The translations under genes and the position numbers were made by a program. A DNA stretch of 64,000 bases from a bacterium (lineage in GTDB: Bacteria > Oederibacteriota > JAAXVQ01 > JAUVAV01). How positions within the stretch are numbered: the first letter of the stretch is position 1; every line of letters begins with the position of its first letter. The notes under the pieces are model-generated. The model did not search any database and was not told the origin of the DNA. It saw only the letters and a list, made by a program, of their open reading frames with translations. Of the stretch, positions 1 through 64,000 are shown one piece after another. Location: NCBI GenBank assembly GCA_021108215.1, contig JAIORK010000037.1, positions 20,352 to 84,351 of the forward strand. Reading direction: 5' to 3'.

Positions 1-1951
1 GCTGCCCGTCTTTTTTCAATTGTACCGCCAAAAGCAGCTCCCGCACATAGGCCTGTCCCGCCCGTTGAATCCCAATTTCATCCGGATATTTTTGCATCTG
101 TTCCTTAAGTTTTGCTTCCGCCTGCACAGCGCCTTGTTTTTTCTTGAGGGACATGGCCCATGAAAAAACAATAAACCCCCGATTATTGGCATAGCGTTTA
201 TCCTGGGGTGCAAATTTCATTGCCTCCCCTAAAATCATCATAGCCTGCGCAAAGTCTCTTTTTTTTAATACCTTGTTGGACCACTCCAAATAGACTTCCT
301 GCTTCCATTCCCTGAGCTTCTTGCGCGCGGCCGGCGAAAGCGCTTCATTCTCCAAATCGGTCAATGCCAATGCCCGCCGCCACTGGTTGCGTTCAATAAA
401 CGCCATACTCGGTTTAATAAATACCCAGGACTGCAACCTTTCGTAGTTGCCCTCCGGCATGCGTGCGGCAGCTATTTCTAGCAACTGCATTGCTTCCGTG
501 GGTTTCTTCGCGTCAACCGCTGCTGTAATTTGTTCTTCCCAAATAACTTTTTGATTGTTCAACAAGGTCGCATCTTTGGGTGCCAGTCCCAGACCCATTT
601 CCACCACTTCCACTGCTTGCGTGTAGTGTTTTTGGCCCACCAGTTCCTTACTCCAATTTGCCAAAACCGCCAGCACATTATGGACCGCTGTCTTCATTTT
701 TGCATCCAAACTTAACGCACAAAAATTTGCCAACAAGGCTTCCTGATACTTTCGCTTTTTCGCCAGTTCAACACCGTGATTATAGTAAATAAGTGCGGCC
801 AATCCCAGACCCGTAACTTCACGACGTTTATCCTGGTCCTTTTCCGAAATATAATTAAATCCCGTCTGCCGGGTAAATTGAGCCAGCACCTCAGGCCGAC
901 TCGCCGGATCAAACCCCGCCGGACTTGTCGTCTCTACATCCACGTGCCTGGCACCATCATAAAAAATAGAAAACGTATGATCCGGCACTTCAATCGCGCG
1001 GATATCCAGTCCCAACTTTTGACCAAGAATGCCATACAGGGCTGATGATGACACACAATTAAATTTTCCGGTATCCAACAGTGTCGAAAAACTGCTCTGA
1101 TTTTCCTGATACCCGGAAATCAATACCCGTTTGTGCATCCACGCCAGCAGCAGTTCTCCTTGCTGATAAACTGTTTTCCCCTTGCGGATCATAATTTTCG
1201 CTTCCGCGACAAGTTGGTCTATTTGAGCAAGATAACGCGCTCGTCTCTGTTTTTCCTGTACCCCGGAAGCAACCAGGATCGCTTCTGCTTGTGACCAGGC
1301 AGCCAGCTTGCCATTTTTTGCATCCGCAAACAGCGATGCCTCGTCCGGCGAAATGTCAAAAACCGAAGAATTCTTTTTGAGCTGCCGGATAACCACCAAG
1401 GCGGATGCAGGTGATTCCTTAAAAGCATAATGCGACTTCGGTGCACCCACCCTGCCTTTAATCTCCAGCCCAGCCAAAGAAATCACCTGATTCTTCCCGC
1501 TTGCCTTGAAACGAAGCATCATCCATCTGGCTGCGACCGGGTCAAAACGAATCGACTGGTTTTTTTGATTATATAACAAGGTTTCTTCACGAATCGTTTG
1601 AAAACCCGTTTTTGCAGAAAGCGTTGATACCAGAAACTCCACCTTCATGGTATTTTTATTCCCCGGGCTTTTCAGATCAAAAAAAATTTCAAACGCTTCG
1701 GGCGCAACCACCTTTTGCTGCGAAACAAAAACCAAGTCCAAAGGAAATCCGGGATCAAGCGTGAGTGTCAGGGATGACGTCTGATTTGGACCCCATAAAG
1801 CCGATAGCTTTTTTTTGTCCAGCCAGGCGTCCGAAACCGAGATCAATCGAACAGCACCTTGAGCAAGAAAATCAATGCTTGGTTCAGCTGCATAAGCAGA
1901 TAGCCGCATCCCCGTAAAAATCACCAGGAACGCCATCACAACACGCTTCAC
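1..1951 (-). CDS. Secreted TPR-like protein with a transglutaminase-like Cys-His-Asp core. The 5' end is complete; the C-terminus lies beyond the window start.
   Basis: There is a continuous minus-strand open frame from GTG at 1951 (or ATG at 1936) to position 1. It is missing from the ORF track because no stop falls inside the window. The N-terminus MAFLVIFTGMRLSAYA is signal-like. GKFNCVSSSALYGILGQKLGLDIRAIEVPDHTFSIFYDGARHVDVETT has the Cys..His..Asp spacing of transglutaminase-like proteases. The downstream half is helical and TPR-like. Confidence 0.6.
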   Translation of the reverse strand, partial: MKRVVMAFLVIFTGMRLSAYAAEPSIDFLAQGAVRLISVSDAWLDKKKLSALWGPNQTSSLTLTLDPGFPLDLVFVSQQKVVAPEAFEIFFDLKSPGNKNTMKVEFLVSTLSAKTGFQTIREETLLYNQKNQSIRFDPVAARWMMLRFKASGKNQVISLAGLEIKGRVGAPKSHYAFKESPASALVVIRQLKKNSSVFDISPDEASLFADAKNGKLAAWSQAEAILVASGVQEKQRRARYLAQIDQLVAEAKIMIRKGKTVYQQGELLLAWMHKRVLISGYQENQSSFSTLLDTGKFNCVSSSALYGILGQKLGLDIRAIEVPDHTFSIFYDGARHVDVETTSPAGFDPASRPEVLAQFTRQTGFNYISEKDQDKRREVTGLGLAALIYYNHGVELAKKRKYQEALLANFCALSLDAKMKTAVHNVLAVLANWSKELVGQKHYTQAVEVVEMGLGLAPKDATLLNNQKVIWEEQITAAVDAKKPTEAMQLLEIAAARMPEGNYERLQSWVFIKPSMAFIERNQWRRALALTDLENEALSPAARKKLREWKQEVYLEWSNKVLKKRDFAQAMMILGEAMKFAPQDKRYANNRGFIVFSWAMSLKKKQGAVQAEAKLKEQMQKYPDEIGIQRAGQAYVRELLLAVQLKKDGQ

Positions 1952-1993
1952 CCAAACCCTCCAATGGTGCCAGGCACCTTTTAGAAATTAAAC

Positions 1994-2626
1994 TTACATC
2001 AACTTAGCTTCAAACACCGCACTTCCAAATATCCGAAATTTTTCTAATCGGCCATGCAGATTATCCGACATTTCATCTGCTTCCTCAACATATTCCCGAT
2101 ACAACTGCTGCCGGGCTTTTTCATTACCTGACAATTCAAGATATGTTGGATGGAGGTCTATACTTACGGTTTCATGCTTCCGGCCATAGGCGTAACATAT
2201 ATAACTGGAATAACTATATTTCCCCGGATAATCTACCAACCCAGCATTGACCGGGTTACGGTCAATGTATCGTAGGCATGCCAGTATATGCTTGTTTTCT
2301 TCAATAATCGTGGACCGGAAGCGGTCGCCCCAAAAATGGCCGGATACTGTGTATTTGGTGTTGTAATATTTGGCATAGGCGGTCTTAAATTCGCACATAA
2401 AACTTGAAACATCTGTGTTTTCTTCCATTTTAATAATTAGATGAAAATGATTACCCATAGGTGTGAATCCATAGATTCTAGCGGAATATTTCAGTTTAAT
2501 ACGCTGCAATATCCGGCATAGTGCCTTTCGATCTTTACTCTTCTTGATAAATAGTTGTTTGCCATTGGTGCGGGATGTGATGTGATAGGTTAAATTTGGT
2601 GCTTTCAAGCGTAAGGGTCTGCCCAT
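1994..2626 (-). CDS. REP-associated tyrosine transposase (RAYT), IS200/IS605 Y1 (HUH) family, stand-alone
   Basis: The 210-aa product has the HUH motif GNHFHLIIK, a catalytic-Tyr context LRYIDRNPVNAGLV, and an N-terminal YHITSRTNG. There is no tnpB partner. GTAG-type palindromes are scattered through the window. Confidence 0.8.
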   Translation of the reverse strand: MGRPLRLKAPNLTYHITSRTNGKQLFIKKSKDRKALCRILQRIKLKYSARIYGFTPMGNHFHLIIKMEENTDVSSFMCEFKTAYAKYYNTKYTVSGHFWGDRFRSTIIEENKHILACLRYIDRNPVNAGLVDYPGKYSYSSYICYAYGRKHETVSIDLHPTYLELSGNEKARQQLYREYVEEADEMSDNLHGRLEKFRIFGSAVFEAKLM

Positions 2627-2704
2627 TGCCTGCCTCCTCTAGAAGTATTTACTGAGTTAGACAGACAATCTCTGATTTCCATGCACTTTTTCTAAAAAAA
2701 GTGG

Positions 2705-2732
2705 CTGGCACTAAGCTACTGGCACTAAGCTA
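2705..2732. repeat. Tandem 14-bp direct repeat (ctggcactaagcta x2) about 80 nt upstream of the RAYT start
   Basis: Two identical units sit at 2705-2718 and 2719-2732. On the minus strand each unit reads GTAGCTTAGTGCCA. The core CTGGCAC is inverted relative to GTGCCAG in the small palindrome ggtgccaggcacc (1966-1978) on the other side of the gene. Confidence 0.5.
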
Positions 2733-2760
2733 CTCGTATTGGGTTGAGGTGTTAAAACTG

Positions 2761-3954
2761 CTAGAAACGTAGAATTGCTGTTATGCCGATTTGAATATTT
2801 TGAATGGTATCGCTGCTCTCGGAATTGGTTATCGTAAATCCTGGTAGTGTATAAACCTGGATTTCAAGCATTTCGATGTTCACTTGGACACCCAAGGCAC
2901 TTTGCAGCATGGTAGTTTGCGCTTTTTCATAGGTGTTTTCTTGATAGAGCAGCCGCATTTCAAGCCAAAGTGCCAGCCACGGGAATACCGTTGCTTTTAT
3001 TTGGGCCGGAAGTGTACCGGATAAACTCTGATAATTTTCCCAGACATAATCACTAACATTAAAAATCGTGTTGTCAAGATACGTCAGTTCCAATCCAACA
3101 GAAAAATCAATTTGTTTGCCGGGATTTGTATAATATGCCCCAGCAGCAACTTCATAGTTGAGAATGTCCAGATCATACCCGGTCCGTCCGATTTCAAATA
3201 CGGTTTGAGTCAATTGATAATTCCCCATCCCTGCCTGAACCAGGACATTTTCCGCTCCCATATTGCCGAATAATCGGCGTACATTGACTTCCCAGGAATC
3301 AAGTGAAAACTCAATTTCCCGGGTTTGGATATAATCGCCCATGGCTTGCATGGATGACATACCACCATAAATTTCTATGTCATCATAAATGATTCCCACA
3401 AAATGTTGCGTGGTCTGGGAATTATTGGTATATGAATAATCATTGGCGATATCTGCAGCATAATCAATAAAATGAGTTTGTTCTTGTATTGTAATAGCAT
3501 AACCCAGTTCCAGTCCCAATATTTGGGTTGTAGCAACAGCCGCATTGATTGTCTTCACAAATTGCTTATCTGCGGCAGCAATCCGGGAACCATCCAATGT
3601 CGAAATGCTTTCTTGTGAATCGAGCCATTGCTCATAGGCATATCCGACATTGATACAAGCCCATTTTTCAATGGGTACAATCACCTGTCCGGTATTGCCA
3701 AAAAAATCATCATGATTTTCTTTCCGGAAAACAGGATCATACGGTTTGATTGTCTGTAATTGCAGGTCTGAATTATTTTCAATAAGATACTGTGAGATAT
3801 GATTCAATTGCGCTGGGTTATCCAAAAGATTCTCCGGCTGCGCAATTTTTTCGTGTAGAAAGAGATTGCTTTTTTCCTGATATAGAGAACGAATGGATGC
3901 CTGGACAGATGAGGTTATTAATATAAGTGCGAATAGAATAACAGCCTTTTTCAT
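2761..3954 (-). CDS. Outer-membrane beta-barrel-like protein, function unknown
   Basis: I trimmed the start to MKKAVILFALILITSSVQA (ATG at 3954). The longer track ORF begins inside a REP element. The sequence has an alternating hydrophobic pattern and ends in ...GITAILRF, a terminal Phe typical of OM barrels. Confidence 0.45.
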   Translation of the reverse strand: MKKAVILFALILITSSVQASIRSLYQEKSNLFLHEKIAQPENLLDNPAQLNHISQYLIENNSDLQLQTIKPYDPVFRKENHDDFFGNTGQVIVPIEKWACINVGYAYEQWLDSQESISTLDGSRIAAADKQFVKTINAAVATTQILGLELGYAITIQEQTHFIDYAADIANDYSYTNNSQTTQHFVGIIYDDIEIYGGMSSMQAMGDYIQTREIEFSLDSWEVNVRRLFGNMGAENVLVQAGMGNYQLTQTVFEIGRTGYDLDILNYEVAAGAYYTNPGKQIDFSVGLELTYLDNTIFNVSDYVWENYQSLSGTLPAQIKATVFPWLALWLEMRLLYQENTYEKAQTTMLQSALGVQVNIEMLEIQVYTLPGFTITNSESSDTIQNIQIGITAILRF

Positions 3955-4014
3955 ACATAAACTCCTGTTTTTTTTATTTGAAGACAGTTTGCCCGAAAAT
4001 ATTTTCCCGAACAA

Positions 4015-4083
4015 GTAGGGGCACAGCGCGACCGAAGGGAGTCCCGCACGATCCCCCATCCGGTCGGGGCGCCGCGCCCCTAT
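4015..4083. repeat. Composite REP-like element (long imperfect hairpin with a GTAGGGGCAC 5' end)
   Basis: The sequence is gtaggggcacagcgcgaccg-aagggagtcccgcacgatcccccatc-cggtcggggcgccgcgcccctata. The arms pair with a 2-nt bulge. It is intergenic, just downstream of the stop of 4098..5153. A near-identical copy lies at 5183-5252. Confidence 0.7.
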
Positions 4084-4097
4084 ACCCTATAAAATGT

Positions 4098-5153
4098 CTA
4101 TTCCACAAACCGGTCTGAAAAATCCGTTTTAGAATAATTCCAGATTTTCAGATTGTCAATATAAGCATCTGCTTTTTGTAATGCTCCTGATCCGACAATC
4201 CCGTTTAATACGGTGAATGGAACAGATCCTACATCATAATTTCCCCAGTCCTCAGTACTGTAGCCAACTTCTACACCATCTTGATAAACAGCTATTGTTT
4301 TACTGCCATCAAACCCCGCATTTCGGTCATAAATTAAGGCAATATGTACATTCTCGTCACTAGACCAATTTAAATTTGGAGTTACCAGTACACCGCTTGC
4401 TCCAACAATTATTACTTTAAATTGGCTGGAGTGGGCTTGATCATCAACTGCCATCAAGAACCAACTGCTTCCAGGATTTTGATGCACCCAATATCTGGCA
4501 TTGCTTTTGGCTGTCTGTGCATAGCCATTAACCATTGCAAAATTCGGTTTTACCCAATATTCAATGGTTCCTTTTTCGCCATCAAATACTGAATTATCAT
4601 ATCCTATATAGCTGTACCTATCATCATTTATGGCACCATTTCCAAACTGAACTGAATCATAACTAATACTTCCGGTAATCGTTCCATTAGGTCCGCTTTC
4701 GCTATTTTGGACTTCTGTTACTGACCCCAGCTTATTCCATAGCAAAAGACCTGGTACTTCGACCTGAATGATCAACGTCCCGGTATTATGCTCCACACGG
4801 ATGGTTACTGTGGTCGTGGCGTCCTTGGTCACAATGGCCTCGCCCGTGCCGGTGTAAATCTCCACGCCGTCCACATCGTACAACTGTACCAGAATATCCC
4901 AATGCCCCACCTGGATGGGCTCAAATATCACGCTTCCGGAATGATCGGCTATCGTGATGGGCAAAACATGCGTCAACGCGCCCTTGGTCACAGTCACCTG
5001 ACCGGTGGCGATGTTGTCCGCCGCGTCCAGGGCAAACATCATCTTCCCCTGACTAGGTGCCGTGTTGGGTGCAATTGGATTATTCTGCGAGCAGCTAATA
5101 AACATAACAGCAGGAACTGCAAGTACTGCGAGTAATAATGCTAAACGTTTCAT
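4098..5153 (-). CDS. Lipoprotein with an N-terminal Ig-like module and a C-terminal LamG/concanavalin-like lectin domain
   Basis: The lipobox-like signal is ...AVMFISCSQ. The C-terminal part carries LLLWNKLGS..GTIEYWVKPNF..IALIYDR..IAVYQDGVEVG..IDNLKIWNYSKT, which is the LamG_3-type layout. The N-terminal ~150 aa are nearly identical to the neighbour 5259..6371. Confidence 0.6.
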   Translation of the reverse strand: MKRLALLLAVLAVPAVMFISCSQNNPIAPNTAPSQGKMMFALDAADNIATGQVTVTKGALTHVLPITIADHSGSVIFEPIQVGHWDILVQLYDVDGVEIYTGTGEAIVTKDATTTVTIRVEHNTGTLIIQVEVPGLLLWNKLGSVTEVQNSESGPNGTITGSISYDSVQFGNGAINDDRYSYIGYDNSVFDGEKGTIEYWVKPNFAMVNGYAQTAKSNARYWVHQNPGSSWFLMAVDDQAHSSQFKVIIVGASGVLVTPNLNWSSDENVHIALIYDRNAGFDGSKTIAVYQDGVEVGYSTEDWGNYDVGSVPFTVLNGIVGSGALQKADAYIDNLKIWNYSKTDFSDRFVE

Positions 5154-5182
5154 ACTGTATCTCCCTCACGTATTGTATTTTT

Positions 5183-5252
5183 GCAGGGGCACGGCGCGAC
5201 CGAAGGGAGTCCCTCACGATCCCCCATCCGGTCGGGGCGCCGTGCCTCTATA
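5183..5252. repeat. Composite REP-like element, second copy
   Basis: The sequence is gcaggggcacggcgcgaccgaagggagtccctcacgatcccccatccggtcggggcgccgtgcctctata. It occupies the same position relative to the stop of 5259..6371 as the 4015-4083 copy does relative to 4098..5153. Confidence 0.7.
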
Positions 5253-5258
5253 AAATTT

Positions 5259-6371
5259 TTATTCCACAAACCGATCCGAAAAATCCGTCTTGGGATAGTT
5301 CCAGATTTTGAGATTATCAACAATGCCATCATTGCCTTCCCAATGATGACGACTCCAGTCATCCGGCTTAGGATAGGTACCCAAATACAATATTTTATCT
5401 GTCGACCAATTTAATGTAGGCATTCCAGTTTGAGTTACTACTGTTGTACTTATTGCAACACCATTTACAAATAGCTTTAATTTATCATCAGCTGTTGCTC
5501 CTGATCCATCCCAGGTAAGCGCCATATGAAATGGAGTAGATGTACTCCAACCCGGTATACTGCCCGGCGCCATGGTTCTAAAAACATTATTTGTATCATC
5601 ATCACGAACAGTTAAAATCAGGTTGTTTTGCCAATCATTATAATGTATTTGAATTCCCAAAGGCTGTTCAGGATCATTAATTGAATTCATAATTGTATAA
5701 TATAGTAAACATACATTATGACCAACACTACTGCTGCTCCAATTAGGTTGGTACCAAAATTCTATACAACCCTTTGGACCTAATTGAAGATTTTCATATT
5801 GAATATAATTATCTGCAATATTGTGATCCCCTGTACGTTCAGCAGGTTCATATCCATTTCCATATTGTCCGGAAAGATATAAAAGATCCCCAACAATCAT
5901 TCCATTGGGTCCAACTTCACTATTCAACACTTCCGTATCTGACCCCAGCTTATTCCATAACAAAAGACCCGGCACTTCGACAATGATTTCTAAATTACCG
6001 GTGTTGTGCTCCACGCGGATGGTAACAGTCGTGGTGTTATTCTTGGTCACAATGGCCTCGCCCGTGCCGATGTAAATCTCCACGCCGTCCACATCGTACA
6101 ACTGTACCAGAATATCCCAATGCCCCACCTGGATGGGCTCAAATATCACGCTTCCGGAATGATCGGCTATCGTGATCGGCAGTACATGCGTCAACGCGCC
6201 TTTGGTCACCGTCACCTGGCCGGTGGCAATGTTGTCTGCCGCATCCAGGGCAAACATCATCTTCCCCTGGCTAGGCGCAGTACTGGGTGCAATTGGATTG
6301 TTCTGCGAGCAGCTAATAGCAATAAAGGCTGATATTGCTATTACAGTCATGATTGATAGTATTTTTCTCAT
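5259..6371 (-). CDS. Lipoprotein, paralog of 4098..5153, with a divergent LamG-like C-terminal domain
   Basis: The lipobox is ...FIAISCSQ. The N-terminal module SQGKMMFALDAADNIATGQVTVTKGALTHVLPITIADHSGSVIFEPIQVGHWDILVQLYDVDGVEIY is identical to the neighbour's. The C-terminus ends in VDNLKIWNYPKTDFSDRFVE. Confidence 0.6.
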   Translation of the reverse strand: MRKILSIMTVIAISAFIAISCSQNNPIAPSTAPSQGKMMFALDAADNIATGQVTVTKGALTHVLPITIADHSGSVIFEPIQVGHWDILVQLYDVDGVEIYIGTGEAIVTKNNTTTVTIRVEHNTGNLEIIVEVPGLLLWNKLGSDTEVLNSEVGPNGMIVGDLLYLSGQYGNGYEPAERTGDHNIADNYIQYENLQLGPKGCIEFWYQPNWSSSSVGHNVCLLYYTIMNSINDPEQPLGIQIHYNDWQNNLILTVRDDDTNNVFRTMAPGSIPGWSTSTPFHMALTWDGSGATADDKLKLFVNGVAISTTVVTQTGMPTLNWSTDKILYLGTYPKPDDWSRHHWEGNDGIVDNLKIWNYPKTDFSDRFVE

Positions 6372-6675
6372 TTTTTCTCCTTTTGGTTAAGTTGAAATTT
6401 TTATCCAACCCTATTCTGGCGGTTATCCAAACCGCCCTTGCCAAAAACGCACATCACCTCCTTTTACCAAAGTCGGTATTGCTTATTGATTTAGTCTGAT
6501 TTTGGTCAACCATTGCCAAACCGGAAAAATCGTGTTTTGGAATTACATTGCTAAAACGGTATAAATAAAAAACTTAAAAACAGACCTGCTGGATCAATAT
6601 AAGAAAGATAGTTTTGAACAACTGTTTATTACAAAAAAGTTCGTTTTTTTAATAGTAATCCCAAATGTCATCCGC

Positions 6676-7320
6676 TCATATCTTCTTTGCGTGTTTTGCC
6701 ACTTTTTGATCTTTTTGATCCATCTGCAACATAAAATACCTGACCAAATCCGCGCTGCGCTTAGCAGCATCTGCCAGGGTATTGGCATCATAATCCAATG
6801 CTTTGCCTTCAATGGGCATGATGAGCATCGGGCCGATGGTGGCTGCTTTCCCGGCATCAACCGACACTGTAATGGTTGTTTTACTTTCCTTTTCATCTTT
6901 TTTCAAAACCCGGTAAACCGGATGGGCTTTGGCGCTGATCCGGGTTTGTTTTTCATTTGATTTGAATTCAATTGCCAAAACAAACATATAGTCTTCGCCG
7001 GCCAATTCCCTGCTTCCTTTTCCGGCTATTTCCTTTGGCAGTGATGATTTGAGCGTGGTCTCGGCACTTTGTGTTTGATTGGTTTTGTCAAAAGCATACA
7101 GTTTCATATAAATATGCTGCGACAGGATGTTTTGCACTTTTTTCCGTACCTGCTTTTCCGGCATGGCCAGAATCCGAGACGAGAGACTCTTGGGCAGGAC
7201 TTCTTCTGAGGATACCTGTTTGTCCTTGACCCATGTATATCCATTCTTTTTCGCCTCAACACTCGTAATACCCATTAACAATACTGATAAGACCAAACAT
7301 GACAAAAGATGATATTTCAT
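6676..7320 (-). CDS. Secreted protein, function unknown
   Basis: The 214-aa ORF has the signal peptide MKYHLLSCLVLSVLLMGITSVEA and a Lys/Glu-rich mature part. I recognised no motif. Confidence 0.45.
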   Translation of the reverse strand: MKYHLLSCLVLSVLLMGITSVEAKKNGYTWVKDKQVSSEEVLPKSLSSRILAMPEKQVRKKVQNILSQHIYMKLYAFDKTNQTQSAETTLKSSLPKEIAGKGSRELAGEDYMFVLAIEFKSNEKQTRISAKAHPVYRVLKKDEKESKTTITVSVDAGKAATIGPMLIMPIEGKALDYDANTLADAAKRSADLVRYFMLQMDQKDQKVAKHAKKI

Positions 7321-7340
7321 TTTTTCTCCTCCTGAATCTT

Positions 7341-7865
7341 CTAGAATGAATATTTCAACTCAATCAATTTCAATGTTGATAATTCGAGTTTACAGAATTC
7401 TTTCTCCTGCGCCAATAATTCATTGTACTTATGAATGATGCGCATAATGTCGTCTTTCGTGATTCTAAAAAAGAACGCTCCAATAACACCAACAGAAAAA
7501 GGCGCAAGTATCCACGAGGGAGTTCCTTCGTCCGTGTTCGCAGTCGCTATAAAAACAGCAAACCCGACAGCAAACAAACTGTAACTTATCCAAAAAAATA
7601 TATTTTCAACTTCCAGGGCATCTATCATGGGATCTAATTCCTGATATAGTTCCTCATCAAAAGGTCTTACTTGATTAATATATTTCCGCATTTTCCCTAT
7701 TGATCCATTCGGATACATTTCCAGAATACTTAGGGTTTGCATATCAAACAGCTTCACTTCGGTGATTGATATTTCCTCGGTCTCATTTTTTTTCGTTTCT
7801 GCCAAAACCAGCATAGGATTACATATCAAAACTATTCCCACTACAAATACAATAATTCGTTTCAT
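7341..7865 (-). CDS. Small membrane protein, function unknown
   Basis: The 174-aa ORF has an N-terminal signal/anchor MKRIIVFVVGIVLICNPMLVLA and two internal hydrophobic segments (FFWISYSLFAVGFAVFIA and WILAPFSVGVIGAFFF). Confidence 0.45.
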   Translation of the reverse strand: MKRIIVFVVGIVLICNPMLVLAETKKNETEEISITEVKLFDMQTLSILEMYPNGSIGKMRKYINQVRPFDEELYQELDPMIDALEVENIFFWISYSLFAVGFAVFIATANTDEGTPSWILAPFSVGVIGAFFFRITKDDIMRIIHKYNELLAQEKEFCKLELSTLKLIELKYSF

Positions 7866-7875
7866 AGCATGACTC

Positions 7876-8712
7876 CTATTTGATCTTTATGATCCAAACC
7901 ACAGACATGTTAATTGGACGGGTTTCATCCGCCGTACGCGGAGTACCATTAGACCCATCACTACGAGGAACTCCAACTCTGAGATAGCTGACATGTGCAC
8001 TATCTGCCGAAGCAAGCCTATCATTGTAGTATCCTCCAGAACCATGTGTTGGTATTTCGTCTTTCGATCCGGCATATTCCAACTTATGTTTATGCCCCTG
8101 AAAAGCATCTTCTTGTTCCACACCTGATGTTTGACTCCCTCGCAAAAACCTCCCCAGAATATTTAAATTCGGAATGACTACCCCATCCAAAGACCCGCCG
8201 GTTCCTGTCAATGTCTGGCCATTGCATTCTACCCAGCTATCCGGGAGTGTTTGGGGAACATTGGGTAAACTTTTATGCCAAGCCATAATCGTCCCAACCG
8301 GCAAGGTGGCATCAAATGCCATTTTTTGTGCTGTAATCGCGCCGTCCGCCACTGTCATGGCATAGGCTGATGTTCCCAGTTTTTGCCTCAGTGTCATTTC
8401 GGCATTGGTACCGACTTGAATCCCCACCCAGAGAGGTTGATTGAAACTTGACGGGGTCAACGCAGTTAAATTACCTAACACAGTATTGAAATAACCATTG
8501 TTGGTTACCACACTTTGCGCCTCTTCCCAGACCATGGTCCCGCCGCTTTCAGCTGCGTAGAGACGGAATGTGACGGAATACTGACCGTCGACAACTGGTT
8601 GCTGAACACTATCCATCAACCGGCCTTGGTAATTGAGGGTGTTAGGGATGTCGGCGAAAACGCCGGGTGCCATAACAATCACGAGTAGAATAGAAAGATA
8701 TACTTTCTTCAT
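7876..8712 (-). CDS. Secreted tail-fibre-like protein, paralog family member, with a tail-collar-like C-terminal tip
   Basis: After the signal peptide ...APGVFA comes the family N-module DIPNTLNYQGRLMDSVQQPVVDGQYSVTFRLYAAESGGTMVWEEAQSV..GTSAYAMTVADGAIT. The tip reads VGTIMAWHK..PDSWVECNGQ..IPNLN..RFLRG..GHKH..ETRPINMSVVWIIKIK, a collar-like layout. Confidence 0.65.
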   Translation of the reverse strand: MKKVYLSILLVIVMAPGVFADIPNTLNYQGRLMDSVQQPVVDGQYSVTFRLYAAESGGTMVWEEAQSVVTNNGYFNTVLGNLTALTPSSFNQPLWVGIQVGTNAEMTLRQKLGTSAYAMTVADGAITAQKMAFDATLPVGTIMAWHKSLPNVPQTLPDSWVECNGQTLTGTGGSLDGVVIPNLNILGRFLRGSQTSGVEQEDAFQGHKHKLEYAGSKDEIPTHGSGGYYNDRLASADSAHVSYLRVGVPRSDGSNGTPRTADETRPINMSVVWIIKIK

Positions 8713-8818
8713 TTCCTCAAACCTCCTTTAAATTTAATGTGGAGCAAACCTTCACTTATTTTGCAATTCCGAAAAAAAATATCTTGCAAAATTGGAGTAA
8801 CAGCCCAATAATACATGT

Positions 8819-10075
8819 ATGACATATTTACCTCGTTTTTCAGAAAAAAAAATCCAGCAGCTTACCAGGCAATTCGGCGCCATTCTGCTTACCGGCCCGC
8901 GCCAGGCCGGTAAAACCACGCTGTTGACCCACGCAGCCAGACAGCTTTTCAAATCAAACTTCTCAACCTTTTCCTTTGACACACCCAGTGAGATGGATAC
9001 TTTTCGCCGCGATCCTGACCTTTTTTTTCTCAATCATCCCGGAATCCTGCTCCTGGATGAAGTCCAGCATGTTCCTGATATCTTCCCCTATTTAAAAAGT
9101 GAAATTGATAAAACTCCCGGTAAATTCCGTTTTTTTATTACCGGCTCCCAACATTTCGCCCTCATGAAGGGTGTAAGTGAGTCCCTTGCCGGACGGGCGG
9201 CTATATTGGATCTTTGGCCCCTGGCGCAACAAGAACTATACAAATCCAATTTGGAACACACACTTCATTTCCTGGAAAATCCTGCTGCTTTATCCACACT
9301 AAGAAAAAAAGAATTCCCGGTTAATGACAAACAGCATATCGTTCCAGCCATACTTAATGGCGGTTATCCACCTGTAGCTCTAACTGGTTTACCACCTACA
9401 GAGTGGTTTGAATCATATCGCCGCACTTATTTGCAGCGAGATATCCGGCAACTTAGCCAGGTCGGCGACTTAGGCCGATTTGACCGCTTTTTGACCCTTT
9501 GCGCGGGCCGCTCGGGAACCATTTTAAATAAAGCTGAATTCTCCCGTTCACTCTCGATTGACAATAAAACCGTAGATCATTGGCTTTCCCTGCTGGAGAG
9601 CAGTTATCAAATGATCTCCCTGCCGGCCTATCATGCCCATACCACCAAACGCATTACCAAGCGGCCCAAGTGGATTTTCGCAGACAGCGGCCTGGGTCTT
9701 CACCTCCAGGGTATCCGCGACATGTCAGGCCTGCTGTCAGCTCCGCATTTCGGACATCTGTTTGAAGCCTTTGTGACCATGGAGATCCGCAAAATTTTCA
9801 GTCATACCGGCAAACCCTGGAATGCTTTTCATTTCCGCGATGCCGTTGGTTTGGAATGCGATTTGGTGTTGGCAAAAGGCGGCCTCCTGCTTCCCATTGA
9901 AATCAAGCATACCGCCGGACCCACTACCTCCGATCTGGCGCCGCTCCGATGCTTTATGGAACTTTATCCAAAAAACACTCCTTATGGTTTGATGATTTCG
10001 CTTAATCCCAAAGTCGAACAACTCAGTCCCAATATTTTCAACCTGCCTTTGGGCATGATTCTAACAGGTGCCTAA
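8819..10075 (+). CDS. AAA-type ATPase with a DUF4143-like C-terminal domain
   Basis: The 418-aa product has Walker A LLTGPRQAGKTTLL and a Walker B-like ILLLDEVQ. Its overall length and layout match the common AAA_14 plus DUF4143 ATP-binding proteins. Its orientation is opposite to the surrounding array. Confidence 0.65.
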   Translation: MTYLPRFSEKKIQQLTRQFGAILLTGPRQAGKTTLLTHAARQLFKSNFSTFSFDTPSEMDTFRRDPDLFFLNHPGILLLDEVQHVPDIFPYLKSEIDKTPGKFRFFITGSQHFALMKGVSESLAGRAAILDLWPLAQQELYKSNLEHTLHFLENPAALSTLRKKEFPVNDKQHIVPAILNGGYPPVALTGLPPTEWFESYRRTYLQRDIRQLSQVGDLGRFDRFLTLCAGRSGTILNKAEFSRSLSIDNKTVDHWLSLLESSYQMISLPAYHAHTTKRITKRPKWIFADSGLGLHLQGIRDMSGLLSAPHFGHLFEAFVTMEIRKIFSHTGKPWNAFHFRDAVGLECDLVLAKGGLLLPIEIKHTAGPTTSDLAPLRCFMELYPKNTPYGLMISLNPKVEQLSPNIFNLPLGMILTGA

Positions 10076-10076
10076 T

Positions 10077-10181
10077 TCATGGTATCAACCGGCCCTGGTA
10101 GTTGAGGGTGTTGGGTATGTCGGCAAACACACAATTGCAAATACCAATCATCACAATAAACACCAGTTTTTTTCTAAACAT
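10077..10181 (-). pseudogene. 5' fragment of a further tail-fibre-like paralog, truncated after 34 codons
   Basis: The minus strand encodes MFRKKLVFIVMIGICNCVFADIPNTLNYQGRLIP followed by a stop. Homology to the family N-module ends at about 10082, a few nt from the stop of the ATPase gene. Confidence 0.7.
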
Positions 10182-10295
10182 CATTAAGTTCCCCCTGGCT
10201 TGCGGTTTATTATTTTTCCCTTGTCCGCAGTTTGTCATTGCTTTATACTTCAATTAGCAAGACACAAGTTCGCGTCCTTTTTTTAGGAGTATATA

Positions 10296-10670
10296 ATGTC
10301 TGAACCACTAAAACATATATCCATTCCACAACAACAATCCGGCAAACTTTTTCCCACTGATTCTGTTGGTGCTGTTGTCAAAGCAATCATTGATAATTTT
10401 TCACCTAAAAAAATAATCATTTTTGGCTCCTATGCCGCTGAAAAACAAACACCGGAAAGCGATCTTGATTTGTTAATCATCATGGATACCGAACTGCCTC
10501 CACATAAGCGTTCCGTACCTGTGCGTCTGCTTTTCAAACCCATGCCCTGCGTCATGGACTTGCTGATCTATACACCGTCAGAGATTAACTACTGGAACGG
10601 CACAGCCAACCATATCATTACCCATGCCCTCCGCACCGGAAAGGTTCTCTATGCGCAGCCAACACATTGA
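10296..10670 (+). CDS. Minimal nucleotidyltransferase (MNT-type antitoxin-like)
   Basis: It has the IIIFGSYAAEKQTPESDLDLLII motif (GS...DxD) of polymerase-beta-fold nucleotidyltransferases. It overlaps the downstream HEPN gene. Confidence 0.75.
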   Translation: MSEPLKHISIPQQQSGKLFPTDSVGAVVKAIIDNFSPKKIIIFGSYAAEKQTPESDLDLLIIMDTELPPHKRSVPVRLLFKPMPCVMDLLIYTPSEINYWNGTANHIITHALRTGKVLYAQPTH

Positions 10671-11043
10671 ACTGTCCACACAGTGGCTTAAAAAAGCCGG
10701 TCATGATCTTATTACTGCTCATCAAACGCTATTGCTGCCGGACGGACCCACTGATACTGTGGCTTTTCACGCCCAACAAGCAGTAGAAAAATCACTAAAA
10801 GCTTTTCTTACCCTCCGGCAAATTGAATTTCCCAAAAGCCATGAATTGGTACGCCTCCTGGACATGGCTGTTCCGCTCCTTTCTGAACTGGATCAATTCC
10901 GCCAAGCTTGCGCTGAATTGTCAGACTATGCGGTTGAAATCCGCTATCCCACGGAAAGCCTTGAACCTTCCCGCGCAGAGGCTGTTTCCGCCGTCGATAT
11001 GGCGGAGGAAATAGTCAAAACAATTCAGGATCATATGCCATAG
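10651..11043 (+). CDS. HEPN-domain protein (partner of the MNT)
   Basis: AFHAQQAVEKSLKAFLT..EFPKSHELVRLL matches the HEPN (PF05168-like) helix pattern. I chose the start at MRSQHIEL, which overlaps the MNT stop by about 20 nt. The track ORF starts at 10624. Confidence 0.7.
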   Translation: MRSQHIELSTQWLKKAGHDLITAHQTLLLPDGPTDTVAFHAQQAVEKSLKAFLTLRQIEFPKSHELVRLLDMAVPLLSELDQFRQACAELSDYAVEIRYPTESLEPSRAEAVSAVDMAEEIVKTIQDHMP

Positions 11044-11103
11044 TAAAAACACCTGCTACATCTGCAATTATTAAAGGATTTAGTTGTATTTTCAAGTCTC
11101 CGG

Positions 11104-11123
11104 ATTCCCGCTTTCGCGGGAAT
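11104..11123. terminator. Perfect 8-bp hairpin ATTCCCGC-TTTC-GCGGGAAT between convergent genes
   Basis: It lies between the HEPN stop (+ strand) and the stop of 11177..11971 (- strand). It has the ATTCCC-N8-GGGAAT palindrome shape of a widespread REP-like class. No clear U-tract follows on either strand, so a terminator role is uncertain. Confidence 0.3.
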
Positions 11124-11176
11124 GACTGACAATAAATCCCCCGCCCCCCTTTACAAAAAAAAGTGTGTTTATCCTA

Positions 11177-11971
11177 CTATTTTTTCAATTCAACAACTGC
11201 AATAGACAAAGAATCATGTCCATCCATTTTGATAGTCCCGCCACCGCTATATCGAGACCATTGTAGTTTTGCTGTATAGTTGCCAGCAGGAACATTTTCT
11301 ACCACGCAAGTAAAGCCGCCTGCAAAATGCCTTGTTGCCATAAGACTTAGTAAATAGCCCCCCTCAAAGGGACCATAATATTGATTATCAATATTTAGGC
11401 GAAATTTAACGACACCTGAATCACCATCCATCCAGCACGAATAATCCGCATTAACCAAAAGAGGATAACCAGAAGGTAAAATGTCAAATTCAATAACATC
11501 TTCCCACGAGGATGATGTTGTCGATCGACCACTCATAGTTTGTATTTTACAACTCCAATAATCTGTCACTGCTTTTTGCGCCAATTTATCAGTCGTTATC
11601 GCCCCATCAGCCACCGTCATGGCATAGGCCGAAGTGCCCAATTTTTGCCTAGGTGTCATCTCTACATTGATGCCAACCTGGATACCGACCCAGAGGGGTT
11701 TATTGAAAATGGCGGGAGTCAAGGCGGTGGAATTGCCAAGTACAGTATTGAAATAACCATTGTTGGTTACTACACTTTGCGCTTCTTCCCAGACCATGGT
11801 ACCGCCGCTTTCTGCTGTGTAGAGGCGAAAGGCTACAGAATACTGGCCATCCACAACCGGTTGCTGAACACTATCCATCAACCGGCCTTGGTAGTTGAGG
11901 GTGTTTGGGATGTCGGCGGATACTCCTGCGGCAATAACTATTAGTGTTATTGCCAGTAGTATTTTTTTCAT
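11177..11971 (-). CDS. Secreted tail-fibre-like protein, paralog family member, with a beta-rich type-B tip
   Basis: The signal peptide is MKKILLAITLIVIAAGVSA (start trimmed to 11971), followed by the family N-module. The C-terminal ~130 aa is a non-collar domain ending in HDSLSIAVVELKK. Confidence 0.6.
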   Translation of the reverse strand: MKKILLAITLIVIAAGVSADIPNTLNYQGRLMDSVQQPVVDGQYSVAFRLYTAESGGTMVWEEAQSVVTNNGYFNTVLGNSTALTPAIFNKPLWVGIQVGINVEMTPRQKLGTSAYAMTVADGAITTDKLAQKAVTDYWSCKIQTMSGRSTTSSSWEDVIEFDILPSGYPLLVNADYSCWMDGDSGVVKFRLNIDNQYYGPFEGGYLLSLMATRHFAGGFTCVVENVPAGNYTAKLQWSRYSGGGTIKMDGHDSLSIAVVELKK

Positions 11972-11979
11972 CGTCTCCC

Positions 11980-12801
11980 TCATTTCTTTAACTCAAGCAC
12001 TGAAATCGAAATATAATCATTTAATCCCATTGTGACCGTGCCGCTTCCCGTGGTTCTATTACATTGTAAATGAGCAATATACTCCCCTGACGGCACACCT
12101 TCTATCACATATGAGAAACCGCCAGATTTGTATTCAAAAGCCACAGCATATAAATTGGTCCCTGTTTCTGAAGGCGCGTAATAATTATCTCCAATTTTTA
12201 TTCTAAACTTACTTAAACCACCAACATTTCGGCCACATGAGTATTTAGCATCAATCAGTAACTTGCCCCCATCTGGTTTAATATTGAATGAAGCCATTGT
12301 ATGCCATCCCGGTCCATCGGTTGCGACATCAGGATTACTGTCATGATAGTTCCAGCAATTTGTGATCGCATTAACCGCAACTTTACTGCTTGTAATTGCG
12401 CTGTCAGACACTTTGTTTGTAGTAATCGCCCCGTCCGCCACTGTCATAGCATAGGCTGATGTTCCCAATTTCTGTCTCGGTGACAACTCAACATTTGTTC
12501 CAACTTGGACACTTACCCAAAGTGACTGGTTAAATATTGAGGGTGTCAATGCAGTGGAATTGCCAAGCACTGTGTTGAAATATCCGTTTTGTGTCGCTAC
12601 TGGTTGCGCTTCTTCCCACACCATAGTTCCGCCACTTTCCGCTGCATAGAGACGAAAGGTTACTGCGTATTGACCGTCCACAACCGGTTGCTGAACACTA
12701 TCCATCAACCGACCTTGGTAATTTAGGGTGTTGGGGATGTCGGCGAAGGCATGAGTGGTTATGATTATCATCATAAAGCTTAAAAGTATTAATTTTTTCA
12801 T
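11980..12801 (-). CDS. Secreted tail-fibre-like protein, paralog family member, with a type-B tip
   Basis: The start is trimmed to MKKLILLSFMMIIITTHAFA, followed by the N-module. AIT..K fibre repeats are present (ITTNKVSDSAITSSKVAVNAIT). The tip ends in NDYISISVLELKK and is related to the 11177 tip (YSC...KFR..I.NYY...GGF..V.E.VP.G.Y.A.LQ). Confidence 0.6.
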   Translation of the reverse strand: MKKLILLSFMMIIITTHAFADIPNTLNYQGRLMDSVQQPVVDGQYAVTFRLYAAESGGTMVWEEAQPVATQNGYFNTVLGNSTALTPSIFNQSLWVSVQVGTNVELSPRQKLGTSAYAMTVADGAITTNKVSDSAITSSKVAVNAITNCWNYHDSNPDVATDGPGWHTMASFNIKPDGGKLLIDAKYSCGRNVGGLSKFRIKIGDNYYAPSETGTNLYAVAFEYKSGGFSYVIEGVPSGEYIAHLQCNRTTGSGTVTMGLNDYISISVLELKK

Positions 12802-12845
12802 TGTTTCAATCCTCGCCATTAAACTAGAATTTAATAACCAATTAT

Positions 12846-13643
12846 TCAATTTCCAAAAGCCATAACTGATAAATTGCCACGTTGAAACTTCACTGTACTA
12901 TTAGCGGTATAACCATATATTTTAATGTTGTGGCTACCTGCTTCTACTGGATAAGTCGTTATAATGGGTAAAGTAATTAAAAAACCATCATCTTGAGCAT
13001 AGTGGGGCTTCCAAATAGCTTCTGCTTCGGGAATTTGTGCAGAATCAATCTCCAATTTAATATAAAGTGCTATTTCTTTAGTATGATGATAAAGCTGGAC
13101 GGTAGATGATATTAATAATACTGAAGGTGTATCAACAGTAATAGTTGTTTCCAGCAATTCAACGAGTTCGCTAGCTGTCAGATTTATTTCAGATGTTGTT
13201 CCAATTCTTGTCCATCGCGGTTTCAACTTACTCGAAGTAACCTCTCCATCTGCAATTTTTTCTGTAGTAATCGCCCCATCTGCCACAGTCATGGCATAGG
13301 CTGATGTGCCTAACTTCTGCCGAGGCGTCATTTCTGCATTGGTGCCAACTTGGATACCGATCCAGAGGGATTGATTGAATATTGAAGGTGTCAAGGCTGT
13401 AGAATTTCCGAGTACTGTGTTGAAGTAGCCATTTTGTGTCGCTACAGATTGCGCTTCTTCCCAGACCATGGTACCGCCGCTTTCTGCTGTGTAGAGGCGA
13501 AAGGCTACAGAATACTGGCCATCCACAACCGGTTGCTGAACACTATCCATCAACCGACCTTGGTAATTTAGGGTGTTGGGGATGTCGGCGAATGACATGG
13601 CTGGAATTGCCGCCAGAAGCAAACACATTATTATTTTTTTCAT
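12846..13643 (-). CDS. Secreted tail-fibre-like protein, paralog family member, with a divergent type-B tip
   Basis: The start is trimmed to MKKIIMCLLLAAIPAMSFA, followed by the N-module. The tip ends in EAGSHNIKIYGYTANSTVKFQRGNLSVMAFGN. Confidence 0.6.
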   Translation of the reverse strand: MKKIIMCLLLAAIPAMSFADIPNTLNYQGRLMDSVQQPVVDGQYSVAFRLYTAESGGTMVWEEAQSVATQNGYFNTVLGNSTALTPSIFNQSLWIGIQVGTNAEMTPRQKLGTSAYAMTVADGAITTEKIADGEVTSSKLKPRWTRIGTTSEINLTASELVELLETTITVDTPSVLLISSTVQLYHHTKEIALYIKLEIDSAQIPEAEAIWKPHYAQDDGFLITLPIITTYPVEAGSHNIKIYGYTANSTVKFQRGNLSVMAFGN

Positions 13644-13660
13644 TTCACTGCCTCCAGCTT

Positions 13661-14527
13661 TCATTGTTTAATAATGAACATCATTGCTATATTCTTTGGA
13701 CGTGTTTCATTGCCGCCTGTTACCTCGCAACCTTCTGTAAATTCATTCATTCCATACACACCTCTCATTACACTCATTGTTCCGGCTGTTGTTCCATAAA
13801 TTGCTGGTTTTTGTCTGTGATCATGACTTTGTATTTCGAAATCCTGTTTTGTTCCCACAATATCCCCAGTTGCTCCGTCGCCACGTGCAGTCCTTGATGT
13901 TGCATCAGGATCTACTCCTGCACCATGACTCCAGCCTCTTGGAAAATACCCTCTGAAGTCCGGAATATTAAAATCCGTACCTGAACCACCATATGAGTAT
14001 CCTATGGCAGCAAATAAGTGGGGGTACGAAGAAGTGCTTAACCTGTTGCCAGCACATTCCATCCATCCATCCGGCGCTGTCTCCATAGGCCACATCACAA
14101 TCGTACCACTCGGTACAACTCCCCAACCTGAGGCAACTTTGTTAGCTGTAATCGCCCCATCTGCCACTGTCATGGCATAGGCGGAAGTTCCTAGCTTTTG
14201 CCTCGGTGTCATCTCTGCGTTTGTGCCGACCTGGATGCCCACCCAGAGGGGTTGATTAAAAATGGATGGTGTCAAGGCTGTAGAATTTCCGAGTACTGTG
14301 TTGAAGTAGCCGTTTTGTGTTGCTACACTCTGTGCTTCTTCCCAGACCATGGTGCCGCCACTTTCGGCAGCATAGAGACGGAAGGTTACTGAGTATTGAC
14401 CATCTGTAACCGGTTGCTGTGTACTATTCATCAAACGGCCTTGGTAGTTGAGGGTATTGGGGATGGCGGCTTTAATAGAAAAAGGTAAAATAAAAATTAT
14501 TGTAAAAATGAGTAAACAATGTTTCAT
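13661..14527 (-). CDS. Secreted tail-fibre-like protein, paralog family member, with a canonical phage tail-collar domain
   Basis: The N-module is followed by GTIVMWPMETAPDGWMECAGNRLSTSSYPHLFAAIGYSYGGSGTDFNIPDFRGYFPRG..QSHDH..ETRPKNIAMMFIIKQ. This is a close match to the tail-collar consensus (P.GW..C.G..L....Y..LF..IG..YGG.....F..PD.RG). Confidence 0.75.
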   Translation of the reverse strand: MKHCLLIFTIIFILPFSIKAAIPNTLNYQGRLMNSTQQPVTDGQYSVTFRLYAAESGGTMVWEEAQSVATQNGYFNTVLGNSTALTPSIFNQPLWVGIQVGTNAEMTPRQKLGTSAYAMTVADGAITANKVASGWGVVPSGTIVMWPMETAPDGWMECAGNRLSTSSYPHLFAAIGYSYGGSGTDFNIPDFRGYFPRGWSHGAGVDPDATSRTARGDGATGDIVGTKQDFEIQSHDHRQKPAIYGTTAGTMSVMRGVYGMNEFTEGCEVTGGNETRPKNIAMMFIIKQ

Positions 14528-14536
14528 AATTCCACC

Positions 14537-15448
14537 TCAATCCTTTACTTCCATGTCATTACCGCCAAAAGCAATGACTGACAATTCTGCATACACAACT
14601 TTTGCCAGATTATCGTTCCCCTGTGCCCAAACGTAGATAGAAATATTATGTTGGCCTGCTGATACTTCTTGCAATGTCATCATAGGTATCACACTATTAG
14701 GACCATCACCACTTGTTGCATAACCTTCATATTGAAAAAAGACGGGATCTGTTTCTATCCATGTTTCATCCAGTTTAATTTTAAATGATATACCCTGCAA
14801 TGTTTTAGAATGTGTGACAGAACCATAAAATAATATTTGCAGTATAGAATCGCTTTCAACTTCTATCTTCAAATCCAATTCAGGTATGTGCTTATCTCCG
14901 GTATTGCCTGCAATTTCCACGTCCGGTTCAAAGTCAATTGCTTTCTTTGCATAACCTAATTTCATCTTTGATAAAGTAACCGCTTTATCAGCAATATCAT
15001 TTTCTTCAATCCCTCCATCTTTTATCTTGTTTGAAGTAATAGCATTATCTTTAAGCTTATCTGTTGTAATCACATTATCAGCAACCCCTATTGCATACGC
15101 TGCAGTGCCAAGTTGTTGCCTTGGTGTCATTTCTGCACCAGTTTCCATCTGAACACCTATCCATAATGATTGATTGAAATCTCCCATATTCAAACTAGTT
15201 ATATTCCCCAACACTGCATTGAAGTATCCGTTTTTCGTTGTTACGATTTGTGCTTCCTGCCACAAAATATTTCCGGCTACAGGAGTGGTATATAATCGAA
15301 AGGTTACAGAACAATCTTTGTCTGCGACCGGATGGTTTTCATTAACCATCAACCGGCCTTGATAGTTGAGTGTCTTAGGGATGTCGGCATGAGAACTGGT
15401 ATTTATCGTTAGTAATACCATAAAAACAATCATAATTATTTTCTTCAT
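14537..15448 (-). CDS. Secreted tail-fibre-like protein, the most divergent paralog, with a type-B tip
   Basis: The signal peptide is ...INTSSHA and the N-module is diverged (DIPKTLNYQGRLMVNENHPVADKDCSVTFRLYTTPVAGNILWQEAQ). The fibre repeat stretch is extended (ITTDKLKDNAITSNKIKDGGIEENDIADKAVTLSKM). The tip ends in SAGQHNISIYVWAQGNDNLAKVVYAELSVIAFGG. Confidence 0.6.
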   Translation of the reverse strand: MKKIIMIVFMVLLTINTSSHADIPKTLNYQGRLMVNENHPVADKDCSVTFRLYTTPVAGNILWQEAQIVTTKNGYFNAVLGNITSLNMGDFNQSLWIGVQMETGAEMTPRQQLGTAAYAIGVADNVITTDKLKDNAITSNKIKDGGIEENDIADKAVTLSKMKLGYAKKAIDFEPDVEIAGNTGDKHIPELDLKIEVESDSILQILFYGSVTHSKTLQGISFKIKLDETWIETDPVFFQYEGYATSGDGPNSVIPMMTLQEVSAGQHNISIYVWAQGNDNLAKVVYAELSVIAFGGNDMEVKD

Positions 15449-15476
15449 TTCAGCCCTTCCTTTACGTCAATATTTG

Positions 15477-15506
15477 TGTAGGGGCAATTCATGAATTGCC
15501 CCTACA
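15477..15506. repeat. REP-like perfect 30-nt palindrome TGTAGGGGCAATTCA/TGAATTGCCCCTACA
   Basis: Read directly from the sequence. It is intergenic, between the stop of 15508..16335 and the start of 14537..15448, and has a GTAG 5' motif on both strands. Confidence 0.75.
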
Positions 15507-15507
15507 A

Positions 15508-16335
15508 TCATTTTATTTTTATTATCCATACAACTGACATATTAATTGGTCTTGTTTCATCTCCTGCATCCGCGCCCGTCACATTACCAACAGTGGCATT
15601 ATCCGAGTCTATACTATATTTGTCATTTCCACTGTCTGCATCCTTTGAAGAAGACTTTCTTCTTTTAGCAGATGTTGTATGCCCATGTTGTCGAAGTTGG
15701 TCCGCTTGGGGTGTGCCCGAAATATTACTTCCGCGAAGAAATCTTTTCTCACCATTTAGATCTGGAACAATTCCACCGTGATAAGGACTTTCCAAATCGT
15801 CTACTATCTGACCATTACACTCCACAAATTGATTAGGCAAATCAGGTGTAACAGCTAAATATGACTTATGCCAAGCCAAGATTGTTCCTATGGGAATATC
15901 TGCACCAGGTGCAATTTTATCAGCAGTAATTGATCCATTTGCTATTTTCCCAGTTGTAATCCCTCCATCCACCACGGTCATGGCATAGGCTGATGTGCCT
16001 AACTTCTGCCGAGGCGTCATCTCAGCATTATTTCCCACCTGAATGCCTACCCATAGAGGTTGATTGAAAATCGAGGGTGACATGGATGTCACCGCTCCCA
16101 AAGTTGTGTTGAAATATCCGTTTTTCACATTCACAGACTGCGCTTCTTCCCATACCATAGTTCCACCGCTTTCTGCAGCATAGAAACGGAAGGTTACTGC
16201 ATATTGACCGTCGACAGCAGGTTGGTTAGCGCTATTTATCAATCGGCCCTGGTAATTGAGGGTGTTGGGAATGTCGGCAAATGAAACCGATGCTATTGAA
16301 ACTATAATTATGAGTACCGTGATTATTTTTTTCAT
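15508..16335 (-). CDS. Secreted tail-fibre-like protein, paralog family member, with a collar-like tip
   Basis: The N-module is followed by IGTILAWHKSY..PNQFVECNGQ..VPDLNGEKRFLRG..RQHGH..ETRPINMSVVWIIKIK. The C-terminal 16 aa are identical to those of 7876..8712. Confidence 0.65.
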   Translation of the reverse strand: MKKIITVLIIIVSIASVSFADIPNTLNYQGRLINSANQPAVDGQYAVTFRFYAAESGGTMVWEEAQSVNVKNGYFNTTLGAVTSMSPSIFNQPLWVGIQVGNNAEMTPRQKLGTSAYAMTVVDGGITTGKIANGSITADKIAPGADIPIGTILAWHKSYLAVTPDLPNQFVECNGQIVDDLESPYHGGIVPDLNGEKRFLRGSNISGTPQADQLRQHGHTTSAKRRKSSSKDADSGNDKYSIDSDNATVGNVTGADAGDETRPINMSVVWIIKIK

Positions 16336-16387
16336 GTGTCAACCCCCATTGTTTCTTTCTTTTCTCCTGTCATCCCCACCCTTTTGT

Positions 16388-17131
16388 TTATTCTTTCTCG
16401 CAAAACACACAATCAATATAGGGTGGCAAGCTACTCGCATCATCCACTGTATGCGTATGTTGCCCATTGGAGCTGGTTGTACCACTATAGGTATGTCTAT
16501 GGTGATTATCCGCTACACGGTTTCCGCTGCTGTTTTCCCCTTCTGTAACACTATCTTCTTCACTTGTCGTTCCACTATAAGAATGGTTGTGGCTACCGGC
16601 TTCCTGCATAGTATGCGTATGCGTTTCACTCCCGCCTGTAGCACCGTATTCTGAAGCACCTCTTACAAATTTGCCGTCAAATTCTCCCACCCGCTTGTAA
16701 CCAATAGGACAGGTTGCTCCGCGCCATAGGATGATCGCGCCTTGGGGCACAGCATTTTGTCCACCCGCCACGGACATGGCATACGGCGCAGCACCTAACT
16801 TCTGTCGGGGGGTCATTTCGCTCTTATCACTAATCTGAATTGCCATCCATAAAGCCTGGTCGAATAATGCGGGACTTAATGCGCTTGATCCGCCTAAAAC
16901 AGTATTAAAATACCCGTTGCTTGCCGTCACTGTCTGCGCTTCTTCCCATACCATAGTTCCTCCGCTTTCTGCGGTATAGAGACGAAAGGTTACGGAATAA
17001 TTACCTTTCGCTACGGGTTGATGGGCGCTATCCATCAGCCGTCCCTGGTAGTTGAGGGTGTTGGGAATGTCGGCGAAAGCTATTCCGGCTGTCACCCAAA
17101 TCACTGCCAGAATCAATATTGTTTTTTTCAT
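16388..17131 (-). CDS. Secreted tail-fibre-like protein, paralog family member, with a collar-like tip rich in HxH motifs
   Basis: The N-module is followed by GAIILWRGATCPIGYKRVGEFDGKFVRGAS..GGSETHTHTMQEAGSHNHSYSG..NHHRHTYSG..GQHTHTV..LPPYIDCVFCEKE. Confidence 0.6.
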   Translation of the reverse strand: MKKTILILAVIWVTAGIAFADIPNTLNYQGRLMDSAHQPVAKGNYSVTFRLYTAESGGTMVWEEAQTVTASNGYFNTVLGGSSALSPALFDQALWMAIQISDKSEMTPRQKLGAAPYAMSVAGGQNAVPQGAIILWRGATCPIGYKRVGEFDGKFVRGASEYGATGGSETHTHTMQEAGSHNHSYSGTTSEEDSVTEGENSSGNRVADNHHRHTYSGTTSSNGQHTHTVDDASSLPPYIDCVFCEKE

Positions 17132-17182
17132 TTTGTGCCTCCTTCTTAGGGGTGAATACGCCAGCCCAAAAGATAATTTGTT

Positions 17183-17210
17183 GTAGGGAACGGTCGCGAC
17201 CGTTCCCTAC
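17183..17210. repeat. REP-like perfect 28-nt palindrome GTAGGGAACGGTCG/CGACCGTTCCCTAC
   Basis: Read directly from the sequence. It is intergenic, between the stop of 17214..17792 and the start of 16388..17131. Confidence 0.75.
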
Positions 17211-17213
17211 GGA

Positions 17214-17792
17214 TCATTTGACGACCGCGACTTTAAGAATTTTCCGGCTATTGCCGATCTGCACAACCACCACATATATCCCGCTGCCCACAGTTGAGTG
17301 ATTGGTATTCAATCCCTGCCAGACAACCGACCAGAAATCATCCAAAGGATTGCCGGTATTGGAAGCCAGGGGATCATATTCCTGATCCACCACAGTTTTG
17401 ACAAACTCACCCAGAAGATTATAAATTTTAATCGTGACTCTTTTTCGTTCAGAGCCAACACGAAATTGGATCACGGTTTCTTCGCCTTGAGTGGGATTAA
17501 ACTTGTTGTTCACTGCCCAGGCAATGCGTCCTTCCGGCAGTTTGGCCTTGATATCATCCTGATTAAACACACTAATGGCCTGTAAAAACCCGGAAATCAA
17601 CAAATGAACATCATTGTTCATGGAACCGATAATGGTCTCTCCCAAACTCCCCAGCAGGGTATAGGTTGTATTGGATTGAAGCCCTCCTGCTGAATTGAGA
17701 TGCCGTTCATTGATGCTGTACTCATCATCTGTCATGGCCCATCCTGTTGATGCCAGCAGGCATATCGCTATTACTATAATTATTTTTTTCAT
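17214..17792 (-). CDS. Small secreted protein with a FlgD-Ig/T9SS-type C-terminal domain
   Basis: The start is trimmed to MKKIIIVIAICLLASTGWA. The C-terminus is NPTQGEETVIQFRVGSERKRVTIKIYNLLGEFVKTVV...VVWQGLNTNHSTVGSGIYVVVVQIGNSRKILKVAVVK. This follows the pattern v.i.IYn.lGe.V...WdG.n..G..v.sGiY seen in FlgD-like/T9SS sorting domains. Confidence 0.55.
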   Translation of the reverse strand: MKKIIIVIAICLLASTGWAMTDDEYSINERHLNSAGGLQSNTTYTLLGSLGETIIGSMNNDVHLLISGFLQAISVFNQDDIKAKLPEGRIAWAVNNKFNPTQGEETVIQFRVGSERKRVTIKIYNLLGEFVKTVVDQEYDPLASNTGNPLDDFWSVVWQGLNTNHSTVGSGIYVVVVQIGNSRKILKVAVVK

Positions 17793-17836
17793 GTTCCCTC
17801 CTGTCCCCACAGTTTTCAGGCACTGTGCTCCTTGTC

Positions 17837-19141
17837 TCATTCTTCTTTTCCTTTTCCGGGCGTTTCTACAATCGCCCATACTTTATCGTCAATATCCATA
17901 CTCAAACCCTGAACCTCTGCCAAGCTGATGTTCGGATCAACCATTTCTATGATGATCCCGGCAATAGGCGCACCTTTGGCATCCAGCAGTGAACCGGAGT
18001 AGCCTTTTTTGATGCCATGATTACGACCGATATTTAATACAATCTGATTGACCAATCCGCCTTTTCGCCGGACTTCCAGCACCTGCGCCTGCACCCGGGT
18101 TGCATCCTTTTCAGGCTTTGCAGTAACCTGCATGTCTGCAACCATTTCTTCAAGCAGATCCGCCTGGGATTTTTCCGGTTCTGCCGGTTTATCGGATTTT
18201 CCTGTGCTCTTGATAGGTGCCAGGACATATCCCAAACTCACCCGGTGCGCCGAATTGAGCACTTCCACAAAATTGAGCGCATAATTCAGGCTAAAATTTT
18301 GCCATACAACACCCAAACCGGCAGTAATCCCGCCCATATCAACGCCTAATTTGTAACCGCCGCGTACAGCCACCATATCTGCGATAAAAACTTCCAGACC
18401 CACATTACCGTTCCATTTTTCTTCCAAATCATACTGTACATCTCCGGCAAATCTGATATTCACCACCGGATCAGGATCAAATGCATACGACAGTCCGGCC
18501 AGTCCATAAGCAGGCAGAGGATCTGCGGTAGTATCATATTGAATGGGCGTTCCGATGTTTTTCAAAGCCAGACCCACATTGAGATTTTCCGCCAATGGTT
18601 TAATCTCGTAATACACTCCAAGATCACCTGCCAATGCAAATGCCGAATATTCTTCGACCAATGTCGAATAAAGCATCTTCGCACTGACACCGAACGCCAC
18701 TACCTGTCCCATAATCCCAAAGCGCTTGGCTGCGCCCAAAGAGAGGAGCATATCCCTCTGCGCGTTGATATTGCTGATATCGCCATCATAAGTCACCAGC
18801 TCCATCACGCCGGCATCATAATAGAGAAAATGACTCATCATGTTCCAACCATCGCGTAAACGCATATCATAAGAAATGGAACCAAATGCATCTTCCGCCA
18901 ATCCACTGTAATACGTTGCTGCAACACGCGGATGTTTGATGTCGAGCAATGCTGCGGGATTATAGTCATAGGCAGCCGAGCCCTCCCCCAATACAGCTGC
19001 CTGGGCATTTCCCATCCCGGCTGCGCGTACATTGATCTGATTTTTCAGCAGCAATCCCGAACAGGTTGTGGAATCCTGCGCATAGACACTCGAAATTATA
19101 AATATTGCGCCTAGCATGGTCATCACAGTTTTCTTGTTCAT
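17837..19141 (-). CDS. Outer-membrane beta-barrel of FadL/PorV-like type with an extra C-terminal soluble domain
   Basis: It has a signal peptide and the N-terminal motif NVRAAGMGNAQAAVLGEGSAAYDYNPAALL, typical of FadL/PorV-like barrels. Alternating beta pattern extends to about aa 310. A linker rich in K/P/E follows, then a ~100-aa domain (VLEVRRKGGLVNQIVLNIGRNHGIKKGY). Confidence 0.45.
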   Translation of the reverse strand: MNKKTVMTMLGAIFIISSVYAQDSTTCSGLLLKNQINVRAAGMGNAQAAVLGEGSAAYDYNPAALLDIKHPRVAATYYSGLAEDAFGSISYDMRLRDGWNMMSHFLYYDAGVMELVTYDGDISNINAQRDMLLSLGAAKRFGIMGQVVAFGVSAKMLYSTLVEEYSAFALAGDLGVYYEIKPLAENLNVGLALKNIGTPIQYDTTADPLPAYGLAGLSYAFDPDPVVNIRFAGDVQYDLEEKWNGNVGLEVFIADMVAVRGGYKLGVDMGGITAGLGVVWQNFSLNYALNFVEVLNSAHRVSLGYVLAPIKSTGKSDKPAEPEKSQADLLEEMVADMQVTAKPEKDATRVQAQVLEVRRKGGLVNQIVLNIGRNHGIKKGYSGSLLDAKGAPIAGIIIEMVDPNISLAEVQGLSMDIDDKVWAIVETPGKGKEE

Positions 19142-19162
19142 GCCAACCCTCCTTGATCAACC

Positions 19163-19192
19163 TGTAGGGGCACGGCGCGCCGTGCTCCTACA
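19163..19192. repeat. REP-like 30-nt palindrome TGTAGGGGCACGGCG/CGCCGTGCTCCTACA (one mismatch)
   Basis: Read directly from the sequence. It is intergenic, between the stop of the CsgG-like gene and the start of 17837..19141. It shares its 5' arm with the composite elements at 4015 and 5183. Confidence 0.75.
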
Positions 19193-19205
19193 ACATTAAA
19201 TTTTT

Positions 19206-20354
19206 TCACCATTTGGCCATCTCCATGCGGCGTTTGGTTTCCGCATTAATGGGAATATTCAAATAGATATGTGAAAAGTGCTTAAAACCGATCTCATTGT
19301 TTGTGAGATCAATATCCTTGCACACGATTTTCAATGCTTTTTGAGTGGGTTCGTCCAATTGGGCTGTCACTGCAACATCATGCCCGTATAAATAGAGCCA
19401 TCCCTGGACTACTGCGATAATCTCTGAACGATTCATGTAGCGGTAATAATTGGCAATCTGTTCCATCACGTACCGGTCCGGCTTGGCATCCGATCCCAGC
19501 AACCGCCAATAAGGCAGACGCAGATGGCGGCCCACCAACTGGATCACACTCGTCTCCACCAAAAGCCGCACTGCTGCATGACGGCCCTGAACTTTCTTGA
19601 TACTGCCTTTGGCGCCGAATGACTGTCCGAACAAACTGATACCCACCTCTTTATTACTCAATGCCTTACGCACTTCCATGGAATTGACTGTATTGATTTT
19701 GGGAATACCGGTCATGGTATTAAAATCCAGCAAATTAAAATCCAGTGTAATCCGCGCCAGACCCCATTTGCTTGCAGCGCTCAAACGCATATCAACAGCT
19801 GTGGAAGGCATATCCTGCGGCAATCCACTGAAATCAGCACCCAAACTTCCGTCTGTATTTGATCCCCGGGTCATGAGGCCGCGGTCAAACTCGGTCACCC
19901 CTCCGCTGAGCACCACATCCGGCAGGGCTTTATTACCCAAGGCGCCATAACCTGTCATGACTGTATTCTGAATAAAAGAAGGATCATACGGAATAAAAGT
20001 GACCTTGCCACCGATAGTATTCAATGTGCTTTTCATCATCTCTGTGATATCTCTGGGTATTTCATAACCAGTGGACGAAGAGCTGCCGGTGTTGTCCCCC
20101 AAAGGCTTGCACATAATTTTCATGGATGGCGTGTCATAGATATCTGTCATGATCCCCAAATCATTCAAAGCATTTGTAAATGAAGTCACCTTCATTTGGG
20201 GGAGGCTTTCTTGAAGTTCAACATCCACTTCACGCGGATCAATTGATGCGCATGCTGGAATCAACCCAATCATACTGATGCTGATCATGCTGAACCAAAA
20301 TCGCTTGAATTTTATTGGTTTCATAACCATGATACGCCACTCCTTTTTTTTCAT
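19206..20354 (-). CDS. CsgG/HfaB-family outer-membrane secretion lipoprotein (CsgG-like) with a ~90-aa C-terminal extension
   Basis: The lipobox-like signal is MIGLIPACAS. KIMCKPLGDNTGSSSSTGYEIPRDITEMMKSTLNTIGGKVTFIPYD resembles the CsgG N-terminal strand plus helix. ALPDVVLSGGVTEFDRG matches the hallmark A(D)y.l.G.vTEF(d). ARITLDFNLLDFNTMTG matches v.l.lrlvd..TGe. Its start overlaps the upstream gene's stop by 4 nt (20351-20354). Confidence 0.65.
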   Translation of the reverse strand: MKKKEWRIMVMKPIKFKRFWFSMISISMIGLIPACASIDPREVDVELQESLPQMKVTSFTNALNDLGIMTDIYDTPSMKIMCKPLGDNTGSSSSTGYEIPRDITEMMKSTLNTIGGKVTFIPYDPSFIQNTVMTGYGALGNKALPDVVLSGGVTEFDRGLMTRGSNTDGSLGADFSGLPQDMPSTAVDMRLSAASKWGLARITLDFNLLDFNTMTGIPKINTVNSMEVRKALSNKEVGISLFGQSFGAKGSIKKVQGRHAAVRLLVETSVIQLVGRHLRLPYWRLLGSDAKPDRYVMEQIANYYRYMNRSEIIAVVQGWLYLYGHDVAVTAQLDEPTQKALKIVCKDIDLTNNEIGFKHFSHIYLNIPINAETKRRMEMAKW

Positions 20355-20761
20355 TTTTCAATGACAATATTGATGACTTTGTCAACCGTACTACCGGATT
20401 CCACAACAATGCTGTTCTGATTGTTATCACCTGAACCATCATTTAAATTAATATTATTTTTATTTGATTTTTTCTTCTCTTTTTCCACATCTTTTTTAGC
20501 CTTTTCATTGCCTTTGGCCATGTCTTCCTTTTTAGCGGCATATTCCCATACCTTGGCATCCCCAAGAGCATCTGACACAATAAAACTGATATTGGTATCC
20601 GGTTTTCCCAAATCGTCATACTCTTTGATGCTGTCATCTTTGTACTTGGAAATATCATCATCAAAATCTCCGGCCGATACCATAACAGTCGTCATCCCGG
20701 TGATTAAAAAGCCTATTAACAACACCCTCAAACATCTCATCCCTACCATGTCATCCTCCAA
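20351..20761 (-). CDS. Small secreted acidic/Lys-rich protein with an Asn/Gln/Gly-rich C-terminus; candidate accessory or nucleator of the fibre system
   Basis: The 136-aa product has the signal-like MRCLRVLLIGFLITGMTTVMVSA (the start may be at 20740). The middle is low-complexity D/K/E. The C-terminus is NINLNDGSGDNNQNSIVVESGSTVDKVINIVIEK. It is translationally coupled to the CsgG-like gene. Confidence 0.45.
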   Translation of the reverse strand: MEDDMVGMRCLRVLLIGFLITGMTTVMVSAGDFDDDISKYKDDSIKEYDDLGKPDTNISFIVSDALGDAKVWEYAAKKEDMAKGNEKAKKDVEKEKKKSNKNNINLNDGSGDNNQNSIVVESGSTVDKVINIVIEK

Positions 20762-20841
20762 TCAAGCAATCATCTGTCGGCCATCACGGGCCAAACCACA
20801 CATCGACCCGCGATGGCCGCTATCCGTTCCTTTCTTTCGGA

Positions 20842-21450
20842 TTATTCCCCGACAATAGCACCCATGTTGGCTTCCGAATCCTCACCTACAGCAATATTCA
20901 TGGCTCCTCCATCAACTTCCACATTATTGGTCCATGTACTGCCGACATGGTATCCATCCTTTAAATCAATCGATCCCATCCGCGAGGTGGAATTTTTCCC
21001 CACTGCGACATTCAAGCCTGATTTAATTTCCACTTTGTTGGTGAGCTTACCGGTCACCCGGGAATTTTCAATATTGATTGAACCCATGGAAGCATTGGAG
21101 CCTTCCCCCACAGCGACATTCAGCCCTTCCTTAACATTGACATTGTTATTAAGCTGACCGGACACTTTGGCGCCCTTAAGACTGATCGAACCCATAGAAG
21201 CGGTGGAATTTTCCCCAACCGCCACATTGAGTGCCTGTTTCGAAAGTGTCACTTTGTTGGTCACATCCCCGCCTGCTGTAGACACACCATTTTTCATACG
21301 AATCGTGCCCATGTCCGCTTTGCTGCCTTTTTTTACCGCAATATTTGTCGAACCATCTACTTTTACGTCATTGGTAATATCTGCATGAACTAATCCGCTG
21401 CTGGAAATCACCAGAATGGCTGCCACCGCATAAATTATTTTTTTCATCAT
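20842..21450 (-). CDS. Secreted repeat protein (minor fibre subunit candidate) with 5-6 curlin-like Asn/Gly/Ser repeats
   Basis: The signal peptide is MMKKIIYAVAAILVISSSGLVHA. A ~33-36-aa unit recurs: LNVAVGENSTASMGSISLKG / LNVAVGEGSNASMGSINIEN / LNVAVGKNSTSRMGSIDLKD / MNIAVGEDSEANMGAIVGE. Confidence 0.6.
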   Translation of the reverse strand: MMKKIIYAVAAILVISSSGLVHADITNDVKVDGSTNIAVKKGSKADMGTIRMKNGVSTAGGDVTNKVTLSKQALNVAVGENSTASMGSISLKGAKVSGQLNNNVNVKEGLNVAVGEGSNASMGSINIENSRVTGKLTNKVEIKSGLNVAVGKNSTSRMGSIDLKDGYHVGSTWTNNVEVDGGAMNIAVGEDSEANMGAIVGE

Positions 21451-21485
21451 TCATTCCCCTTTCATTTTTTGTTTGCTCAAGCAGT

Positions 21486-23813
21486 TCATTTAAATACAAC
21501 TGAATTTTTATTGGATGCGCCACCTCCTATTGAAACATTGACATTCTGTCCGCTTACCCCGCTGAACGGTATATCGATATCATTGATCACAACCCCGGCT
21601 TTGGAGCTATTGCCAACACTCCCGCCGGCACTTCGATTCTTAATGATCACTGAACCGGAATTGGCCTCTGCACTTGATCCAATGGCGACATTGGTGGCTG
21701 TCATACCGGATACTTTGTTGGAAATATTTCCCTGGAAACTGCTGTTTTCCATGACCACAGAGCCTAAGTTGGCTTTGGCATCTTTTCCCAAAGCCACATT
21801 GGTGGCCACGCCGCTGCCGGTTTTATTGGAAATATTTCCGTGTACGCGGCTGTTTTTCAATTGCACAGACGAAACATTGGCAATGACATTTTTTCCGAGC
21901 GCCACATTGGTCACCACACCACCGGATGTCTTATTGCTGATTGAACCTTTGACAGCACTGTTTTTCATGTCCACTGCTGAAATATTGGCAGTCGCGTTTT
22001 TCCCTAAAGCCACATTGGTGCTCACGCCACCCGCACTGACATTCACGATGCTGCCGGCGGCAGTGCTGTTTTCCATATTCACTGCACCCTGCAGTGCTTT
22101 CACATCCTTACCAAGTCCCACGTTGGTCACGATCCCGCCTGCTGCGGTGTTCACCATGCTTCCCTTGACTTTGCTCTTCTCAAGATTGGCGCCGCCTTGA
22201 ACTGCTTTCACATCTTTTCCCAATCCCACGTTGGTCACAATCCCGCCTGCTGCGGTGTTCACCATGGTTCCTTTGACTTTGCTCTTCTCAATATTGGCGC
22301 CACCTTGAATGGCTTTCACATCCTTGCCAAGTCCCACATTGGTCACAATACCGCCAACTGCGGTGTTCACCATCGTTCCCTTGACTTTGCTATTCTCAAG
22401 ATTAGCTCCACCTTGAATGGCTTTCACATCCTTGCCCAATCCCACATTGGTCACGATCCCGCCAACTGCGGTGTTCACCATCGTTCCCTTGACTTTGCTA
22501 TTCTCAAGATTAGCTCCACCTTGAATGGCTTTCACATCCTTGCCCAATCCCACATTGGTCACGATCCCGCCAACTGCGGTGTTCACCATCGTTCCCTTGA
22601 CTTTGCTATTCTCAAGATTAGCTCCACCTTGAATGGCTTTCACATCCTTGCCCAATCCCACATTGGTCACGATCCCGCCAACTGCGGTGTTCACCATCGT
22701 TCCCTTGACTTTGCTATTCTCAAGATTAGCCCCACCTTGAATGGCTTTCACATCTTTGCCAATACCCACATTCGTCACTGTCGCTCCGGCACTTGTGTTA
22801 ATCACTGTTCCTTTAATTTTACTCTTCTCAATGTTGGCCGCTCCCTGGTTGGCTTTTACATTCTTGCCAATACCCACATTCGTCACTGTCGCTCCGGCAC
22901 TTGTGTTAATCACTGTTCCTTTAATTTTACTCTTCTCAATGTTGGCCGCTCCCTGGTTGGCTTTTACATTCTTGCCAATACCCACATTCGTCACTGTCGC
23001 TCCGGCACTTGTGTTAATCACTGTTCCTTTAATTTTACTCTTCTCAATGTTGGCCGCTCCCTGGTTGGCTTTTACATTCTTGCCAATACCCACATTCGTC
23101 ACTGTCGCTCCGGCACTTGTGTTAATCACTGTTCCTTTAATTTTACTCTTCTCAATGTTGGCCGCTCCCTGGTTGGCTTTTACATTCTTGCCAATACCCA
23201 CATTCGTCACTGTCGCTCCGGCAATGGTATTGACAACATTCCCTTTGACAGTGCTGTTCTTCAGAACTGTGCCGGCTTGATTGGCTTGGTTTCCTTTTCC
23301 AATCGCTATATTGGTAATCGTCTGTCCAACCGCAGTATTGATGCTGCTGCCTTTGAGTTTGCTGTTTTGCGCATCTACTGATGCCTGATTGGCGATATTT
23401 TTCTTTCCAATCGCTATATTAGTAATCGTCTGTCCCTGGTTATAGGTGGTGATCACACCTTTGGATTGGGTATTCTTCATGGATACAGATCCCATATTCG
23501 CCTTATTTTCCTTGCCAATGGCAATATTGACTTCCGTATCCGCGCTCCCGGTATTCACCAGGACTCCCTTCTGGCCGCTATTTTCAAGTTGGACAGATCC
23601 CATGTTGGCCTTATTTTTCTCTCCGATACTAAGATTGACATCTCCGGAACCTTTCTCGGTCTTGTTTAAGACAACACCCTTCACTTCTGACTCAGCATAA
23701 CTGTTCCAGGAAATATAAACCGTCATGGCCACTATCAAAACCAAACGCAAATACCCAAGACACCTGCTTCTTTTTTCCAACAAGGATATTCGATTCATTT
23801 TCCCCTCCCTCAT
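21486..23813 (-). CDS. Large secreted repeat protein (major fibre subunit candidate) with about 19 tandem 36-aa Asn/Gly/Lys-rich repeats, predicted beta-solenoid
   Basis: This is a 775-aa ORF. The likely start is MNRISLL at 23798, with the signal/anchor LRLVLIVAMTVYISWNSYA. A 36-aa period runs from about aa 60 to 735. Examples are GATVTNVGIGKNVKANQGAANIEKSKIKGTVINTSA and GGIVTNVGLGKDVKAIQGGANLENSKVKGTMVNTAV. The core N-[VI]-[AG]-[IL]-G-K-x-x-x-A-x-Q-G recalls curlin Q/N-x-G-x-G-N-x-A repeats. Confidence 0.65.
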   Translation of the reverse strand: MREGKMNRISLLEKRSRCLGYLRLVLIVAMTVYISWNSYAESEVKGVVLNKTEKGSGDVNLSIGEKNKANMGSVQLENSGQKGVLVNTGSADTEVNIAIGKENKANMGSVSMKNTQSKGVITTYNQGQTITNIAIGKKNIANQASVDAQNSKLKGSSINTAVGQTITNIAIGKGNQANQAGTVLKNSTVKGNVVNTIAGATVTNVGIGKNVKANQGAANIEKSKIKGTVINTSAGATVTNVGIGKNVKANQGAANIEKSKIKGTVINTSAGATVTNVGIGKNVKANQGAANIEKSKIKGTVINTSAGATVTNVGIGKNVKANQGAANIEKSKIKGTVINTSAGATVTNVGIGKDVKAIQGGANLENSKVKGTMVNTAVGGIVTNVGLGKDVKAIQGGANLENSKVKGTMVNTAVGGIVTNVGLGKDVKAIQGGANLENSKVKGTMVNTAVGGIVTNVGLGKDVKAIQGGANLENSKVKGTMVNTAVGGIVTNVGLGKDVKAIQGGANIEKSKVKGTMVNTAAGGIVTNVGLGKDVKAVQGGANLEKSKVKGSMVNTAAGGIVTNVGLGKDVKALQGAVNMENSTAAGSIVNVSAGGVSTNVALGKNATANISAVDMKNSAVKGSISNKTSGGVVTNVALGKNVIANVSSVQLKNSRVHGNISNKTGSGVATNVALGKDAKANLGSVVMENSSFQGNISNKVSGMTATNVAIGSSAEANSGSVIIKNRSAGGSVGNSSKAGVVINDIDIPFSGVSGQNVNVSIGGGASNKNSVVFK
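22095..22742. repeat. Tandem 108-bp DNA repeat, block A (6 units; the units at 22419 and 22527 are identical)
   Basis: Units start at 22095, 22203, 22311, 22419, 22527 and 22635, each beginning g(g/t)gctttcaca or close. I compared 22419-22526 and 22527-22634 base by base and they are identical. The unit at 22635 differs at one position. Confidence 0.9.
22743..23221. repeat. Tandem 108-bp DNA repeat, block B (about 4.4 units, three identical)
   Basis: Units start at 22743, 22851, 22959, 23067 and 23175. The 22851, 22959 and 23067 units are identical (ggcttttacattcttgccaatacccacattcgtcactgtcgctccggcacttgtgttaatcactgttcctttaattttactcttctcaatgttggccgctccctggtt). Confidence 0.9.
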
Positions 23814-24469
23814 GAATCCCGGGATACTTTGTCAAAATGTTGCATAAATACTTCGGCCGGTGATATCCGGGATTTGTTTTGTTCGATCCGGTAAAACCGC
23901 ACAAATTGTTTTTTTGCCCGCAGGAGCTGCACACCCACGGTTGTACAGGAGACAGAACATTCCCGGGCGGTTTCCAGATAGGTTCTGTCTTCAAAATAGA
24001 TTTTTAAAATGATCCGACGATATTTGGAAGGTAAATCCATCAAGGCCACCAGAACCCGTTTTTTCATCCGACCATGCAACAGATGATCGATATATCCGGG
24101 GTGGGCATCATCCGGCTGCTGATTTTCCAATACATTATTGTCTTGCAGAACACACCATGACATGCCGCACTGCTTGCGCCAATGCGCCATGCAGGCATTC
24201 ACCGTGATCCGGTACAACCAGGACCATAATTCCCCATCGTGCCGAAACATTAATATCTTTTTTTTCGCCAACACCCGCAGCATGACTTCCTGGGCCACAT
24301 CCTCGGCATCCATCTGGGATTTTAAATAACGGCGGCTCAACCCAACAATCCTGGGATAGTAACGCGTGTATAATATTTCCCCTGCATGTCCGTCCGCCTG
24401 GCGGTAGGCTTCAATGAGTTGAATGTCCGGCATCACATCCATACTCTCTCCTCCCTGATTCGCTAGCAC
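23810..24469 (-). CDS. ECF-type sigma-70 family factor
   Basis: Region 2 is DAEDVAQEVMLRVL...WSWLYRITVNACMAHWRK. Region 4 is LPSKYRRIILKIYFEDRTYLETARECSVSCTTVGVQLLRAKKQF. Its stop overlaps the start of the repeat-protein gene by 4 nt. Confidence 0.75.
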   Translation of the reverse strand: MLANQGGESMDVMPDIQLIEAYRQADGHAGEILYTRYYPRIVGLSRRYLKSQMDAEDVAQEVMLRVLAKKKILMFRHDGELWSWLYRITVNACMAHWRKQCGMSWCVLQDNNVLENQQPDDAHPGYIDHLLHGRMKKRVLVALMDLPSKYRRIILKIYFEDRTYLETARECSVSCTTVGVQLLRAKKQFVRFYRIEQNKSRISPAEVFMQHFDKVSRDS

Positions 24470-24864
24470 TGACTTGATTCCCGTCCAACTACTTGTTCTG
24501 GTTGTTGGTTTGCTTTTTGCAGAATTTCTTTCAGACTGTCCACTTCCACTGGTTTGATTAAAAAACGGGATATCCCTAACGTGGCCTGAATTTTTTGTAC
24601 CATTTGATTGAATTCCCAGTGCAAGACAACAATATTCATCCGGGGATGTGCAGGATACAAATTCAGCAGCACTTTATGATCAATATTCGATATGGTCTCA
24701 ATATCAATAAATAAATACTGAAATGAATTGCCGCCCAGCAGATCATCAAGCACAAGGTGATTGGTGCTGATATAGACTTTGAACAAATCAATATGCTCAA
24801 TCTGTTCTTTCAAAATATGTGCAGAATCAATATTGCCATCTACAATGAGTATTTTCCCGCTCAT
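24463..24864 (-). CDS. Single-domain response-regulator receiver (atypical acidic pocket)
   Basis: KILIVDGN (DD replaced by DG), FIDIE (phospho-acceptor Asp position) and FLIKPV (conserved Lys) match a CheY-like fold. It overlaps the ECF sigma start by 7 nt. The RBS GGGGGG lies upstream of the ATG. Confidence 0.5.
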   Translation of the reverse strand: MSGKILIVDGNIDSAHILKEQIEHIDLFKVYISTNHLVLDDLLGGNSFQYLFIDIETISNIDHKVLLNLYPAHPRMNIVVLHWEFNQMVQKIQATLGISRFLIKPVEVDSLKEILQKANQQPEQVVGRESSQC

Positions 24865-24905
24865 GATCCCCCCGGATATGAAAAATAAATTCCTGCTGAT
24901 TATTA

Positions 24906-24922
24906 ATGCAGGATCTATGCCA
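24906..24922 (-). promoter_or_regulatory. Sigma54-type (-24/-12) promoter candidate
   Basis: The minus strand reads TTGGCATAGATCCTGCATT. That is TGGCAT-N5-CTGCA against the consensus TGGCAC-N5-TTGCA, with GG and GC correctly spaced. It sits about 40 nt upstream of the receiver ATG (24864) and immediately downstream of a sigma54-dependent activator gene. Confidence 0.5.
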
Positions 24923-25260
24923 AATTTCTTCGGCTTGGCAGAATCATGAAAAAGCTTTATTTTATCGATTTTTAATTATTAGGGATTTATACAGAATGTA
25001 ATTTTAGGAAGTATTTACTTCTTAAATAAGAAGCACGAACTTTTCCAGAAATAACGCTGCCATTCATGAAAATACAACACTGTTTTGAAAAACGTGTATA
25101 AATAATTTCCCGACTAAGCTGGCCGGGTGTGGCAGACCAAATTTAAATTTATTGCAATTTATTCAAAATCGGATATTTTTAAATCCTCCTATTGAAGATT
25201 GGCCCAATTCCAGCGCAAGGCGGCGAATTATTTATACACGTTTATATCAGCTACTTCTTT

Positions 25261-25372
25261 CACGATAAAAATCCACGGGATTACCCGGCATCCGGCATAC
25301 GCCGGACAAGTTACGCCGGGCAGACTGCCCATGGCATTTTTGTCGAAAGATGTTCGCGCTATCACGATAAAA
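25261..25372. repeat. ~110-bp interspersed repeat, family 2, copy 1
   Basis: cacgataaaaatccacgggattacccggcatccggcatacgccggacaagttacgccgggcag...gttcgcgctatcacgataaaag aligns with 63201-63314 in the same orientation. It contains degenerate 13-16-nt internal repeats (acgccgg[ag]caag). It overlaps the last codons of the NtrC-like gene. Confidence 0.7.
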
Positions 25373-26750
25373 GTTGCAATTTTTTCAAAACCTGGCGCAG
25401 GTATTCAGGTTTCATACCCAGATAGTTGGCAGTTTGCGTAATTTTTTTTTGATGACGCTCATAATGAAAACCATAAAAAGCTTTTCTTATTTTAAATTCT
25501 TGCTCCTTTTCAAACTCACTAAATTCAGTATATTTCATTTGTTGCAACCGGGATTGGATCAATCCCACTGGATCATCTTCGCTGCTCTCATGAGAGGCCA
25601 AGGCTCCCTCCACATCCTTCAATCCCAGCGTATTACCACTGCATCGGTGAATGCCGCGTACAATACAGTTTTCCAGTTGCCGGACATTCCCGTCCCATTT
25701 CATTTGCTGGAATACATCCAGTACTTCCTGATCAATCTCTTTAATATTTTTATGGTTGTTTAACGCGAACAGATCCTTGGTCAAATAAGTAATATCCTCA
25801 CGTCGTTCCCTCAAGGATGGAATCGTCATAATATTTTTTTCAAACCGGTAAAACAATTCCTGTAAAAACCCGCCCTTTCTTACCATTTCACGAAGATTCC
25901 TGCTGGTGGCCGCCAAAATAATCACATCCACTTTTTTCTCAGTATTCGATCCAACCCGGCGAAAGGTCTTAAACTGAATGAACCTCAACAGCTTGGTCTG
26001 ATGACTGAGGGATAAATGCCCGATCTCATCAAAAAACAAAATGCCGTTTTCAGCTTTTTCCACCAATCCCATGTGATCACGCGTGGCATTGGCAAACGCA
26101 CCTTTTGTATACCCAAACAGCTCGGACTCAAACAATTCACTCGGAATACCAGGACAGTTGACATTGATCATAGTGCTGTTTCGCCGGTTACTGTGCTGAT
26201 GATACATTCTGGCCGCCACTTCTTTTCCTACGCCGGTCTCCCCTTCAAACAGGGTGTCCATATTGGCCTGGGCGGCCCGATAAATCTGTTTAGTAATATC
26301 CAATATCCGCGTTGATTTACCGCCTAAAATCCATTCCTGTTCCTTTTGAATTCCGAAAGACTGCGTTTCATCAATTGCACTTAATATTCCGGCAACCTTT
26401 TCAATAAATTCTTTATACTCAGTAATGGGTTTATAATCAAAATCATTCGCACCCATTTCAAGTGTTTTAACCAAAATGCTTGTATCACCAGTTCCGCTTA
26501 ACATAACAACCGGAAGTTCCTGCTTTGAATATTTTTTTCTCAATTTTTTCAGAGCTTCTATACCGGCGCGTTTGTCATTCACACCAAAATCAATATCTAA
26601 AAAAATAATTTCAGGTTGTGCAGCTTCGACAGCTTCCAAACAATGCTCACAATCCTCACTGAACGCAACCTGATAATTGTCCAATTCCATGCGCTCTTTG
26701 AAAATTTCCATAAAAGCAACATCATCATCAATAATTAGAATCCGCGCCAT
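25362..26750 (-). CDS. Sigma54-dependent response regulator (NtrC family enhancer-binding protein)
   Basis: The receiver has ILIIDDD..FLDIDF..DYKP. The AAA+ domain has GETGVGKEVAARMYH, FESELFGYTKGAFANA (GAFTGA-like), FFDEIG and ELFYR. The C-terminal HTH is TQTANYLGMKPEYLRQVLKKL. Confidence 0.85.
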   Translation of the reverse strand: MARILIIDDDVAFMEIFKERMELDNYQVAFSEDCEHCLEAVEAAQPEIIFLDIDFGVNDKRAGIEALKKLRKKYSKQELPVVMLSGTGDTSILVKTLEMGANDFDYKPITEYKEFIEKVAGILSAIDETQSFGIQKEQEWILGGKSTRILDITKQIYRAAQANMDTLFEGETGVGKEVAARMYHQHSNRRNSTMINVNCPGIPSELFESELFGYTKGAFANATRDHMGLVEKAENGILFFDEIGHLSLSHQTKLLRFIQFKTFRRVGSNTEKKVDVIILAATSRNLREMVRKGGFLQELFYRFEKNIMTIPSLRERREDITYLTKDLFALNNHKNIKEIDQEVLDVFQQMKWDGNVRQLENCIVRGIHRCSGNTLGLKDVEGALASHESSEDDPVGLIQSRLQQMKYTEFSEFEKEQEFKIRKAFYGFHYERHQKKITQTANYLGMKPEYLRQVLKKLQLLS

Positions 26751-28012
26751 TATTCCACCCTCTTTTTCGGACCAGGTCCATTCTTCGGCAATTGTACGAA
26801 AAATGTTGTGCCTTGTCCAAGTGTGCTGCTCAGTATGCTGACTTCGCCACCCAGCAATTTTGCCAACTCACGAGCATTGCTCAACCCGAGACCTGTACCC
26901 TCTTTTTTTGAGGGTAATCTTCTGAAGGGTTTAAATATCGTTTCCCAATGGTGCCTCTCAATCCCGGGACCGTGATCAGTAATTAATATTACTATCATCC
27001 CATGTTTCTCACCCAAATGGATATCAATGTCTGTCTGCACCCGGGTAAATTTAACCGCATTATCAATCAAATTCATAACAATACGTTCAAAAATATGTTT
27101 GTCGGTTTTCATAAAAATTGTTTCGGCGGGCAAATGAAGATGGATTTTTTTTCTTTCTTTGGAAAGTGTCACTTCAAATTGATTTTTCTTGTTTTTCAGC
27201 AATAACCCAACATCTTTTCCTTCAAGATTCAGCTTCACTTCGCGATGACTTAGGTTTTCATGATCACTTAGATTAAAAAGAAAACGATTTAATGCCCTGG
27301 ATTCTTCATGGGATAACTTAATATTATTCTGCAAATTCGGCACTTCCTCATTCCTTCCCAACAGGGTGTCCATATAATCCAGCCGTGTAGATATCCTATT
27401 TAATACTTTCCGGGCATCATGCGTAATTTTGGAAATAGTTTGTGATTTTTTTTCTTCAGCTTGCGCTAAAAAATAAAACGATAAAATCAGCGCCAACAGC
27501 AAAAGTAAAATGGCACTGATCGCCAGCAAAATATTGTCCTTGCGATGCATAAATTTTTCCAAAGTAAAAACAATCCTGAGCACAAAGCGTCCCTGGAGCA
27601 AATCCGGATGAAACGGCAGAATCGTATCAATTACCAAATAAAGGCTCTTGTCATTTGAATAAAACATTTCCGCATTCGATTCAGGTGGTTTTGTCAGCAA
27701 TGTTGTCAAAGATGAACTCTCGCCGGATTGCGTGGTCATCTCTTTATCCATGTACAATGCCATGTACTGAATGTGTGTGGTTGCAGTTAAAAGGCGCATG
27801 GTATCCAATAGATTGTCGTACTGATTTTCCAATAAATAATGCATCGCACTCTTGCTGATTTGTTCACCAAGATTTTTAGATTCTTGAATATGATTATTTT
27901 CCATCTCTTCAAGATTGATAAATAACATTGCGATTGCACCTAAACCTACGAGAACCGCAGTGATGGCCGCAATCATGAATCTGTTTTTTCTCCAGAACCG
28001 CTTACCTTTCAA
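26750..28012 (-). CDS. Sensor histidine kinase
   Basis: It has two TM segments, the H-box SKITHDARKVLNRI, the N-box MNLIDNAVKFT, the G1 box DHGPGI and the G2 box GTGLGLS. It is coupled to the NtrC-like gene by a 1-nt overlap. Confidence 0.8.
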   Translation of the reverse strand: MKGKRFWRKNRFMIAAITAVLVGLGAIAMLFINLEEMENNHIQESKNLGEQISKSAMHYLLENQYDNLLDTMRLLTATTHIQYMALYMDKEMTTQSGESSSLTTLLTKPPESNAEMFYSNDKSLYLVIDTILPFHPDLLQGRFVLRIVFTLEKFMHRKDNILLAISAILLLLLALILSFYFLAQAEEKKSQTISKITHDARKVLNRISTRLDYMDTLLGRNEEVPNLQNNIKLSHEESRALNRFLFNLSDHENLSHREVKLNLEGKDVGLLLKNKKNQFEVTLSKERKKIHLHLPAETIFMKTDKHIFERIVMNLIDNAVKFTRVQTDIDIHLGEKHGMIVILITDHGPGIERHHWETIFKPFRRLPSKKEGTGLGLSNARELAKLLGGEVSILSSTLGQGTTFFVQLPKNGPGPKKRVE

Positions 28013-28033
28013 TACCTGTATCCGCTTTCCTGC

Positions 28034-28981
28034 CTAAAAAAGTTCCATGGCACTGTATTTTTCCGTCCATTGTTGGTATCTTTTTTCATCCTCCGGCGAG
28101 ATCGGCATGGCCCGGTCACAACCTAAAAAATAGAGCATCTGATGAAGTCCCGGATCTTCGTGCATTCGCGCAAAAAATTCCCCACATTTTTGAATGCGCG
28201 CCATTTTTTCCTTGTCTGCAGAAGCTCTGTAAAAAATAGGCAAATCAGCAATAGAATCCGGATGTTTAAGGAACGGCTGGATCGCTTCCCCCAATTCAGG
28301 CCGGAGTTTGGTAAAAACATCCAATGCATACTCGGTCTCCAACACCACATCCGTGGTCCGATAAAATAAAGAAAAAATTGAATTACGACTGCTGTTATAC
28401 ATTTTTACGGATTTAAAATATGTTTTTTCGTCATATCCGGCAAGCTTACTAAAAAAAAGATAGCGTATTTTATTTGTATCATGCGGATGGTTAATCCCAA
28501 GTGTTTTTCCCCGCAACTGGCCGACATGTTGAATATTATCTTTTTTTCGGACAATCAGTATGTAGTGATCATTGGACAATCTGCCGGCACGTTTTTTTTG
28601 CTGAAAACGAACCAATGGTTTGACCAAACTTTTCTTGTAATGCTTCAGAAAATTCACCAAATGACCACAACCGATGTCTGCCTGGTTTTCAGAAATTTTT
28701 CGATACATTTTCTTGTCATTTTCAAAAAAACGAAATTGTATCTGAAAGCCCAGTTGAGGAATCATATATTCATAGACCAAGGCTTTGTAAACTTCCATGG
28801 CTTCCCGCGGATTGACATAGTGTTGTAATCCCGATTTGGAAAGACAGAACACCACATCACTCGATTCGAACCCGTTGTTTTTGACCTGGGTGATTGTCGC
28901 TGCACCAACCGGCAGGGCAAGACAACCGATGATCAAGCATGTCCCTATTTTTAATCGAACAGCCTCAAAATACTTGTTCAT
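28034..28981 (-). CDS. Periplasmic solute-binding-like protein (PhnD-like fold suspected), probably a sensory partner of the kinase
   Basis: It has a signal peptide ...ALPVGAA. At 315 aa its size and pattern (LRGKTLGINHPHDTN...) resemble phosphonate-type substrate-binding proteins often found next to kinases. This is weak motif-level evidence only. Confidence 0.35.
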   Translation of the reverse strand: MNKYFEAVRLKIGTCLIIGCLALPVGAATITQVKNNGFESSDVVFCLSKSGLQHYVNPREAMEVYKALVYEYMIPQLGFQIQFRFFENDKKMYRKISENQADIGCGHLVNFLKHYKKSLVKPLVRFQQKKRAGRLSNDHYILIVRKKDNIQHVGQLRGKTLGINHPHDTNKIRYLFFSKLAGYDEKTYFKSVKMYNSSRNSIFSLFYRTTDVVLETEYALDVFTKLRPELGEAIQPFLKHPDSIADLPIFYRASADKEKMARIQKCGEFFARMHEDPGLHQMLYFLGCDRAMPISPEDEKRYQQWTEKYSAMELF

Positions 28982-30560
28982 GCAAATCTTTTCCCATCAT
29001 CCGGATGTATTCAATCATTTGATTCTGATATTCCAAACAGGTCTCTAAATACTCAATCCTGACCTCGCTCTCATCCACTTGCGCCTCAATCATATCGCTG
29101 GTTTTGACCTCATCAATCCGGTACCCTTCAATGGCCAGTTGGGAACGCTCCCTGGCGTCGGCTTCAGCTTTTTCCAGGCGCTGGAGTGATCGTACCGAGC
29201 TCTCCAAATCTTTCAACAATACTTCCATTTGGGTTGTCAGCGCGTGTTTGGCATAAACCACCTCTTTTTTTGCAGAAGCATAGGCAGCCTGTTTCTCCCG
29301 AAGTACTGAGATACTCCCCATACCGAGTGGAAACGTCCAGCTCGCACCCACCGTGACCTGCCAGGAAGATTCCGGCATATTTCCGAATTCCGGTTCTTCG
29401 TGAAATGTATTGAATTCTCCACTCACACCGATCATGGGAAATAATTCCGCACGGGCAACTTCGACTTCCTTTTCCGCCAGTTTTTCCCCCAATTCCAGTT
29501 GCTGCCAGTTATGGTTTTTGGTTTGCATCGTATCAAATGATTCCTCCACAGTTACTATAAGCGCATTGGGGACCCTCGTATTTCCCCGGATGGTCACCGA
29601 ATTTCCAGACCCTAATAACAACTGTAAATATCGGTTACCCTTCTCGACTTTGTTCAAAGTTTCCTGTTTCATATGCTCAATTTTATTGGCATAAACTTTG
29701 ATGGTCATATAATCATACTGATTTTTCTTGCTGCGAGTGCTTTTCATTAGTGCCTTGGTAATCACCCGGAGCATCTTGAAGCGGCTCTCCATCTCCTCCG
29801 CCAAGCCAAGCAATTGTTCTCCTTGTGAGAGCGCAAAATACGTCTGACAAATCTGGCTGAAAATTGCCTGCACGCTTTCTGCTTGTTCATGCATTTTCAG
29901 TTCTTCATTCCAACCGGCTTGTTGATAGCGTCCGGATATTTTTCCAAAGGTGAAAATGGGTTGGGTTAATTTGAAACTTGATCCAAAATAATGACCGCCC
30001 AAATAACCGGATTCGATGGATTGAGGAATGGTATCGGCGGCATCAAAATATTGTTGTAATACTTTAATTTTTAAATCTTGAGGTATGGGTTCCGTCTCTC
30101 CGGGAGGTATAAAGCCAGGATCTAAAAAACCACTCCCATATTCATCATAGTATTTCTTAAATTTTGTAAACTCAAGAGGATCTGTCTCTGGTCCATACCC
30201 CCATGGAGAATATCCTCCATCGAGAATTTCATCTTTCATCGAAAAATAAGCGTATGTAAAAACAAACAAATCATAATACTCATCCGGCAAGGTAATGTTG
30301 CTGACACGATCATGATCCAAGATGGTCCAACCGGCTTCCACAGACAAACTTGGAAAAAAATATGACAATGCCTGGCCCTTGAGCGCGGATGCCATTTTGA
30401 CTTTCTCGTAATGACTTTGTATCTGCGGATTATTCTGTAAAGCCATACTAAGACATTGATTCAAAGTTAATGCTTCGAGATTGTCATCAGCGGAAATTTT
30501 TCCATAAATGGCTGCCATGAATAAAAAAACCAGTAAAAACGCAAGGTGTTTTTTTGACAA
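28965..30560 (-). CDS. TolC-family outer-membrane efflux/secretion duct protein
   Basis: After the signal peptide, LTLNQCLSMALQNNPQIQSHYEKVKMASALKGQALSYFFPSLSVEAGW is the classic OEP-family N-terminal repeat opening. A second half-repeat (LFPMIGVSGEF...) and long coiled helices are present. Confidence 0.7.
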   Translation of the reverse strand: MSKKHLAFLLVFLFMAAIYGKISADDNLEALTLNQCLSMALQNNPQIQSHYEKVKMASALKGQALSYFFPSLSVEAGWTILDHDRVSNITLPDEYYDLFVFTYAYFSMKDEILDGGYSPWGYGPETDPLEFTKFKKYYDEYGSGFLDPGFIPPGETEPIPQDLKIKVLQQYFDAADTIPQSIESGYLGGHYFGSSFKLTQPIFTFGKISGRYQQAGWNEELKMHEQAESVQAIFSQICQTYFALSQGEQLLGLAEEMESRFKMLRVITKALMKSTRSKKNQYDYMTIKVYANKIEHMKQETLNKVEKGNRYLQLLLGSGNSVTIRGNTRVPNALIVTVEESFDTMQTKNHNWQQLELGEKLAEKEVEVARAELFPMIGVSGEFNTFHEEPEFGNMPESSWQVTVGASWTFPLGMGSISVLREKQAAYASAKKEVVYAKHALTTQMEVLLKDLESSVRSLQRLEKAEADARERSQLAIEGYRIDEVKTSDMIEAQVDESEVRIEYLETCLEYQNQMIEYIRMMGKDLHEQVF

Positions 30561-30660
30561 GACTCCCCCCCGATCATCTTAAATTAATTGAAATTTAACA
30601 TAACCAAAAGGGAATATAAAGAAAATAGTATCCGTTTTTTTCAACAACTCTATTAAACCA

Positions 30661-32241
30661 CTAAAAATGAATTCCCAAACCGAATATAAAACCCAGACTT
30701 TTTGAAGGAAGGGTGATGGTATCTGCATCCAGCTGGAGAGATGCTTCGGTTGTGCCGGTTTCGTAGAAAACTGCGGCATGCCAGTAGCTGCCGCTCAGTC
30801 CGCCCCAGTCCAGCGCCAGTGTGACGGCCGGCACCAATTTTTTATCATCAAATTCCGCCTGATCCAGAGAAAAGGTCCGGACGCGAAAAGCCGGTCCGCC
30901 GGATATTCGCAATTGCAAAAATGACTCTTGAAAGGACCAGCGGGTTAGCCAGGCCAATTCAGCGCCCATACTATACTCCTGAATATAAAGTCCCTTGTCC
31001 AATCCGGATTCAGACTGTTTTTCGGCAGCATTGATATAAAGTCTGGCAAAGGGAACCACGCCGAGGCTAATATCCAAATGCGGTCCGCTCAATAGGGTCA
31101 ACAGAGTTGCCAGATATTCGGCCCGAAACCCCAGATTAACCAGATTGTTATCATTGACATAGCCTTTTCCGCGCAAACCGCTCCCAATACTCTCTGTCTG
31201 ATAGTTCAAAGACAAAATCAGCTCATTGTCCAAAGATCCCGCCGGATCATTTTTCGCTGCTGCTTGTGAAACCCACGCCGGCCCGATCACGGATTTATCA
31301 ATTCGGTCTTTCTGGAATTTTCGCTGCCCAGCCATATTGCGCCGGTGTGCCAAAACATAGGCTTTATCCGCACTTCCCTTGTGATTAAGAATAAGAAAAT
31401 TGCCAATGATCAGCGCCCCGGTCAAATTTTCAATGCGCGCATTATTTTGCGCGGCAATTGCAAACCCAATTGTTCCGGCCAAAAAAAGCAGCTCGGAATA
31501 CATGACTGTAGACGATTCCCGCATCCCCGGTTCCAAAGTCTCTTCACCCAATCCGGGCAGCAAAGCTGATAAAAAAGAGAGTTTTTCCGGAGAAAAAAAC
31601 CGTACATCCATGGCTTCAGCTGCTTCCAATCCTAAGGGATGCATTTTTTGTGATACCCAAAAGTCTTTAAGCAATGTGAGCGTGTTGGTTTCCCGATGCC
31701 GTGCTTGCCAGGCCATTTGATAGGCAGCCCAGCCTGAATATTCTGATTCCGGATATTTTTCCAGGAAGCGCTCCCAACCGGCTGCTTGATCCCCTTGCAA
31801 AATTGCATCAATCTGAAGCGTCAGCAACGCGATGCATTCTGAAAACGCCGGTGTTTCCGGCCCATACCGGTTTTGTTCAATTTCATGATAAGCAGTTTTC
31901 ATAAGACGGGAAATTTCCGGATCAAGATCAAAGTGAGGAAGATAGGGTGTGTCTTCCGGAATTTCAGGAAGAATATTTTGTAAGGGGCTTTTGGGATAAT
32001 ATTCTTGGAGGTATTGCAGGTATTGCTCACTGCGGTCAGATTGTCCGAGCGCATCCAGCGTGAGTGCCAACCAGTAAAGCTCCAAATCCTGCAACCGTCC
32101 CGCCGGGGTCTGGGGATAGTACGCTGTCAGCTTTTGCGCAGCCGTATAGTAGTGGTCCAATTCAACCGCACCGAATACCGGACCTGGGCTGACTGTCAAT
32201 CCCAGCATGAGTATCATGACCAAAATACATTTACGTTTCAC
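30661..32241 (-). CDS. Secreted protein with an N-terminal helical (TPR-like) region and a C-terminal barrel-like region
   Basis: It has a signal peptide ...GPVFGA and a helical Tyr/Leu-rich N-half. The C-half has alternating beta pattern ending in FIFGLGIHF, with a terminal Phe. Confidence 0.4.
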   Translation of the reverse strand: MKRKCILVMILMLGLTVSPGPVFGAVELDHYYTAAQKLTAYYPQTPAGRLQDLELYWLALTLDALGQSDRSEQYLQYLQEYYPKSPLQNILPEIPEDTPYLPHFDLDPEISRLMKTAYHEIEQNRYGPETPAFSECIALLTLQIDAILQGDQAAGWERFLEKYPESEYSGWAAYQMAWQARHRETNTLTLLKDFWVSQKMHPLGLEAAEAMDVRFFSPEKLSFLSALLPGLGEETLEPGMRESSTVMYSELLFLAGTIGFAIAAQNNARIENLTGALIIGNFLILNHKGSADKAYVLAHRRNMAGQRKFQKDRIDKSVIGPAWVSQAAAKNDPAGSLDNELILSLNYQTESIGSGLRGKGYVNDNNLVNLGFRAEYLATLLTLLSGPHLDISLGVVPFARLYINAAEKQSESGLDKGLYIQEYSMGAELAWLTRWSFQESFLQLRISGGPAFRVRTFSLDQAEFDDKKLVPAVTLALDWGGLSGSYWHAAVFYETGTTEASLQLDADTITLPSKSLGFIFGLGIHF

Positions 32242-32352
32242 AAATACCTCTTAAATACTTTCTCTATGTATCGATTGCCGCAATTATACAACCATGCATA
32301 TTATAATGTAAAAATTTGTCAATTGAAGAAAAATCTGGTGTGTGTGATGAAG

Positions 32353-32433
32353 GTAGGAAAGAACCGTCGTGACCTGTCCTGCATATACAGGGTGTCCCGA
32401 ACGTATGCATCGCTATGCAGAACCGTTCCCTAC
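32353..32433. repeat. Degenerate composite REP remnant
   Basis: gtaggaaagaaccgtcgtgacc...gtgtcccgaacgta...gcagaaccgttccctac resembles both the arms of the 17183 palindrome and the internal gtcccgcacga segment of the 4015/5183 elements. It lies in a 456-nt gene-free interval. Confidence 0.4.
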
Positions 32434-32697
32434 TTAGCCGATCCTGAAAAACATAAAAAATGCTGGAAATATTGAAAAAGCAATAAAAAAAACCTGTGCG
32501 TGTTGTTGAACGAATAAGCTGTATTTGTTGCAACCTACCATTTGTATGTCCCCGTATCATTGTATTGCCCATTTGCAGCATAGGAGTGAAACAATGCGCA
32601 TATATCTCAAACGTATGAAGATACAAAAATTACACTATCATCTGACCAGGCTTCATCGAGAAATGAGTTCTAATTTGACTTTTTCAGGATCGACTAC

Positions 32698-34011
32698 TTA
32701 CAGCAGTTTCGCTGCCAGGGCTGCCAGGGGTGACCGTTCACTTTTGGTCAAAGTAATATGACCAAACAAACCTTGCGCTTTAAAGTGTTCGACCAAGTAG
32801 GTTAGTCCGTTGGAGTTGGAATCCAAATAGGGATTATCAATTTGATAAGGATCACCGGTCAAGACGACCTTGGTACCCTCCCCCGCCCGGGAAACAATGG
32901 TTTTCACCTCATGCGGGGTTAAATTTTGCGCCTCATCGACAATCATAAATTGTTTGGGAATCGAGCGTCCCCGAATGTACGTCAAGGACTCCAAAACAAT
33001 CTTCCCGCTCTCATTTAAATACCGCAAGGTTCCTTCGCCGGTTTCTTCAGACTCCCCGTTTTGGTCCATTAAAAATTCCAAGTTATCAAAAATAGGCTGC
33101 ATCCAAGGCGCGATTTTTTCCTCCTTGGAACCCGGCAAATATCCAATATCCCTTCCCAAGGGTATCACCGGCCGGCTTACCAGGATTCGACGGTATCGGC
33201 GCTCGTCCAAGGTTGCCCGAAGTGCAGCTGCAATCGCCAGCAGTGTTTTTCCCGTGCCTGCCGATCCTACGAGTGTCACCAGAGGTATATTACTGTCCAA
33301 CAGCAATTCAAAAGCAAATTTTTGTCTCAGGTTTTTAGCCGTAATTCCCCAAATTTCCTGGTCACCCGAAATCAAGGGGACGATCATTTTTTCCTTCCAG
33401 TCGACCTTCCCCACCACGCTCTGATTTGAATCAGTTTTCCCATCCTTGAGAAGAATAAATTGATTGGGAAACAGCTCTGCTTCCGGTAAAGCCAGTTTTT
33501 TATCTGCTAAAAATTTCGCAATGAATTCGGAAGACACCTCCACAGTGGCAACCCCGGAGTAAAGCTCATCAATATTAACTTTGTGACTTTCAAAATCTTC
33601 TGCCTGAACTTCAACCACATCCGCCTTGACGCGCAGATTGACGTCTTTGGTAACCAACCGGACATTTCCCTCCCCCTGTTGTTGCAAAGACATGGCCAGG
33701 GCCAGTATCTGGTTGTCGATCCGGTTTGGTATCAACCCTTTCACCTTAACCTCCGGCATCTCAACCGGAATCTTCAAAATACCGCCGTTCTCCATTTTCA
33801 CACCCTTGGAGAGTGATCCTTGACCGCGAAGTTTATCAATAAACCGGGAAACATGCCGGGCATTTTTCCCCTTTTCATCATTGCCTTTTTTAAATTTATC
33901 CAATTCTTCCAAAGCAACAATCGGAATCACAACCAAATTATCCGCAAACATTTTTAAGGCTTCGGGATTGTGAAGCAATACATTGGTATCGAGAATGAAG
34001 GTTTTTTTCAT
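32698..34011 (-). CDS. PIN-domain plus PhoH-like ATPase fusion protein
   Basis: The N-terminus KTFILDTNVLLHNPEAL is PIN-like. The C-terminal half has GSAGTGKTLLAIAAAL (Walker A), FMIVDEAQNLT (Walker B) and GTKVVLTGDPYQID, typical of PhoH. Confidence 0.85.
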   Translation of the reverse strand: MKKTFILDTNVLLHNPEALKMFADNLVVIPIVALEELDKFKKGNDEKGKNARHVSRFIDKLRGQGSLSKGVKMENGGILKIPVEMPEVKVKGLIPNRIDNQILALAMSLQQQGEGNVRLVTKDVNLRVKADVVEVQAEDFESHKVNIDELYSGVATVEVSSEFIAKFLADKKLALPEAELFPNQFILLKDGKTDSNQSVVGKVDWKEKMIVPLISGDQEIWGITAKNLRQKFAFELLLDSNIPLVTLVGSAGTGKTLLAIAAALRATLDERRYRRILVSRPVIPLGRDIGYLPGSKEEKIAPWMQPIFDNLEFLMDQNGESEETGEGTLRYLNESGKIVLESLTYIRGRSIPKQFMIVDEAQNLTPHEVKTIVSRAGEGTKVVLTGDPYQIDNPYLDSNSNGLTYLVEHFKAQGLFGHITLTKSERSPLAALAAKLL

Positions 34012-34098
34012 GAAAACAATCTCACTTTACGCTAAATTTAACTGCCTCATCAGTATCGGTTTCCGGCTGACGAAACATTACCGGCCGGTATCGCTGAT

Positions 34099-35019
34099 TT
34101 ACCTTACCTTGTCCATCCATTGATGCACGTCTTCCCGCTCACCTTTGAGGACGCCAAAATACACTTCCTGAATCGCTTGGGTCATCGGCCCACGCTTGCC
34201 ATCACCGACCAGTATCTTGTCCACCCGGGTTATCGGTGTGATCTCAGCAGCCGTGCCGGTCATAAAAGCCTCATCCGCCACATAGAGACTCTCGCGTGGC
34301 AGAACATGCTGCTTGACCGTGTATCCCAGGTCCCGCGCCAGTTGAAATACACAGTGCCGGGTTATACCGGGAAGAATACTGGAAGAGGAAGGCGGGGTAA
34401 AAATCACCCCGTTTTTGATAATAAAAAGATTTTCACCCGACCCCTCGGATATATAACCAAAGGTATCCAATGCAATCCCTTCATCAAACCCGTCCTGAAG
34501 GGCCTCCATTTTAACCAATTGGGAATTCATATAATTGGAAGCCACCTTGGCCATGGCCGGCATGGTATTGGGTGCCGGACGGTTCCAGGAAGCCACCCGG
34601 ACAGAAACACCTTTTTCCAGCGCATCCTCACCCAGATAGGCGCCCCATTCCCAAACAGCTATGGCGGTTTGAATGGGACATTTAAAGGGATTGATCCCCA
34701 AGGAATGATACCCGCGGAATATAAACGGGCGAATATAGGCTTCTTTTAAATCATTGGCAAGAATGGTTTCGCGCACCGCCGCGCAGAGTGTGTCCAAATC
34801 ATAGGCAGTATCCATGCGGTATATTTTGGCTGAATCCAGCAACCGCTTCAAGTGCTCGCGAAGCCGAAGAATAAATGATCCTTTGGGATTGGCATACATT
34901 CGCAGACCATCGAAGGCACAAGAGCCGTAATGCAGGGCATGGGATAAAATATGTATCTTGGCATCATCCCAAGGCACAAGTTTTCCATCAATCCATATTT
35001 TTTTTGCCGGAAATCCCAT
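34099..35019 (-). CDS. ilvE: Branched-chain amino acid aminotransferase
   Basis: The start is trimmed to MGFPAKKIWIDGKLVPWDDAKIHILSHALHYGSCAFDGLRMY. Also present are YIRPFIFRG, EGSGENLFIIKNGVIFTPP, ILPGITR and TGTAAEITPI, all fold-type IV PLP aminotransferase signatures. Confidence 0.85.
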   Translation of the reverse strand: MGFPAKKIWIDGKLVPWDDAKIHILSHALHYGSCAFDGLRMYANPKGSFILRLREHLKRLLDSAKIYRMDTAYDLDTLCAAVRETILANDLKEAYIRPFIFRGYHSLGINPFKCPIQTAIAVWEWGAYLGEDALEKGVSVRVASWNRPAPNTMPAMAKVASNYMNSQLVKMEALQDGFDEGIALDTFGYISEGSGENLFIIKNGVIFTPPSSSSILPGITRHCVFQLARDLGYTVKQHVLPRESLYVADEAFMTGTAAEITPITRVDKILVGDGKRGPMTQAIQEVYFGVLKGEREDVHQWMDKVR

Positions 35020-35257
35020 GACACCCCTCCGATTCAATTGCCGTAAACGACCATGCTGTTTGGCGACGATAATTGCTTGTTGGCTTGACATCATACCCTG
35101 TCAGAATGCAATGTGCAAGTATTTTCCAAATACACGCCATCGGCTGCTATTGATCTTTTTTACAAGTCTGTTCGGCGTGAAAGCGATGAATACAACACAC
35201 CTGGTCTGCTTATTTGTCACAACGTTGGATTTCAACCCAGCGGCGGGTAACCTTTTT

Positions 35258-35704
35258 TCAGCCGGCCTGATTCAGCCAAAGCTGTTCAAACCATTGCAGA
35301 AATTTCCGGCCTTCCTGGGAAATATCAACAAATGCCAGACCCACCTTATAGTTTTTCGGTTCCGGCAACATGCTCTTTTGCACCCAGGTCACTTTGGCGG
35401 CTGCCTCAACGTATTGCACCTCATTGCCTTCCGGCAATAGAAGCTTGAAACGCAGCACGGTATTGATCGCAACCGGTTCGGGAAGATAGACCTGCAATCC
35501 CCCCTGCGAGGCATTGTTGGTGATGCCTTCATTCTTTTTATTGTCCACTTCATAGGAAAACGGAAGATGGATAACAAACCTGGGAAAAACGCGGCGTTCA
35601 AATTCTATATCACCATATTTTTTTTTGTTCATATCGCTTCCTGTCTGTGAATTTCCCACCGCTCCGGTGTCACCGTCCGGAATTTTTTTCGGCATCTTGG
35701 GCAC
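35258..35704 (-). CDS. PilZ-domain protein (c-di-GMP receptor candidate)
   Basis: RRVFPR and NASQGG match the PilZ RxxxR and D/NxSxxG motifs. The start may instead be MNKKKYG at 35632. Confidence 0.7.
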   Translation of the reverse strand: MPKMPKKIPDGDTGAVGNSQTGSDMNKKKYGDIEFERRVFPRFVIHLPFSYEVDNKKNEGITNNASQGGLQVYLPEPVAINTVLRFKLLLPEGNEVQYVEAAAKVTWVQKSMLPEPKNYKVGLAFVDISQEGRKFLQWFEQLWLNQAG

Positions 35705-35801
35705 TACTAAGAAACATATTCTATAATGATTGTCGACATTTTATGGAATTTTATTAATGCTTTTTCGGATTCTATATGAGGTCAACTCATGGTGAGTGGA
35801 A

Positions 35802-36176
35802 TTATTGCTTTTCGCCCTGCCATTCAATTAAAAACCTTTTCCATATCGTGGAAGCTGCTTCCGGCATTTCCACAAAGCGCAAACCAACCTGACATGCCCA
35901 GCCACTCTCGAAATTACCCTGCCTGGCCCAAACCACCTCAGCCTTAGCCTTGCAGGTATGCTTTTCATTCCCCAGGGGAAGCAGCATCGTTATATCAATA
36001 ATCCGGCCTTGTTCAACACTGCCGGGTAAAAAGGCCATCATGCCGCCTAAAGAAATATTGGCCGAGACACCTTCGGGTGCTTGGGGGTCATCTGATATTT
36101 GAAAAGCCAACGGCAATGAAAAATCCAGCCGGGGATATCGGCGACGGTCAAATTGCGCACTTCCAAAACCCTTCAT
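35802..36176 (-). CDS. PilZ-domain protein
   Basis: RRRYPR and NISLGG motifs in a 124-aa single-domain protein. Confidence 0.7.
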   Translation of the reverse strand: MKGFGSAQFDRRRYPRLDFSLPLAFQISDDPQAPEGVSANISLGGMMAFLPGSVEQGRIIDITMLLPLGNEKHTCKAKAEVVWARQGNFESGWACQVGLRFVEMPEAASTIWKRFLIEWQGEKQ

Positions 36177-36281
36177 GCATAGCCTCCTGTTTTACAAACC
36201 GGCTTCAAAAATTCTACCATTACCTTCCTGACTTTAAAATCATTTTTTGGTTTTTTTTAAATACCGGGAGAAATTTTCAAA

Positions 36282-36719
36282 TTACGTATAGAGAGAAGAA
36301 TCCGGCTGGTCCAGCTTGAAATCAACCAAAAACTCTTTCAACCACTTACGATTATTTTGATCCAAATCCAGAAACTGTATTCCGATCATAAAACCGCCCT
36401 GAGGTGCTGCTGCACTCCAGGCGACGCGTGAAAGAACCTCAACTTCGAGGCATTCCTCTTCAGGAACATCCTTGGGATCTGTGAACCGTTTTTCTGTCGG
36501 CGGGAGATAAATAATCACCATTAAATTCTGATTTAGGGGAAGGTTCTGCTCAGAGTGCATCATCAAACCACCTGCGCCCAGGTCTTCGGCCAAGTCAGCC
36601 TGCGGTTCAGAAATATTCCCGCGATCCAAACAGCGAAACCTGACCTGAATTTTAATCGGCATCCGGGTAAAACGCCTTCGCTCTGCATTTGCCTCAGCCT
36701 TAAACGCCTCAGAAGCCAT
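36282..36719 (-). CDS. PilZ-domain protein
   Basis: RRRFTR and EDLGAGG motifs (the second motif is slightly degenerate) in a 145-aa protein. Confidence 0.65.
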   Translation of the reverse strand: MASEAFKAEANAERRRFTRMPIKIQVRFRCLDRGNISEPQADLAEDLGAGGLMMHSEQNLPLNQNLMVIIYLPPTEKRFTDPKDVPEEECLEVEVLSRVAWSAAAPQGGFMIGIQFLDLDQNNRKWLKEFLVDFKLDQPDSSLYT

Positions 36720-36776
36720 GTCATACCTCCCGCAGGAAAAGTGTTGCGAACGATTGATTATAAATCGAATTTAAAT

Positions 36777-38429
36777 TTATTTCCACTGATAAGCGCGTAA
36801 AACCGCTTGTGAAATATTGGTAATATGATCCCCGATTTTTTCAATATTGTTAATAAAATCAACAAAAACCAGCCCACCCAAAGGACGGCACTCCCGGGCA
36901 TTCATACGATCCAGATTCATCTGCTTCAATTGCTGATACTGCCGGTTCACATTTTCTTCCCGTACCAAAACCTGTTTGGCGGCGTCTCGATTGTTTTCCT
37001 GAAGCGCGATGATAACCTCTCTCAGCATTCGTTTAATCTCACTGCTCATTTCACGCAATTCATCCATCGCTTGATCATTAAGCTTAACTTCCAGGCGGGA
37101 ATGCCGTTCCGCCAAATCCACCAGATTGATCGCATGATCACCGATTCTTTCCAAATCATTGACCGAATGCATGAGCACCGGCAACTGCCGGGCCTCGTCA
37201 GTACTAAGATTTTTCCGGGAAACATCAATTAAATAATCAGTAATATCATGCTGAAAACGATCGAGCCCCTGCTCATAATTTCCGACCTCACTTAATTTTT
37301 TGCGGTCATTTTCAAAAAACCCTTCAAGCACTGTATCAATGGTATGATTGGCAAGATTGGCCATACGGATAATCTCTTTTTTTGACTGATGAAGCGCCAG
37401 TGAAGGTTCATCGAGCAGGTTCGGTTCCAAATACTGCGGGATATGTGCATCCTCGCCCACCTTGGAAGGCATGAAACGGACCAGACTTCTTTCCAAAAAA
37501 GTCAGTAAGGGCAAAAATACAAAGCAGGTATTAAAAACATTAAACACCGTGTGAGAAAGCGCAATGTGTACCATCACATTTCCCTGCGACAGTTCTCCGG
37601 GAACCATCCATTGAATGAGTTTGGCATACCATCCGTTATGAACAAAAATCAACACATAAATAACACCGAAAACATTCACGATGGAATGCGCCATGGCGGT
37701 TCGGCGCGCGGTAAGGTTGGTCTGCAAACTGGCAAGTTGCGCTGTAATCGTGGTCCCGATGTTATCTCCCAAAATCAAGGGAATGGCTGCATTAAAATCC
37801 AGCAAACCCTGCCAAGCCAGGGCTTGAACAACCGCAATGGTTGCGGAGGATGATTGTACTAGGACAGTAAATACGGTCCCGGCCAAAACACCAAGAATGG
37901 GATATCTGGAAAAAAGCAGAAAAAATTCATTAATCTGTGGATGCGAGGCAAGCGGCTTGGCAGCATCTTTCATAATCAGCAAACCAAAAAACAAAACACC
38001 AAAACCAAAAACAACTTCACCGACCTGGCGCCACCGGATATTCTTGCTGTATGTAAGAAGAAAAAAACCAATGCCGATGGATGGCAGTGCATAATATTTA
38101 ATGCTGAAGATGGACATGGAGGCAACAATCCAGGCGGTCAGCGTAGTTCCGATATTGGCACCCAATATAACTGAAAGGGCCTGGGTCAAGGAAAGCATGC
38201 CGGCATTCACCAACCCAACGGTCATCACAGTTGTGGCTGAGCTGCTCTGGATCAATGCCGTGATACCGGTTCCCAGTAAGAGTCCCATAAAACGATTTTT
38301 TGTCAAAAATGCAAGAATGCCTTTAATGCGATCACTTGAGGCATTCCGCAAAGCATCGGAAAGAGATTTCATTCCAAATAAAAAAAGACCCAATCCACCA
38401 ATAAAACTAAAAATAATATTGAGTGCCAT
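36777..38429 (-). CDS. Na+/phosphate cotransporter family protein with C-terminal PhoU-like repeats
   Basis: The duplicated GANIGTTLTAW and GDNIGTTITAQ motifs are characteristic of the Na/Pi cotransporter II-related family. The C-terminal helical repeats carry ERIGDH and EKIGDH (PhoU-like). Confidence 0.85.
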   Translation of the reverse strand: MALNIIFSFIGGLGLFLFGMKSLSDALRNASSDRIKGILAFLTKNRFMGLLLGTGITALIQSSSATTVMTVGLVNAGMLSLTQALSVILGANIGTTLTAWIVASMSIFSIKYYALPSIGIGFFLLTYSKNIRWRQVGEVVFGFGVLFFGLLIMKDAAKPLASHPQINEFFLLFSRYPILGVLAGTVFTVLVQSSSATIAVVQALAWQGLLDFNAAIPLILGDNIGTTITAQLASLQTNLTARRTAMAHSIVNVFGVIYVLIFVHNGWYAKLIQWMVPGELSQGNVMVHIALSHTVFNVFNTCFVFLPLLTFLERSLVRFMPSKVGEDAHIPQYLEPNLLDEPSLALHQSKKEIIRMANLANHTIDTVLEGFFENDRKKLSEVGNYEQGLDRFQHDITDYLIDVSRKNLSTDEARQLPVLMHSVNDLERIGDHAINLVDLAERHSRLEVKLNDQAMDELREMSSEIKRMLREVIIALQENNRDAAKQVLVREENVNRQYQQLKQMNLDRMNARECRPLGGLVFVDFINNIEKIGDHITNISQAVLRAYQWK

Positions 38430-38575
38430 TTAATTGTCAATCCTCCAAAGTTTTCATTAATCGCCCAAAATCATACAGGAAAATTTTGAAAGGTCAAAGG
38501 AAAAGAGAGATAAAAATCCAAATGAACCCTATCTTCAACCACGACGGTCCAAATTAATCACGCATCCTATTGCCC

Positions 38576-38718
38576 GGTCGCATGGAGAGCTTATTTTTAA
38601 AGGAAAACTGATACTGTAACCATACGCTAGAGCCGGATTTGACGATAAGATCCCCTGCTGTTCTAAGTAAAACTTAAGCTGCGTTTTTTCCTTTGGAAAT
38701 AAGCTCTCCATGCGATCC
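38576..38718. repeat. Near-perfect ~30-bp inverted repeat flanking a 78-nt spacer (structured RNA or MITE-like element)
   Basis: The left arm is ggtcgcatggagagcttatttttaaaggaaaa (38576-38607). The right arm is ttttcctttggaaataagctctccatgcgatcc (38686-38718). The arms are complementary except for a tt/cc pair and one extra base. The element is intergenic, between the 1019-aa gene stop and the Na/Pi gene start. Confidence 0.7.
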
Positions 38719-38765
38719 AACGAGCTGCTGTATTTCTTACTTTGAACAAGACTGGATTAAAACAC

Positions 38766-41700
38766 TTATTTCGAACCGACTCCCTGGGATGCTGTCTTGA
38801 CCGCCAATTCAGAAATATCCTTCACTTGCAACAGAACAGCACTTTCCCATGTCCAACCGCCGCCAGGCATGGCCAGCGTCAATTTGCTCTGTGAATCTGC
38901 ATAAACCCACGCCGGCAGGGCACCCAGGCGAAATGCATAACGATGGGTCTTTTGATCACCCTGGAGGGTAAATGCGATGGTTTGCTGCGGATCGCCGCCC
39001 CATGACAAAACTGCCTGCTTTTTATCCAACTGCGTATCCACCGTCATTGCCATGACCAAAACATTAGCCGGTTTGGATTGCCCCTGCGCACGGACAAGCT
39101 CCAACCGCACGGTTTGATTCACACCGGCAACACGGATCGTTTCTCCCCGCGCTGTCACGGTAACGTCTTTTGCATCCACTGCTTTGATGCCTGCGGTGGC
39201 GAGGTAGCGGCCAACTGTACCACCCTGGTTCGGATCATATTTCCCCAGGGCACCCCACTGCAGGGGCAATGCATGCAGTTCAACCGGTTTTTTTAAGGCG
39301 GCAATGGCCTTGACATCCGGGTCCAATCCTTCAATCGGCGGCGAGAGCATCACCCAATTGGCAATCACCGCAGTAGGTGAGAATGTCTGTAAAAGATACT
39401 CTGAAATCGCATACTGTCTTACCACTGAAGGAATATTATCCAGCGCCATGGGGGTCCTATGGCTGCCCTGAAAAAGCACACTCTTGAGGTCCGCATTGGA
39501 CAAATGACGTATGACATCCAATTGCTGTTCAAATGTTGCTGCGGTCGAGGTGCTAAGTGTTTTCACCACCGGTTTTCTGGGTACTAAAAAATACAGCAGG
39601 GGTTGATTGGAAAAATCATAAAAAGACTCAGTGGTTCCCACCTGCCCTTCCAAGTATTCAATCACCTGATCAAGTGCGGCTGCCTCTTGACCCGGCAGGA
39701 AGAGATTTTCCAGGCGCTCACTCTTGCCGCTCTTTAGACCATCAATGGCAATCTTATTTTTTTCACCAAACGCACCGGCCAATTCAGGCAGGGTGGTATA
39801 TCCGCTCTGAGGAAAAAACGCCGCCGGCAAAAGTGCCGCAAATACGATCCCGCGCAGTAACTGTTGTTTGGCTGTCAAGCGATAGATAAAAAATGCCATT
39901 AACATGGCGGCCATCGGCAGCACGTCCGCTAAATACGAAAAATCACTCCGGCTTAAAAAACGCATCCAAAGCATTCCAGTGAAAACAACCAACACCAACA
40001 CATTCCAGGGAAAAATACCGGTTTGCCTTATCGTCTTGACTGCCTGAATAATCATCAGGGCGCCGACGACCACCACGCCCGGCGGCAATGCAAATAACAG
40101 CATTTGCATGATGGGTGGATTTTCCATCCAGGAGGAGATCGGCAAACCGTATACCGCCGTATACTGGGTAATCACCCAAGAAAAATTCGAAAAATAAGCA
40201 CCCAAGCTGCCGCTCATTCCCAAATAAAGCCACCAAGGCAGCAAACACAATACCGTGGCACCCAGATATATCCCAAATTGAATCACCCGATTTTTCAATG
40301 AGCTTTGACCAAACAGAGTATAGGCTGTCATTAAAAATAAATTACCGACCAAGGCTATTATTCCGGCGGTGTGGGATGCGATCAAAGACAGTACTGTGAC
40401 AAGTCCTGAAAACACAAGAATAATCCAACGACCGCGCTGTATAAAATAGAGCGTAAAAATGAATCCAATAATGGGAAAGAAAAAACGCGTCATTGGTATG
40501 GTGCCCAAATGCCCGGTTAACAACACAATGGATAACAGCAGTGCCCAGATCCAAGGCAGACAAAAAATCGCCAATAAATAAATCGCCACCAAACCCAGCG
40601 GCGCCAACAAAACCATGAGCATCCGTAAAGATGCCACCGAAACGCCAAACCACTGGATGGCAGCCAACCCGCTTACTGCATCCGATAAAAAACCATGCCG
40701 TAAAAAAATTTCTTTAAATGGCAGTTTGCCCGAGAGCATTGCCTGGGCAACACCCAGACTCTCGCCTTCGTTAAATAAGTCGAGACTTCCCGTCAATGCC
40801 TGCTGATGAAAGGCCGCCCCCAGTGGATTATACGCAACCGCATACAACAAAAGCGGCACACCTAAAATCAACATCAGGGCGCGAAACAATTCCTCCCAGG
40901 CCGGACTTGTTTCCACTGTCTGCCGACGCAATCCCAGCAGACTCACTATCAGAATAGCGACAAAACCGGTGCCAACGAGAACCGGTAATACAACCGGCAG
41001 CCAAGCAGCCAATTGCCGGGTAACAACATTGCCTGCTTTTAAATAGTCAATCCATCCCAGCGTCTGCAAAGGCAGCAGGGCCAGGGGCAACAGGGACAAT
41101 CCCAATGCCATATAAATTTGATCAAATGTTTTCTTGGAAAAAAACAATCCAACCAACGCCGCAAAAAGCAGCGAGACAATCCAAAACCCGATTCCCACCG
41201 ACAGTGCAAACCACAGACCTCCACCCACCGTCACGGCCATTCCCGGCAATGACTGAATAAACCAGCCCACACCCGTACCCAGTGTGATCACACTGCCATG
41301 TGTAAAAAAATCTACCGGAGTATAGTCACTCTCCGTAGGATGCGCAAAAAATATCTTCCGTTTGTCTTTTTTCTCTAAAAGCGAGAGCAAGACGATCCCA
41401 AACGCCAATCCAAAAAAACTAATGAAGGGTGCAAACAAAAGCGCCTTTCCCTGACACAGATAAGTGATTTGAGGTAAAAAAACCGCAAAAGGAATTGCCC
41501 CTCTTTTCAACACTGTTTGTACATTCAAAGGACTTACCATTTTTTGTACATGGCCCAGCAGCGTCCAAATCAGCTGTCCGAAAACCGCACCCAACAATCC
41601 GCCGAGTAAAATCAAGGCTGTATCAAAACGTTCATGCACTGCCATCAATCCCAGGGTGATCGGCCCGGCAATATCGCTTGCCGGTGTTGTTATATTGCCA

Positions 41701-41825
41701 AACAGCTGTATCAATGCAAAAATTAATCCGGCACCGCCGACACTACTTGCCAATAAAACCAGGCCGCGATGAATAATCAATTCTTCCTTTTGGACTGCCG
41801 CTCTCACCTTGGAAAAATCCGCCAT
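38766..41825 (-). CDS. Large polytopic inner-membrane protein with a C-terminal soluble domain, function unknown
   Basis: This is a 1019-aa ORF. About 650 aa consist of successive hydrophobic helices. The C-terminal ~330 aa is hydrophilic and beta-rich. I recognised no catalytic motif. Confidence 0.5.
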   Translation of the reverse strand: MADFSKVRAAVQKEELIIHRGLVLLASSVGGAGLIFALIQLFGNITTPASDIAGPITLGLMAVHERFDTALILLGGLLGAVFGQLIWTLLGHVQKMVSPLNVQTVLKRGAIPFAVFLPQITYLCQGKALLFAPFISFFGLAFGIVLLSLLEKKDKRKIFFAHPTESDYTPVDFFTHGSVITLGTGVGWFIQSLPGMAVTVGGGLWFALSVGIGFWIVSLLFAALVGLFFSKKTFDQIYMALGLSLLPLALLPLQTLGWIDYLKAGNVVTRQLAAWLPVVLPVLVGTGFVAILIVSLLGLRRQTVETSPAWEELFRALMLILGVPLLLYAVAYNPLGAAFHQQALTGSLDLFNEGESLGVAQAMLSGKLPFKEIFLRHGFLSDAVSGLAAIQWFGVSVASLRMLMVLLAPLGLVAIYLLAIFCLPWIWALLLSIVLLTGHLGTIPMTRFFFPIIGFIFTLYFIQRGRWIILVFSGLVTVLSLIASHTAGIIALVGNLFLMTAYTLFGQSSLKNRVIQFGIYLGATVLCLLPWWLYLGMSGSLGAYFSNFSWVITQYTAVYGLPISSWMENPPIMQMLLFALPPGVVVVGALMIIQAVKTIRQTGIFPWNVLVLVVFTGMLWMRFLSRSDFSYLADVLPMAAMLMAFFIYRLTAKQQLLRGIVFAALLPAAFFPQSGYTTLPELAGAFGEKNKIAIDGLKSGKSERLENLFLPGQEAAALDQVIEYLEGQVGTTESFYDFSNQPLLYFLVPRKPVVKTLSTSTAATFEQQLDVIRHLSNADLKSVLFQGSHRTPMALDNIPSVVRQYAISEYLLQTFSPTAVIANWVMLSPPIEGLDPDVKAIAALKKPVELHALPLQWGALGKYDPNQGGTVGRYLATAGIKAVDAKDVTVTARGETIRVAGVNQTVRLELVRAQGQSKPANVLVMAMTVDTQLDKKQAVLSWGGDPQQTIAFTLQGDQKTHRYAFRLGALPAWVYADSQSKLTLAMPGGGWTWESAVLLQVKDISELAVKTASQGVGSK

Positions 41826-41934
41826 AAATCAATCTCCCCTCTTTAATAAACCGTGTTTGTGCTCAACCGTTCAGTACATCAGACTGCTTTATCCCTGCTG
41901 AGGGAATGACTGAGGAAAAACGTATGAATAATTT

Positions 41935-42843
41935 TTATTCAAAAATACTAATATCCGTATAGCGTTGAACATTAATCGGTGACCCGGAAACAAATAGCTG
42001 GTAATAAAGCCGTTTACCCACTGACGCACCCCCGCTGTTGCCCACCAAACCGAGCCGGTCGCCGCGCAGTACCGTTTGGCTTGCTTTTACCTCGACATTC
42101 CGCAAATGACAGTAGAGTGTCGCAAATGAAAGTCCGTGATCGATCAACACCACGTTGCCTAACATAGAAAAATATTCTGCGATAATCACTTTACCGTCGG
42201 CAGCAGCATTGACATCAACGATGGATGCACTGACGCTTTTAATTTCAATCCCTTCCAAAGCCACCTCGGCTTTTTCCCCATACTTCCGGATTGTGCCAAA
42301 GGTCGAAACCACCTCGCCGCCCAAAGGCAATGTAAAATCCTGCTTACGCTTCGGACGGTAGGTTGTGCGGCGTAAATTCTCCTGGATCTTAATGCGTTCC
42401 CGCATATACGCCTCACTGTTAAATTTCCGCCCTTTGACTTTGTCCACCCGCCGTTCAATAAAATCAGGCAGAATTTGAACAGCCAATTCCTCTTTGATAA
42501 TTTTTTTTCCTGTCACCGTCTTAAAGTAACAAAAAATGGGATAGTCACCCGGATCAGTTTTGGGAACAGCCAGTGATGTGGCATACATCCTAGCCCCCAA
42601 ATCACGACGTGGAAAAATACGGTATTTTTTATCAAAAAAGACAACATAGCCGCCTTTAATTTCCTCAGGAAGAATAAATCCCAGTGGAAGCACATCGCCG
42701 GGAGACGCCTCATCTTTTGGCATAATATACTCAATTTTCTGGGCCAACCGCTCCTGCAAAGAAGCACATCCGCCGGCCAATAACATCAGCAAACCCGTAC
42801 CTGCCAGCCACCGCAGCTGTCTCACCGATTTCATAATTTGCAT
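41935..42843 (-). CDS. LytM/M23-family protein with degenerate catalytic motifs (likely non-catalytic)
   Basis: It is lipoprotein-like (LLAGGCAS). The C-terminus AAADGKVIIAEYFSMLGNVVLIDHGLSFATLYCHL..GDRLGLVGNSGGASVGKRLYYQLFV follows the M23 layout. However, the HxH motif (GPHLHFE) is replaced by KRLYYQL, and the HxxxD position reads LEGIEI. Confidence 0.6.
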   Translation of the reverse strand: MQIMKSVRQLRWLAGTGLLMLLAGGCASLQERLAQKIEYIMPKDEASPGDVLPLGFILPEEIKGGYVVFFDKKYRIFPRRDLGARMYATSLAVPKTDPGDYPIFCYFKTVTGKKIIKEELAVQILPDFIERRVDKVKGRKFNSEAYMRERIKIQENLRRTTYRPKRKQDFTLPLGGEVVSTFGTIRKYGEKAEVALEGIEIKSVSASIVDVNAAADGKVIIAEYFSMLGNVVLIDHGLSFATLYCHLRNVEVKASQTVLRGDRLGLVGNSGGASVGKRLYYQLFVSGSPINVQRYTDISIFE

Positions 42844-42890
42844 TCATGCCTCCTTGATGCTTACTATCCGCAGACATCATTTAAGTATCC

Positions 42891-42918
42891 ATTTTAAAGG
42901 CTTTTCTTACCGCGTCAA
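42891..42918 (-). promoter_or_regulatory. Sigma70-like promoter candidate for the LytM-like gene
   Basis: The minus strand has TTGACG (42918-42913), a 16-nt spacer and TAAAAT (42896-42891), about 45 nt upstream of the ATG at 42843. Confidence 0.3.
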
Positions 42919-43084
42919 CACTATTCTTTTCTAGTATCGTTAAAATAGTGCTCTTTTTTAAAATTTATTATTCTATTTCTTGACAAAGAAAAAAACACGT
43001 TGATCACACCTGCGGGGGGGGGCGCCGGCCTGGAACAAACATTGCTCCTGGGGACGCCGGCGCAACCGCGAATCGCAAATACGC

Positions 43085-43462
43085 TTATTCAATACGCATA
43101 CTCTGCTGTTCATAATATGCAGTCATTATTTTCTTAATTTTACCGTGAATCGTATACTCTGTAAATTTTTCAATACCGGAAAATTCCATTCCATACTCAA
43201 ACATGAGCGGGCCCGATTCTTTAATCCAACGGACCAAACCATGAAGCTCCAGGGGATTTTTACTTTCCAAATCAGGCAGGTAAACAATCAGTTTGGCTTT
43301 CTCTTTGAGCTTTAGCGGTGATCGAAGACAGACCCCATTTTGCGAAAGATTGATAATATCCGCAAAAACCGCCATATGAATATCTCCTTTTTCCGGCAAC
43401 ACCTCAGTCCTGACACGAAAAACCGGTTGGATACGTTCCTCACGGCGCCTTTCTGATGACAT
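43085..43462 (-). CDS. PilZ-domain protein
   Basis: The start is trimmed to MSSERRREERIQP, preceded by AGGAGG. RRREER and NLSQNG match the PilZ motifs. Confidence 0.65.
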   Translation of the reverse strand: MSSERRREERIQPVFRVRTEVLPEKGDIHMAVFADIINLSQNGVCLRSPLKLKEKAKLIVYLPDLESKNPLELHGLVRWIKESGPLMFEYGMEFSGIEKFTEYTIHGKIKKIMTAYYEQQSMRIE

Positions 43463-43698
43463 TATAATCACCTCCTGACATGCTTTAGAGTATCCTGCCC
43501 AGGCCGCTTTACAAATGCCGGCAGTGGTTCCCCAACCGAACAAACTCATGCTCTGTATGCATAATCGTATTATATATCATTTTTATTTTAAGCATATCAG
43601 GAAATTAATAAAAATATAAATAAAATTCCCGCTGCTTTTTTAATTTCCCGGCTGGGGATGATTTTATAAAATTCCGCAGATGGTACCGGTAAAAAACC

Positions 43699-43728
43699 TT
43701 GACATGCTTTTTACCCGCTCTTTATAAT
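43699..43728 (+). promoter_or_regulatory. Sigma70-type promoter for the EF-G paralog
   Basis: TTGACA (43699-43704), an 18-nt spacer and TATAAT (43723-43728). An AGGAGG RBS precedes the ATG at 43763. Confidence 0.55.
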
Positions 43729-43762
43729 CTACATCTATTATCCAACTCTCAGGAGGGTATCT

Positions 43763-45847
43763 ATGATCAAGGATTACAAGATGGAAAATATTCAAACGAT
43801 CCTGCTGGCCGGCCATGGCCAAGTCGGGAAAACAACGTTCAATGAATCTTTGCTTGTCGCAGGTGGATCACTATCCGAACCCGGTTTGATTGACAAAGGC
43901 ACAACTGTTTCCGATTTCGATGAAGAAGAGATTGCCCGCAAAATGTCGCTCAAGGCATCTTTAAGTTTCGTTGAATACCAAGATCATAAAATCAATTTCA
44001 TCGACACCCCGGGGTCTCCTGATTTCATCGGCGAGGTGCGCGCTGGGTTACATGTGGCTGATTCGGTCTGCATTTTAGTGGATGGCGAATCCGGTGTTCA
44101 GGTTGAGGCGGAGAAGCACGCCCGGATCGCAGAAGAATTTCATATCCCCCGGGTTGCAATCATCAATAAAATGAATAAGGAAAATGCCGATTTCGAGGCA
44201 GCGCTGGAATCCATCACAACCAAATTCGGAAAAACCGCTGTTCCTTTATGGCTGCCGATGGGTCAGGGTGCGGATTTCAAAGGTGTGATTGATCTGATGA
44301 GAATGAAGGCGCTTACTTTCGAAGGAACCAGCCCCAAAATCGGACCTATCCCGGAGGATATGCAGGCAGCGGCCAATGCCGCCCATGAAAAACTCATTGA
44401 AGCGGCGGCAGAAGGCGATGACACGCTCACAGAAAAATTCCTTGAAGGACAAACCCTGACCGATGCGGAAATTGCTACAGGTTTGGATGAAGTTTTGGTT
44501 GCCGGCAGTTTTGTTCCTGTTATTTGTGGATGCGGCAATTCGGTTGCCTGCGCAGCCGCCGCCTTGGATTTTTTCCTCCTGGTCCTCCCCACGGCCTCTC
44601 AGTATCCTGCCAAAGAAGGATTTGATCCGGCGGATGAAAGTAAAAAATTAATCCGCGAATCAAAAACAGACGCCCCTTTTTCCGCTTATGTTTTTAAAAC
44701 CACGATTGATCAATATGCCGGAAAACTTTCTTTCTTTCGCGTAATTTCAGGAACCATTTCACCTGATCAGGATGTTCAAAATGTAAATGCCAACCACAAA
44801 GACCGGTTTAGCCACCTGCTTGCGCTGCAAGGAAAAAAAACCATCGAAATTCCCAAAGTGGTTGCCGGCGATATCGCGGCCATTGCCAAGCTGGATACCG
44901 CGCACACAGGAAATACTTTTTCCGACCCCGGCCAACAAATTCAGTACCCGAACCTGCGGATGCCCCAAGCGGTTTATTCCGTCGCTGTCTCGACCACAAA
45001 AAAGGGTGATGAACAAAAAATGGGGACTGTCCTGGGCAAACTTTGCGAAGAAGATACCACCCTGACCTTCCGGTATGAACCGGAAATCCGTCAGTCACTG
45101 CTTTCCGCCATGGGCGATCTGCAGATTGATATCACACTGGCCAAACTGAAAAAAAAATACAATGTCGAGGTCACGCGCGATGTCCCGCGTATTTTGTATA
45201 AAGAGACCATCCTAAAAACCAGCAAAGGACATCATAAACACAAAAAACAATCCGGCGGCCATGGCCAATACGGCGACGTTTATCTTGAAATTATGCCGCG
45301 CCAGCGAGGCGACGGCTATGCGTTCGAAGATAAAACGGTTGGCGGCTGTATTCCCAAAGGATACATTCCCGGTGTCGAAAAAGGGATTAAAGAAGCTTTG
45401 CAGCATGGTGTGCTTGCCAAATATCCGGTGATTGACACCGGCATCAAGGTGGTGGATGGATCTTATCATGATGTCGACTCTTCGGAAATGTCCTTTAAAA
45501 TTGCGGGTCGTAAGGCGTTTTTCGATGCCATGCAAAACGCCTCTCCCGTTTTGCTGGAACCGGTTATGCATGTTAAAATTTATGCCAATGACACGTACAT
45601 GGGTGCCATCACCAGTGACTTGAATTCCCGACGCGGCCGGATCCTTGCTATGGGCACTGAACAAATCGAAGCCCATATCCCGCAGGCGGAGCTTAGAACC
45701 TATTCAATGGATCTTAAAGCCATGACCTCCGGTACCGCCGGTTTCGAAATGGTCTTTTCACATTTTCAACCGATTTCCGGCAGAATTTCCGACAATGTCA
45801 TCAAGGAAGCTGCTATAATTCATGGCGATATCAAAGAAGATGAATAA
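43763..45847 (+). CDS. Elongation factor G paralog with a divergent G domain
   Basis: The 694-aa product has the full five-domain EF-G layout: GHGQVGKTT (G1), DTPGSPDF (G3) and INKMNKENADF (G4), and domain IV/V motifs such as HKKQSGGHGQYGDV and DGSYHDVDSSEMSFKIAG. Confidence 0.8.
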   Translation: MIKDYKMENIQTILLAGHGQVGKTTFNESLLVAGGSLSEPGLIDKGTTVSDFDEEEIARKMSLKASLSFVEYQDHKINFIDTPGSPDFIGEVRAGLHVADSVCILVDGESGVQVEAEKHARIAEEFHIPRVAIINKMNKENADFEAALESITTKFGKTAVPLWLPMGQGADFKGVIDLMRMKALTFEGTSPKIGPIPEDMQAAANAAHEKLIEAAAEGDDTLTEKFLEGQTLTDAEIATGLDEVLVAGSFVPVICGCGNSVACAAAALDFFLLVLPTASQYPAKEGFDPADESKKLIRESKTDAPFSAYVFKTTIDQYAGKLSFFRVISGTISPDQDVQNVNANHKDRFSHLLALQGKKTIEIPKVVAGDIAAIAKLDTAHTGNTFSDPGQQIQYPNLRMPQAVYSVAVSTTKKGDEQKMGTVLGKLCEEDTTLTFRYEPEIRQSLLSAMGDLQIDITLAKLKKKYNVEVTRDVPRILYKETILKTSKGHHKHKKQSGGHGQYGDVYLEIMPRQRGDGYAFEDKTVGGCIPKGYIPGVEKGIKEALQHGVLAKYPVIDTGIKVVDGSYHDVDSSEMSFKIAGRKAFFDAMQNASPVLLEPVMHVKIYANDTYMGAITSDLNSRRGRILAMGTEQIEAHIPQAELRTYSMDLKAMTSGTAGFEMVFSHFQPISGRISDNVIKEAAIIHGDIKEDE

Positions 45848-45860
45848 TTTAAACTAATAA

Positions 45861-45890
45861 AAAGAGGATGCTCTTGTATCCTCTTTTTAT
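45861..45890 (+). terminator. Rho-independent terminator after the EF-G paralog
   Basis: aaagaggat-gctcttgt-atcctcttt is followed by a T-rich tract ttatt, 14 nt after the stop codon. Confidence 0.7.
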
Positions 45891-46018
45891 TAAAATTTTT
45901 TAATTAAATTTTCAATAAAAAAACATAAGTTTTTATCTAATTTTTATACAGTGCATCTATCTTCAACCACTCAGTAAAGCATACTGGATTCACTGACACT
46001 TAAATACAAAGGAAAAAC

Positions 46019-46819
46019 ATGTCTATTTTTAAAAACAAATCAAATAAAATCAGTCATAATAAAAAAGCAAAACATGATCTCCATTTAGAAGAAGTTCTTT
46101 ATAATTCCAACAACCCAACACGCCGTCAATTACATCTTTCCCGGTTCAACTGGATTTGTAATGCAATCAACAAATACACGGATAATAAAAACACTACCAT
46201 TTTAGAAATCGGTGTTGGCTCCGGTACTTATTTATCTAAATTATCAACCGTTGCAGATAAAGTTATGGTTTCCGATATTGATAAATCATATTTAAATCAT
46301 GCGCAAAACAAATTTGTAAATACCAATATCAGTTTTACAATTGATGACATTACAAAAAGCCGATTTGATGGCAATACTTTTGACTTTATACTTTGCAGTG
46401 AAGTGATCGAGCACATCAAAGAATCGCAAAGAGCATTTTTCGAGATTCACCGGATATTAAAACCAGGGGGGATTTTAATTATGACTACACCCCAAAAATA
46501 TTGCCCCTTGGAACTGTTGGTAAAAATTATTTCTGTACTCCCTGGAATGAAAAAACTTGCGGAATTCGTTTACAAAGAACCTGTACCTGAAGAAATGGGA
46601 CATATTAATTTAATGACAAATAAAACCATTTTAAAACAAACCCATTTTGTGAATCTTGCATTGATAGAAAAATACAAATGCGGTATGTACCTTCCGATGA
46701 TTGCCGAGCTGGGTGGCGAGCCAGGAATGAAATTACTACGTTATCTAGAACATCATCTTCGGGATAGCCTTTGGGATTGGATGCTTTGGACCCAGTGTTA
46801 CGTTTTTTTAAAATCTTAA
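46019..46819 (+). CDS. Class I SAM-dependent methyltransferase
   Basis: ILEIGVGSGTYL (motif I), VSDID (motif II acidic), ILCSEVIEHI and LKPGGILIMTTP. Confidence 0.75.
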   Translation: MSIFKNKSNKISHNKKAKHDLHLEEVLYNSNNPTRRQLHLSRFNWICNAINKYTDNKNTTILEIGVGSGTYLSKLSTVADKVMVSDIDKSYLNHAQNKFVNTNISFTIDDITKSRFDGNTFDFILCSEVIEHIKESQRAFFEIHRILKPGGILIMTTPQKYCPLELLVKIISVLPGMKKLAEFVYKEPVPEEMGHINLMTNKTILKQTHFVNLALIEKYKCGMYLPMIAELGGEPGMKLLRYLEHHLRDSLWDWMLWTQCYVFLKS

Positions 46820-47184
46820 TTTCCCAAGTACCCTTTGATGTTTATTTTCCAACAACGTCAATCATTTAAGTTTATTTAAAGTAGCGTATATTTACCTATA
46901 TCGCAGACTAATAATTTTCAAAATAAATGGTAATAAAATCATTTCAAAGATCATCTAATAATTAGACATACTTTGGCAGTATACGGAATTCCGTCAAATG
47001 TATGCCGGAATTCTTATGGACTATCTTTTCCGCATATTGTATAACCAGTATTGTGTGGCAATAGATTTTTTTCGACATACTATTTTTAATAAAAAACCGA
47101 GCAATTGTTTTCTGCTTTTTTACTTCCACAATAAAACATGCTACCATTGAGATAGCATGATAAAAAAAGGGCGGATCAGCCGAC

Positions 47185-48474
47185 ATGATCTCCAACAAAT
47201 TGTTGAACATCTACAACCATTCAAAAACCGTCATGGTCGTCTCTAATTTCCCACCTCGCAGCCAAACACATGGCGACAAAGTAGGTGGCGTCGCTAGTTT
47301 CACGCGCAATAAAATTAAGCCATGGTCACGTATTCGAAGAGATCGAATGATCGTATTGGCAGACATTATCGACACACCAGAAGTATTCGAAGATGAAAAT
47401 ATTTTAATCATTCGCTGTTGGAATAGAAACCGACCACAATTATATTATCAAATATTCTCAACCATTTTAAAATTCACTCAAGTAAACACCATTCTTTGGG
47501 AATTCGAATTTTCCCTTTACGGAGACACTGGAATCATGAGTGTCTTTCCCGCTCTACTGGGTTTGGTAAGTGCTTGTCATAAAAAAAATATCATTGTCAT
47601 GCACCAAGTACTATTGGATCTCGGGACACTATCTGGTCACATTGGCTTACCTAAAAACACGTTAAAAACAAAACTTATGTCAAATCTGTTGAAAACATAC
47701 TACCGTCTGATGATGTTGACGTCTCACAAAATCGTGGTATTAGAAAATTCTCTTAAAAAAAGACTTCTCCAATTAAATTCTCAACACCAAAAAGTGATTA
47801 CCATACCACATGGTGTCGATTGTAATATTACATCTTTACCCAAACATATCGCTCGTCAAAAAATCAATGTTTGTACAAAAGAGTATGTCATTCTTCTTTT
47901 TGGTTATCTGACCTGGTATAAAGGTGCAGATCTTATTCTTAAATCATTCGAAAAATTGCACGAGGAATGTCCAGGTACAAATATGCGTCTCATCCTGGCT
48001 GGCGGACAAAGTTTGACACAAAAACACAAAAGTCATTATCGCAAATATTACCGTCAACTTGAAACGCATGCACGCAAAATAAAAAATGTCCAAATTACAG
48101 GCCATGTAAAAGAAAAAGATTTCGCAACATATTTCGGCGCAGCCGACATTGTTGTTTTACCTTATCGAGCATTCATGTCTTCTTCTGGAATTTTATCCTT
48201 GGCATTATCTTACAAGAAGCCTATCGCGTTATCAACATGTCTGAAAAAGTGGATTGGACCAGAACATCAAGTTTTAGAAAAAGACCTTACTTTTTTTGAT
48301 CCCCAAGTAAACACACTATGTGCTTGTCTCCAGAATCTTCTCCATCAGCCGACACGTCTGAAAAAAAATATAAAAGTTGTTGAAAAATTACGTAAAGCGA
48401 GAAGTTACGAACAACTCGCCCACTCTTATGAAGACCTCATCCGCTCAATACAAAATCAGACAATTATTAATTAG
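47185..48474 (+). CDS. Glycosyltransferase (GT-B fold, GT4-like)
   Basis: The 429-aa product has YKGADLIL..LILAGG..ITGHV...ADIVVLPYRAFMSSSGILSLALSYKKPI, which follows the C-terminal GT1/GT4 nucleotide-sugar binding layout. The usual first Glu of ExxxxxxxE appears to be replaced. Confidence 0.55.
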   Translation: MISNKLLNIYNHSKTVMVVSNFPPRSQTHGDKVGGVASFTRNKIKPWSRIRRDRMIVLADIIDTPEVFEDENILIIRCWNRNRPQLYYQIFSTILKFTQVNTILWEFEFSLYGDTGIMSVFPALLGLVSACHKKNIIVMHQVLLDLGTLSGHIGLPKNTLKTKLMSNLLKTYYRLMMLTSHKIVVLENSLKKRLLQLNSQHQKVITIPHGVDCNITSLPKHIARQKINVCTKEYVILLFGYLTWYKGADLILKSFEKLHEECPGTNMRLILAGGQSLTQKHKSHYRKYYRQLETHARKIKNVQITGHVKEKDFATYFGAADIVVLPYRAFMSSSGILSLALSYKKPIALSTCLKKWIGPEHQVLEKDLTFFDPQVNTLCACLQNLLHQPTRLKKNIKVVEKLRKARSYEQLAHSYEDLIRSIQNQTIIN

Positions 48475-48539
48475 TCCCTTATATTTTGAATTCTATCGTT
48501 ATTATTTTTTCTGCCGTTCTACCCACGACTCATTTTTTG

Positions 48540-49736
48540 TTAATTAAGCCTTGCACTGGCCATCGAGGATTCTTTCTTTATAATTTTTTCTTGAATGAGT
48601 TCTATGTATTGAGCAATAACATCGTCCATCGAATAGGTACGTGCAGCATAATAATTTTTTTCACCGAAGTGGCGTAATTTTCCAGGACTATTCTCGAATA
48701 ATTGAAGAATTGATTTTGCAATACTATTTGTATTTTGAATATCAAAAAAATCCATACAATATCCCTCTTGCTCTTTCTTTCTAAAAAACGGCAGATCCGA
48801 TACCAACAAAGGCATCTGGTACATACAAGATTGAATCAATGCGCCAGATTCACCACCAATGGTATGATATGGCATAATTGCAGCTTCATTTTCCGAATGA
48901 ATCTGATGCACTTTTTCTTCGGGAACATATCCTATAAATCGAATATTAGGATTTCCCGAATATCGCCGCCTCAGTTCTTCAAGATAATCGGGATTGTGCG
49001 CATTGGATGCGCCCACAACATTCAATCTCACATCCTGGTCAATTTCATAGACATGACGCATTGCTGCCAGCGTTGTTTCCAATTTCTTATGCGTTCCAAA
49101 TATTCCAAATGCAAGAAGATTTTTCCTTTTCCTAGATATCATTTTTTTGGATTGATCCATCACGCATCCAGACCCACCCAAAGATCCATGAGGCATGATT
49201 TTCACATGCTGCGCTTTATATTTTTGTTTAAGAATTATTTCATACTCAGGTAATAACACACACATATTACCTGCGCGAGTAAGCATCCAGGTTGCCAATG
49301 TCGCGCCCCATTTTATGAATCTATTATTAAACGAGTTCATTTTTTTCAAATCCACCAATTCTATCATGTTGTGAAGTGTGATTAAGCATGGAATGTTTAA
49401 TAATTTTTTTGTGATTAGCGGCACCATCATTCCCATAAAATTAGCAGTCGTCATACCAAAACTTCCCAAAGTGATATTAAACCAACAACAATCCACTGAA
49501 AGTTCCCTAAGATGATTGACGATCTGCCAAGACAACAAAGGAGAATCGAACCTCCATACCCTATGAATCGTAAGCTTCCCTTCATGGTGGATCTCCGGAT
49601 ATCCATCCACCATGTCAGCAATCACATGAATCCGTTGAACTTTCCGATTATTTTTTAGTGCCCTAACCAAATGATAGCAATACTCGCTCACTGGTCGCTT
49701 CCCTGGAACATAATTGGATATTAACGCAATATTCAT
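48540..49736 (-). CDS. Glycosyltransferase (GT-B fold, GT4-like)
   Basis: The 398-aa product begins MNIALISNYVPGKRPVSEY. It carries FGTHKKLE...LNVVGA...IRFIGYVPEE...AAIMPYHTIGGESGALIQSCMYQMPLLVSD, a typical GT4 C-terminal pattern. Confidence 0.6.
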   Translation of the reverse strand: MNIALISNYVPGKRPVSEYCYHLVRALKNNRKVQRIHVIADMVDGYPEIHHEGKLTIHRVWRFDSPLLSWQIVNHLRELSVDCCWFNITLGSFGMTTANFMGMMVPLITKKLLNIPCLITLHNMIELVDLKKMNSFNNRFIKWGATLATWMLTRAGNMCVLLPEYEIILKQKYKAQHVKIMPHGSLGGSGCVMDQSKKMISRKRKNLLAFGIFGTHKKLETTLAAMRHVYEIDQDVRLNVVGASNAHNPDYLEELRRRYSGNPNIRFIGYVPEEKVHQIHSENEAAIMPYHTIGGESGALIQSCMYQMPLLVSDLPFFRKKEQEGYCMDFFDIQNTNSIAKSILQLFENSPGKLRHFGEKNYYAARTYSMDDVIAQYIELIQEKIIKKESSMASARLN

Positions 49737-50012
49737 TTCGAGTCACACCCTCACATCACAATATTTTGCATTTTCCAATCCCTTACAAAATTTCATGTAA
49801 CACCGTTCGCTTGATATAGCACTTATTTTCTTTATATATCTGATCGTGAATTACAGAATCATTTTCTTGAAAAGATCAACTGTTCTGAATAGATTGATAG
49901 CTGAAATACACTATTATTAGATGCGTGTGAGCACTTTTTTATTACTTTTATTTTCAATTCCGCAGTTCATTTGACGACAACTTATTTCATTATTTCAGAG
50001 TAGATTTCTCAA

Positions 50013-52472
50013 TCACAAATTAATCCGCAGAGACTTCCCATCATCGGTAGAAATAAGAATTTGATCTATGTTTAATACTGCCCCTGGAGAAATGCCGATT
50101 TCAACGATAACAACATTTTCGTACCATTCCGGATCTTTTGATTGTATATCATTGATTTGTTTCGCAAGCGGTTCTTGTACCCATTCCCGGTATTCCGAAT
50201 TCTGAAGAAGTCGTTTATAGGACAATTCATCCAAACGACGGATGATTTTCCGATAATATGGCTGAGCTAGTATTGCACTTTCTGATTTTGAAATCACTGC
50301 GGCAAACTTCCTATCTTTCATTTTTAAATCAAATACCGTCTTATTCACTTCATATATTTTTCGCCCAAATCGAGGATGATTTAGCAGACGATAGTACAAT
50401 TTTCTATTGAGCCTTCTAATCTGTTGTCCAAATTCAGGATGAGAAAGTAACTTTTCCTCAAGTTGATGCTGCACCTGACGAAACATCTGATGTTCTAATT
50501 GTATATCATAAGCCATTTGCTCAATTTTTCTTAAAATAAATCCATATTTTTCATCTTTCATTTTTTCCGCTTCACTTATTCGAACCCACTTTTCTAATTG
50601 ACCACGCAGGTTTTTGTTAGACAGCATATTCCAATGTAACTGATGATTCAATTGCCTATAGAACATGCCATAAAGATGATGATCTTCTTTTTTATTTGTT
50701 TCTTCATCCTCTAGTTTCATCAAAAGCTCCCAATAGGGAACGCAAGTTTGATCTAGCTCAAAACTTTTCCACTGAACCTCCAAATATCTTTGTTGATATC
50801 CTTCTTCCATTCTCTGCTTCATTGTCAAATTTTGGTTAACTTCAGCAATAATTTCATGATCGTATTCTTGTTCCTTGAGCAAGTGCTCTAAAAATTCATG
50901 CATATGCTGAACCGCAAATACAGGGGGATGCCCTCCCCATTGTCGCCTCAACATATAAAAAGAAAATTCATCAAAGCCTCTTTCTCTATTTTTTATCCAT
51001 CTCCCCCAGTGTTGTTTTAAACTTTTTTTTATATGTCCACTAAATTGATCTCTGAAACCTGACATATCGAGCACTCGAAAAATAACATCCTGCTTTTCAG
51101 AATACTTTTCTATAAGCAATCTGTTTCGTATCTTTGTCATTTTTTTTTCGTCAGCTTCCATAACCCGCCTTACCTCTGGAGAAGCTTTTCTTTTGATTTC
51201 ATTTCGCCATTTTATTTCTTGCTTTTTCTTATCGCGAAGAAACACCCTTATCTCCACTTCTCGCTCATGCTCCCGAATCATCTTCTGAAGTCTCCGATAT
51301 TTACCCACCTCAATTTTTTCTAAAAATCCACGGAATCGTTTGTCCTGCCTAGCTTTTTTTCCTTCTTTTTCGCTAAAAAACCGCCCTTGGAAAAACACAG
51401 ACTTATTTAAATCTTGATTCTTTAACCGATCATGTTGTCTTCTTTGACGATCCAATTTTCGCCAATGCTTCATTCTTTCTTCCAAGCCCGGCCAACCTTG
51501 CTGTGCTTCCGCCAACATTTCCAGCCGAATCAATTCGCTCTCCTTCCATACTTCCATATACTTTTCCTGATCACGGTCATAAAGTTCCAATAAAAGATCG
51601 ATCCTCTTGGCTGGTATAATTTCTTTAAAAAAACGGCAAAATTTTTCGTTCCCACACATTTTTTCTCTTTGTTGCCAGCCATACATTGTTGCCTCTGATA
51701 ACATAAACTCTTTTAGTCTTGGGTCGCTCTGTTTAATCGCCCTCCATAATATCCATTCTTTTTCTGAAACAACATTCTCTAAATACTGTTTCACCGATTT
51801 ATTGGTCTCTTTTAATTCTCGAATCATTTGCCATTTCAATTCCTCAACAGCATCAAATGCTCCCGAAGCTTTTTGATCATTTTTGAGAAGTTGAACCAAT
51901 TTTTTTTGGGTCTCCCATTCTATATCAGCAGTCAACTGTTTCATCCGGTAATGTTCTTTGGGTGGCAGCTGTTGTATAAGTTTTTCTTCAAGTTGTTTTC
52001 CGAGAATTTGATACTTTATTAATTGGTCATCCATCTGGACAGGACCCGTAGGTTTGTTGGAACGATAATACTTTTGGATTATTTTTTCTTTGTCTAAATA
52101 ATAATACTTACCCGGCTGAGTAAATTCCATACCTTTGGCACTAAACGTTTCCCGGTTTCCGCGCACTATACGTGTTAGCGAAAAATAACCATGATACCCC
52201 TTGATATTTTCTTTGACACCATGAACGTCTCGAATTGATATTTCATAACGATTATAAGGGCCATTCAAGGCTAAAGGAATATATGCACCACCATATTCCT
52301 CTGAATGAAGATTTCTGATTTGTAAAATACCGTTTTTTTGAGAAACAGCAACATCCTTCAATATCCATGGTTGAAAAGAAGCAATATCAACTTGTGACGC
52401 ATGATGATCTTCCGCCATTGCTGCATTTATCATCATTAACGAGATTATTAAAAATAAAATCCTATTCATCAT
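50013..52472 (-). CDS. Secreted 819-aa protein with an N-terminal beta domain and a long charged helical region, function unknown
   Basis: The signal peptide is MMNRILFLIISLMMINAAMA. The remainder is extremely K/E/R/Q-rich with recurring HP(E/R)FG(Q/R)(Q/K)I segments. The coding sequence is AT-rich. Confidence 0.5.
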   Translation of the reverse strand: MMNRILFLIISLMMINAAMAEDHHASQVDIASFQPWILKDVAVSQKNGILQIRNLHSEEYGGAYIPLALNGPYNRYEISIRDVHGVKENIKGYHGYFSLTRIVRGNRETFSAKGMEFTQPGKYYYLDKEKIIQKYYRSNKPTGPVQMDDQLIKYQILGKQLEEKLIQQLPPKEHYRMKQLTADIEWETQKKLVQLLKNDQKASGAFDAVEELKWQMIRELKETNKSVKQYLENVVSEKEWILWRAIKQSDPRLKEFMLSEATMYGWQQREKMCGNEKFCRFFKEIIPAKRIDLLLELYDRDQEKYMEVWKESELIRLEMLAEAQQGWPGLEERMKHWRKLDRQRRQHDRLKNQDLNKSVFFQGRFFSEKEGKKARQDKRFRGFLEKIEVGKYRRLQKMIREHEREVEIRVFLRDKKKQEIKWRNEIKRKASPEVRRVMEADEKKMTKIRNRLLIEKYSEKQDVIFRVLDMSGFRDQFSGHIKKSLKQHWGRWIKNRERGFDEFSFYMLRRQWGGHPPVFAVQHMHEFLEHLLKEQEYDHEIIAEVNQNLTMKQRMEEGYQQRYLEVQWKSFELDQTCVPYWELLMKLEDEETNKKEDHHLYGMFYRQLNHQLHWNMLSNKNLRGQLEKWVRISEAEKMKDEKYGFILRKIEQMAYDIQLEHQMFRQVQHQLEEKLLSHPEFGQQIRRLNRKLYYRLLNHPRFGRKIYEVNKTVFDLKMKDRKFAAVISKSESAILAQPYYRKIIRRLDELSYKRLLQNSEYREWVQEPLAKQINDIQSKDPEWYENVVIVEIGISPGAVLNIDQILISTDDGKSLRINL

Positions 52473-52571
52473 TTCTAATTAAATCCTTTTTTATTCCATA
52501 GAATCTTCTGATCAAATTGCTTCCCAACTTCTCTATAATCGCCAGCGGACAAGTACTATTCATTTTCATCA

Positions 52572-55500
52572 TCACGGTCTAAATTTCTTCAACAGTTCAT
52601 TGATTTCTTCGCAATGCGGAATTCCTTTAAGAAAATCTCGAACACCTTCAAATCCAGCTTGTTTGGCATAACGCTCTAAAATTATCTGATCTTCCAACGA
52701 AAGCATTTGATAATTCTCCTGATGAATCCGAGGCAAACCCAGCTTAGGCAAATGATGAACAGGGTAAGCATAACATCCCAAATGTTTTATTATAGAATGA
52801 TATAATTCACCATAGGTTTTCAACCCTTTAAATGATCCTTGGCGAATAAAAATCCCAGCTCTGGCAAGAACTCTTTTGAAATCACGATGTGTCAAATAAT
52901 ATTCCCATTGATTAGCGCCATAAAACCGAGACAAATCGTGATTAATTTGCTTACGCCAATATTCTAAATCAACTACTTCACGGAGAATCATTGCTGCTTT
53001 CTTATCTGAAATTTTCTCTGCTTTGGGTGCCGGCATTTTCAAAACAAGATCACCATACGAGGCAATAAAATAGGCTAACTGATCAGCACGTATAGAACCA
53101 GTATTTATAAAATCCTGAAATGAATCATACTGCATATTTTTCGCCATAGTATTAAACTCTGCAATGGTATATGGTTTAGGAAGAAAATAGTTTAAATAAT
53201 CAATCAAACGATTAGAGTCATCAAAGTAGTATTCTTTCTCACCAGTTTGTTCAATATAACTTCTCTGTTTGCCCTGCAGCCGATCACGAATATTTTGACC
53301 TATTGCGACAAGTTTAAATACCCAAGGATTATAATGACCCAATGCTCCACGATAAAATGGACTGTCCCCAATATAGCGTGTCAGTTGATATGGATAAATA
53401 CATTCAGATTGATACATTGACAAATCCCAGATGTAATTCCAAGATCTCGCTTCAAAATGAAGAAAAACCCAAAAAACAAATGACATGGCAATAAAAACAA
53501 TAGGAATGCGATGCTTCATACGTAGCCGAATTTGCATAGATTTATATTTTATAATAATATAAAATAACATCATGACTCCCAAAATAATTACGACAACTCC
53601 CCATAGAGGACCAAAGCCTTTCCATGCCTTCACAATATTTTGAATTTTCCCGGGTAAATCTTCTTTCCCGGTTAAATTACTAAAAAAACTTTCTTTAATC
53701 ATATTTCTTCGTCGTGAAGCATCCGGATGTATTGTCAATCCCAGCATTGATCGCGAATCGGGATTCAGTTCATCTAACGCTATCGTTTTTGAAGGTTTAT
53801 GCCAAATTGTTAAAGGTCCCGCCCAAAAATGAATTCCAGGATAATTCCCAACCAGATCCCATCCTGTGGCTGCCAACACATCCGCGTAGCCATTATTGCC
53901 ACATATAATATAATTCAAACCCCAATGATCATTTTCCAATAAGTACCGCATAAGCGGTTTCATAGAATTAATCGACCCACGATCAAGTCCTACAATCGCC
54001 ACATCATGTTCTGGATGTTTTCCATGTCGATGATTAAACATGATGGTATCAGCTTGCATTCGTAATGTTTTTTTTGTATTCAATGTTATTAATTCAAATG
54101 AAGTTCCAATAACCAAGTATCGATGTACCATATCATTAATACTTGATTCATCATGTAATGAATGGATTTTTTCTAGATCCGGATATTCAGTTTTTTTAAG
54201 TGGTAGTATTTTTCTTACATTTTTTACTCGGTAAGGAGCATAGGGCTGTAATTTTCCCTCTGCACCTTTTTTTATCCGAATAATACGGCGTAATGGATCC
54301 TGAGTATTCATTCCAAAAAATGGTGGCTGTCCATTACGCCCCCCACTTTGCATCACAAATTCCAAGTCTTCTTCTGAAAACAGCAATTTTAATGTCCTTA
54401 GAATGACTCGTGAATTCTGAATTGATAATTCCGGCGAAGTCGTCTCGATCCCAATTTTAAAAACCAAGTGATAAAGTCCTGTTGCCTTATCTAGCTTGAA
54501 GTGTTTTTCGATAAATTTCCAGTCTAACTGATATACATGACTTCCCGGTGTTAATTTTGGTTTTAATTTAATATAAACTGCTTTGTTTTTTTGTCTTCGA
54601 TTATTTTTCCCCTCAGATTCAATGATAATCCACCCATTCACGAGCGGAGTTCTCTCCTCAACATCTACCCAAATATATTTGGGAATTTTTCGTAGTATCA
54701 CCGTTCTATAAATATACCCATAATTCCGGGGATAATCTGACGGCTGCTCTGCAGACGTTCTTAACACTCCCTTTTTTTTATCTTGTATGTTGCTAAACTG
54801 ATTTGGTTGATCCTTGCTTTCCGTTCCACGAACCGCAAGTTTCATTTGACCCTGATTTCCTTGATAAAAATCCAGCGTAGCACCGCAAGATATTTCGGAC
54901 AACGCATCTGGAAGAACGAAATGATTTTGAAACGGCGTAATATAAATTTCCGCCTTAGGATCAATCACACCTTCACGAAAAATCAAATTGATACCTTTTT
55001 CATATGACAATATATTTCCGAACTTCTCCGGCAGCACGCTTTTTTTTCGTAACTGTATGCCTTCAATAATCGCCCAAAGTTCTTTTTTATTTTGACTTTT
55101 GTTATTTGCTTTTGATTGTTTTTTTAGATCTTCTCGTTTCCCGGATTTTTCACTACTCCCAATACTCTCTGCCAAACCCAACACCAATCGAATACAACCA
55201 TTCGCTTCAGACATTTTTTTTTCAGGCAAATTAATGTAATAGATGCCAGGAGACGCCATTACCGTTTGCACCCATGGTAATACCTCCTCACTCGTTTTTT
55301 CATGCTTGACTTTTGAGGCACCACCACGAGGTAACGCCGCACCAAAATCACGCTGCAGAGTACGGTTCCTCTCTGTTCGAGCCATTTGAAATATTTTTTG
55401 TCGATATGCATCATGATAGACTTTCAAATACATGTGTTGCGTTGGTACCAGCTTATTAATTTGAATTGTAAGAATATGATGTCCAGGTGGCAGAATCATC

Positions 55501-58500
55501 GTCCTTTCAATTTCACCACGACTATCCTCCTGACCCCCACCATGTATTAACAATTGGTTATTTTTAATTATTTCTGCGTTAAGTCCCCCGCCTTTTATCC
55601 AATCCCAAACACAACAATCTTCTGAAAAATAATAATTACCAATTTGTGGCAGCGTAATGGCACCATCTTGTTTCCGCCATTGATTGTGCTGCTTCTGTTG
55701 TGATGATAAGATTTTTGTCGGTTCTTCTTCTGTATATACTTTTTGCTTTTTCCATTGATCCAATAAATTCCTGAGCATACTGATCATCGCACCTGATTCA
55801 TGTCCTGGGCCATACTGGTGCCATAACACTCTCATGAGTTTTTCAAGTCTTTCAATTGACCATCCTGTTTCTTGTCGCCACTGATTCAGGACAAATTCCG
55901 GAAGCATTTCTCGAACAGAAACACCAATATTATATGTATGATTCCCGCACAATTGCCGATCCCGCCAAAATTGGAGAGATGCTCCCGGCCCAAACGAAGG
56001 TTCTGTTTTTAACAGCAATGCACGAACATCTTCCGGTTTCATTTCATGCACCATCAAAGTCCTACTTTTTTTTATTTCCATTTCATTTGCAGATATCAAA
56101 CCCTGACTATAGTTTTCAAGCATTTTACTAAACTGTGCTATTGTTAATTGAGGTGACATAAATGAAATGAACATCTCCTCAATGGTCGGTTCCCTTGGAA
56201 GTTGTTTCCCTTTCACTGCTTGAAAAATATCTATACACTTTTCATGAAACAATGTACGTCTGCTATATCCTCCCGAAGCAATCCTCTGCACCAAACCATC
56301 AGCATACCGTTCCATGCCTTCTGCTTCTTCAACTACAGGGCTTCCACCACCCGGCCGTGGCCGAGTTGTAACAAATCTGGCGTTTCTCACTTTTGCCATA
56401 TTTTTCATGATCAGCACAATCTCTTTTTTTGTCTTCAGCCCAAATTTTTCAAAATATCCGTTTGCGAGCATTCGCGTGGATACCTCCAAATAATTATCCT
56501 CACAAATAACACCATTCTCAATAAAGTACTCCTCATTCAATAAAATCCGAAATGTCTCTTCCAAAGTTTCCAGACCATATCGATGACCTCTTCCCATAAG
56601 ATAAAAACATAGGATAACGAGTGCCTGTTTTTCCCGAGTCTGAACACGATCAAACTCTTGGGCATTGACTTTCAATAATCGGTTAAGCTCCTCATATTTT
56701 AGTTCATATTCCTTTGCCCATGTTTCACGCAGCCAATTGATCTCTTGGGACAAAATATCCTCACGAAATTCTTGCCAAAATAATGTTGTGCGCAATTTAT
56801 TTTGAATTTCATTTAATTCATGCATCGGTAGGATTGCATTTTCTTGGTTGATTTGCAGATATAAAGGATAGCGTGTCACAATAAGTTGAAACGCTTCAAA
56901 CGGTTTAGCATATTTACTCGTAAAATATTGTATCCATGGTTTATATTTTTCTGAAACATTCGCATCGTGCTTTACAATACGCATAAAATCGTTGAATGAT
57001 ATTTTTCGAAAGCCATGTTTCTCTAACTCAGCATTTACTTCCAGATGAATCCCCTGAATATCAGGTGGTGGTTGAAACTTTCCCGTTTTCAACAAACTTT
57101 TCAATTCCTGATACAATCGATTTCCGGGCCGATATCCGTAGAGTGACCACTTATATTTTAATATGATTGCTTCAATCTCTCTTGCTGAATAGGTTTGTAA
57201 TATTTTTCTTTTCAAGACCGACATGAGCTCATATTTTTCTAACAATCGATCTGTCTCTTCTGGTATATCCTTTTGATCCCCATAGGCTTGGTACGCCTGT
57301 TTATCCTGAAAAGACAACTCGCTCGCTTCAGCAAACTTCTGAAGTGCTTCTTGTATGGAACGGTTTTCTTCTGGAAAAATATGATGTCGCGTAATCATGT
57401 GCTGAAAACCTTTTAAAGAAAGATCAATTTCTTTGCTTGCAAGAAATATATTGAGCGAATTTCCGGATACCTTCGAGGTGGATTGCAATTGAATTTTATC
57501 ACTATTTGAATAAAATCCAATGACGGGCTCAAAAATTGGTTGACCGGAAAGACCAGTTTCAGATTCACACCCTTCGGTGGCCTGAGCTAAAAAATCGATA
57601 TATTGAATATAAAAAGCATTAAAAAGTAATTGCTCCCTATTTTCTTGAAAACAATCTCGCTCAGGAACGATAAAATTCATCAATCCTTCTTCATCCCAGC
57701 CATCACATTTCATCCCTTCTTTTAATCGATCAACGTAATACTCCAGTTGCGCTATATCATATTTCGCTAATATCGCCTGCACTTCATTAATATTCAAATG
57801 TAGGTTACTTATATAATTAAAGGCTTCAGTAATAAAAACTAAATACCAGTTGTAACGTGCCACTGCTTTAATATCTTCTGCTTTTTGATCAATTCCAAAA
57901 CGCAACAATTGAACAACACGTATTAAAAAATCAAAGCTAATATTCAAATCTTCACAAAATGCTTTCACAGCATAATAATCTCGAATATTCAAATGCGATT
58001 CATCCTGCCACAGCACTTTATGCTCAGATTCCAATCGGACATTTTCAATGGTTGCATAAGCATCACCTTGATGACTTTTGACGAATATTTTTAGTACACC
58101 ACCATCAATTTCATCAATATTGATTGAATTTCGTAAAAACGCATCATGTAAATCAACTTGTTGATATCCAAATGTGAAACGAGGATCAATTTTAATGCTT
58201 TGTCTTCCTTTAGGTGTCAAAACATCGATTTGGATGCTGGTATACCCCTTTTTTCCGGCGTATCTTCCAGAGCTGACAAACCTTAAAAATCGCATCGCTC
58301 GAATTGTTTTGGGTGACAGCTGCCATGCGATTAAACCCGGTCCGGTTAATGATGTTGTCGACAAATAGAAATTATTTTCACCACGTTTGTCCCTTTGGCG
58401 TGCTTTTTCGTACGCATGATAAAATAACTTTGATGGTTTTTTCTTTACAACCAACACACCTTTTTTAATAACAGCTAATTTATATGTTAGCGGTTGCCTT

Positions 58501-59366
58501 GCAACGGCATACTCGATTTTTTTTATACTTTGTATTTGATTTGGCGTATGCTTTTGTTCCGAAATCGCCAACGGTGCATGATAAGACAATGGACGCGTAA
58601 CATTTTTCGAAAAAGTGGTTGTGCTTAGATTCACCGCACTTCGTGGATTCCCTCTTTCATCCTTGGTTTGCTCTTCACTCGCATAATTCACACCTTGACG
58701 ACGCGAGACCGAAGATGTCTTAAATATAAGGTAATTCAATGATTGTTGAAGACTCGGAATTTTTACATCACCAAGTTCAAGGGGGGGCGTGAACAATGTA
58801 ATAACACCGGACAAGGCGAAAAATGGCAGTCGTGTCAATCCAGCTAAGCTAAATAGTGGTGCAATGAAAAGAAAACCAATCAGCAATACTATTTTAACTA
58901 TGCTAAAAACGAATGATTCCCCTTTTACTTGGCGCGCAATATTTTCATGAAAATATACGCATGCAGATGTCTTTTTCGGGGCTTCCAAAGCAACAACTTT
59001 ACTTGTTTTTTTTCTCACCCAAGCAAACAACATCATTGGTTGATATATAAAAATACTCAATAGCAATAAAGGCCCGAGATAAACAAAGAATAATACTGGA
59101 GCAACCGTTTCGGCCAATAGTACAGCAGACAAAATAATACCGAGCCACAACCATAAAAAATACCATCCAGAATATCTAAAACAATATTCACGCAATTTCG
59201 CACTGAGTATTAAACCTGCAACGACCATACTCACTAAAATCCAGATAAACATTGAAAGTCGAGAATTATGAAACCAATAAATACTCACAACTACTAATTG
59301 AACACTTAAAACGCCCAGTAAACCGGCAGTCAAACAACGTAAAGCAAGCATTGATAAGTTCTTCAT
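52572..59366 (-). CDS. Giant 2264-aa membrane-anchored protein, function unknown
   Basis: This is a single uninterrupted 6.8-kb ORF. It has an N-terminal cluster of about 5-6 hydrophobic helices and a second TM pair near aa 1930-1990 (WGVVVIILGVMMLFYIII and IPIVFIAMSFVFWVFL). Several beta-rich modules are separated by helical regions. I recognised no catalytic motif. Confidence 0.55.
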   Translation of the reverse strand: MKNLSMLALRCLTAGLLGVLSVQLVVVSIYWFHNSRLSMFIWILVSMVVAGLILSAKLREYCFRYSGWYFLWLWLGIILSAVLLAETVAPVLFFVYLGPLLLLSIFIYQPMMLFAWVRKKTSKVVALEAPKKTSACVYFHENIARQVKGESFVFSIVKIVLLIGFLFIAPLFSLAGLTRLPFFALSGVITLFTPPLELGDVKIPSLQQSLNYLIFKTSSVSRRQGVNYASEEQTKDERGNPRSAVNLSTTTFSKNVTRPLSYHAPLAISEQKHTPNQIQSIKKIEYAVARQPLTYKLAVIKKGVLVVKKKPSKLFYHAYEKARQRDKRGENNFYLSTTSLTGPGLIAWQLSPKTIRAMRFLRFVSSGRYAGKKGYTSIQIDVLTPKGRQSIKIDPRFTFGYQQVDLHDAFLRNSINIDEIDGGVLKIFVKSHQGDAYATIENVRLESEHKVLWQDESHLNIRDYYAVKAFCEDLNISFDFLIRVVQLLRFGIDQKAEDIKAVARYNWYLVFITEAFNYISNLHLNINEVQAILAKYDIAQLEYYVDRLKEGMKCDGWDEEGLMNFIVPERDCFQENREQLLFNAFYIQYIDFLAQATEGCESETGLSGQPIFEPVIGFYSNSDKIQLQSTSKVSGNSLNIFLASKEIDLSLKGFQHMITRHHIFPEENRSIQEALQKFAEASELSFQDKQAYQAYGDQKDIPEETDRLLEKYELMSVLKRKILQTYSAREIEAIILKYKWSLYGYRPGNRLYQELKSLLKTGKFQPPPDIQGIHLEVNAELEKHGFRKISFNDFMRIVKHDANVSEKYKPWIQYFTSKYAKPFEAFQLIVTRYPLYLQINQENAILPMHELNEIQNKLRTTLFWQEFREDILSQEINWLRETWAKEYELKYEELNRLLKVNAQEFDRVQTREKQALVILCFYLMGRGHRYGLETLEETFRILLNEEYFIENGVICEDNYLEVSTRMLANGYFEKFGLKTKKEIVLIMKNMAKVRNARFVTTRPRPGGGSPVVEEAEGMERYADGLVQRIASGGYSRRTLFHEKCIDIFQAVKGKQLPREPTIEEMFISFMSPQLTIAQFSKMLENYSQGLISANEMEIKKSRTLMVHEMKPEDVRALLLKTEPSFGPGASLQFWRDRQLCGNHTYNIGVSVREMLPEFVLNQWRQETGWSIERLEKLMRVLWHQYGPGHESGAMISMLRNLLDQWKKQKVYTEEEPTKILSSQQKQHNQWRKQDGAITLPQIGNYYFSEDCCVWDWIKGGGLNAEIIKNNQLLIHGGGQEDSRGEIERTMILPPGHHILTIQINKLVPTQHMYLKVYHDAYRQKIFQMARTERNRTLQRDFGAALPRGGASKVKHEKTSEEVLPWVQTVMASPGIYYINLPEKKMSEANGCIRLVLGLAESIGSSEKSGKREDLKKQSKANNKSQNKKELWAIIEGIQLRKKSVLPEKFGNILSYEKGINLIFREGVIDPKAEIYITPFQNHFVLPDALSEISCGATLDFYQGNQGQMKLAVRGTESKDQPNQFSNIQDKKKGVLRTSAEQPSDYPRNYGYIYRTVILRKIPKYIWVDVEERTPLVNGWIIIESEGKNNRRQKNKAVYIKLKPKLTPGSHVYQLDWKFIEKHFKLDKATGLYHLVFKIGIETTSPELSIQNSRVILRTLKLLFSEEDLEFVMQSGGRNGQPPFFGMNTQDPLRRIIRIKKGAEGKLQPYAPYRVKNVRKILPLKKTEYPDLEKIHSLHDESSINDMVHRYLVIGTSFELITLNTKKTLRMQADTIMFNHRHGKHPEHDVAIVGLDRGSINSMKPLMRYLLENDHWGLNYIICGNNGYADVLAATGWDLVGNYPGIHFWAGPLTIWHKPSKTIALDELNPDSRSMLGLTIHPDASRRRNMIKESFFSNLTGKEDLPGKIQNIVKAWKGFGPLWGVVVIILGVMMLFYIIIKYKSMQIRLRMKHRIPIVFIAMSFVFWVFLHFEARSWNYIWDLSMYQSECIYPYQLTRYIGDSPFYRGALGHYNPWVFKLVAIGQNIRDRLQGKQRSYIEQTGEKEYYFDDSNRLIDYLNYFLPKPYTIAEFNTMAKNMQYDSFQDFINTGSIRADQLAYFIASYGDLVLKMPAPKAEKISDKKAAMILREVVDLEYWRKQINHDLSRFYGANQWEYYLTHRDFKRVLARAGIFIRQGSFKGLKTYGELYHSIIKHLGCYAYPVHHLPKLGLPRIHQENYQMLSLEDQIILERYAKQAGFEGVRDFLKGIPHCEEINELLKKFRP

Positions 59367-59384
59367 CCTTTTTCATTCACCTAC

Positions 59385-60191
59385 TTATGGATTGACTAAT
59401 CTATATAAAGGAATTTTCATCGATACAGACCATTCATTTCTTATCGAATCACTTTCATGATATTGATTCAAACCTACACCGAATTCAATTCCTGTATGAT
59501 CCAAATGCAAACGTATACCTTGTGTTGTCACCATCTGTAATGCACTGTCTTGTCGGCCATTTTCATGAAAATCCATCCACCCGCTTCCTTCTGCATACAG
59601 ACCACCAAAAATTCGAAAATCGACTTGCATGATTCGATAGGATATATAGATCTCGCCACCGACTCGAAATGCCGCTTGATGCTGTGGATGTTTATACCGA
59701 ATAACCTGCGGCATATAACGGACAAAATTATGTATCTGTATGATCCCGCCGATATTTGATGTATCATTGTTTGCCCATAAATATCCAAAACCAATTTGCC
59801 CATTAAATGCGGCATAAGTATACGGTTGTTCCTGTAAAAAATTTATATGGAGAGATACATCTGTTTTCTGTGTATAAATATTGTTAGACTGAAAAAGAAT
59901 CCGCTCTTGATAATTCCGAAAAGGAATATAAGTACCTTCTAAAAATAAATTTTTATCCAAAAAACCTATTAGACTGAATACGTTTTCCGAATAGATTGTT
60001 TGCAAATAAAGGCTTTTTGATAGCGAGTCAAATGTCATCGTTGATTGCTGAACATATTGCCAACCTGCCTTTGCAAAACTTGTAGATGGTGTGTTTGAAT
60101 TTTCAGAAAAAACAGATGCCGTGGTAGAAAATAAAAATCCAATACCTAAGCAAATAACCATTATTATATTTTTACTTAAACTCGTCGACAT
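59385..60191 (-). CDS. Barrel-like outer-membrane protein candidate, function unknown
   Basis: The start is trimmed to MSTSLSKNIIMVICLGIGFLFSTTASVFS. It is aromatic-rich with alternating beta-strand pattern throughout. It is separated by 18 nt from the giant ORF start. Confidence 0.4.
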   Translation of the reverse strand: MSTSLSKNIIMVICLGIGFLFSTTASVFSENSNTPSTSFAKAGWQYVQQSTMTFDSLSKSLYLQTIYSENVFSLIGFLDKNLFLEGTYIPFRNYQERILFQSNNIYTQKTDVSLHINFLQEQPYTYAAFNGQIGFGYLWANNDTSNIGGIIQIHNFVRYMPQVIRYKHPQHQAAFRVGGEIYISYRIMQVDFRIFGGLYAEGSGWMDFHENGRQDSALQMVTTQGIRLHLDHTGIEFGVGLNQYHESDSIRNEWSVSMKIPLYRLVNP

Positions 60192-60499
60192 TTCCTCTTC
60201 TTTGATTGTTAAGGGGCCGATGAAAAAAACCATTGTCATCTTCCTCTATTAATTAATCCTGTCTGAATTCAAGTTAATATTAAACCGCATGATCATTTCC
60301 ATTCATGCAAATAACACATTAACATTTCCGCATCGCCCAACTCATGGTATTCCATTGTAAAGCATACATAATATAGACGTCTCAATCAGTAAAAATATTT
60401 GTTTTTTAGGCATTTTTACCATCACAAGGGATTCCAGATAGACAAACTCAATTTGAAAGAGCCCCCAATATGAGGCAGTCTTATGACTTACTTAAATAA

Positions 60500-61468
60500 T
60501 TAATGTTGTAACTGTTCGGTACGAGAGTGTCGTGCAAAACGCACACAATTACGTCCAGCCCGTTTGGCCCGATAAAGCGCTTTATCCGCCGCATCCACCA
60601 ATTCCTCCGGCACCTTTCCATCATTCGGAAATGTCGCGACACCCACTGACATGGTAATAATTTGCAAAATCCCAGATTCATTTTTTCCAAATTGCTGCTT
60701 CTCAAATTTTTTATGCAGCCGATGGGCAAAAACCAACGCCTCTTTATGATTTGTCTCCGGAAGAATAAGGGCAAATTCATCACCGCCATAACGTGCCACC
60801 GTATCCGCTTCGCGGCTATGTCCTTTAAAAAATCCGGCAATTTCACGCAATAAAATGTCACCCTTCATATGTCCTAAACTATCGTTATATATTTTAAAAT
60901 GGTCCAAATCAATAAACAACAGACTAAAGGTCCGGTTATACCGTTGGCAGCGTGCCAATTCATCACGCAGATTTTCCTGAAAATAACGGTGGTTGTACAA
61001 CCCGGTGAGTCCATCTTCATTGACAAACAACAATAAACAATCCAAATCTTTTTCCGGGAGCATTTTCAAATCTTTTCCCTGCCCTGAATAATTATTCAGA
61101 TAATCCAATACCGCTACTTTGATCCCGACATTCCGCCCTAGCTTTTCAGACATATAATACTTATGTAAAATAATTTCCTGCCAAAGCTGCTTCGCCTCTT
61201 GGGGTGAAAACTGCTTATGCGTCAGCGCCTGCAGCAGATCAATATAAAGTTCGTCCCCTTTGCTTGTGCGGAGGTTCTCCATGGGTTCCCAGAGATCACG
61301 CGGAATTTTGTCCACATCGCCGGCAAAATAATCCAGTACCGCCTTATCCTTGGACATCCAGCGCACAAACTGCTTGGCTTCCTGAATCGTGGAAGTGGAG
61401 CGCATGCAAAATTTATTATCCCTGCTGGATTGTTGCAGCTCAACTGCCACCGCTTTTTTATTTCTCAT
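60500..61468 (-). CDS. Diguanylate cyclase (GGDEF) with an intact I-site and an N-terminal domain of unknown type
   Basis: LTGLYNHRYF, FIDLDHFKIYND and READTVARYGGDEFALIL give an RxxD I-site five residues before GGDEF. Confidence 0.85.
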   Translation of the reverse strand: MRNKKAVAVELQQSSRDNKFCMRSTSTIQEAKQFVRWMSKDKAVLDYFAGDVDKIPRDLWEPMENLRTSKGDELYIDLLQALTHKQFSPQEAKQLWQEIILHKYYMSEKLGRNVGIKVAVLDYLNNYSGQGKDLKMLPEKDLDCLLLFVNEDGLTGLYNHRYFQENLRDELARCQRYNRTFSLLFIDLDHFKIYNDSLGHMKGDILLREIAGFFKGHSREADTVARYGGDEFALILPETNHKEALVFAHRLHKKFEKQQFGKNESGILQIITMSVGVATFPNDGKVPEELVDAADKALYRAKRAGRNCVRFARHSRTEQLQH

Positions 61469-61581
61469 CCTGGTTGAATTTCCCCCGCCTGATTATTCAT
61501 GACTATTCAATTTCCCCTCTCATGTCACGCAGTTAAAGCCGGGCTTGCCTGGCGAATGCCGGAAAATTCACGATTAACATA

Positions 61582-62979
61582 TTAAACTTGGAAAAAGTGT
61601 TGATAGCATCGATAGGCAAAGTACACATCCACTTTGCTGGCCAATTCCTGCGTCGAATGCATTGAAAGCAAGGGAGGACCAACATCAATGGTGTCCATTC
61701 CGTAACGTGAAAGATACATTGCTATTGTACCCCCGCCGCCGAGGTCCAGTCGACCAAATTCTCCGGTCTGCCACTTTATTTTCTGTTTTTCCAGCAGCCG
61801 GGTCAACCAGCTCATATAGTCTCCGGACGCCTCATTGGTGGAATATTTCCCGCCCCCGCCGCCATATTTTTCAATCGAAACACCGCCGCCCAACCGGGAG
61901 CTGTTTCTTACATCGCTAATTTCCTTAAAATTAGGATTCAATGCCTCGGTGACATCCGCGCTAAGCGCAGTGGCGGATTCAAGAATTGCGGCAGTGCTTT
62001 TTTTCAGACGAAGCTTTTGCCGTATCTCTTCTGTAAAAATATCCAGCAAGCGACTTTGCGCAGAGGTATCCCCGAAAGAACCAATCTCTTCTTTATCCAC
62101 AAACAGAGCCACGGCAACACCCTGCGGGTCCGCAGATTGACAAGCTGCTTCCAGGGTCGCAAAAACACAGGCGCGGTCATCCTGGCCATACGCTGCCAGA
62201 CATGATTGGTCAAACCCAACATCAACCGGTGCCGCCGCCGGAACAAAACTTATATCCGCCGTCAAAAAATCTTTCTCCACGATTCCGTATTTTTTGTGAA
62301 GCCAATCAAGTACTGCCAGTTTGACTTTCTCGTTTTCCTTGGTCTTGGGCAGCGGCCGGTTGCCGACCACAATTCGAAGTTGCTCGCCGAGTACTGCTTC
62401 CCGGGCGCTTTTCGCCATTTGTTCCTTTCCCAAATGCGGGGGCATGTCCGGTATCATAAATCTTGGTTCCCCCTCTTTTTCCCCTACCACAAATGTGCGC
62501 ACACCCTGTCGGGTATGAATCACTGCATGCATACTCAAAGGAACATTCACCCATTGGTATTTTTTAATCCCGCCGTAATAGTGCGTTTGCAACATGGCGA
62601 GATTACCGTCTTCAAACAGTGGATTGGGCTTTAAATCCAGACGCGGACTATCCACATGAGAACCGACAATACGCCAGGGTTGCTGCGGGTTTCCAATCCG
62701 GGCGGCAATCAAAGCCCTACCTTTGATATTTTTATAGACCCGATCACCTTTGCTTAAGGTCTGAAGACGGTGCAATGGTTTGAACTTTTCCCGTTGCAGC
62801 CGTTTTTCAATAATTTCAATACATTCCCGCTCGGTCTTCGCGCTGCCTAAAAAACGTTTGTAAGCTTGGGCATACGCATCAATCGCTTTGGTTTCCGCCG
62901 GGGTGCAATTTTCCCATGCAGAAACAGGTCGAAAAAGAAGATCCTTATAGTGCGTACGGCTATTTGTTTTTACTTTCAT
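61582..62979 (-). CDS. M18-family aminopeptidase
   Basis: GSHVDSPRLDLKPNP, HYYGGIKKYQW, DDRACVF, FVDKEEIGS and LSMHS match M18 (aspartyl aminopeptidase/aminopeptidase I) signatures. Confidence 0.75.
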   Translation of the reverse strand: MKVKTNSRTHYKDLLFRPVSAWENCTPAETKAIDAYAQAYKRFLGSAKTERECIEIIEKRLQREKFKPLHRLQTLSKGDRVYKNIKGRALIAARIGNPQQPWRIVGSHVDSPRLDLKPNPLFEDGNLAMLQTHYYGGIKKYQWVNVPLSMHAVIHTRQGVRTFVVGEKEGEPRFMIPDMPPHLGKEQMAKSAREAVLGEQLRIVVGNRPLPKTKENEKVKLAVLDWLHKKYGIVEKDFLTADISFVPAAAPVDVGFDQSCLAAYGQDDRACVFATLEAACQSADPQGVAVALFVDKEEIGSFGDTSAQSRLLDIFTEEIRQKLRLKKSTAAILESATALSADVTEALNPNFKEISDVRNSSRLGGGVSIEKYGGGGGKYSTNEASGDYMSWLTRLLEKQKIKWQTGEFGRLDLGGGGTIAMYLSRYGMDTIDVGPPLLSMHSTQELASKVDVYFAYRCYQHFFQV

Positions 62980-63021
62980 GGCACCTGCCTCATTGATCGA
63001 TTTGATTATGCTTGAACTGAC

Positions 63022-63183
63022 TTAGTGTTTCAAAAGTGTTCTTACGGCGATCATACCACCCTTAAAATTACGCAGGTTGTTAAATCCATGGCATCGTAAA
63101 AAAGACACCGCATGTCCGGAGCGATTGCCGCTCCGGCAGATAACGACAACTTTTTTATCAACTGACGGACATCCCGTAAAAAA
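63022..63183 (-). pseudogene. C-terminal fragment of a rhodanese-domain gene; the N-terminal half is replaced by a family-2 repeat
   Basis: The frame ending at the TAA (63022-63024) reads FFTGCPSVDKKVVVICRSGNRSGHAVSFLRCHGFNNLRNFKGGMIAVRTLLKH. This contains the CRSGNRS active-site loop and GG..A, but no in-frame start. Upstream the frame hits a stop inside the repeat at 63201-63314. Confidence 0.5.
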
Positions 63184-63200
63184 TCCGCCGCTGCAAAAAC

Positions 63201-63314
63201 CACAATAAGATAAAAATCCACGGGCTTACCCGGCACCCGGCATTCGCCGGGCAAGTTACGCCGGGCAAGTACGCCGGACAGGCTGTCCATCGTGTTCGCG
63301 CCGGAACGATAAAC
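63201..63314. repeat. ~110-bp interspersed repeat, family 2, copy 2
   Basis: cacaataagataaaaatccacgggcttacccggcacccggcattcgccgggcaagttacgccgggcaagtacgccggacaggctgtccatcgtgttcgcgccggaacgataaac aligns with 25261-25372. Confidence 0.7.
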
Positions 63315-63402
63315 TTTCATCGAATCCTCCCGGCGGTTATTCCAAGCATTAACTATTTTTCAAATACGGACGATATGAACCACACATGGTTAACCGACAG
63401 GT

Positions 63403-63825
63403 TTACTGGAACGTGCAGGACTTGCAAATACCGATAAACTCAATACTGGTTTTTTCAATCCGATGACCATCCGTTTGGAGTTTTTTTTGAACCAGACAGC
63501 AATTTTCCTCTAAATCAAAATCATAAATTCGTTCGCACTGCCTGCAATAAAAATGCGCGTGCGGTTCTATAAATGCATCATAATGGGTTTCCCGCTGCCC
63601 AACGTTAATACTAATAATTTTCCCTTGGGTTTCCAGAATCTCCAAATTACGATAAACGGTCCCCAGTGAAAGATTGGGAATCGCGGGACGCAAATCAGCA
63701 TAAATATCAGCTGCCACGGGATGATCTTGACGATTTGATAAATTATTCAGAACCGCCTTACGTTGGTGACTCTCGCGGAAGATAGGCATAATGCTTTTAC
63801 TATTCCTTATAGTTTGATTTCCCAT
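63403..63825 (-). CDS. Fur-family metalloregulator
   Basis: It has GTVYRNLEILETQGKI (winged helix), HAHFYCRQCERIYD (HxH plus CxxC) and a C-terminal CKSC. The start may be the internal MPIFRE at 63789, because 63825 overlaps the upstream gene by 19 nt. Confidence 0.8.
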   Translation of the reverse strand: MGNQTIRNSKSIMPIFRESHQRKAVLNNLSNRQDHPVAADIYADLRPAIPNLSLGTVYRNLEILETQGKIISINVGQRETHYDAFIEPHAHFYCRQCERIYDFDLEENCCLVQKKLQTDGHRIEKTSIEFIGICKSCTFQ

Positions 63826-64000
63826 CCCTCACGCGCCAAATGGGTTTTTGCAAACTGCTTGCGCGCAGGTGCAAGTATTTTTTTCTCTAAAAAACCGTCC
63901 GTATGGAGTTGATCATGATGATAGAGATGGAGCCGCTTCACCTTGGCGGCCTTGGCCAGTGCAACCCCCTGCTCCCAGGTACTGTGCCCCCAGCCTTGCC
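63807..64000 (-). CDS. C-terminal end of an MBL-fold metallo-hydrolase-like protein (the N-terminus lies beyond the window end)
   Basis: The minus frame reads ...QGWGHSTWEQGVALAKAAKVKRLHLYHHDQLHTDGFLEKKILAPARKQFAKTHLAREGWEIKL then stops. GHST...L.L.HHD is typical of the C-terminal part of beta-lactamase-fold hydrolases. Confidence 0.45.
   Translation of the reverse strand, partial: QGWGHSTWEQGVALAKAAKVKRLHLYHHDQLHTDGFLEKKILAPARKQFAKTHLAREGWEIKL

Follow-up and report, generated by a model that had tools for sequence, protein, structure and literature searches.

A tandem array of eight miniature MAT-like proteins as a probable surface-recognition repertoire in an uncultured bacterium

Described fibre systems and the present locus

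Fibres of the mosaic adhesive trimer (MAT) family are used by Bdellovibrio bacteriovorus in prey recognition (Caulton et al., 2024; PMC10769870). Published members comprise 417-1959 aa, a length thought necessary to reach the prey, the tips of Bd2439 and Bd2734 are TNF-like, no structural relative of the N-domain in the PDB was reported, and Supplementary Table S3 lists further members in FCB-group bacteria, Omnitrophica, the PVC group and proteobacteria (PMC10769870). The locus studied here lies in a window of 64 kb, the whole stretch of DNA that was analysed, and had been read in an initial annotation as a recognition repertoire of unknown function; as a kind of system, however, it is not unknown, the MAT family and its occurrence in several phyla having already been described (PMC10769870). 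The array shares with the Bdellovibrio MATs the succession of Sec signal, conserved beta-rich N-domain, phage-like fibre and variable tip, many paralogs per genome encoded outside prophages, TNF-like as well as phage-derived folds among the tips, and an N-domain for which no structural relative was found in the PDB, and the homology of its N-module to the family model is significant. It differs in protein length (247-303 aa versus 417-1959 aa), in a shaft of 0-3 ten-residue repeats instead of hundreds of residues, and in the S74 chaperone, which is absent from all eight proteins; moreover, most Bdellovibrio MAT genes are dispersed, whereas here a single tight tandem is found, the gp12-type collar tip is absent from the tips listed for characterised Bdellovibrio MATs, and the host is an uncultured candidate-phylum bacterium with T9SS components. 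Hence the kind of fibre is already known; new are the miniature size and the tandem array, and also the purifying selection on the N-module, the exchange of a tip segment between strains and the small neighbour with a C-terminal sorting domain (CTD).

Phage and tailocin fibres were also considered. The tip of gene 13661 (genes are named by their lower coordinate) resembles T4 gp12 and Pfam Collar receptor-binding domains; its alignment with short-tail-fibre structures spans about 150 residues and takes in both the HxH metal motif and the strand ETRPKNI..IIK at the C-terminus, and the tips of 7876, 15508 and 16388 match phage tail-collar or tail PHROG families. Unlike T4 gp12, however, the array proteins possess a signal peptide and a non-phage N-module where the baseplate-attachment region would be, lack a long shaft, and are encoded in the chromosome with no virion genes nearby. 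R-pyocin and P2-type fibre cassettes with their Tfa chaperones resemble the array in combining a constant proximal with an exchangeable distal receptor-binding part, and in both a small gene adjoins the fibre gene at many loci; but the array has no particle to attach to, and its small neighbour, unlike a cytoplasmic Tfa-type chaperone, is exported and carries a T9SS sorting domain.

The array and its N-module

Open reading frames and translations reveal eight intact fibre-like genes, at the positions given by the initial annotation, and one 35-codon remnant in tandem on the minus strand:

16388..17131, minus strand: paralog 1, 247 aa, signal peptide and N-module, no shaft repeat
15508..16335, minus strand: paralog 2, 275 aa, signal peptide, N-module and 2 shaft repeats
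14537..15448, minus strand: paralog 3, 303 aa, 3 shaft repeats, beta-rich class b2 tip ending in SVIAFGG
13661..14527, minus strand: paralog 4, 288 aa, signal peptide, N-module and 1 shaft repeat
12846..13664, minus strand: paralog 5, 272-aa reading frame, 265 aa from the likely MKK start, 2 shaft repeats
11980..12849, minus strand: paralog 6, 289-aa reading frame from a TTG codon, 273 aa from the likely MKK start, 2-3 shaft repeats
11177..11983, minus strand: paralog 7, 268-aa reading frame, 264 aa from the likely MKK start, 1 shaft repeat, class b1 tip
10077..10184, minus strand: remnant of a ninth paralog, signal peptide and first 14 N-module residues, then a stop
7876..8712, minus strand: paralog 8, 278 aa, 1 shaft repeat, collar-type tip with a GHKH motif

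When one N-module served as tblastn query, exactly eight full copies were retrieved in the window (60-100% identity, E 6e-43 to 2e-72) together with a 14-residue remnant at 10083-10124, and the same array was recovered in two independently assembled metagenome contigs. The remnant reading frame encodes a signal peptide and ADIPNTLNYQGRLI before its stop and directly meets the DUF4143 ATPase gene of the plus strand at the latter's 3' end. In L019, a related organism, the interval flanked by HEPN/NTase pair and DUF4143 gene is syntenic and contains an intact 286-aa copy.

All eight proteins have a common architecture of Sec signal peptide, 106-aa N-module (initially estimated at about 105 aa), 0-3 ten-residue shaft repeats and variable tip, and the initial description, in which a constant anchor bears exchangeable receptor-binding-like tips and each protein is exported by Sec, proved correct. 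The signal peptides comprise 16-20 residues with MKK, a hydrophobic core and small-x-A directly before (D/A)IP, and satisfy the -3/-1 rule in 8/8. Long N-terminal extensions of reading frames 11177, 11980 and 12846 stem from upstream alternative start codons, and the MKK starts are those annotated in independent assemblies, where paralog 5 is given as 265 aa; paralog 6 is identical to representative P0002 (273 aa). Sec signals stand alone, no T9SS CTD, autotransporter or lipobox being found in the eight proteins.

The N-module matched NCBIfam NF053851 (Bdello_MAT_N) in 8/8 copies (E 1e-7 to 4e-10; 2.7e-10 in paralog 1 and 8.6e-9 in paralog 2), with 31-41 bits against a curated cut-off of 60 and about the first half of the profile covered. 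Judged from these alignments it is a distant homologue of Bdello_MAT_N, the N-domain of Bdellovibrio MAT fibres; by the standard of the curators, a score below the cut-off and coverage of about half the profile do not suffice to place it in the Bdellovibrio-defined family. The initial annotation had held that its reading would fall if the module were a known domain, and this is true in part, the match being significant, yet under the curated cut-off. After removal of the signal peptide, 62 of 66 diverse N-modules likewise matched NF053851 (best E 5e-12), the sole recurring family among them, choice_anch_R being matched by one member. A profile search with the N-module yielded 35,569 cluster representatives at E <= 1e-3; the module, carried by proteins whose length ranges from 110 aa to over 3,300 aa, almost always occupies residues about 20-125, nearly always straight after the signal peptide. 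BFVD and IMG/VR gave no significant match. Among the five closest paralogs 28-51 synonymous versus 8-14 non-synonymous codon differences were counted in the N-module, which by this measure is under strong purifying selection across paralogs; the most divergent copy is that of paralog 3 (55-63% identity to the others).

Shaft, tips and their exchange

The AIT..K fibre-type repeats, already recognised initially, show a strict 10-residue period with 0-3 copies per gene, and the shaft of paralog 3 matches PHROG 892 'tail fiber protein' (E 5.8e-10). Four of the eight tips are T4 gp12/tail-collar-like with HxH motifs and four are beta-sandwiches; the two classes of four proposed initially hold roughly, but at sequence level the tips form three groups, with 16388 joined to the other collar-type tips via intermediate sequences only. 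The tip of paralog 4 (13661), rightly singled out as the clearest case, shows homology, extending to its SHDH (HxH) metal-site motif, with the receptor-binding/collar region of gp12, the short tail fibre of T4 (Pfam Collar PF07484, E 3.2e-22, 78.7 bits; PHROG 523, E 5.7e-34; alignment, HxH motif included, with PDB entries 9cuy_c, E 1.5e-15, and 1ocy, E 1.4e-13). It shares full-length homology with the tips of 7876 and 15508 (blastp E about 1e-7). The latter, with a QHGH motif and the C-terminal end ETRPINMSVVWIIKIK, matches PHROG 523 'tail collar fiber protein' (E 7e-11) and is about 43-45% identical to the 7876 tip and 25% to that of 13661; paralog 8 (7876) scores weakly against Pfam Collar (17 bits) and reaches E 1e-10 with PHROG 523/1800. 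The short, collar-like tip of paralog 1 is His-rich (HxH motifs THTH, SHNH, HRH, THTH), matches PHROG 5795 'tail protein' (E 7e-10) and has close homologues in P0016, P0114 and P0048.

The beta-rich tips fall into two BLAST-level pairs, class b1 in 11177 and 11980 (41% identity, end ELKK, SVLELKK in 11980) and class b2 in 12846 and 14537 (one cluster, end AFG, SVMAFGN in 12846), which are weakly related to each other (hhalign probability 46%). An AlphaFold2 model of 11177 (mean pLDDT 87, tip about 95) predicts a TNF-like jelly-roll beta-sandwich for this class b1 tip, the single beta-rich tip modelled. Foldseek related it to the Pgp3 C-terminal domain (4jdn_B, TM 0.64, rmsd 2.8), the TNF-like lectin PLTL (9ib7_C, TM 0.57) and the spike knob of phage phi812 (9eul). 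Family profile scans detected no toxic or enzymatic domain in any of the eight copies. Family-wide, 82 short members contained 26 BLAST clusters of tips.

Similarities of N-modules and tips are incongruent: 7876 and 11177 have N-modules 92% identical and unrelated tips, whereas those of 7876 and 15508 are only 80% identical although the tips are homologous. A second strain (L001) is 99.75% identical over 14.5 kb, with seven fibre genes free of mismatches, yet the distal tip segment of 7876 (residues 201-262) is completely different and unrelated. As this incongruence and the replacement between strains show, diversity arises by gene duplication and exchange of tip segments, with the base unchanged.

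Genomic surroundings and the role of the array

The following features surround or interrupt the array:

17214..17792, minus strand: candidate partner, 192 aa, immediately upstream of the array, signal peptide, motif of ~47 aa and divergent T9SS-type C-terminal sorting domain
17837..19141, minus strand: PorV/PorQ-family outer-membrane beta-barrel, directly upstream of the partner gene
8819..11043, plus strand: opposite-strand genes embedded in the array (Pfam matches), DUF4143/AAA_14 ATPase (8819-10075) and NTase/HEPN pair (10296-10670 and 10624-11043)

The partner contains the motif ..N.GGG..S..Y.L.G..G....G.....Y.L.SGF and scores 23.5 bits with Por_Secre_tail, below the cut-off of 27. Its homologues adjoin MAT-like genes in L003, L005, L010, L012, L014, L020 and L022 and lie near one in L006. 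Roughly half of the examined loci have such a small CTD protein beside their MAT-like genes, and it may be an anchor for the fibres. The upstream barrel noted initially is a barrel, now assigned to the PorV/PorQ family of the T9SS (NF033709 PorV_fam, 116 bits versus a cut-off of 90). In the T9SS attachment pairs PorQ-PorZ and PorV-PorU of Porphyromonas gingivalis, a barrel holds some CTD proteins at the surface. The adjacency of a barrel of this family and a small CTD-bearing protein offers a lead in that direction, but the array fibres have no CTD, and it is uncertain whether the barrel belongs to the fibre system, since conservation is lacking: at other related loci no homologue was found within 10 kb. 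Further upstream lie a repeat-protein fibre locus, a 382-aa lipoprotein and an ECF sigma gene (23810-24469). For the 'CsgG-like' label of that locus no family match was found, and conservation of its proposed linkage to the array is not supported, the small CTD protein being the only upstream neighbour that recurs at related loci.

The embedded plus-strand genes are probably passengers outside the fibre system; DUF4143 and NTase/HEPN genes are likewise interspersed in the related arrays L017 and L019. An IS200-like transposase is among the nearby genes. The window also contains chromosomal housekeeping genes, among them EF-G, PhoH and an aminotransferase, and the best named relative of its EF-G belongs to candidate division FCPU426 (69% identity). 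Arrays occur in other uncultured organisms (at least 5 copies in L017, 3 in L020), and L003 has two tandem members of 535 and 554 aa ending in an S74 SDxxxK chaperone, the canonical MAT architecture.

We consider it probable that the locus is a repertoire of eight miniature members of a MAT-like superfamily acting as surface-recognition fibres, and the recognition role suggested initially is the best-supported reading. That the array is what decay has left in the chromosome of a prophage, a tailocin or a contractile-injection-system fibre cassette is largely refuted and very improbable: Sec signal peptides, absent from phage fibres, are present in all eight copies, no phage structural family was detected among about 55 ORFs scanned in the 64 kb, where capsid, sheath, tube, baseplate, terminase and lysis genes were not found, in agreement with the initial placement of the array outside any phage, the N-module is without significant match in BFVD or IMG/VR, and the genes are intact and under purifying selection. 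These points outweigh the phage tail-fibre families matched by tips and shaft repeats, a Phage_base_V-domain gene 1.3 kb upstream of the L020 array, and the mobile or defence-type genes nearby (IS200-like transposase, HEPN/NTase, DUF4143). It is also unlikely, though less so, that the proteins are accessory subunits of the upstream envelope machinery (ECF-sigma-controlled repeat-protein locus, barrel, CTD protein), such as alternative tip or cap subunits. One strand with short gaps runs from the ECF sigma gene down to the array, the barrel is of the PorV/PorQ family, and gene order is maintained in the second strain; but at the other loci examined the repeat-protein genes, the lipoprotein and the barrel have no homologues beside MAT-like genes, the small CTD protein alone recurs, the N-module is spread over tens of thousands of proteins whose contexts differ widely, and L017 and L020 suggest arrays in organisms without the repeat-protein locus.

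A somewhat better, still rather doubtful case can be made for freely secreted soluble lectins or bacteriocin-like targeting proteins acting away from the producer, in which the N-module would confer stability or assist secretion. In favour are the small size of the proteins (about 25-30 kDa mature) and their near lack of a shaft; in addition, profile scans found no anchor motif in the proteins themselves, and some TNF-like structural neighbours are soluble and secreted (Photorhabdus lectin PLTL, chlamydial Pgp3). However, toxic or enzymatic domains are found in no copy, a selectively constrained N-module with differing tips is better explained by a common docking partner, and the homologous Bdellovibrio N-domain belongs to fibres experimentally found to be surface-displayed (PMC10769870).

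As surface-recognition fibres, the proteins would each be exported by Sec to the periplasm, with cleavage after the A-x-A site seen in the sequence. The 106-aa beta-sandwich N-module would then serve as a common base docking all paralogs to one same cell-envelope element, as its position, its homology to the Bdellovibrio MAT N-domain and the strong purifying selection suggest. Short shaft (0-3 ten-residue phage-fibre repeats) and tip presumably trimerise, since known structures show obligate trimers both for the T4 gp12 collar domain, which contains the HxH metal site, and for TNF-like jelly rolls. By analogy with gp12, TNF-like lectins and Bd2439 the C-terminal tip may bind a ligand exposed by another cell or a surface, a glycan or LPS-type epitope being the likeliest candidate. 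The repertoire would thus provide several binding specificities on one display platform, through which the cell could attach to prey, to a host, to partner cells or to particulate substrates.

Fibre array and its N-terminal module

The eight minus-strand genes which the initial annotation had described as an array of tail-fibre-like paralogs (7876, 11177, 11980, 12846, 13661, 14537, 15508 and 16388, each named after its left coordinate) are present as claimed, and their layout is that of a signal peptide, an N-module of 106 amino acids (aa) as base, shaft repeats and a variable C-terminal tip. When the window was searched with one N-module (tblastn), eight full copies were recovered with 60–100% identity (E-values 6e-43 to 2e-72) and nothing else comparable; the same search yielded a 14-residue N-module remnant at 10083-10124, which lies in the following ORF:

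10077-10184, minus strand: remnant of a ninth paralog, a 35-codon ORF with signal peptide, ADIPNTLNYQGRLI and stop codon

This ORF ends just beyond the 3' end of the plus-strand DUF4143 ATPase gene. At the related locus L019 the syntenic slot, between a HEPN/NTase pair and a DUF4143 gene, is occupied by an intact copy of 286 aa, which indicates that the window lost most of its ninth paralog. A DUF4143/AAA_14 ATPase gene together with an NTase/HEPN pair (MNT-HEPN toxin-antitoxin-like) is located inside the array on the opposite strand (8819-11043, plus), and the same gene types were seen in or beside related arrays of other organisms, namely at L017 (4211-8054), where three DUF4143 ATPase genes are interspersed among at least five fibre copies, and at L019 (394-3581, both types).

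The claim of a Sec signal on every copy was likewise borne out by sequence criteria: all eight carry a predicted peptide of 16–20 residues with MKK, a hydrophobic core and a small-x-A motif; positions -3 and -1 are taken by small residues throughout, and cleavage is predicted before (D/A)IP. Longer N-termini in three ORFs are due to upstream alternative start codons, and independent gene calls take the MKK starts. The fibre-type AIT..K repeats were also found, as zero to three copies of the AITTxKI type after the N-module with a period of exactly 10 residues. Mature minimal proteins, consisting of base and tip, would comprise about 230–280 residues. Neither Por_Secre_tail nor CHU_C was matched by any of the eight fibre proteins, and no outer-membrane targeting signal of their own was recognisable in them. 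An artefact of assembly is excluded, as the same array occurs in two contigs that were assembled independently. Promoter and terminator scans gave counts not above those of shuffled sequence. A perfect 13-bp inverted repeat, TGTAGGGGCAATT CATG AATTGCCCCTACA, is situated at 15477-15506 in the 59-bp gap separating genes 15508 and 14537; it may act as a terminator, as a hairpin in RNA processing or as a site of protein binding.

No Pfam model matched the N-module in a scan of the eight proteins. In NCBIfam all eight matched NF053851 (Bdello_MAT_N; E-values 1.4e-7 to 2.7e-10), which carries the description ‘mosaic adhesive trimer family chimeric fiber protein’ and belongs to the mosaic adhesive trimer (MAT) fibres, a family that Caulton et al. 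(2024; PMC10769870) established; the scores of 31–41 bits lie under the curated cut-off of 60 bits, and positions ~3–86 of the 162 in the profile are covered. After removal of the signal peptide, 62 of 66 diverse N-modules still matched this model (best E-value 5e-12), so that the match is independent of the signal peptide, and NF053851 was the sole recurring family among these 66 modules, choice_anch_R being matched by one member. The isolated N-module was modelled as a beta-sandwich (pLDDT 89.7) without significant Foldseek neighbour (best E-value 0.028 in PDB and 1.4e-3 in BFVD, TM <= 0.56); as these matches are generic beta-sandwiches, no fold was assigned. The absence of a significant neighbour agrees with the published statement on the Bdellovibrio MAT domain. 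Queries of PDB by sequence, made with the N-module profile and with genes 16388, 15508 and 14537, yielded no usable match.

With a profile built from the eight copies, an exhaustive search of 1.84 billion cluster representatives gave 35,569 proteins at E <= 1e-3, of which 14,887 reach E <= 1e-10. In the 150 top-ranking matches the module lies almost always at residues ~20–125, starting at ~20–25, in proteins of 112–3,354 aa. About 20 representatives are close short relatives (219–347 aa) of the same layout with a wide range of tips, and the last 140 residues of 82 short members fell into 26 BLAST clusters. Genome and metagenome scans with narrow search patterns (GTDB and metagenomes, seven loci each) revealed relatives in Omnitrophota, Calditrichia, Desulfosarcina and unclassified MAGs. 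In a protein word-index search, the 66-sequence alignment led only to short fragments, annotated from Ignavibacterium, Saprospiraceae and Patescibacteria and named ‘hypothetical protein’, and a single N-module query of 115 aa to only one partial match. The canonical MAT architecture is seen at locus L003, where a tandem pair (535 and 554 aa) has an SDxxxK chaperone of S74 type at the C-terminus. Arrays resembling that of the window exist in other uncultured organisms as well, with at least five copies at L017 and three at L020.

Tip types and their exchange

Two unrelated tip classes of four genes each had been proposed, one tail-collar-like and one beta-rich; at the sequence level three groups were distinguished among the eight paralogs. 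With regard to the first class, the tip of 13661 scores 78.7 bits against Pfam Collar (PF07484, gathering threshold 24 bits) and substantiates the assignment, that of 7876 stays below the threshold (17.1 bits), and 15508 and 16388 have no Pfam match. Over ~150 residues the 13661 tip aligns with short-tail-fibre structures (9cuy, E-value 1.5e-15; T4 gp12 1ocy, E-value 1.4e-13), its SHDH being aligned to YHKH of gp12 and the C-terminal strand ETRPKNI..IIK being conserved. The HxH pair of gp12 is the ligand of a metal on the axis of the trimer. Full-length homology to the 13661 tip (blastp, ~1e-7) extends to the tips of 7876 (GHKH) and 15508 (QHGH), which also match tail-collar PHROGs (~1e-10 and 7e-11, respectively). 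The shorter tip of 16388 has four HxH motifs, matches a phage tail PHROG (7e-10) and connects to the other collar tips solely via intermediate sequences.

The second class is beta-rich as described and splits into the pairs 11177/11980 and 12846/14537, which are weakly related (hhalign probability 46%). In an AlphaFold2 model of 11177 (mean pLDDT 87) N-module and tip both exceed 90; the linker is ill-defined, which is expected when a presumably trimeric shaft is modelled as a monomer. Foldseek placed this tip with a probability of 1.0 at a target TM of only 0.57–0.64 (E-values 6e-5 to 5e-4) next to the C-terminal domain of chlamydial Pgp3 (TM 0.64, rmsd 2.8 Å), the Photorhabdus lectin PLTL (TM 0.57) and the spike knob of phage phi812; these compact matches to TNF-like trimers and a phage spike knob are suggestive. 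Both the gp12-type HxH collar and TNF-like folds are trimers in solved structures, and by analogy the fibres would be trimeric as well.

The N-modules of the five closest paralogs share 87–92% identity in protein and 79–87% in DNA, with 28–51 synonymous and 8–14 non-synonymous codon differences. Judged by these counts, their divergence is old and under strong purifying selection; recent gene conversion as the source of their similarity is ruled out by the abundant synonymous differences. Modules and tips do not share one history: the N-modules of 7876 and 11177 are 92% identical, but their tips have no relationship; 7876 and 15508 agree in tip type (45% identity), but their N-modules are just 80% identical; 12846 and 14537 agree in another tip type, with N-modules just 63% identical.

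The near-identical strain L001 offered a comparison on a shorter timescale. Identity between L001 and the window is 99.75% over 14.5 kb, without a single mismatch in the seven genes of 11177-17131. In the L001 copy of 7876 the first 200 residues are unchanged, the next ~60 residues are unrelated, and the conserved C-terminal strand comes last; tip segments are thus being exchanged between strains. Furthermore, L001 is devoid of the gene of a 174-aa membrane protein (7341-7865), two LamG lipoprotein genes and a 432-aa putative barrel. With the differing tip of 7876, this makes the array a strain-variable region at its downstream end (window 7334-8111 and 2715-6726). An IS200-like Y1 transposase gene (1994-2626, minus strand) bounds the variable segment. 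A diversity-generating retroelement was considered and rejected, since none of the larger ORFs, to which the scan was confined, matched a reverse transcriptase family.

The two tandem lipoproteins (4098-5153 and 5259-6371, both minus strand) are a second case in the window of a constant N-terminus with a variable binding domain: they are nearly identical at residues ~21–145, differ in the Laminin_G_3 (concanavalin-like) C-terminal domain and have the last 19 residues in common.

Genomic surroundings and the recurrent neighbour

That the array lies outside any phage was confirmed. It is surrounded by chromosomal genes, and not one capsid, sheath, tube, baseplate, terminase or lysis gene was found in 64 kb, phage structural families being absent from ~55 ORFs, Pfam-annotated or Pfam-less, in Pfam, NCBIfam and PHROG scans. 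A scan of IMG/VR with a narrower N-module query found no relative. At L020 a 267-aa Phage_base_V (gpV/VgrG spike) protein (4159-4962) is encoded 1.3 kb upstream of the neighbour gene treated below and the three-copy array; further particle genes were not seen on this 10-kb contig. The window encodes EF-G, PhoH, an aminotransferase, a Na/Pi transporter, two-component and sigma-54 regulators, glycosyltransferases and a GGDEF protein. For EF-G the best named relative is candidate division FCPU426 (69% identity; other bacteria 77–78%), and the host probably belongs in or near this uncultured phylum. A low-GC segment (46000-60000; 35–38% vs 42–48% elsewhere) contains a methyltransferase, two group-1 glycosyltransferases and proteins of 819 and 2264 aa, the latter two without Pfam match.

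Of the neighbours named upstream in the initial annotation, an outer-membrane barrel and a protein with C-terminal domain (CTD) were recovered:

17214-17792, minus strand: 192-aa protein with divergent T9SS sorting domain as CTD, hereafter the partner
17837-19141, minus strand: PorV/PorQ-family barrel (NF033709, 116 bits vs cut-off 90), with the partner directly upstream of the array

The barrel bears a C-terminal extension of ~120 residues which no model matched. The label ‘CsgG-like’ was not sustained: the locus further upstream is a repeat-protein locus without family match. It lies at 20842-23813 (minus strand) and encodes a 775-aa protein with ~10 near-identical repeats of 36 aa (108 bp; GKNVKANQGAANIEKSKIKGTVINTSAGATVTNVGI), a 202-aa protein with related repeats and, downstream, a 136-aa protein and a 382-aa lipoprotein, and is accompanied by an ECF sigma gene (23810-24469). 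None of these four proteins matched Pfam, NCBIfam or PHROG; the locus may specify a beta-helical or amyloid-like surface fibre.

The PorV/PorQ-like barrel, the downstream proteins of 174 and 214 aa and the 432-aa barrel were excluded from the fibre system, because they have no homologue at the other MAT-like loci examined. The LamG lipoproteins were likewise not counted as members, despite one homologue (45% identical) after the related array of L017.

The partner consists of a signal peptide, a motif of ~47 aa and the sorting domain, which scores 23.5 bits against Por_Secre_tail (cut-off 27); in its homologues at L003, L005 and L010 the CTD reaches 33–47 bits, above the Pfam cut-off. Proteins of this layout (signal peptide, ..GGG..S..Y......GQ...G..S...Y....GFW, T9SS CTD) are encoded directly beside MAT-like genes at L003, L005, L010, L014 and L020/L021 and within 5 kb at L006. 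An HMM of 47 motif columns, run on every six-frame ORF in 272 kb of sequence from the window and related loci, matched only the known partner-like proteins and one outside the training set (E-value 1.1e-7):

L012, 1320-1622: partner-motif protein of ~100 aa directly after the fibre gene, without CTD, from a high-GC organism

Consequently it is the motif, and not the CTD, that is conserved beside fibre genes. Among loci L022–L028, sampled without prior look at their neighbours, L022 has the partner immediately downstream (E-value 1.2e-15, CTD present), and it is absent at L023/L024, L025, L026 and L027/L028, as it is at L004 and L015–L018. Overall, roughly one in two distinct loci whose flanks are usable has the partner; it is not universal, and its frequency is far above expectation for one small family.

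In the window, one partner gene precedes eight fibres with strongly constrained N-modules, which fits a shared docking partner and is equally compatible with a role as assembly factor. An identity with the CPR pilus tip protein PamT was dismissed, as the NCBIfam match (E-value 0.064), checked against the paper, proved to be noise. As for docking, it is possible, if rather unlikely, that the partner is the envelope element bound by the MAT-type N-domain, so that one T9SS-exported adaptor presents eight interchangeable fibres. The Gly/Ser/Tyr-rich motif of ~47 aa would then be combined with an anchor at the variable C-terminus, which is a T9SS sorting domain in lineages that possess a T9SS and is missing in the high-GC lineage; the partner would possibly be held by the adjacent PorV/PorQ-like barrel, and the fibres might traverse the outer membrane piggy-backed on it. 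Docking of this kind, if true, would be a general display mechanism for MAT-like fibres and would explain why the N-module is constrained much more strongly than the tips.

Relation to the MAT fibres of Bdellovibrio

The initial annotation had suggested a cell-surface or secreted recognition repertoire of unknown function; the outline was right, and the kind had already been published in 2024 (PMC10769870). Bdellovibrio bacteriovorus HD100 possesses 21 MAT proteins; several Bdellovibrio MATs were shown to be located at the surface of the predator, and binding of Proteus-type glycans was found for one (Caulton et al., 2024; PMC10769870). Supplementary Table S3 of that study lists members of 417–1915 aa from Oligoflexia, the PVC group, Alpha- and Deltaproteobacteria, the FCB group and Omnitrophica, those outside Bdellovibrio being published under “predator-associated lifestyles”. 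Like these, the fibres of the window combine a diversified adhesive tip with a constant base in several paralogs per genome; in contrast, they are miniature, lack the S74 chaperone, stand in a tandem array and show sub-threshold homology to the curated family model. What sets them apart is the miniature size, the array in a candidate phylum, the gp12-type and putatively TNF-like tips and the active exchange of tips, and the partner is a candidate not described before. For these fibres we infer trimerisation, surface display and ligands, as we do the role of the partner.

Accounts of MAT fibres have so far dealt mainly with prey recognition by Bdellovibrio. The window and the 35,569 N-module representatives point to a much wider platform, in which a constant base with a swappable, phage-derived tip is used throughout uncultured bacteria, including very small arrayed forms. 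The minimal proteins of base and tip would be convenient for structural and binding studies, and the swapped segment in near-identical strains represents diversification on short timescales. What the N-domain binds on the surface of its producer was posed as an open question by Caulton et al. (2024; PMC10769870), and the recurrent CTD-bearing neighbour is a concrete candidate for the answer.

Follow-up and report, generated by a model that had tools for sequence, protein, structure and literature searches.

The locus described here lies in a bacterial DNA stretch of 64,000 nucleotides (GCA_021108215.1 JAIORK010000037.1:20352-84351), which we call the window. Positions 19206-24864 hold six genes on the minus strand (Table 1). 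All six open reading frames were found, co-directional and tightly packed as the original prediction had them, and the spacing from one gene to the next is -7, -4, +35, +80 and -4 nt, so that neighbors either overlap or are nearly contiguous. The genes encode a receiver-like protein, an ECF sigma factor, a large and a small repeat protein (L-class and S-class), a small accessory protein, and a lipoprotein. The three cargo or accessory proteins have signal-peptide-like N-termini, as read from their sequences; their mature forms lack cysteine and are nearly devoid of proline and tryptophan, and Asn, Gln and Gly together make up about 27-31% of both repeat proteins. No Pfam or NCBIfam model matched any of the four structural proteins (L-class, S-class, accessory protein and lipoprotein).

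Table 1. Features of the locus and its flanks, in window coordinates.
Feature	Position	Strand	Basis
PorV/PorQ-family outer-membrane barrel protein, 434 aa	17837..19141	-	NCBIfam PorV_fam
Predicted CsgG-superfamily outer-membrane lipoprotein, 382 aa	19206..20354	-	AF2 fold, Foldseek, lipobox Cys35
Small secreted accessory protein, 136 aa	20351..20761	-	homologues adjoin CsgG-like gene
S-class repeat protein, 202 aa	20842..21450	-	repeat anchors, AF2 model, homologues
L-class repeat protein, 775 aa	21486..23813	-	repeat anchors, conserved tail
Near-identical 108-bp tandem DNA repeats within the L-class gene	22096..23223	.	TRF
ECF sigma factor, 219 aa	23810..24469	-	Pfam Sigma70_r2/r4_2, NCBIfam sigma70-ECF
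Degenerate receiver-like protein, 133 aa, first gene of the operon	24463..24864	-	sub-threshold Response_reg
Candidate sigma-54 promoter	24907..24922	-	GG-N10-GC match
NtrC-type sigma-54 activator	25362-26750	-	Sigma54_activat, Response_reg
Histidine kinase	26750-28012	-	HATPase_c 1e-23

The L-class protein consists of a signal peptide, 36-aa units, and a non-repeat C-terminal tail of about 45 aa ending in SNKNSVVFK-COOH. A degenerate first unit and 18 N-[VI]-[AGS]-[ILV]-G anchors at intervals of exactly 36 residues agree with the approximately 19 repeats counted originally in this 775-aa protein, although the copy number is uncertain because runs of identical 108-bp units (four of one, three of another) could be mis-assembled, a metagenome assembly being liable to collapse or expand them. 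Tandem Repeats Finder (TRF) reported a period of 108 bp in the gene, with 10.4 copies and 93% matches, and these near-identical repeats reflect recent amplification of units. The mature protein has a pI of 10.2, no cysteine and a single proline. The 202-aa S-class protein carries the related repeats that had been noted in it: a signal peptide is followed by five units of 36 aa (four anchors spaced 36, 36 and 38 residues apart, plus one degenerate unit), and the C-terminus reads ...EANMGAIVGE-COOH.

Both classes recur in related loci. Of 116 repeat proteins, 89 have their strongest period at 36 residues, and L- and S-class proteins each have C-termini specific to their class. The L-class tail is conserved across phyla in 36 proteins (31 distinct). 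Repeat number varies widely among the homologues, as it does for CsgA (PMC3521004), and L-class proteins range from 215 aa (some reading frames being cut by contig ends) to 1698 aa. S-class homologues with the matching C-terminal signature occur in most loci, and this class is the near-universal subunit of the module. The consensus of the unit is xVVNxAxGxxxTNVAIGxxxxANxGSVxMxNSxVxG. A hidden Markov model (HMM) built from 400 of the 481 distinct units scored CsgB at 2.1 bits and CsgA at -0.6 bits, and Curlin_rpt (PF07012) gave no Pfam match to either repeat protein; as judged by HMM, the unit is unrelated to curlin. An AF2 model of the S-class protein, made from a shallow alignment of the window's own repeats alone, is all-beta and regular (pLDDT 82, pTM 0.83). 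Foldseek found no significant neighbor for it in the PDB; the nearest structures, all non-significant, were beta-helices, with the functional amyloid FapC first (E 0.019, probability 0.09). With neither a Pfam or NCBIfam match nor a significant fold match, the repeat proteins resemble no adhesin family or transport domain already known, in line with the original prediction. The L- and S-class proteins define a repeat family that is new and whose features are sharply conserved: the unit of 36 aa, the C-termini particular to each class, and the L-class tail module.

The lipoprotein, for which we collected 854 homologues, has a lipobox cysteine (C35) behind a hydrophobic signal segment, a CsgG-like core of about 240 aa, and a helical domain. 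The cysteine is invariant in 34 homologues. When the AF2 model (pLDDT 81, pTM 0.71) was compared with the PDB by Foldseek, the 25 best matches were all CsgG (E 1.4e-10 to 1.4e-4), led by 6l7c_A (1.4e-10) and 4uv3 (1.1e-9), with a probability of 1.00 over about 280 aligned columns, and the alignment was to the membrane-inserted form of CsgG. Weaker folds came next, namely FlgT (5e-4), HpaA (2e-3) and the LPHT ring. By sequence the likeness is faint. Pfam CsgG (PF03783) gave nothing at E<=0.1 on the protein of the window, weak matches in 9 of 34 orthologues (best E 0.002), and matches in 6 of 45 more distant relatives, the best of which reached 2.2e-8. A profile comparison with E. coli CsgG (hhalign, probability 12.7%, E 0.0023) was co-linear from the lipobox through D-x-T-G and [VI]-P-x-x-x-T-x-M to the hairpin region. 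The CsgG hallmarks announced for this protein are therefore real at the level of the fold but not detectable by Pfam in the protein itself, and the relationship to CsgG holds, with CsgG alone among the top 25 structures and distant members reaching the Pfam family. Taken together, these data suggest that the lipoprotein is a relative within the CsgG superfamily that is not recognizable by sequence as a member of the CsgG family.

CsgG forms a nonameric transmembrane barrel of 36 strands. The monomer model of the lipoprotein shows long hairpin strands at residues 186-210 and 222-241, in which hydrophobic alternation is partial. The low-confidence hhalign alignment shows no conservation of the constriction residues Tyr, Asn and Phe of CsgG. 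The corresponding loop, which lies between D-x-T-G and [VI]-P-x-x-x-T, has the sequence S-S-S-S-T-G-Y-E and is shorter than in CsgG by about 5 residues. The C-terminal extension that had been predicted is present in the model as about 100 helical residues. PG_binding_1 matched weakly in 16 of 34 homologues, and a PDB profile search returned a peptidoglycan-binding protein (5tv7, E 0.09); the helical domain weakly resembles a peptidoglycan-binding domain.

The accessory protein is conserved at both ends in our alignment (A3). Its acidic N-terminus carries G-D-[FL]-D-D-x-I-S-x-Y, and a Lys-rich linker leads to the C-terminal motif N-x-N-S-[VI]-V-x-x-x-G-S...I-N-I; translation may in fact begin at an internal Met. 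The protein matched no Pfam or NCBIfam model and no relative in the PDB, and its profile showed no similarity to E. coli CsgF (probability 0.3%). RefSeq labels its orthologue, as well as the LPP20-like partners described below, as hypothetical proteins.

We then asked how widely the arrangement is conserved. Across 84 related loci, the order large repeat protein (where present), small repeat protein, accessory protein, CsgG-like protein is nearly invariant. Counting the window as well (85 sequences), an accessory homologue lies directly upstream of the CsgG-like gene in 79, and repeat proteins occur in about 75, so that the linkage on which the original prediction depended is conserved in several phyla. 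The 84 loci span at least six phyla, with members in Nitrospirota, Thermodesulfobacteriota, Nitrospinota, Elusimicrobia, FCPU426 and Scalindua, and some genomes carry two or three copies of the module. The CsgG-like clade comprises about 700 clusters at 50% identity and has 201 matches in species-representative genomes. Cultured hosts include Desulfuromonas thiophila, Trichloromonas acetexigens, Geomonas sp. Red32, Desulfobulbus propionicus, Desulfosudis oleivorans and Desulfocicer vacuolatum. A literature search found no paper describing the module. The locus is one copy of a widespread, unannotated gene module.

Other genes accompany this core. LPP20-family, p114 and p92 partners occur in 66, 48 and 47 of the related loci, respectively. 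In the window, the CsgG-like gene is followed after 64 nt by a PorV/PorQ-like gene (NCBIfam PorV_fam 2.6e-33, above cut-off), whose product has an extra C-terminal domain of about 90 aa. Another gene just downstream resembles a T9SS C-terminal sorting domain. A PorV-like gene also follows the CsgG-like gene in five other loci (L005, L006, L010, L011 and L016). In L003, L007, L008, L009 and L017 its place is taken by a protein of 190-205 aa with the C-terminal domain only, which contains TPRs in L003, and most loci have no PorV-like gene. The PorV-like protein, left out of the original reading, is a clade-specific partner.

The ECF assignment was borne out: the protein has sigma-70 regions 2 and 4 only, as in group 4 (Sigma70_r2 7e-15 and Sigma70_r4_2 1.5e-11 in Pfam; TIGR02937 sigma70-ECF 1.2e-20, above cut-off, in NCBIfam), and at its stop the gene shares 4 nt with the beginning of the L-class gene. 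No anti-sigma factor was recognized near it. Control by a dedicated ECF factor as a feature of the system did not survive the comparison, however, because the gene is linked in just three other loci (L011, L016 and L063) and the closest relative (L005) lacks it; it is a clade-specific, local gene and not part of the core module. The first gene, which overlaps the ECF gene by 7 nt, had been called a receiver. Its product does have a weak resemblance to Response_reg, but at E 6e-4 and 20 bits against a cut-off of 30 it is sub-threshold and degenerate, and inspection by eye showed that the second acidic residue and the conserved Thr are missing. No homologue was found across the 84 related loci, so that the window is the only place where the gene was seen.

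About 40 nt upstream of the receiver-like gene is a candidate sigma-54 promoter, TGGCATAGATCCTGCA, of the form GG-N10-GC. It is the sole match to this pattern in the window; 0.42 matches are expected by chance and 36% of shuffled sequences contain at least one, so that by itself the match is not statistically significant. In L016, TGGCATGTAGCTTGCT stands 58 nt upstream of the ECF gene. Directly upstream of the operon are an activator gene (Sigma54_activat 2.4e-56, Response_reg 9e-18) and a histidine kinase gene (HATPase_c 1e-23), and in L011 the same arrangement of kinase, sigma-54 activator, ECF gene and L-class gene is seen. The ECF gene sits inside the operon, behind the candidate promoter and near the NtrC-type activator gene, and we regard the activator and the kinase as candidate regulators of the operon.

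With a distant CsgG relative constantly found next to proteins of 36-residue beta-strand repeats and a small acidic partner, the locus probably exports a surface fiber of a new kind. On balance we favor reading it as a secretion and assembly system of the curli-like (type VIII-like) kind, whose subunits are its own and not curlins. The L-class, S-class and accessory proteins would be moved by Sec into the periplasm while still unfolded, as chains free of Cys. The lipoprotein, as a divergent member of the CsgG superfamily, would oligomerize into a beta-barrel channel of the outer membrane and may be tied to the cell wall through its peptidoglycan-binding-like domain. After passing this channel, the repeat proteins would fold outside the cell into beta-solenoids of 36-residue units, which may stack or associate into a surface fiber or matrix; like the original prediction, we infer fiber or amyloid formation, as we do the pore, secretion through it, and the role of each protein. 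Found in nearly every locus, the S-class protein is probably the main or nucleating subunit, and the optional L-class protein, with its conserved C-terminal tail, is probably a length-variable second subunit. The accessory protein could work at the channel as an adaptor or chaperone, a functional counterpart of CsgF or CsgE but no homologue of either. As for control in this lineage, the neighboring NtrC-type two-component system probably activates the operon from the sigma-54 promoter, and the co-transcribed ECF factor may serve as a feed-forward or downstream regulator.

The same genes could instead build a scaffold within the envelope. The lipoprotein would then form a non-translocating ring of CsgG fold under the outer membrane, tethered to peptidoglycan, and periplasmic beta-helical polymers of the repeat proteins would stiffen or organize the envelope; the ring would act with an LPP20-like lipoprotein, or with the PorV-like protein in this lineage, and would resemble the related folds of FlgT, FlgP and HpaA in translocating nothing. 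The peptidoglycan-binding-like domain, the frequent LPP20-family, p114 and p92 partners, the rank of FlgT, HpaA and the LPHT ring as the next folds after CsgG, and the lack of conservation in the CsgG constriction loop would all suit such a structure. We nevertheless consider it unlikely, since the matches to CsgG surpass those to FlgT or HpaA by 5-7 orders of magnitude and take in the two long hairpin strands (E186-210 and E222-241), whose counterparts in CsgG make up the barrel. The repeat proteins, moreover, look like cargo, being free of cysteine, compatible in composition with an unfolded state, and variable in length, as are substrates of narrow channels. Slightly less likely still, in our view, is export through the channel of monomeric beta-helical adhesins or a cell-attached coat that forms no amyloid-like fibers. 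The conserved L-class tail and the fixed S-class C-terminus could indeed be caps or anchors, and many of the beta-helix fold neighbors (tapirin, pectate lyase) are monomeric enzymes or adhesins. Two subunit classes with an accessory protein, however, parallel the logic of nucleator and major subunit, no anchoring domain was recognized in Pfam or NCBIfam, and an S-class protein of 2-5 units seems too small for a stand-alone adhesin.

We also considered whether the repeats belong to a trimeric autotransporter or another known adhesin, with YadA-head-like repeats exported by a type V, I or IX system. The N-[VI]-A-[IV]-G-x-x-x-x-A of the repeats resembles, at the level of the motif, the NSVAIG of YadA-like heads, and the PorV/PorQ-family gene with the T9SS-sorting-domain-like gene just downstream could point to type IX export. 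Nevertheless, Pfam and NCBIfam returned no head, stalk, anchor, type IX C-terminal-domain or RTX match, and no YadA-like structure was among the 50 best Foldseek matches of the S-class model. The period is 36 residues rather than 14, the C-termini are short conserved tails rather than translocator or sorting domains, and the PorV-like gene is absent from most loci. This explanation is largely refuted, and we regard it as highly improbable.

CsgG-like lipoproteins are far more widespread than curli, and the cargo of most is still to be assigned; many such genes have been described as 'non-specific CsgG hits ... likely paralogs' (PMC3521004). The module gives a large CsgG-like clade a candidate cargo and a candidate adaptor. 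Extending the curli-like reading, we tentatively raise the possibility, toward which we lean less, of a third major family of Gram-negative fibers or functional amyloids beside curli and Fap, with a peptidoglycan-anchored CsgG-like channel, new 36-residue beta-solenoid subunits and its own accessories. These would be the acidic protein of about 110 aa together with LPP20-like, p114 and p92 or PorV-like partners, and the hosts are anaerobic Thermodesulfobacteriota, Nitrospirota and Nitrospinota, anammox Planctomycetes and candidate phyla. Such a family could be a main component of the matrix or of cell-cell contacts in sediments, biofilms and syntrophic consortia. If fibers form, they would represent a new functional-amyloid-like system in environmentally dominant anaerobes. 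The lipoprotein would add a new pore of the CsgG type whose constriction differs, which would make it interesting for nanopore engineering. Because the module is present in cultured organisms, it is testable there.

One close parallel is the type VIII secretion system for curli in E. coli and Salmonella, which comprises the subunits CsgA and CsgB, the channel CsgG and the accessories CsgE, CsgF and CsgC. In both systems a CsgG-fold outer-membrane lipoprotein is encoded beside two repeat proteins with Sec signals, which are Cys-free and rich in Asn, Gly and Ala, and beside a small secreted accessory protein of about 110 mature residues; a beta-solenoid fold is a tentative prediction for the repeat proteins of the module. 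Curlin units carry S-x5-Q-x-G-x-G-N-x-A-x3-Q and are about 19-23 aa long, whereas the unit here is 36 aa and lacks Curlin_rpt similarity. As had been noted originally, no homologue of CsgE, CsgF or CsgC was recognized in the locus by Pfam, NCBIfam or the CsgF profile comparison. The candidate channel protein here does not reach the Pfam threshold for CsgG; it also differs from CsgG in the added C-terminal domain and in a shorter loop, rich in Ser, Thr and Gly, where CsgG has its Tyr-Asn-Phe constriction. Regulation is predicted to be by ECF and sigma-54 factors instead of CsgD, and the hosts, which for curli are mainly Proteobacteria and Bacteroidetes, are here anaerobes and candidate phyla. 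The holdfast anchor of Caulobacter (HfaA, HfaB and HfaD) offers a second comparison. HfaB is a CsgG-like lipoprotein whose co-encoded small secreted proteins form stable surface multimers, and there, too, a three- or four-gene module does without CsgE or CsgF; model searches in Pfam and NCBIfam, however, gave no recognizable Hfa relationship, and to our knowledge no Hfa protein consists of a long 36-aa repeat array. FlgT (its N-domain), HpaA and the LPP20/FlgP family share the CsgG-like fold at low significance, but the rings that they build, in the periplasm or at the surface, have no transmembrane hairpins, and CsgG is by far the better match. The functional amyloid system Fap of Pseudomonas, with the subunits FapB and FapC, has as its channel FapF, a trimeric beta-barrel, whereas a CsgG-like lipoprotein is found here; there is no sequence similarity between the systems, and FapC has 3 repeats with long linkers in place of contiguous 36-aa units. 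Nonetheless, Fap shares with the module a nucleator and major-subunit pair of imperfect-repeat proteins with a stacked cross-beta fold, predicted in our case, and FapC is the top, although non-significant (E 0.019), structural neighbor of the S-class protein.

Six genes run in the same direction on the minus strand of the window (see the table), exactly where the original prediction had read them. Successive genes are separated by -7, -4, +35, +80 and -4 nt, and these gap sizes led us to conclude that the six genes almost certainly form a single operon. Pfam and NCBIfam scans of the six proteins and their neighbors identified an ordinary ECF sigma factor, gave a degenerate, sub-threshold match for the protein described as a receiver, and found no match for the four structural proteins: a large (L-class) and a small (S-class) repeat protein, a secreted accessory protein of 136 aa and a lipoprotein. 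The functional linkage of these four core genes is solid. The locus had been interpreted as a curli- or holdfast-like fiber secretion system, and the parts of that interpretation that could be tested held, whereas its account of regulation and of the extent of the locus had to be corrected.

The lipoprotein was not recognized by sequence: Pfam and NCBIfam were empty at E≤0.1, and PDB searches with the sequence and with a profile returned nothing. An initial search returned 854 homologues, usually with 50-60% identity, from hosts that include Desulfuromonas, Trichloromonas, Nitrospirota and others, and a profile search found 695 clusters (50% identity) at E≤1e-3. The lipoprotein thus belongs to a large, well-conserved family, the members of which are mostly unnamed or labeled 'DUF4384 domain-containing'. 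Only a fold search succeeded. With an AlphaFold model that drew on 34 homologues (pLDDT 81, pTM 0.71), the top 25 PDB matches were all CsgG (E 1.4e-10 to 1.4e-4, probability 1.00), the alignments spanned about 280 columns, and the membrane-inserted and CsgF-bound forms matched best; FlgT (5e-4) and HpaA (2e-3) came next. A profile-to-sequence alignment of the family with E. coli CsgG was weak (probability 12.7%) and co-linear, with the lipobox, D-x-T-G, [VI]-P-x-x-x-T-x-M and the hairpin region in the same order in both. In this same weak alignment the loop equivalent to the CsgG constriction is shorter by 5 residues and lacks the Tyr, Asn and Phe. Hydrophobic alternation in the putative transmembrane hairpins is partial. 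The Pfam CsgG model weakly matched 9 of 34 orthologues, and among 45 more distant relatives it matched 6, the best of them at E 2.2e-8. We conclude that the lipoprotein belongs to the CsgG superfamily as a divergent member and is not recognizable as part of the curated family. The predicted CsgG type stands for the fold and not for the Pfam family, and the channel assignment is solid at the level of the modeled fold.

The last ~100 residues of the lipoprotein form a helical domain in the model. PG_binding_1 weakly matched 16 of 34 homologues and 11 of 45 distant relatives, and the sole PDB profile match for this domain was a peptidoglycan-binding protein (E 0.09); the window lipoprotein itself gave no peptidoglycan-binding domain match. 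By sequence the domain appears to be peptidoglycan-binding-like, which for the window protein is plausible. More distant relatives of the lipoprotein carry DUF4384 (15 of 45), TPR or Sel1 C-terminal domains instead. Most aligned orthologues outside the window's clade run past the peptidoglycan-binding-like domain, with a long Pro/Ala/Gln-rich linker and a conserved I-G-R-x-L-x-D-E-E-W-COOH end. The window lipoprotein stops earlier, yet its last residue is also Trp.

Both a large and a small repeat protein with a 36-aa unit are present, as had been predicted. Behind a signal-peptide-like N-terminus, the L-class protein carries 18 N-[VI]-[AGS]-[ILV]-G anchors at intervals of exactly 36 residues, a first unit that is degenerate and a tail without repeats; its DNA contains a 108-bp tandem array of 10.4 copies at 93% identity, and because several units are identical the copy number may be inexact in a metagenome assembly. 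The S-class protein (202 aa) has five related units. Related loci yielded 481 distinct units with the consensus xVVNxAxGxxxTNVAIGxxxxANxGSVxMxNSxVxG, in which N4, N13, A15, G17, A22, S32 and G36 are near-invariant; the units were extracted with a pattern that itself fixes N13 and G17. By eye, the unit seems to divide into four sub-units of ~9 residues, and 36 aa was the strongest period in 89 of 116 repeat proteins. L-class proteins end in ...SNKNS[VI][VI]x[KRE]-COOH (usually K), before which comes a tail of ~45 aa that is conserved, and S-class proteins in ...EA[NS]MGSVxxE-COOH. In the mature repeat proteins and the accessory protein Cys is absent, and Pro and Trp are almost absent; the L-class protein is basic (pI 10.2) and the accessory protein acidic (pI 4.7).

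An AF2 model of the S-class protein, for which the alignment consisted only of the window's own repeat blocks, was regular and all-beta (pLDDT 82, pTM 0.83). Fold search found no significant PDB neighbor for it; the best matches, none significant, were all beta-helices, namely the FapC amyloid (E 0.019) and tapirins, and further ones were left-handed beta-helix enzymes, SufBD, pectate lyases and bactofilin. The architecture predicted from this model is thus a beta-solenoid of a kind absent among solved structures. An HMM of the unit, used to examine its likeness to curlin, gave no meaningful score on E. coli CsgA or CsgB.

The accessory protein starts with an acidic, conserved region, G-D-L-D-D-G-I-S-x-Y-T-D-D (N-terminal peptide GDFDDDISKYKDD), continues through a variable Lys-rich linker and ends in a conserved N-E-N-S-V-V-x-G-x-G-S...I-N-I. 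Its profile found no solved-structure relative in the PDB, and hhalign showed no relationship to CsgF. N-x-N-S-V-V also occurs in the L-class tail, and homology between the two ends was rejected as a general claim; the HMM of the L-class tail matches only 2 accessory ORFs. In RefSeq, the accessory and LPP20-like proteins of Desulfuromonas thiophila are labeled 'hypothetical'.

Species-representative genomes contained 201 lipoprotein relatives. The best 80 of these 201 loci come from candidate division FCPU426, Elusimicrobia, Nitrospirota, Nitrospinota, Candidatus Scalindua and many Thermodesulfobacteriota (Desulfuromonadales including Geomonas, Desulfobacterales and Desulfobulbales), and the window copy is one member of a family found in at least six phyla. 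When the window proteins were searched against all ORFs of 84 related loci and the window, the accessory protein was found in 79 of the 85 sequences and repeat proteins in about 75, confirming the linkage expected in related genomes. The S-class protein is near-universal, and the L-class protein occurs in slightly under half of the loci. Almost every locus is arranged as [L]-S-accessory-CsgG-like, with CsgG-like ... L-S-accessory in a few Desulfobulbales; loci departing from the pattern are mostly truncated by contig ends. One MAG, CAZSAP01, has three complete copies of the module (loci L006, L010 and L011) and one FCPU426 MAG has two (L008 and L016). Within such genomes the L-class proteins differ greatly in length, up to 1698 aa, which, together with the multiple copies, suggests diversification of the subunit within a genome.

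Features of the window and of related loci
Feature	Sequence	Position	Strand	Remark
Six-gene module	window	19206-24864	-	
L-class repeat protein	window	21486-23813	-	
S-class repeat protein	window	20842-21450	-	
Accessory protein	window	20351-20761	-	
CsgG-like lipoprotein	window	19206-20354	-	
PorV/PorQ-family barrel with extra C-terminal domain	window	17837-19141	-	NCBIfam 2.6e-33
221-aa protein, sub-threshold type IX C-terminal sorting domain	window	17214-17879	-	Por_Secre_tail 8.8e-5
Seven tandem paralogous genes	window	11177-17131	-	each with signal peptide, conserved ~130-aa N-domain and differing C-terminal domain
Phosphonate-type periplasmic binding protein and TolC-like outer-membrane efflux protein	window	28034-30560	-	upstream of kinase/activator pair
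819-aa ORF	window	50013-52472		within low-G+C region
2264-aa ORF	window	52572-59366	-	within low-G+C region
Three small conserved genes after CsgG-like gene	L001/L002	9422-10468		
Three small conserved genes after CsgG-like gene	L004	9521-11027		

Downstream of the module, most loci encode a 114-aa protein (48 loci), an LPP20-family lipoprotein of ~244 aa (66 loci) and a 92-aa membrane protein (47 loci), and all three probably also belong to the machine. These partners are all missing from the window. In its clade a PorV/PorQ-family gene follows the CsgG-like gene, as it also does in L005, L006, L010, L011 and L016. In sister lineages the PorV-like gene is replaced by one for a 190-205-aa protein that has only the extra C-terminal domain; the copy in L003 has a TPR motif too. 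A FlgT_C match to this domain (16 residues, E 0.02) was unusable. The gene for the 221-aa protein, which lies between the module and the seven-gene array, shares 43 nt with the end of the PorV/PorQ-family gene. The PorV-like protein may serve the repeat-protein module, the array or both.

The N-domain of the array proteins (ADIPNTLNYQGRLM...MTPRQKLGTSAYA) matched NCBIfam Bdello_MAT_N at 2.7e-10, below the cut-off. Among the C-terminal domains are a phage tail Collar domain (3e-22) and one with a weak Gp10_C match. The genes resemble a cassette set that encodes mosaic fibers or adhesins of the Bdellovibrio MAT type. Elsewhere, between window positions 46000 and 60000, G+C drops from about 0.45 to 0.35-0.38 over ~14 kb, and this stretch could represent acquired DNA or a gene for a giant surface protein.

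The original prediction placed the system under an ECF sigma factor. Among the 84 loci only L011, L016 and L063 have a linked ECF gene, the receiver-like gene occurs in the window only, and the closest relative, L005 (lipoprotein 76% identical), has an unrelated gene upstream; ECF control therefore describes the window locus and not the system. A sigma-54-type GG-N10-GC element, TGGCATAGATCCTGCA, lies ~40 nt upstream of the first ORF and is the window's sole such match, which, with 0.42 expected by chance, is not significant alone. Directly upstream are an NtrC-type activator and a histidine kinase; L011 shares the kinase-activator-ECF-L arrangement, and in L016 a similar element precedes the ECF gene by 58 nt. 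The strict pattern precedes the first module gene in 8 of 58 loci, so we rejected a sigma-54 promoter as a general feature of the module and kept it as a lineage-specific one. For the window's clade, a cascade in which a sigma-54-dependent two-component system would act on an operon that includes the ECF sigma factor is a reasonable inference, and the kinase may have the phosphonate-type binding protein as its sensor partner.

The predicted fold, gene linkage, export signals and composition make a type VIII-like pathway the best-supported reading of the module, and within it we infer pore formation, cargo passage, polymerization and the roles of the S-class, L-class and accessory proteins. Unfolded, Cys-free subunits would be exported to the periplasm by Sec, would traverse the outer membrane via an oligomeric, wall-tethered CsgG-like channel, and would fold into beta-solenoids and then assemble outside the cell; the small acidic protein would associate with the channel as an adaptor or chaperone. 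The chief competing explanation is a periplasmic ring or scaffold that translocates nothing, to which the peptidoglycan-binding-like domain and the LPP20-type partners would be well suited. We disfavor it because the CsgG fold match is far stronger than that of FlgT or HpaA and takes in the barrel-forming hairpins.

Under the type VIII-like pathway, secretion of the repeat proteins seems reasonably probable, and their assembly into fibers is a more tentative proposal, which we hold at somewhat less than an even chance. It is possible that they act as a secreted adhesin that does not polymerize. Neither repeat protein matched Pfam or NCBIfam and so, at that sensitivity, they have no curlin repeats, autotransporter heads or anchors, RTX or type IX sorting domains; that they belong to a known adhesin family is essentially excluded.

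Within the full-text literature covered, we found no description of the module, and a recent nanopore resource notes, on this point, only the broad taxonomy of CsgG-like pores (PMC13397529). Broad curli surveys use curlin repeats plus CsgE, CsgF and CsgG to define systems (PMC3521004, PMC10192328), a definition that the module would escape. The absence of recognizable CsgE and CsgF had been noted and was confirmed; without these and Curlin_rpt the locus is not a member of the curli systems, and its lipoprotein differs from that of curli in scoring below the Pfam CsgG threshold and in its constriction loop. The resemblance of the locus to the curli and Hfa systems is a functional one.

Follow-up and report, generated by a model that had tools for sequence, protein, structure and literature searches.

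A low-G+C insertion between EF-G and GGDEF genes of an uncultured FCPU426 bacterium encodes apparent free-standing relatives of giant-ORF modules

A compositionally foreign block of about 14.6 kb is inserted between an elongation factor G (EF-G) paralog and a GGDEF diguanylate cyclase gene in an uncultured marine-sediment bacterium of the candidate phylum FCPU426 (genome, 3.56 Mb). By sequence homology, its largest gene is a stand-alone version of a module found inside the giant open reading frames (ORFs) of the same family. We consider it probable that an accessory cluster combining free-standing giant modules with sugar enzymes entered this junction in the lineage of the species. The block, its edges, and its flanks lie as follows in the window, the whole 64,000-nucleotide stretch analysed.

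43763-45847, plus strand: EF-G paralog, left flank, outside the island; synteny anchor (NCBIfam elongation factor G, 809 bits)
45855-45892, plus strand: EF-G intrinsic terminator hairpin (17-bp stem and T-run; perfect 15-nt inverted repeat I21)
45,893-60,499, no strand: low-GC inserted block (G+C, tetranucleotide distance, empty site in relatives)
60240-60499, minus strand: AT-rich intergenic region of 260 bp at the right island edge (sequence reading)
60500-61468, minus strand: GGDEF diguanylate cyclase, right flank, not island cargo (Pfam GGDEF, 4.7e-49)
61582-62979, minus strand: M18 aminopeptidase, right flank, syntenic in relatives (NCBIfam PRK02256, 550 bits)

The first-pass annotation had described a sharp change in G+C over positions 45850-60300; sliding-window analysis bore out the change and the block, whose refined edges are 45,893 and 60,499. 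G+C is 36.3% within these limits versus 44.6% in the remaining window and 46.3% in the whole genome. In 1-kb windows it passes from 0.44-0.50 at 44-46 kb to 0.33-0.40 at 46-61 kb and to 0.47-0.49 beyond. The left edge directly follows the EF-G terminator, with G+C dropping immediately 3' of the hairpin, and, beginning with the GGDEF gene, both G+C and GC3 are again at the level of the genome. The annotation had also proposed tetranucleotide and codon-usage deviation as checks. All six island genes lie at the 1.0-5.4 percentile of GC3 among 1,880 ORFs, against percentiles 29-50 for the flanking EF-G, GGDEF, and M18 genes, and the step is abrupt at both gene boundaries. By raw tetranucleotide distance to the genome, the block ranks largest of 409 same-size windows; its GC-normalised tetranucleotide correlation (0.885) is within the lowest ~6%, and its 5-kb windows fall under the genome's 1st percentile for G+C (0.374). 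It is the longest among 11 low-GC tracts of the genome (tract at C12:65-82 kb). The other tracts carry typical accessory genes, encoding an OLD nuclease, a DNA methylase, a SIR2-like protein, and a PMT glycosyltransferase.

Comparison of the EF-G-to-GGDEF interval across relatives, also suggested at the outset, showed that the gene set is not conserved there. EF-G has orthologues in 10/10 other family genomes (61-78% identity), and in three other genera of the family (G005, G006, and G002) the site is empty, with GGDEF orthologues (60-69% identity) directly adjoining EF-G and, in G005, M18 next. G005 and G003 both have M18 orthologues (64-69% identical) at this site. In the EF-G tree, the three genera with the empty site all fall outside the clade formed by this genome (G000) and its sister genus G003 (support 90/96); the block is therefore read as an insertion, in agreement with the earlier claim that it was acquired. 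The junction has also been taken by other accessory genes, since G003 carries there a cohesin/T9SS-tail protein, a PorV-like protein, and a YhaV toxin pair. In all samples with the species the island is fixed, and all five island-bearing assemblies are 99.98-100% identical. Searches of the island for integrase, transposase, and phage-family matches, tRNA genes, flanking direct repeats, and Rfam elements returned none, as the annotation had found for integrase, tRNA, and repeats.

It is improbable that the cluster is instead an ancestral native locus, present at the site in the family ancestor, repeatedly lost, and low in G+C through local mutation bias or selection without any transfer. Fixation in the species, the lack of detected mobility genes or repeats, and confinement of the module family described below to this family of FCPU426 would all agree with such an origin. 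However, at least three independent precise losses would be needed, each restoring the EF-G-GGDEF adjacency (G005, G006, and G002), and the abrupt composition step at both gene boundaries argues against it. So do the relatives' modules, which sit inside giants at other loci rather than at this site, and the two GT4 genes, both without relatives in the 98 other genomes of FCPU426 searched. Acquisition into the junction thus stays the preferred reading for the six genes of the island.

46019-46819, plus strand: class I SAM-dependent methyltransferase, 266 aa (Pfam Methyltransf_11, 2.4e-19, plus Methyltransf_25/23/31)
47185-48474, plus strand: GT4-type glycosyltransferase, 429 aa, cytoplasmic, without a transmembrane (TM) segment (Pfam Glyco_trans_1_4 and Glycos_transf_1 above cut-off)
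48540-49736, minus strand: GT4-type glycosyltransferase GT398, 398 aa, last gene of the minus-strand set (Pfam Glycos_transf_1, 1.8e-13)
50013-52472, minus strand: predicted secreted protein, 819 aa (signal peptide, beta-type N-domain, long charged helical region)
52572-59366, minus strand: polytopic membrane protein, 2264 aa (end-to-end homology to a giant-ORF segment; TM clusters)
59385-60239, minus strand: beta-rich protein, 284 aa, first gene of the minus-strand operon (N-terminal hydrophobic signal-like segment)

The 819-, 2264-, and 284-aa proteins matched nothing in Pfam or NCBIfam, and all three had been called orphans. For the 2264-aa protein the ORF call holds and the orphan label does not. 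It aligns end to end, at 25-35% identity, with an internal segment of giant ORFs of sister genera: residues 24-2263 correspond to 9730-12658 of the G001 giant (two blocks, E about 1e-123 each) and 7273-10213 of the G003 giant. The module is also present in G004; no second copy was found in the genome itself, which has 13 ORFs of >5,000 aa with the giants' head and tail. Identity of the window copy to all three relatives is 32-36%, against 46-70% among the relatives themselves. The module is thus phylogenetically incongruent, as G000 is the sister of G003 by EF-G. A search for a donor found none, all known module homologues having 44-52% G+C rather than 36%, and no homologue was found in JGI metagenome and viral contigs. 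Between window residues 1486 and 1546, G001, G003, and G004 carry a GH5-like insert (~570-650 aa) that is missing from the window copy, and this suggests that the protein serves in binding or as a scaffold, not as a hydrolase.

The orphan label also fails for the 819-aa protein, whose ORF call and secretion signal (a single hydrophobic segment, N-terminal) stand. Family searches gave no match, and no homologue of similar size was found among 5.8 billion proteins; its residues 532-811, however, match 11282-11599 of the G003 giant at 49 bits, whereas 60 local shuffles reached at most 31 bits and the reversed sequence 25 bits. The C-terminal ~280 aa, about a third of the protein, thus share remote homology with a giant-ORF segment, which lies just downstream of the 2264-aa module, in the same order as in the island. 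Only for the 284-aa protein, also a correct ORF call, was the orphan label borne out. It matched itself alone among 1.84 billion representatives, apart from a chance-level CHRD-repeat match, and had no match in 40 relatives; by these searches it appears to be a true orphan. The barrel-like fold first suggested for it stays putative, its AF2 model (pLDDT 32) being uninformative.

These homologies could also suit a decaying remnant, in which the 2264- and 819-aa genes would be functionless leftovers of a broken giant, drifting to AT after loss of its head, SecY/SecA part, GH5 insert, and tail, with the glycosyltransferases as unrelated hitch-hikers. The module does lack the conserved head and tail common to at least 10 of the genome's own giants as well as the GH5-like insert, it is far more divergent than the species relationship predicts, and its amino-acid composition is shifted toward FYMINK (0.33 versus 0.27). 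However, frames that stay unbroken for 6,795 and 2,460 nt would be unexpected in DNA of 36% G+C barring selection or a very recent origin. Each gene has a start of its own, encodes a hydrophobic N-terminus, and ends cleanly (the 2264-aa gene closes with TGA TGA TGA, and eight in-frame stops precede the next gene), and operon spacing is tight (18 and 99 nt). Furthermore, the alignment spans exactly the N-terminal TM cluster to the last residue, as would suit a cassette bounded by domains better than a break at random. We therefore regard decay as unlikely and favor working genes taken in as part of an accessory cluster.

The enzyme calls of the first-pass annotation, a SAM methyltransferase and two GT4-like glycosyltransferases, were confirmed by Pfam and NCBIfam (Glycos_transf_1). 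The methyltransferase (GC3 at the 2.2 percentile) reached no NCBIfam equivalog at its cut-off. Among 98 other FCPU426 genomes, the 429-aa GT4 had no homologue at E<=1e-12 and GT398 none at E<=1e-15. The best relatives of GT398 (46-48% identical) are on contigs of an unrelated organism, whose BipA is only 45% identical to that of this genome; elsewhere, its homologues pair with a polytopic protein of 583 aa, which the island lacks. By sequence, the GT4 genes are thus of foreign affinity. An anti-phage system formed by the methyltransferase and the large proteins was also considered, given the OLD nuclease, DNA methylase, and SIR2-like genes of other low-GC tracts and a match of the methyltransferase to the MTase domain of PADLOC mad2 (1.4e-17). 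That match covers 132/492 profile positions and only the generic SAM-binding domain, the other five proteins had no PADLOC or PHROG match, and the large proteins are predicted membrane or secreted homologues of envelope giants with GH5 domains, leaving a defence role very improbable.

The block resembles low-GC genomic islands and surface-glycan clusters (O-antigen and capsule-like loci) in its sharp G+C and codon-usage drop, its GT4s plus methyltransferase, its absence from the relatives' syntenic site, and its position at an insertion hot spot. Unlike them, it lacks an integrase, tRNA, and repeats, as well as Wzx/Wzy/Wza-type, ABC export, and sugar-nucleotide synthesis genes, and more than two thirds of it encodes three large, predicted non-enzymatic envelope proteins. 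A matrix module under cyclic di-GMP (c-di-GMP) control had been suggested as a possibility; the neighboring cyclase and PilZ proteins would then control how the island makes and exports its glycan. A distance of 260 bp separates the GGDEF gene from the operon start, four PilZ genes occur in the window, and pilZ genes usually follow the giant genes of Omnitrophota, where GGDEF domains occur in many giants (bioRxiv 10.1101/2023.11.21.568195). The setting also recalls c-di-GMP matrix operons (cellulose Bcs, Pel, and VPS), with glycosyltransferases beside a diguanylate cyclase and a weak similarity of GT398 to the NCBIfam VpsD family (24 bits versus a cut-off of 300). However, in island-free relatives EF-G likewise has the GGDEF gene and the PilZ gene (at 43085 in the window) as conserved neighbors, so the cyclase is an ancestral neighbor that owes its adjacency to the landing place, and the regulatory link is unsupported. 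The GGDEF gene is also a separate unit, transcribed away from the island promoter region. Unlike those operons, the block holds no c-di-GMP receptor domain, synthase, or export component: Pfam and NCBIfam detected no PilZ, GGDEF, or EAL domain in any island protein and no recognisable polysaccharide polymerase, flippase, or export domain, so that a matrix module could only be inferred. We judge this proposal improbable; of the overall first reading, the foreign block and the enzymes persist, and the orphan status of two proteins and the c-di-GMP link do not.

We propose instead that the accessory cluster may form an envelope or surface glyco-complex. Its core would be a minus-strand operon of three genes (284, 2264, and 819 aa), presumably transcribed from a promoter within 60240-60499, with the same-strand GT4 gene 276 nt further; the 2264- and 819-aa proteins would be free-standing versions of consecutive giant modules. 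Judging from hydropathy and the positive-inside rule, the 2264-aa protein (TM cluster, 4-189; TM hairpin, 1921-1972) would be anchored in the cytoplasmic membrane, as first suggested, through about five N-terminal helices, display about 1,700 residues outside the cytoplasm, re-enter the membrane by the hairpin, and end as a helical domain. As read by eye from the sequence, the outside region would consist of several beta-sandwich units similar to carbohydrate-binding ones, an extended helical part, and an alpha/beta domain that is conserved. Only residues 1547-1670 were modelled; this beta-sandwich gave a weak fold match to the Ruminococcus cellulosomal carbohydrate-binding module (CBM) 5fu3_B (probability 0.94, E 0.038) on a low-confidence model (pLDDT 49). 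Given this poor prediction and that for the 284-aa protein (AF2 model, pLDDT 32), the CBM-like and topology statements are weak. The 2264-aa protein may have lost, or never had, the catalytic insert; the 819-aa protein would be secreted and mostly charged helix, and the 284-aa protein a beta-rich exported partner. The methyltransferase and both cytoplasmic GT4 enzymes would most likely synthesise or modify a methylated glycan that this complex carries or binds, and the complex might serve a surface or adhesion role; only adjacency and shared composition tie their genes to the three large proteins.

The nearest known type is that of the Archaeovorins of Omnitrophota (West-Roberts et al. 2023, bioRxiv 10.1101/2023.11.21.568195; Seymour et al. 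2023), a likeness in described architecture. The module-bearing giants of the sister genera are polytopic, 13,661 aa and at least 12,210 aa long, and carry SecY, SecA, and GH5 domains. Like Archaeovorins, the relatives' giants reach 12-14 thousand residues, with many TM clusters, SecA DEAD/P-loop domains, a glycoside hydrolase domain, long unannotated stretches, and ABC permease genes coming after them; the island adds glycosyltransferase and methyltransferase functions, which Archaeovorins carry as fused domains (bioRxiv 10.1101/2023.11.21.568195). Unlike Archaeovorins, the window protein has only 2264 aa, no SecA, and glycosyltransferase and methyltransferase partners encoded by separate genes. 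The relatives' giants also hold SecY, which the main text of that paper names once, for the canonical channel, and they belong to FCPU426, a phylum that the main text does not mention. The 2264-aa copy indicates that pieces of giants of 12,000-14,000 residues can also occur as separate genes.

The low-GC block between the EF-G paralog and the GGDEF gene (the island, window 45,893–60,499) is an insertion at the junction of these two genes. Orthologues of the left-flanking EF-G paralog were present in all 10 other genomes of the family (61–78% identity), and in three of them, G005, G006, and G002, a GGDEF orthologue (60–69% identity) lies directly beside EF-G, followed in G005 by the orthologue of the M18 peptidase gene. 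Since these three genomes fall outside the pair formed by the window's own genome (G000) and its relative G003 in the EF-G tree (support 90/96), adjacency of EF-G and GGDEF is the ancestral state. At the same junction G003 carries other cargo and no GGDEF gene (L016:9044-12056, the stretch from EF-G paralog to M18 peptidase on its contig C55), namely a protein with a cohesin domain and a T9SS-type signal at its C terminus, a PorV-like protein, and a low-GC YhaV toxin paired with a small partner. This difference in cargo indicates that the site is an insertion hot spot. The flanking EF-G itself (window 43763-45847) is a diverged second paralog that shares 39% identity with the other G000 EF-G, on contig C52, and every family genome searched has a copy of both EF-G types.

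The edges of the island are well defined. Its left edge directly follows the EF-G terminator hairpin (45855-45892), and its right edge is a 260-bp spacer ahead of the GGDEF stop codon at 60500. In 1-kb windows, G+C was 0.44-0.50 up to 46 kb, 0.33-0.40 over 46-61 kb, and 0.47-0.49 thereafter, giving 0.363 for the island versus 0.446 in the remainder of the window (C12:20352-84351 of G000) and 0.463 across the 3.56-Mb assembly. Eleven tracts of G000 fall below a G+C of 0.385, of which the island is the longest, and its raw tetranucleotide distance to the genome was the largest when set against 409 windows of the same size. The GC3 of all six island genes ranked in the lowest 1.0-5.4% of 1,880 ORFs, and the genes on either side (EF-G, GGDEF, and M18 peptidase) at percentiles 29-50. 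The sharp change in composition described in the first-pass annotation, from spot counts, thus holds in the G+C profile, the tetranucleotide distances, and the GC3 ranks alike. That annotation had also seen no integrase, tRNA, or direct repeats, and our scans agree: there was no tRNA at the island, flanking repeats matched at chance level only, no Pfam or PHROG match to an integrase, transposase, or other mobility function was obtained, and an Rfam scan of the island returned no element.

The island and its flanks were recovered at 99.98-100% identity in four other marine-sediment assemblies, and the island was also present in marine-sediment and cold-seep sequencing runs. The four DNA runs examined yielded no contig in which the site is empty, and none of the RNA-seq runs contained the gene sought. 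In one marine-sediment run (X5), a single low-depth contig departs from the window at 45918, 26 nt past the EF-G terminator, and continues into 33 AT-rich letters that match nothing in G000; it could represent a strain that carries other cargo, or a chimeric assembly. In X7 and X6, both small cold-seep runs, island segments (45900-52300 and 55500-58900, respectively) assembled at a word depth of 7-15 with the flanks at 0-4, an excess that may reflect AT-favouring coverage bias or a second, commoner carrier of the island.

Every gene in the first-pass ORF set is present, and the methyltransferase and two GT4-like glycosyltransferases that it named were confirmed by Pfam matches above the gathering scores.

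Island enzymes recognized by Pfam and NCBIfam
46019-46819, plus strand: class I SAM methyltransferase
47185-48474, plus strand: Glycos_transf_1/GT4-type glycosyltransferase of 429 aa (GT429)
48540-49736, minus strand: Glycos_transf_1/GT4-type glycosyltransferase of 398 aa (GT398)

The methyltransferase scored 70.2 and 64 bits against Methyltransf_11 and Methyltransf_25 (cut-offs 21.2 and 27). For Glycos_transf_1 and Glyco_trans_1_4 (cut-offs 26.4 and 27), GT429 scored 43.3 and 44.5 bits and GT398 scored 50.8 and 41.4 bits; neither enzyme reached the cut-off of an NCBIfam equivalog, and neither had a relative in the other 98 FCPU426 genomes. Homologues of GT398 at 46-48% identity were instead found on metagenome contigs, one of them from an organism whose BipA shares only 45% identity with that of G000. 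The closest GT398 homologue is followed, with overlapping stop and start codons, by an unannotated protein of 582/583 aa (L042:10001-13759 and L043:223-3167, two stretches of such contigs). Its 583-aa version looks polytopic from the sequence, and on the longer contig, L042, a GT2 gene comes next. This partner is not part of the island.

The remaining three island genes, encoding proteins of 284, 2264, and 819 aa in that order, make up a compact minus-strand operon (gaps of 18 and 99 nt), and the GT398 gene lies 276 nt after it. The 2264- and 819-aa frames are in phase. A single ORF recently split by a nonsense mutation was considered; this origin is ruled out by the TGA TGA TGA and five further stops between them, eight in-frame stops that make these two genes. 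None of the three proteins matched Pfam, NCBIfam, PHROGs, or PADLOC. However, a six-frame search of 40 relatives identified homologues of the 2264-aa protein in three other genera of the family (G001, G003, and G004), always within enormous reading frames: a 13,661-aa ORF of 41 kb in G001, and in G003 an ORF of at least 12,210 aa that is cut by the contig end. Residues 24-2263 align with positions 9730-12658 of the G001 giant and 7273-10213 of the G003 giant. The whole module occurs in only 4 of 99 FCPU426 species genomes, with weak copies of its last ~360 residues in G014, another relative, and on contig C19 of G000. When all ORFs of G000 were compared, the module matching the 2264-aa protein was present as a free-standing gene only.

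The 819-aa protein had no homologue of similar length in a word-index search of 5.8 billion proteins. Its residues 532-811 matched positions 11282-11599 of the G003 giant at 49 bits, compared with at most 31 bits for 60 local shuffles and 25 bits for the reversed sequence. Within the giant, the matched segment comes after the 2264-like module and before the tail, so that the 2264- and 819-aa genes are ordered as one continuous stretch of a giant. These alignments identify the two proteins as two free-standing giant-protein modules. Of the three proteins that the first-pass annotation had called orphans, only that of 284 aa keeps this description: when 1.84 billion representatives were searched exhaustively with HMMER, it retrieved only itself and one chance-level match to a CHRD repeat. 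Its single-sequence AF2 model had a pLDDT of 32, too low for a firm assignment, and the barrel suggested in the first-pass annotation stays a candidate fold. The protein does not resemble the PorV-like protein of G003, of which it had been considered a possible counterpart.

Beyond the family, searches with the 2264-aa protein were largely empty. It had no match in a PDB sequence search, and the word-index search of the same 5.8 billion proteins retrieved only the G003 giant itself (P0002), whose source label, "phage tail tape measure," receives no support from PHROGs. A genome-contig search returned nothing with the single protein and only the three known relatives with the alignment, and two metagenome-contig scans and one viral-contig scan found nothing. 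In the four-way alignment, about 570-650 residues are missing from the 2264-aa protein between positions 1486 and 1546, where G001, G003, and G004 all carry an insert. Outside similarity of the module is confined to this insert, which resembles GH5 endoglucanases and mannanases; the match is weak with a four-sequence profile against the PDB (E 0.0015), and the Pfam Cellulase family matched in G003 at E 3.7e-4. With the insert missing, the free-standing copy lacks the likely catalytic domain.

A simple Kyte-Doolittle hydropathy scan placed a transmembrane cluster at residues 4-189 of the 2264-aa protein and a transmembrane hairpin at 1921-1972. Lys and Arg abound in loops 56-76 and 118-152 and in the hairpin loop; by the positive-inside rule, this would put the middle part, of ~1,700 residues, and the helical C-terminal domain on the non-cytoplasmic side. 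AF2 modelling of residues 1547-2263 from only five aligned sequences gave an overall pLDDT of 49, with values of 50-85 for a beta-sandwich (1547-1670) and the C-terminal helical domain. The best Foldseek match, to a Ruminococcus cellulosomal carbohydrate-binding module, was below the significance threshold and derives from this low-confidence model.

The giants to which the module belongs are modular mosaics. They begin with a head of about 450-750 aa that is common to at least 10 G000 giants (identity up to 56%) and end in a conserved tail of ~700 aa that several G000 giants also have, and comparison of two giants with all G000 ORFs showed that the modules between head and tail are shuffled. 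The G001 giant (SecY-SecA part: L024) contains Pfam SecY (2994-3305), SecA DEAD, P-loop, and wing domains (3407-4478), a GH5 cellulase domain, and dozens of hydrophobic helices in a hydropathy scan, and is followed by two genes for binding-protein-dependent ABC permeases (L011:2906-4748; G001:C1:32906-34748). The SecY-SecA block of the giants recurs at 40% identity over ~1,900 aa in a 9,337-aa ORF on contig C19 of G000, where a second SecY domain (C19:26722-27651, 168 bits, above the Pfam cut-off) again precedes SecA DEAD, P-loop, and wing domains; the canonical SecY of G000 is on C31. In total, the 3.56-Mb G000 assembly has 33 ORFs of at least 2,000 aa, 13 of them above 5,000 aa and the longest of 9,482 aa, which together occupy 13.6% of its DNA (examples: C19:2956-30966, C19:33402-61847, C4:9046-36852, C1:56939-83227, and C13:21324-47231). 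Low G+C is not a general trait of giant genes, as the other G000 giants have a G+C of 0.43-0.54.

Descriptions of giant bacterial genes have so far come mainly from Omnitrophota, and our literature search found no paper connecting FCPU426 with them. The presence of SecY, SecA, GH5, many helices, and downstream ABC permeases makes the G001 giant closely resemble the "Archaeovorin" type in domains and gene order. In Omnitrophota, the 46 giants of the detailed set centre on ~30,000 aa and more, ABC permease genes are reported downstream of giant genes, and SecA domains are described, with SecY named once only in the main text, for the canonical SecYEG channel (West-Roberts et al., bioRxiv 10.1101/2023.11.21.568195). 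The island differs from Archaeovorin in several respects. Archaeovorin is an ORF of well over 10,000 aa, as are the relatives' giants (13,661 and at least 12,210 aa), whereas the window protein has 2264 aa. The divergent SecA DEAD helicase domain of Archaeovorin has no Pfam counterpart in the 2264-aa protein, whereas SecA_DEAD, P-loop_SecA, and SecY lie at 2994-4478 of the G001 giant. Archaeovorin also has fused glycosyltransferase, methyltransferase, and GH domains, whereas in the island the GT4 enzymes and the methyltransferase are separate genes and the GH5-like insert is missing. Numerous transmembrane regions are a shared trait, found in the 2264-aa protein and by the dozens in the relatives' giants (Kyte-Doolittle).

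The island is composite in origin. The window copy of the module shares 32-36% identity with the three embedded copies, which are 46-70% identical among themselves; this divergence is at odds with the EF-G tree, in which G000 is the sister of G003. Either the window copy derives from a more distant donor that is missing from the sampled genomes, or AT pressure made it diverge quickly. Judged from these comparisons, both the GT4 genes and the module copy have phylogenies incongruent with that of the species. The first-pass view of the block as an acquired island is thus supported by its composition, by the empty sites in G005, G006, and G002, and by this incongruence. Comparison of the EF-G to GGDEF interval in relatives, made with genomes of other genera only, found the island absent and its genes not syntenic across the clade. 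The island is thus a mosaic of genes with relatives inside the family and genes with relatives outside the phylum, all at one low G+C. This shared composition points to residence in a donor replicon of low G+C; the two metagenome-contig scans and the viral-contig scan detected no such replicon. Four other low-GC tracts of G000 (C13:55274-57199, C9:69204-71069, C20:55545-56588, and C5:59399-61324) encode an OLD-family AAA/TOPRIM nuclease, an N6/N4 DNA methylase, a SIR2-like protein, and a PMT-type membrane glycosyltransferase, and look like defence and surface islands. Low G+C is thus a mark of the flexible gene pool in this organism.

The first-pass annotation had further suggested that the block might be under c-di-GMP control, given the adjacent diguanylate cyclase gene and the PilZ genes of the window. 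In the Omnitrophota, pilZ genes often follow giants (bioRxiv 10.1101/2023.11.21.568195), which leaves some room for such a link. Here, EF-G has both the GGDEF gene and the PilZ gene at 43085 as conserved neighbours in genomes without the island, so the point of insertion accounts for the adjacency. In Pfam and NCBIfam, no protein encoded by the six island genes matched a c-di-GMP receptor (PilZ, I-site, or degenerate GGDEF/EAL), a synthase, or export machinery. With GGDEF ancestral to the site and the island proteins free of c-di-GMP-related domains, our analysis does not support a link between the island and c-di-GMP.

Most likely, the island would encode an envelope complex assembled around a membrane-tethered, probably glycan-binding scaffold and served by the island's own glycan-modifying enzymes. 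We also consider it possible, if rather unlikely, that the giant genes of this FCPU426 family are built from, and able to shed, domain-bounded cassettes that also occur as independent genes and travel between genomes with glycan-modifying enzymes, the island being a captured intermediate; such a cassette would comprise a transmembrane cluster, an ectodomain, a transmembrane hairpin, and a helical end. If this is true, cassette traffic would be a direct clue to the build-up of bacterial proteins of more than 10,000 aa and would bear on whether giants are covalently linked assemblies of parts also able to work alone.

By itself, the island is an ordinary accessory surface-gene cluster; what is new is the free-standing, GH5-less giant module. 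Within a single family, one module exists in two states, in frame within ORFs of 12-14 thousand residues in three genera and, in a fourth, as a separate 2264-aa gene that precedes the 819-aa gene in an island of foreign composition. These two states offer a concrete, testable case for the modular build-up or break-up of giants. The natural module boundaries may also guide structure prediction and the expression of pieces. Collectively, these results extend giant SecA-bearing envelope proteins, with a fused SecY, to the candidate phylum FCPU426, and the free-standing, GH5-less copy of the module in this little-known phylum is worth following up for the question it addresses, namely, how giants arise and whether their parts act separately.
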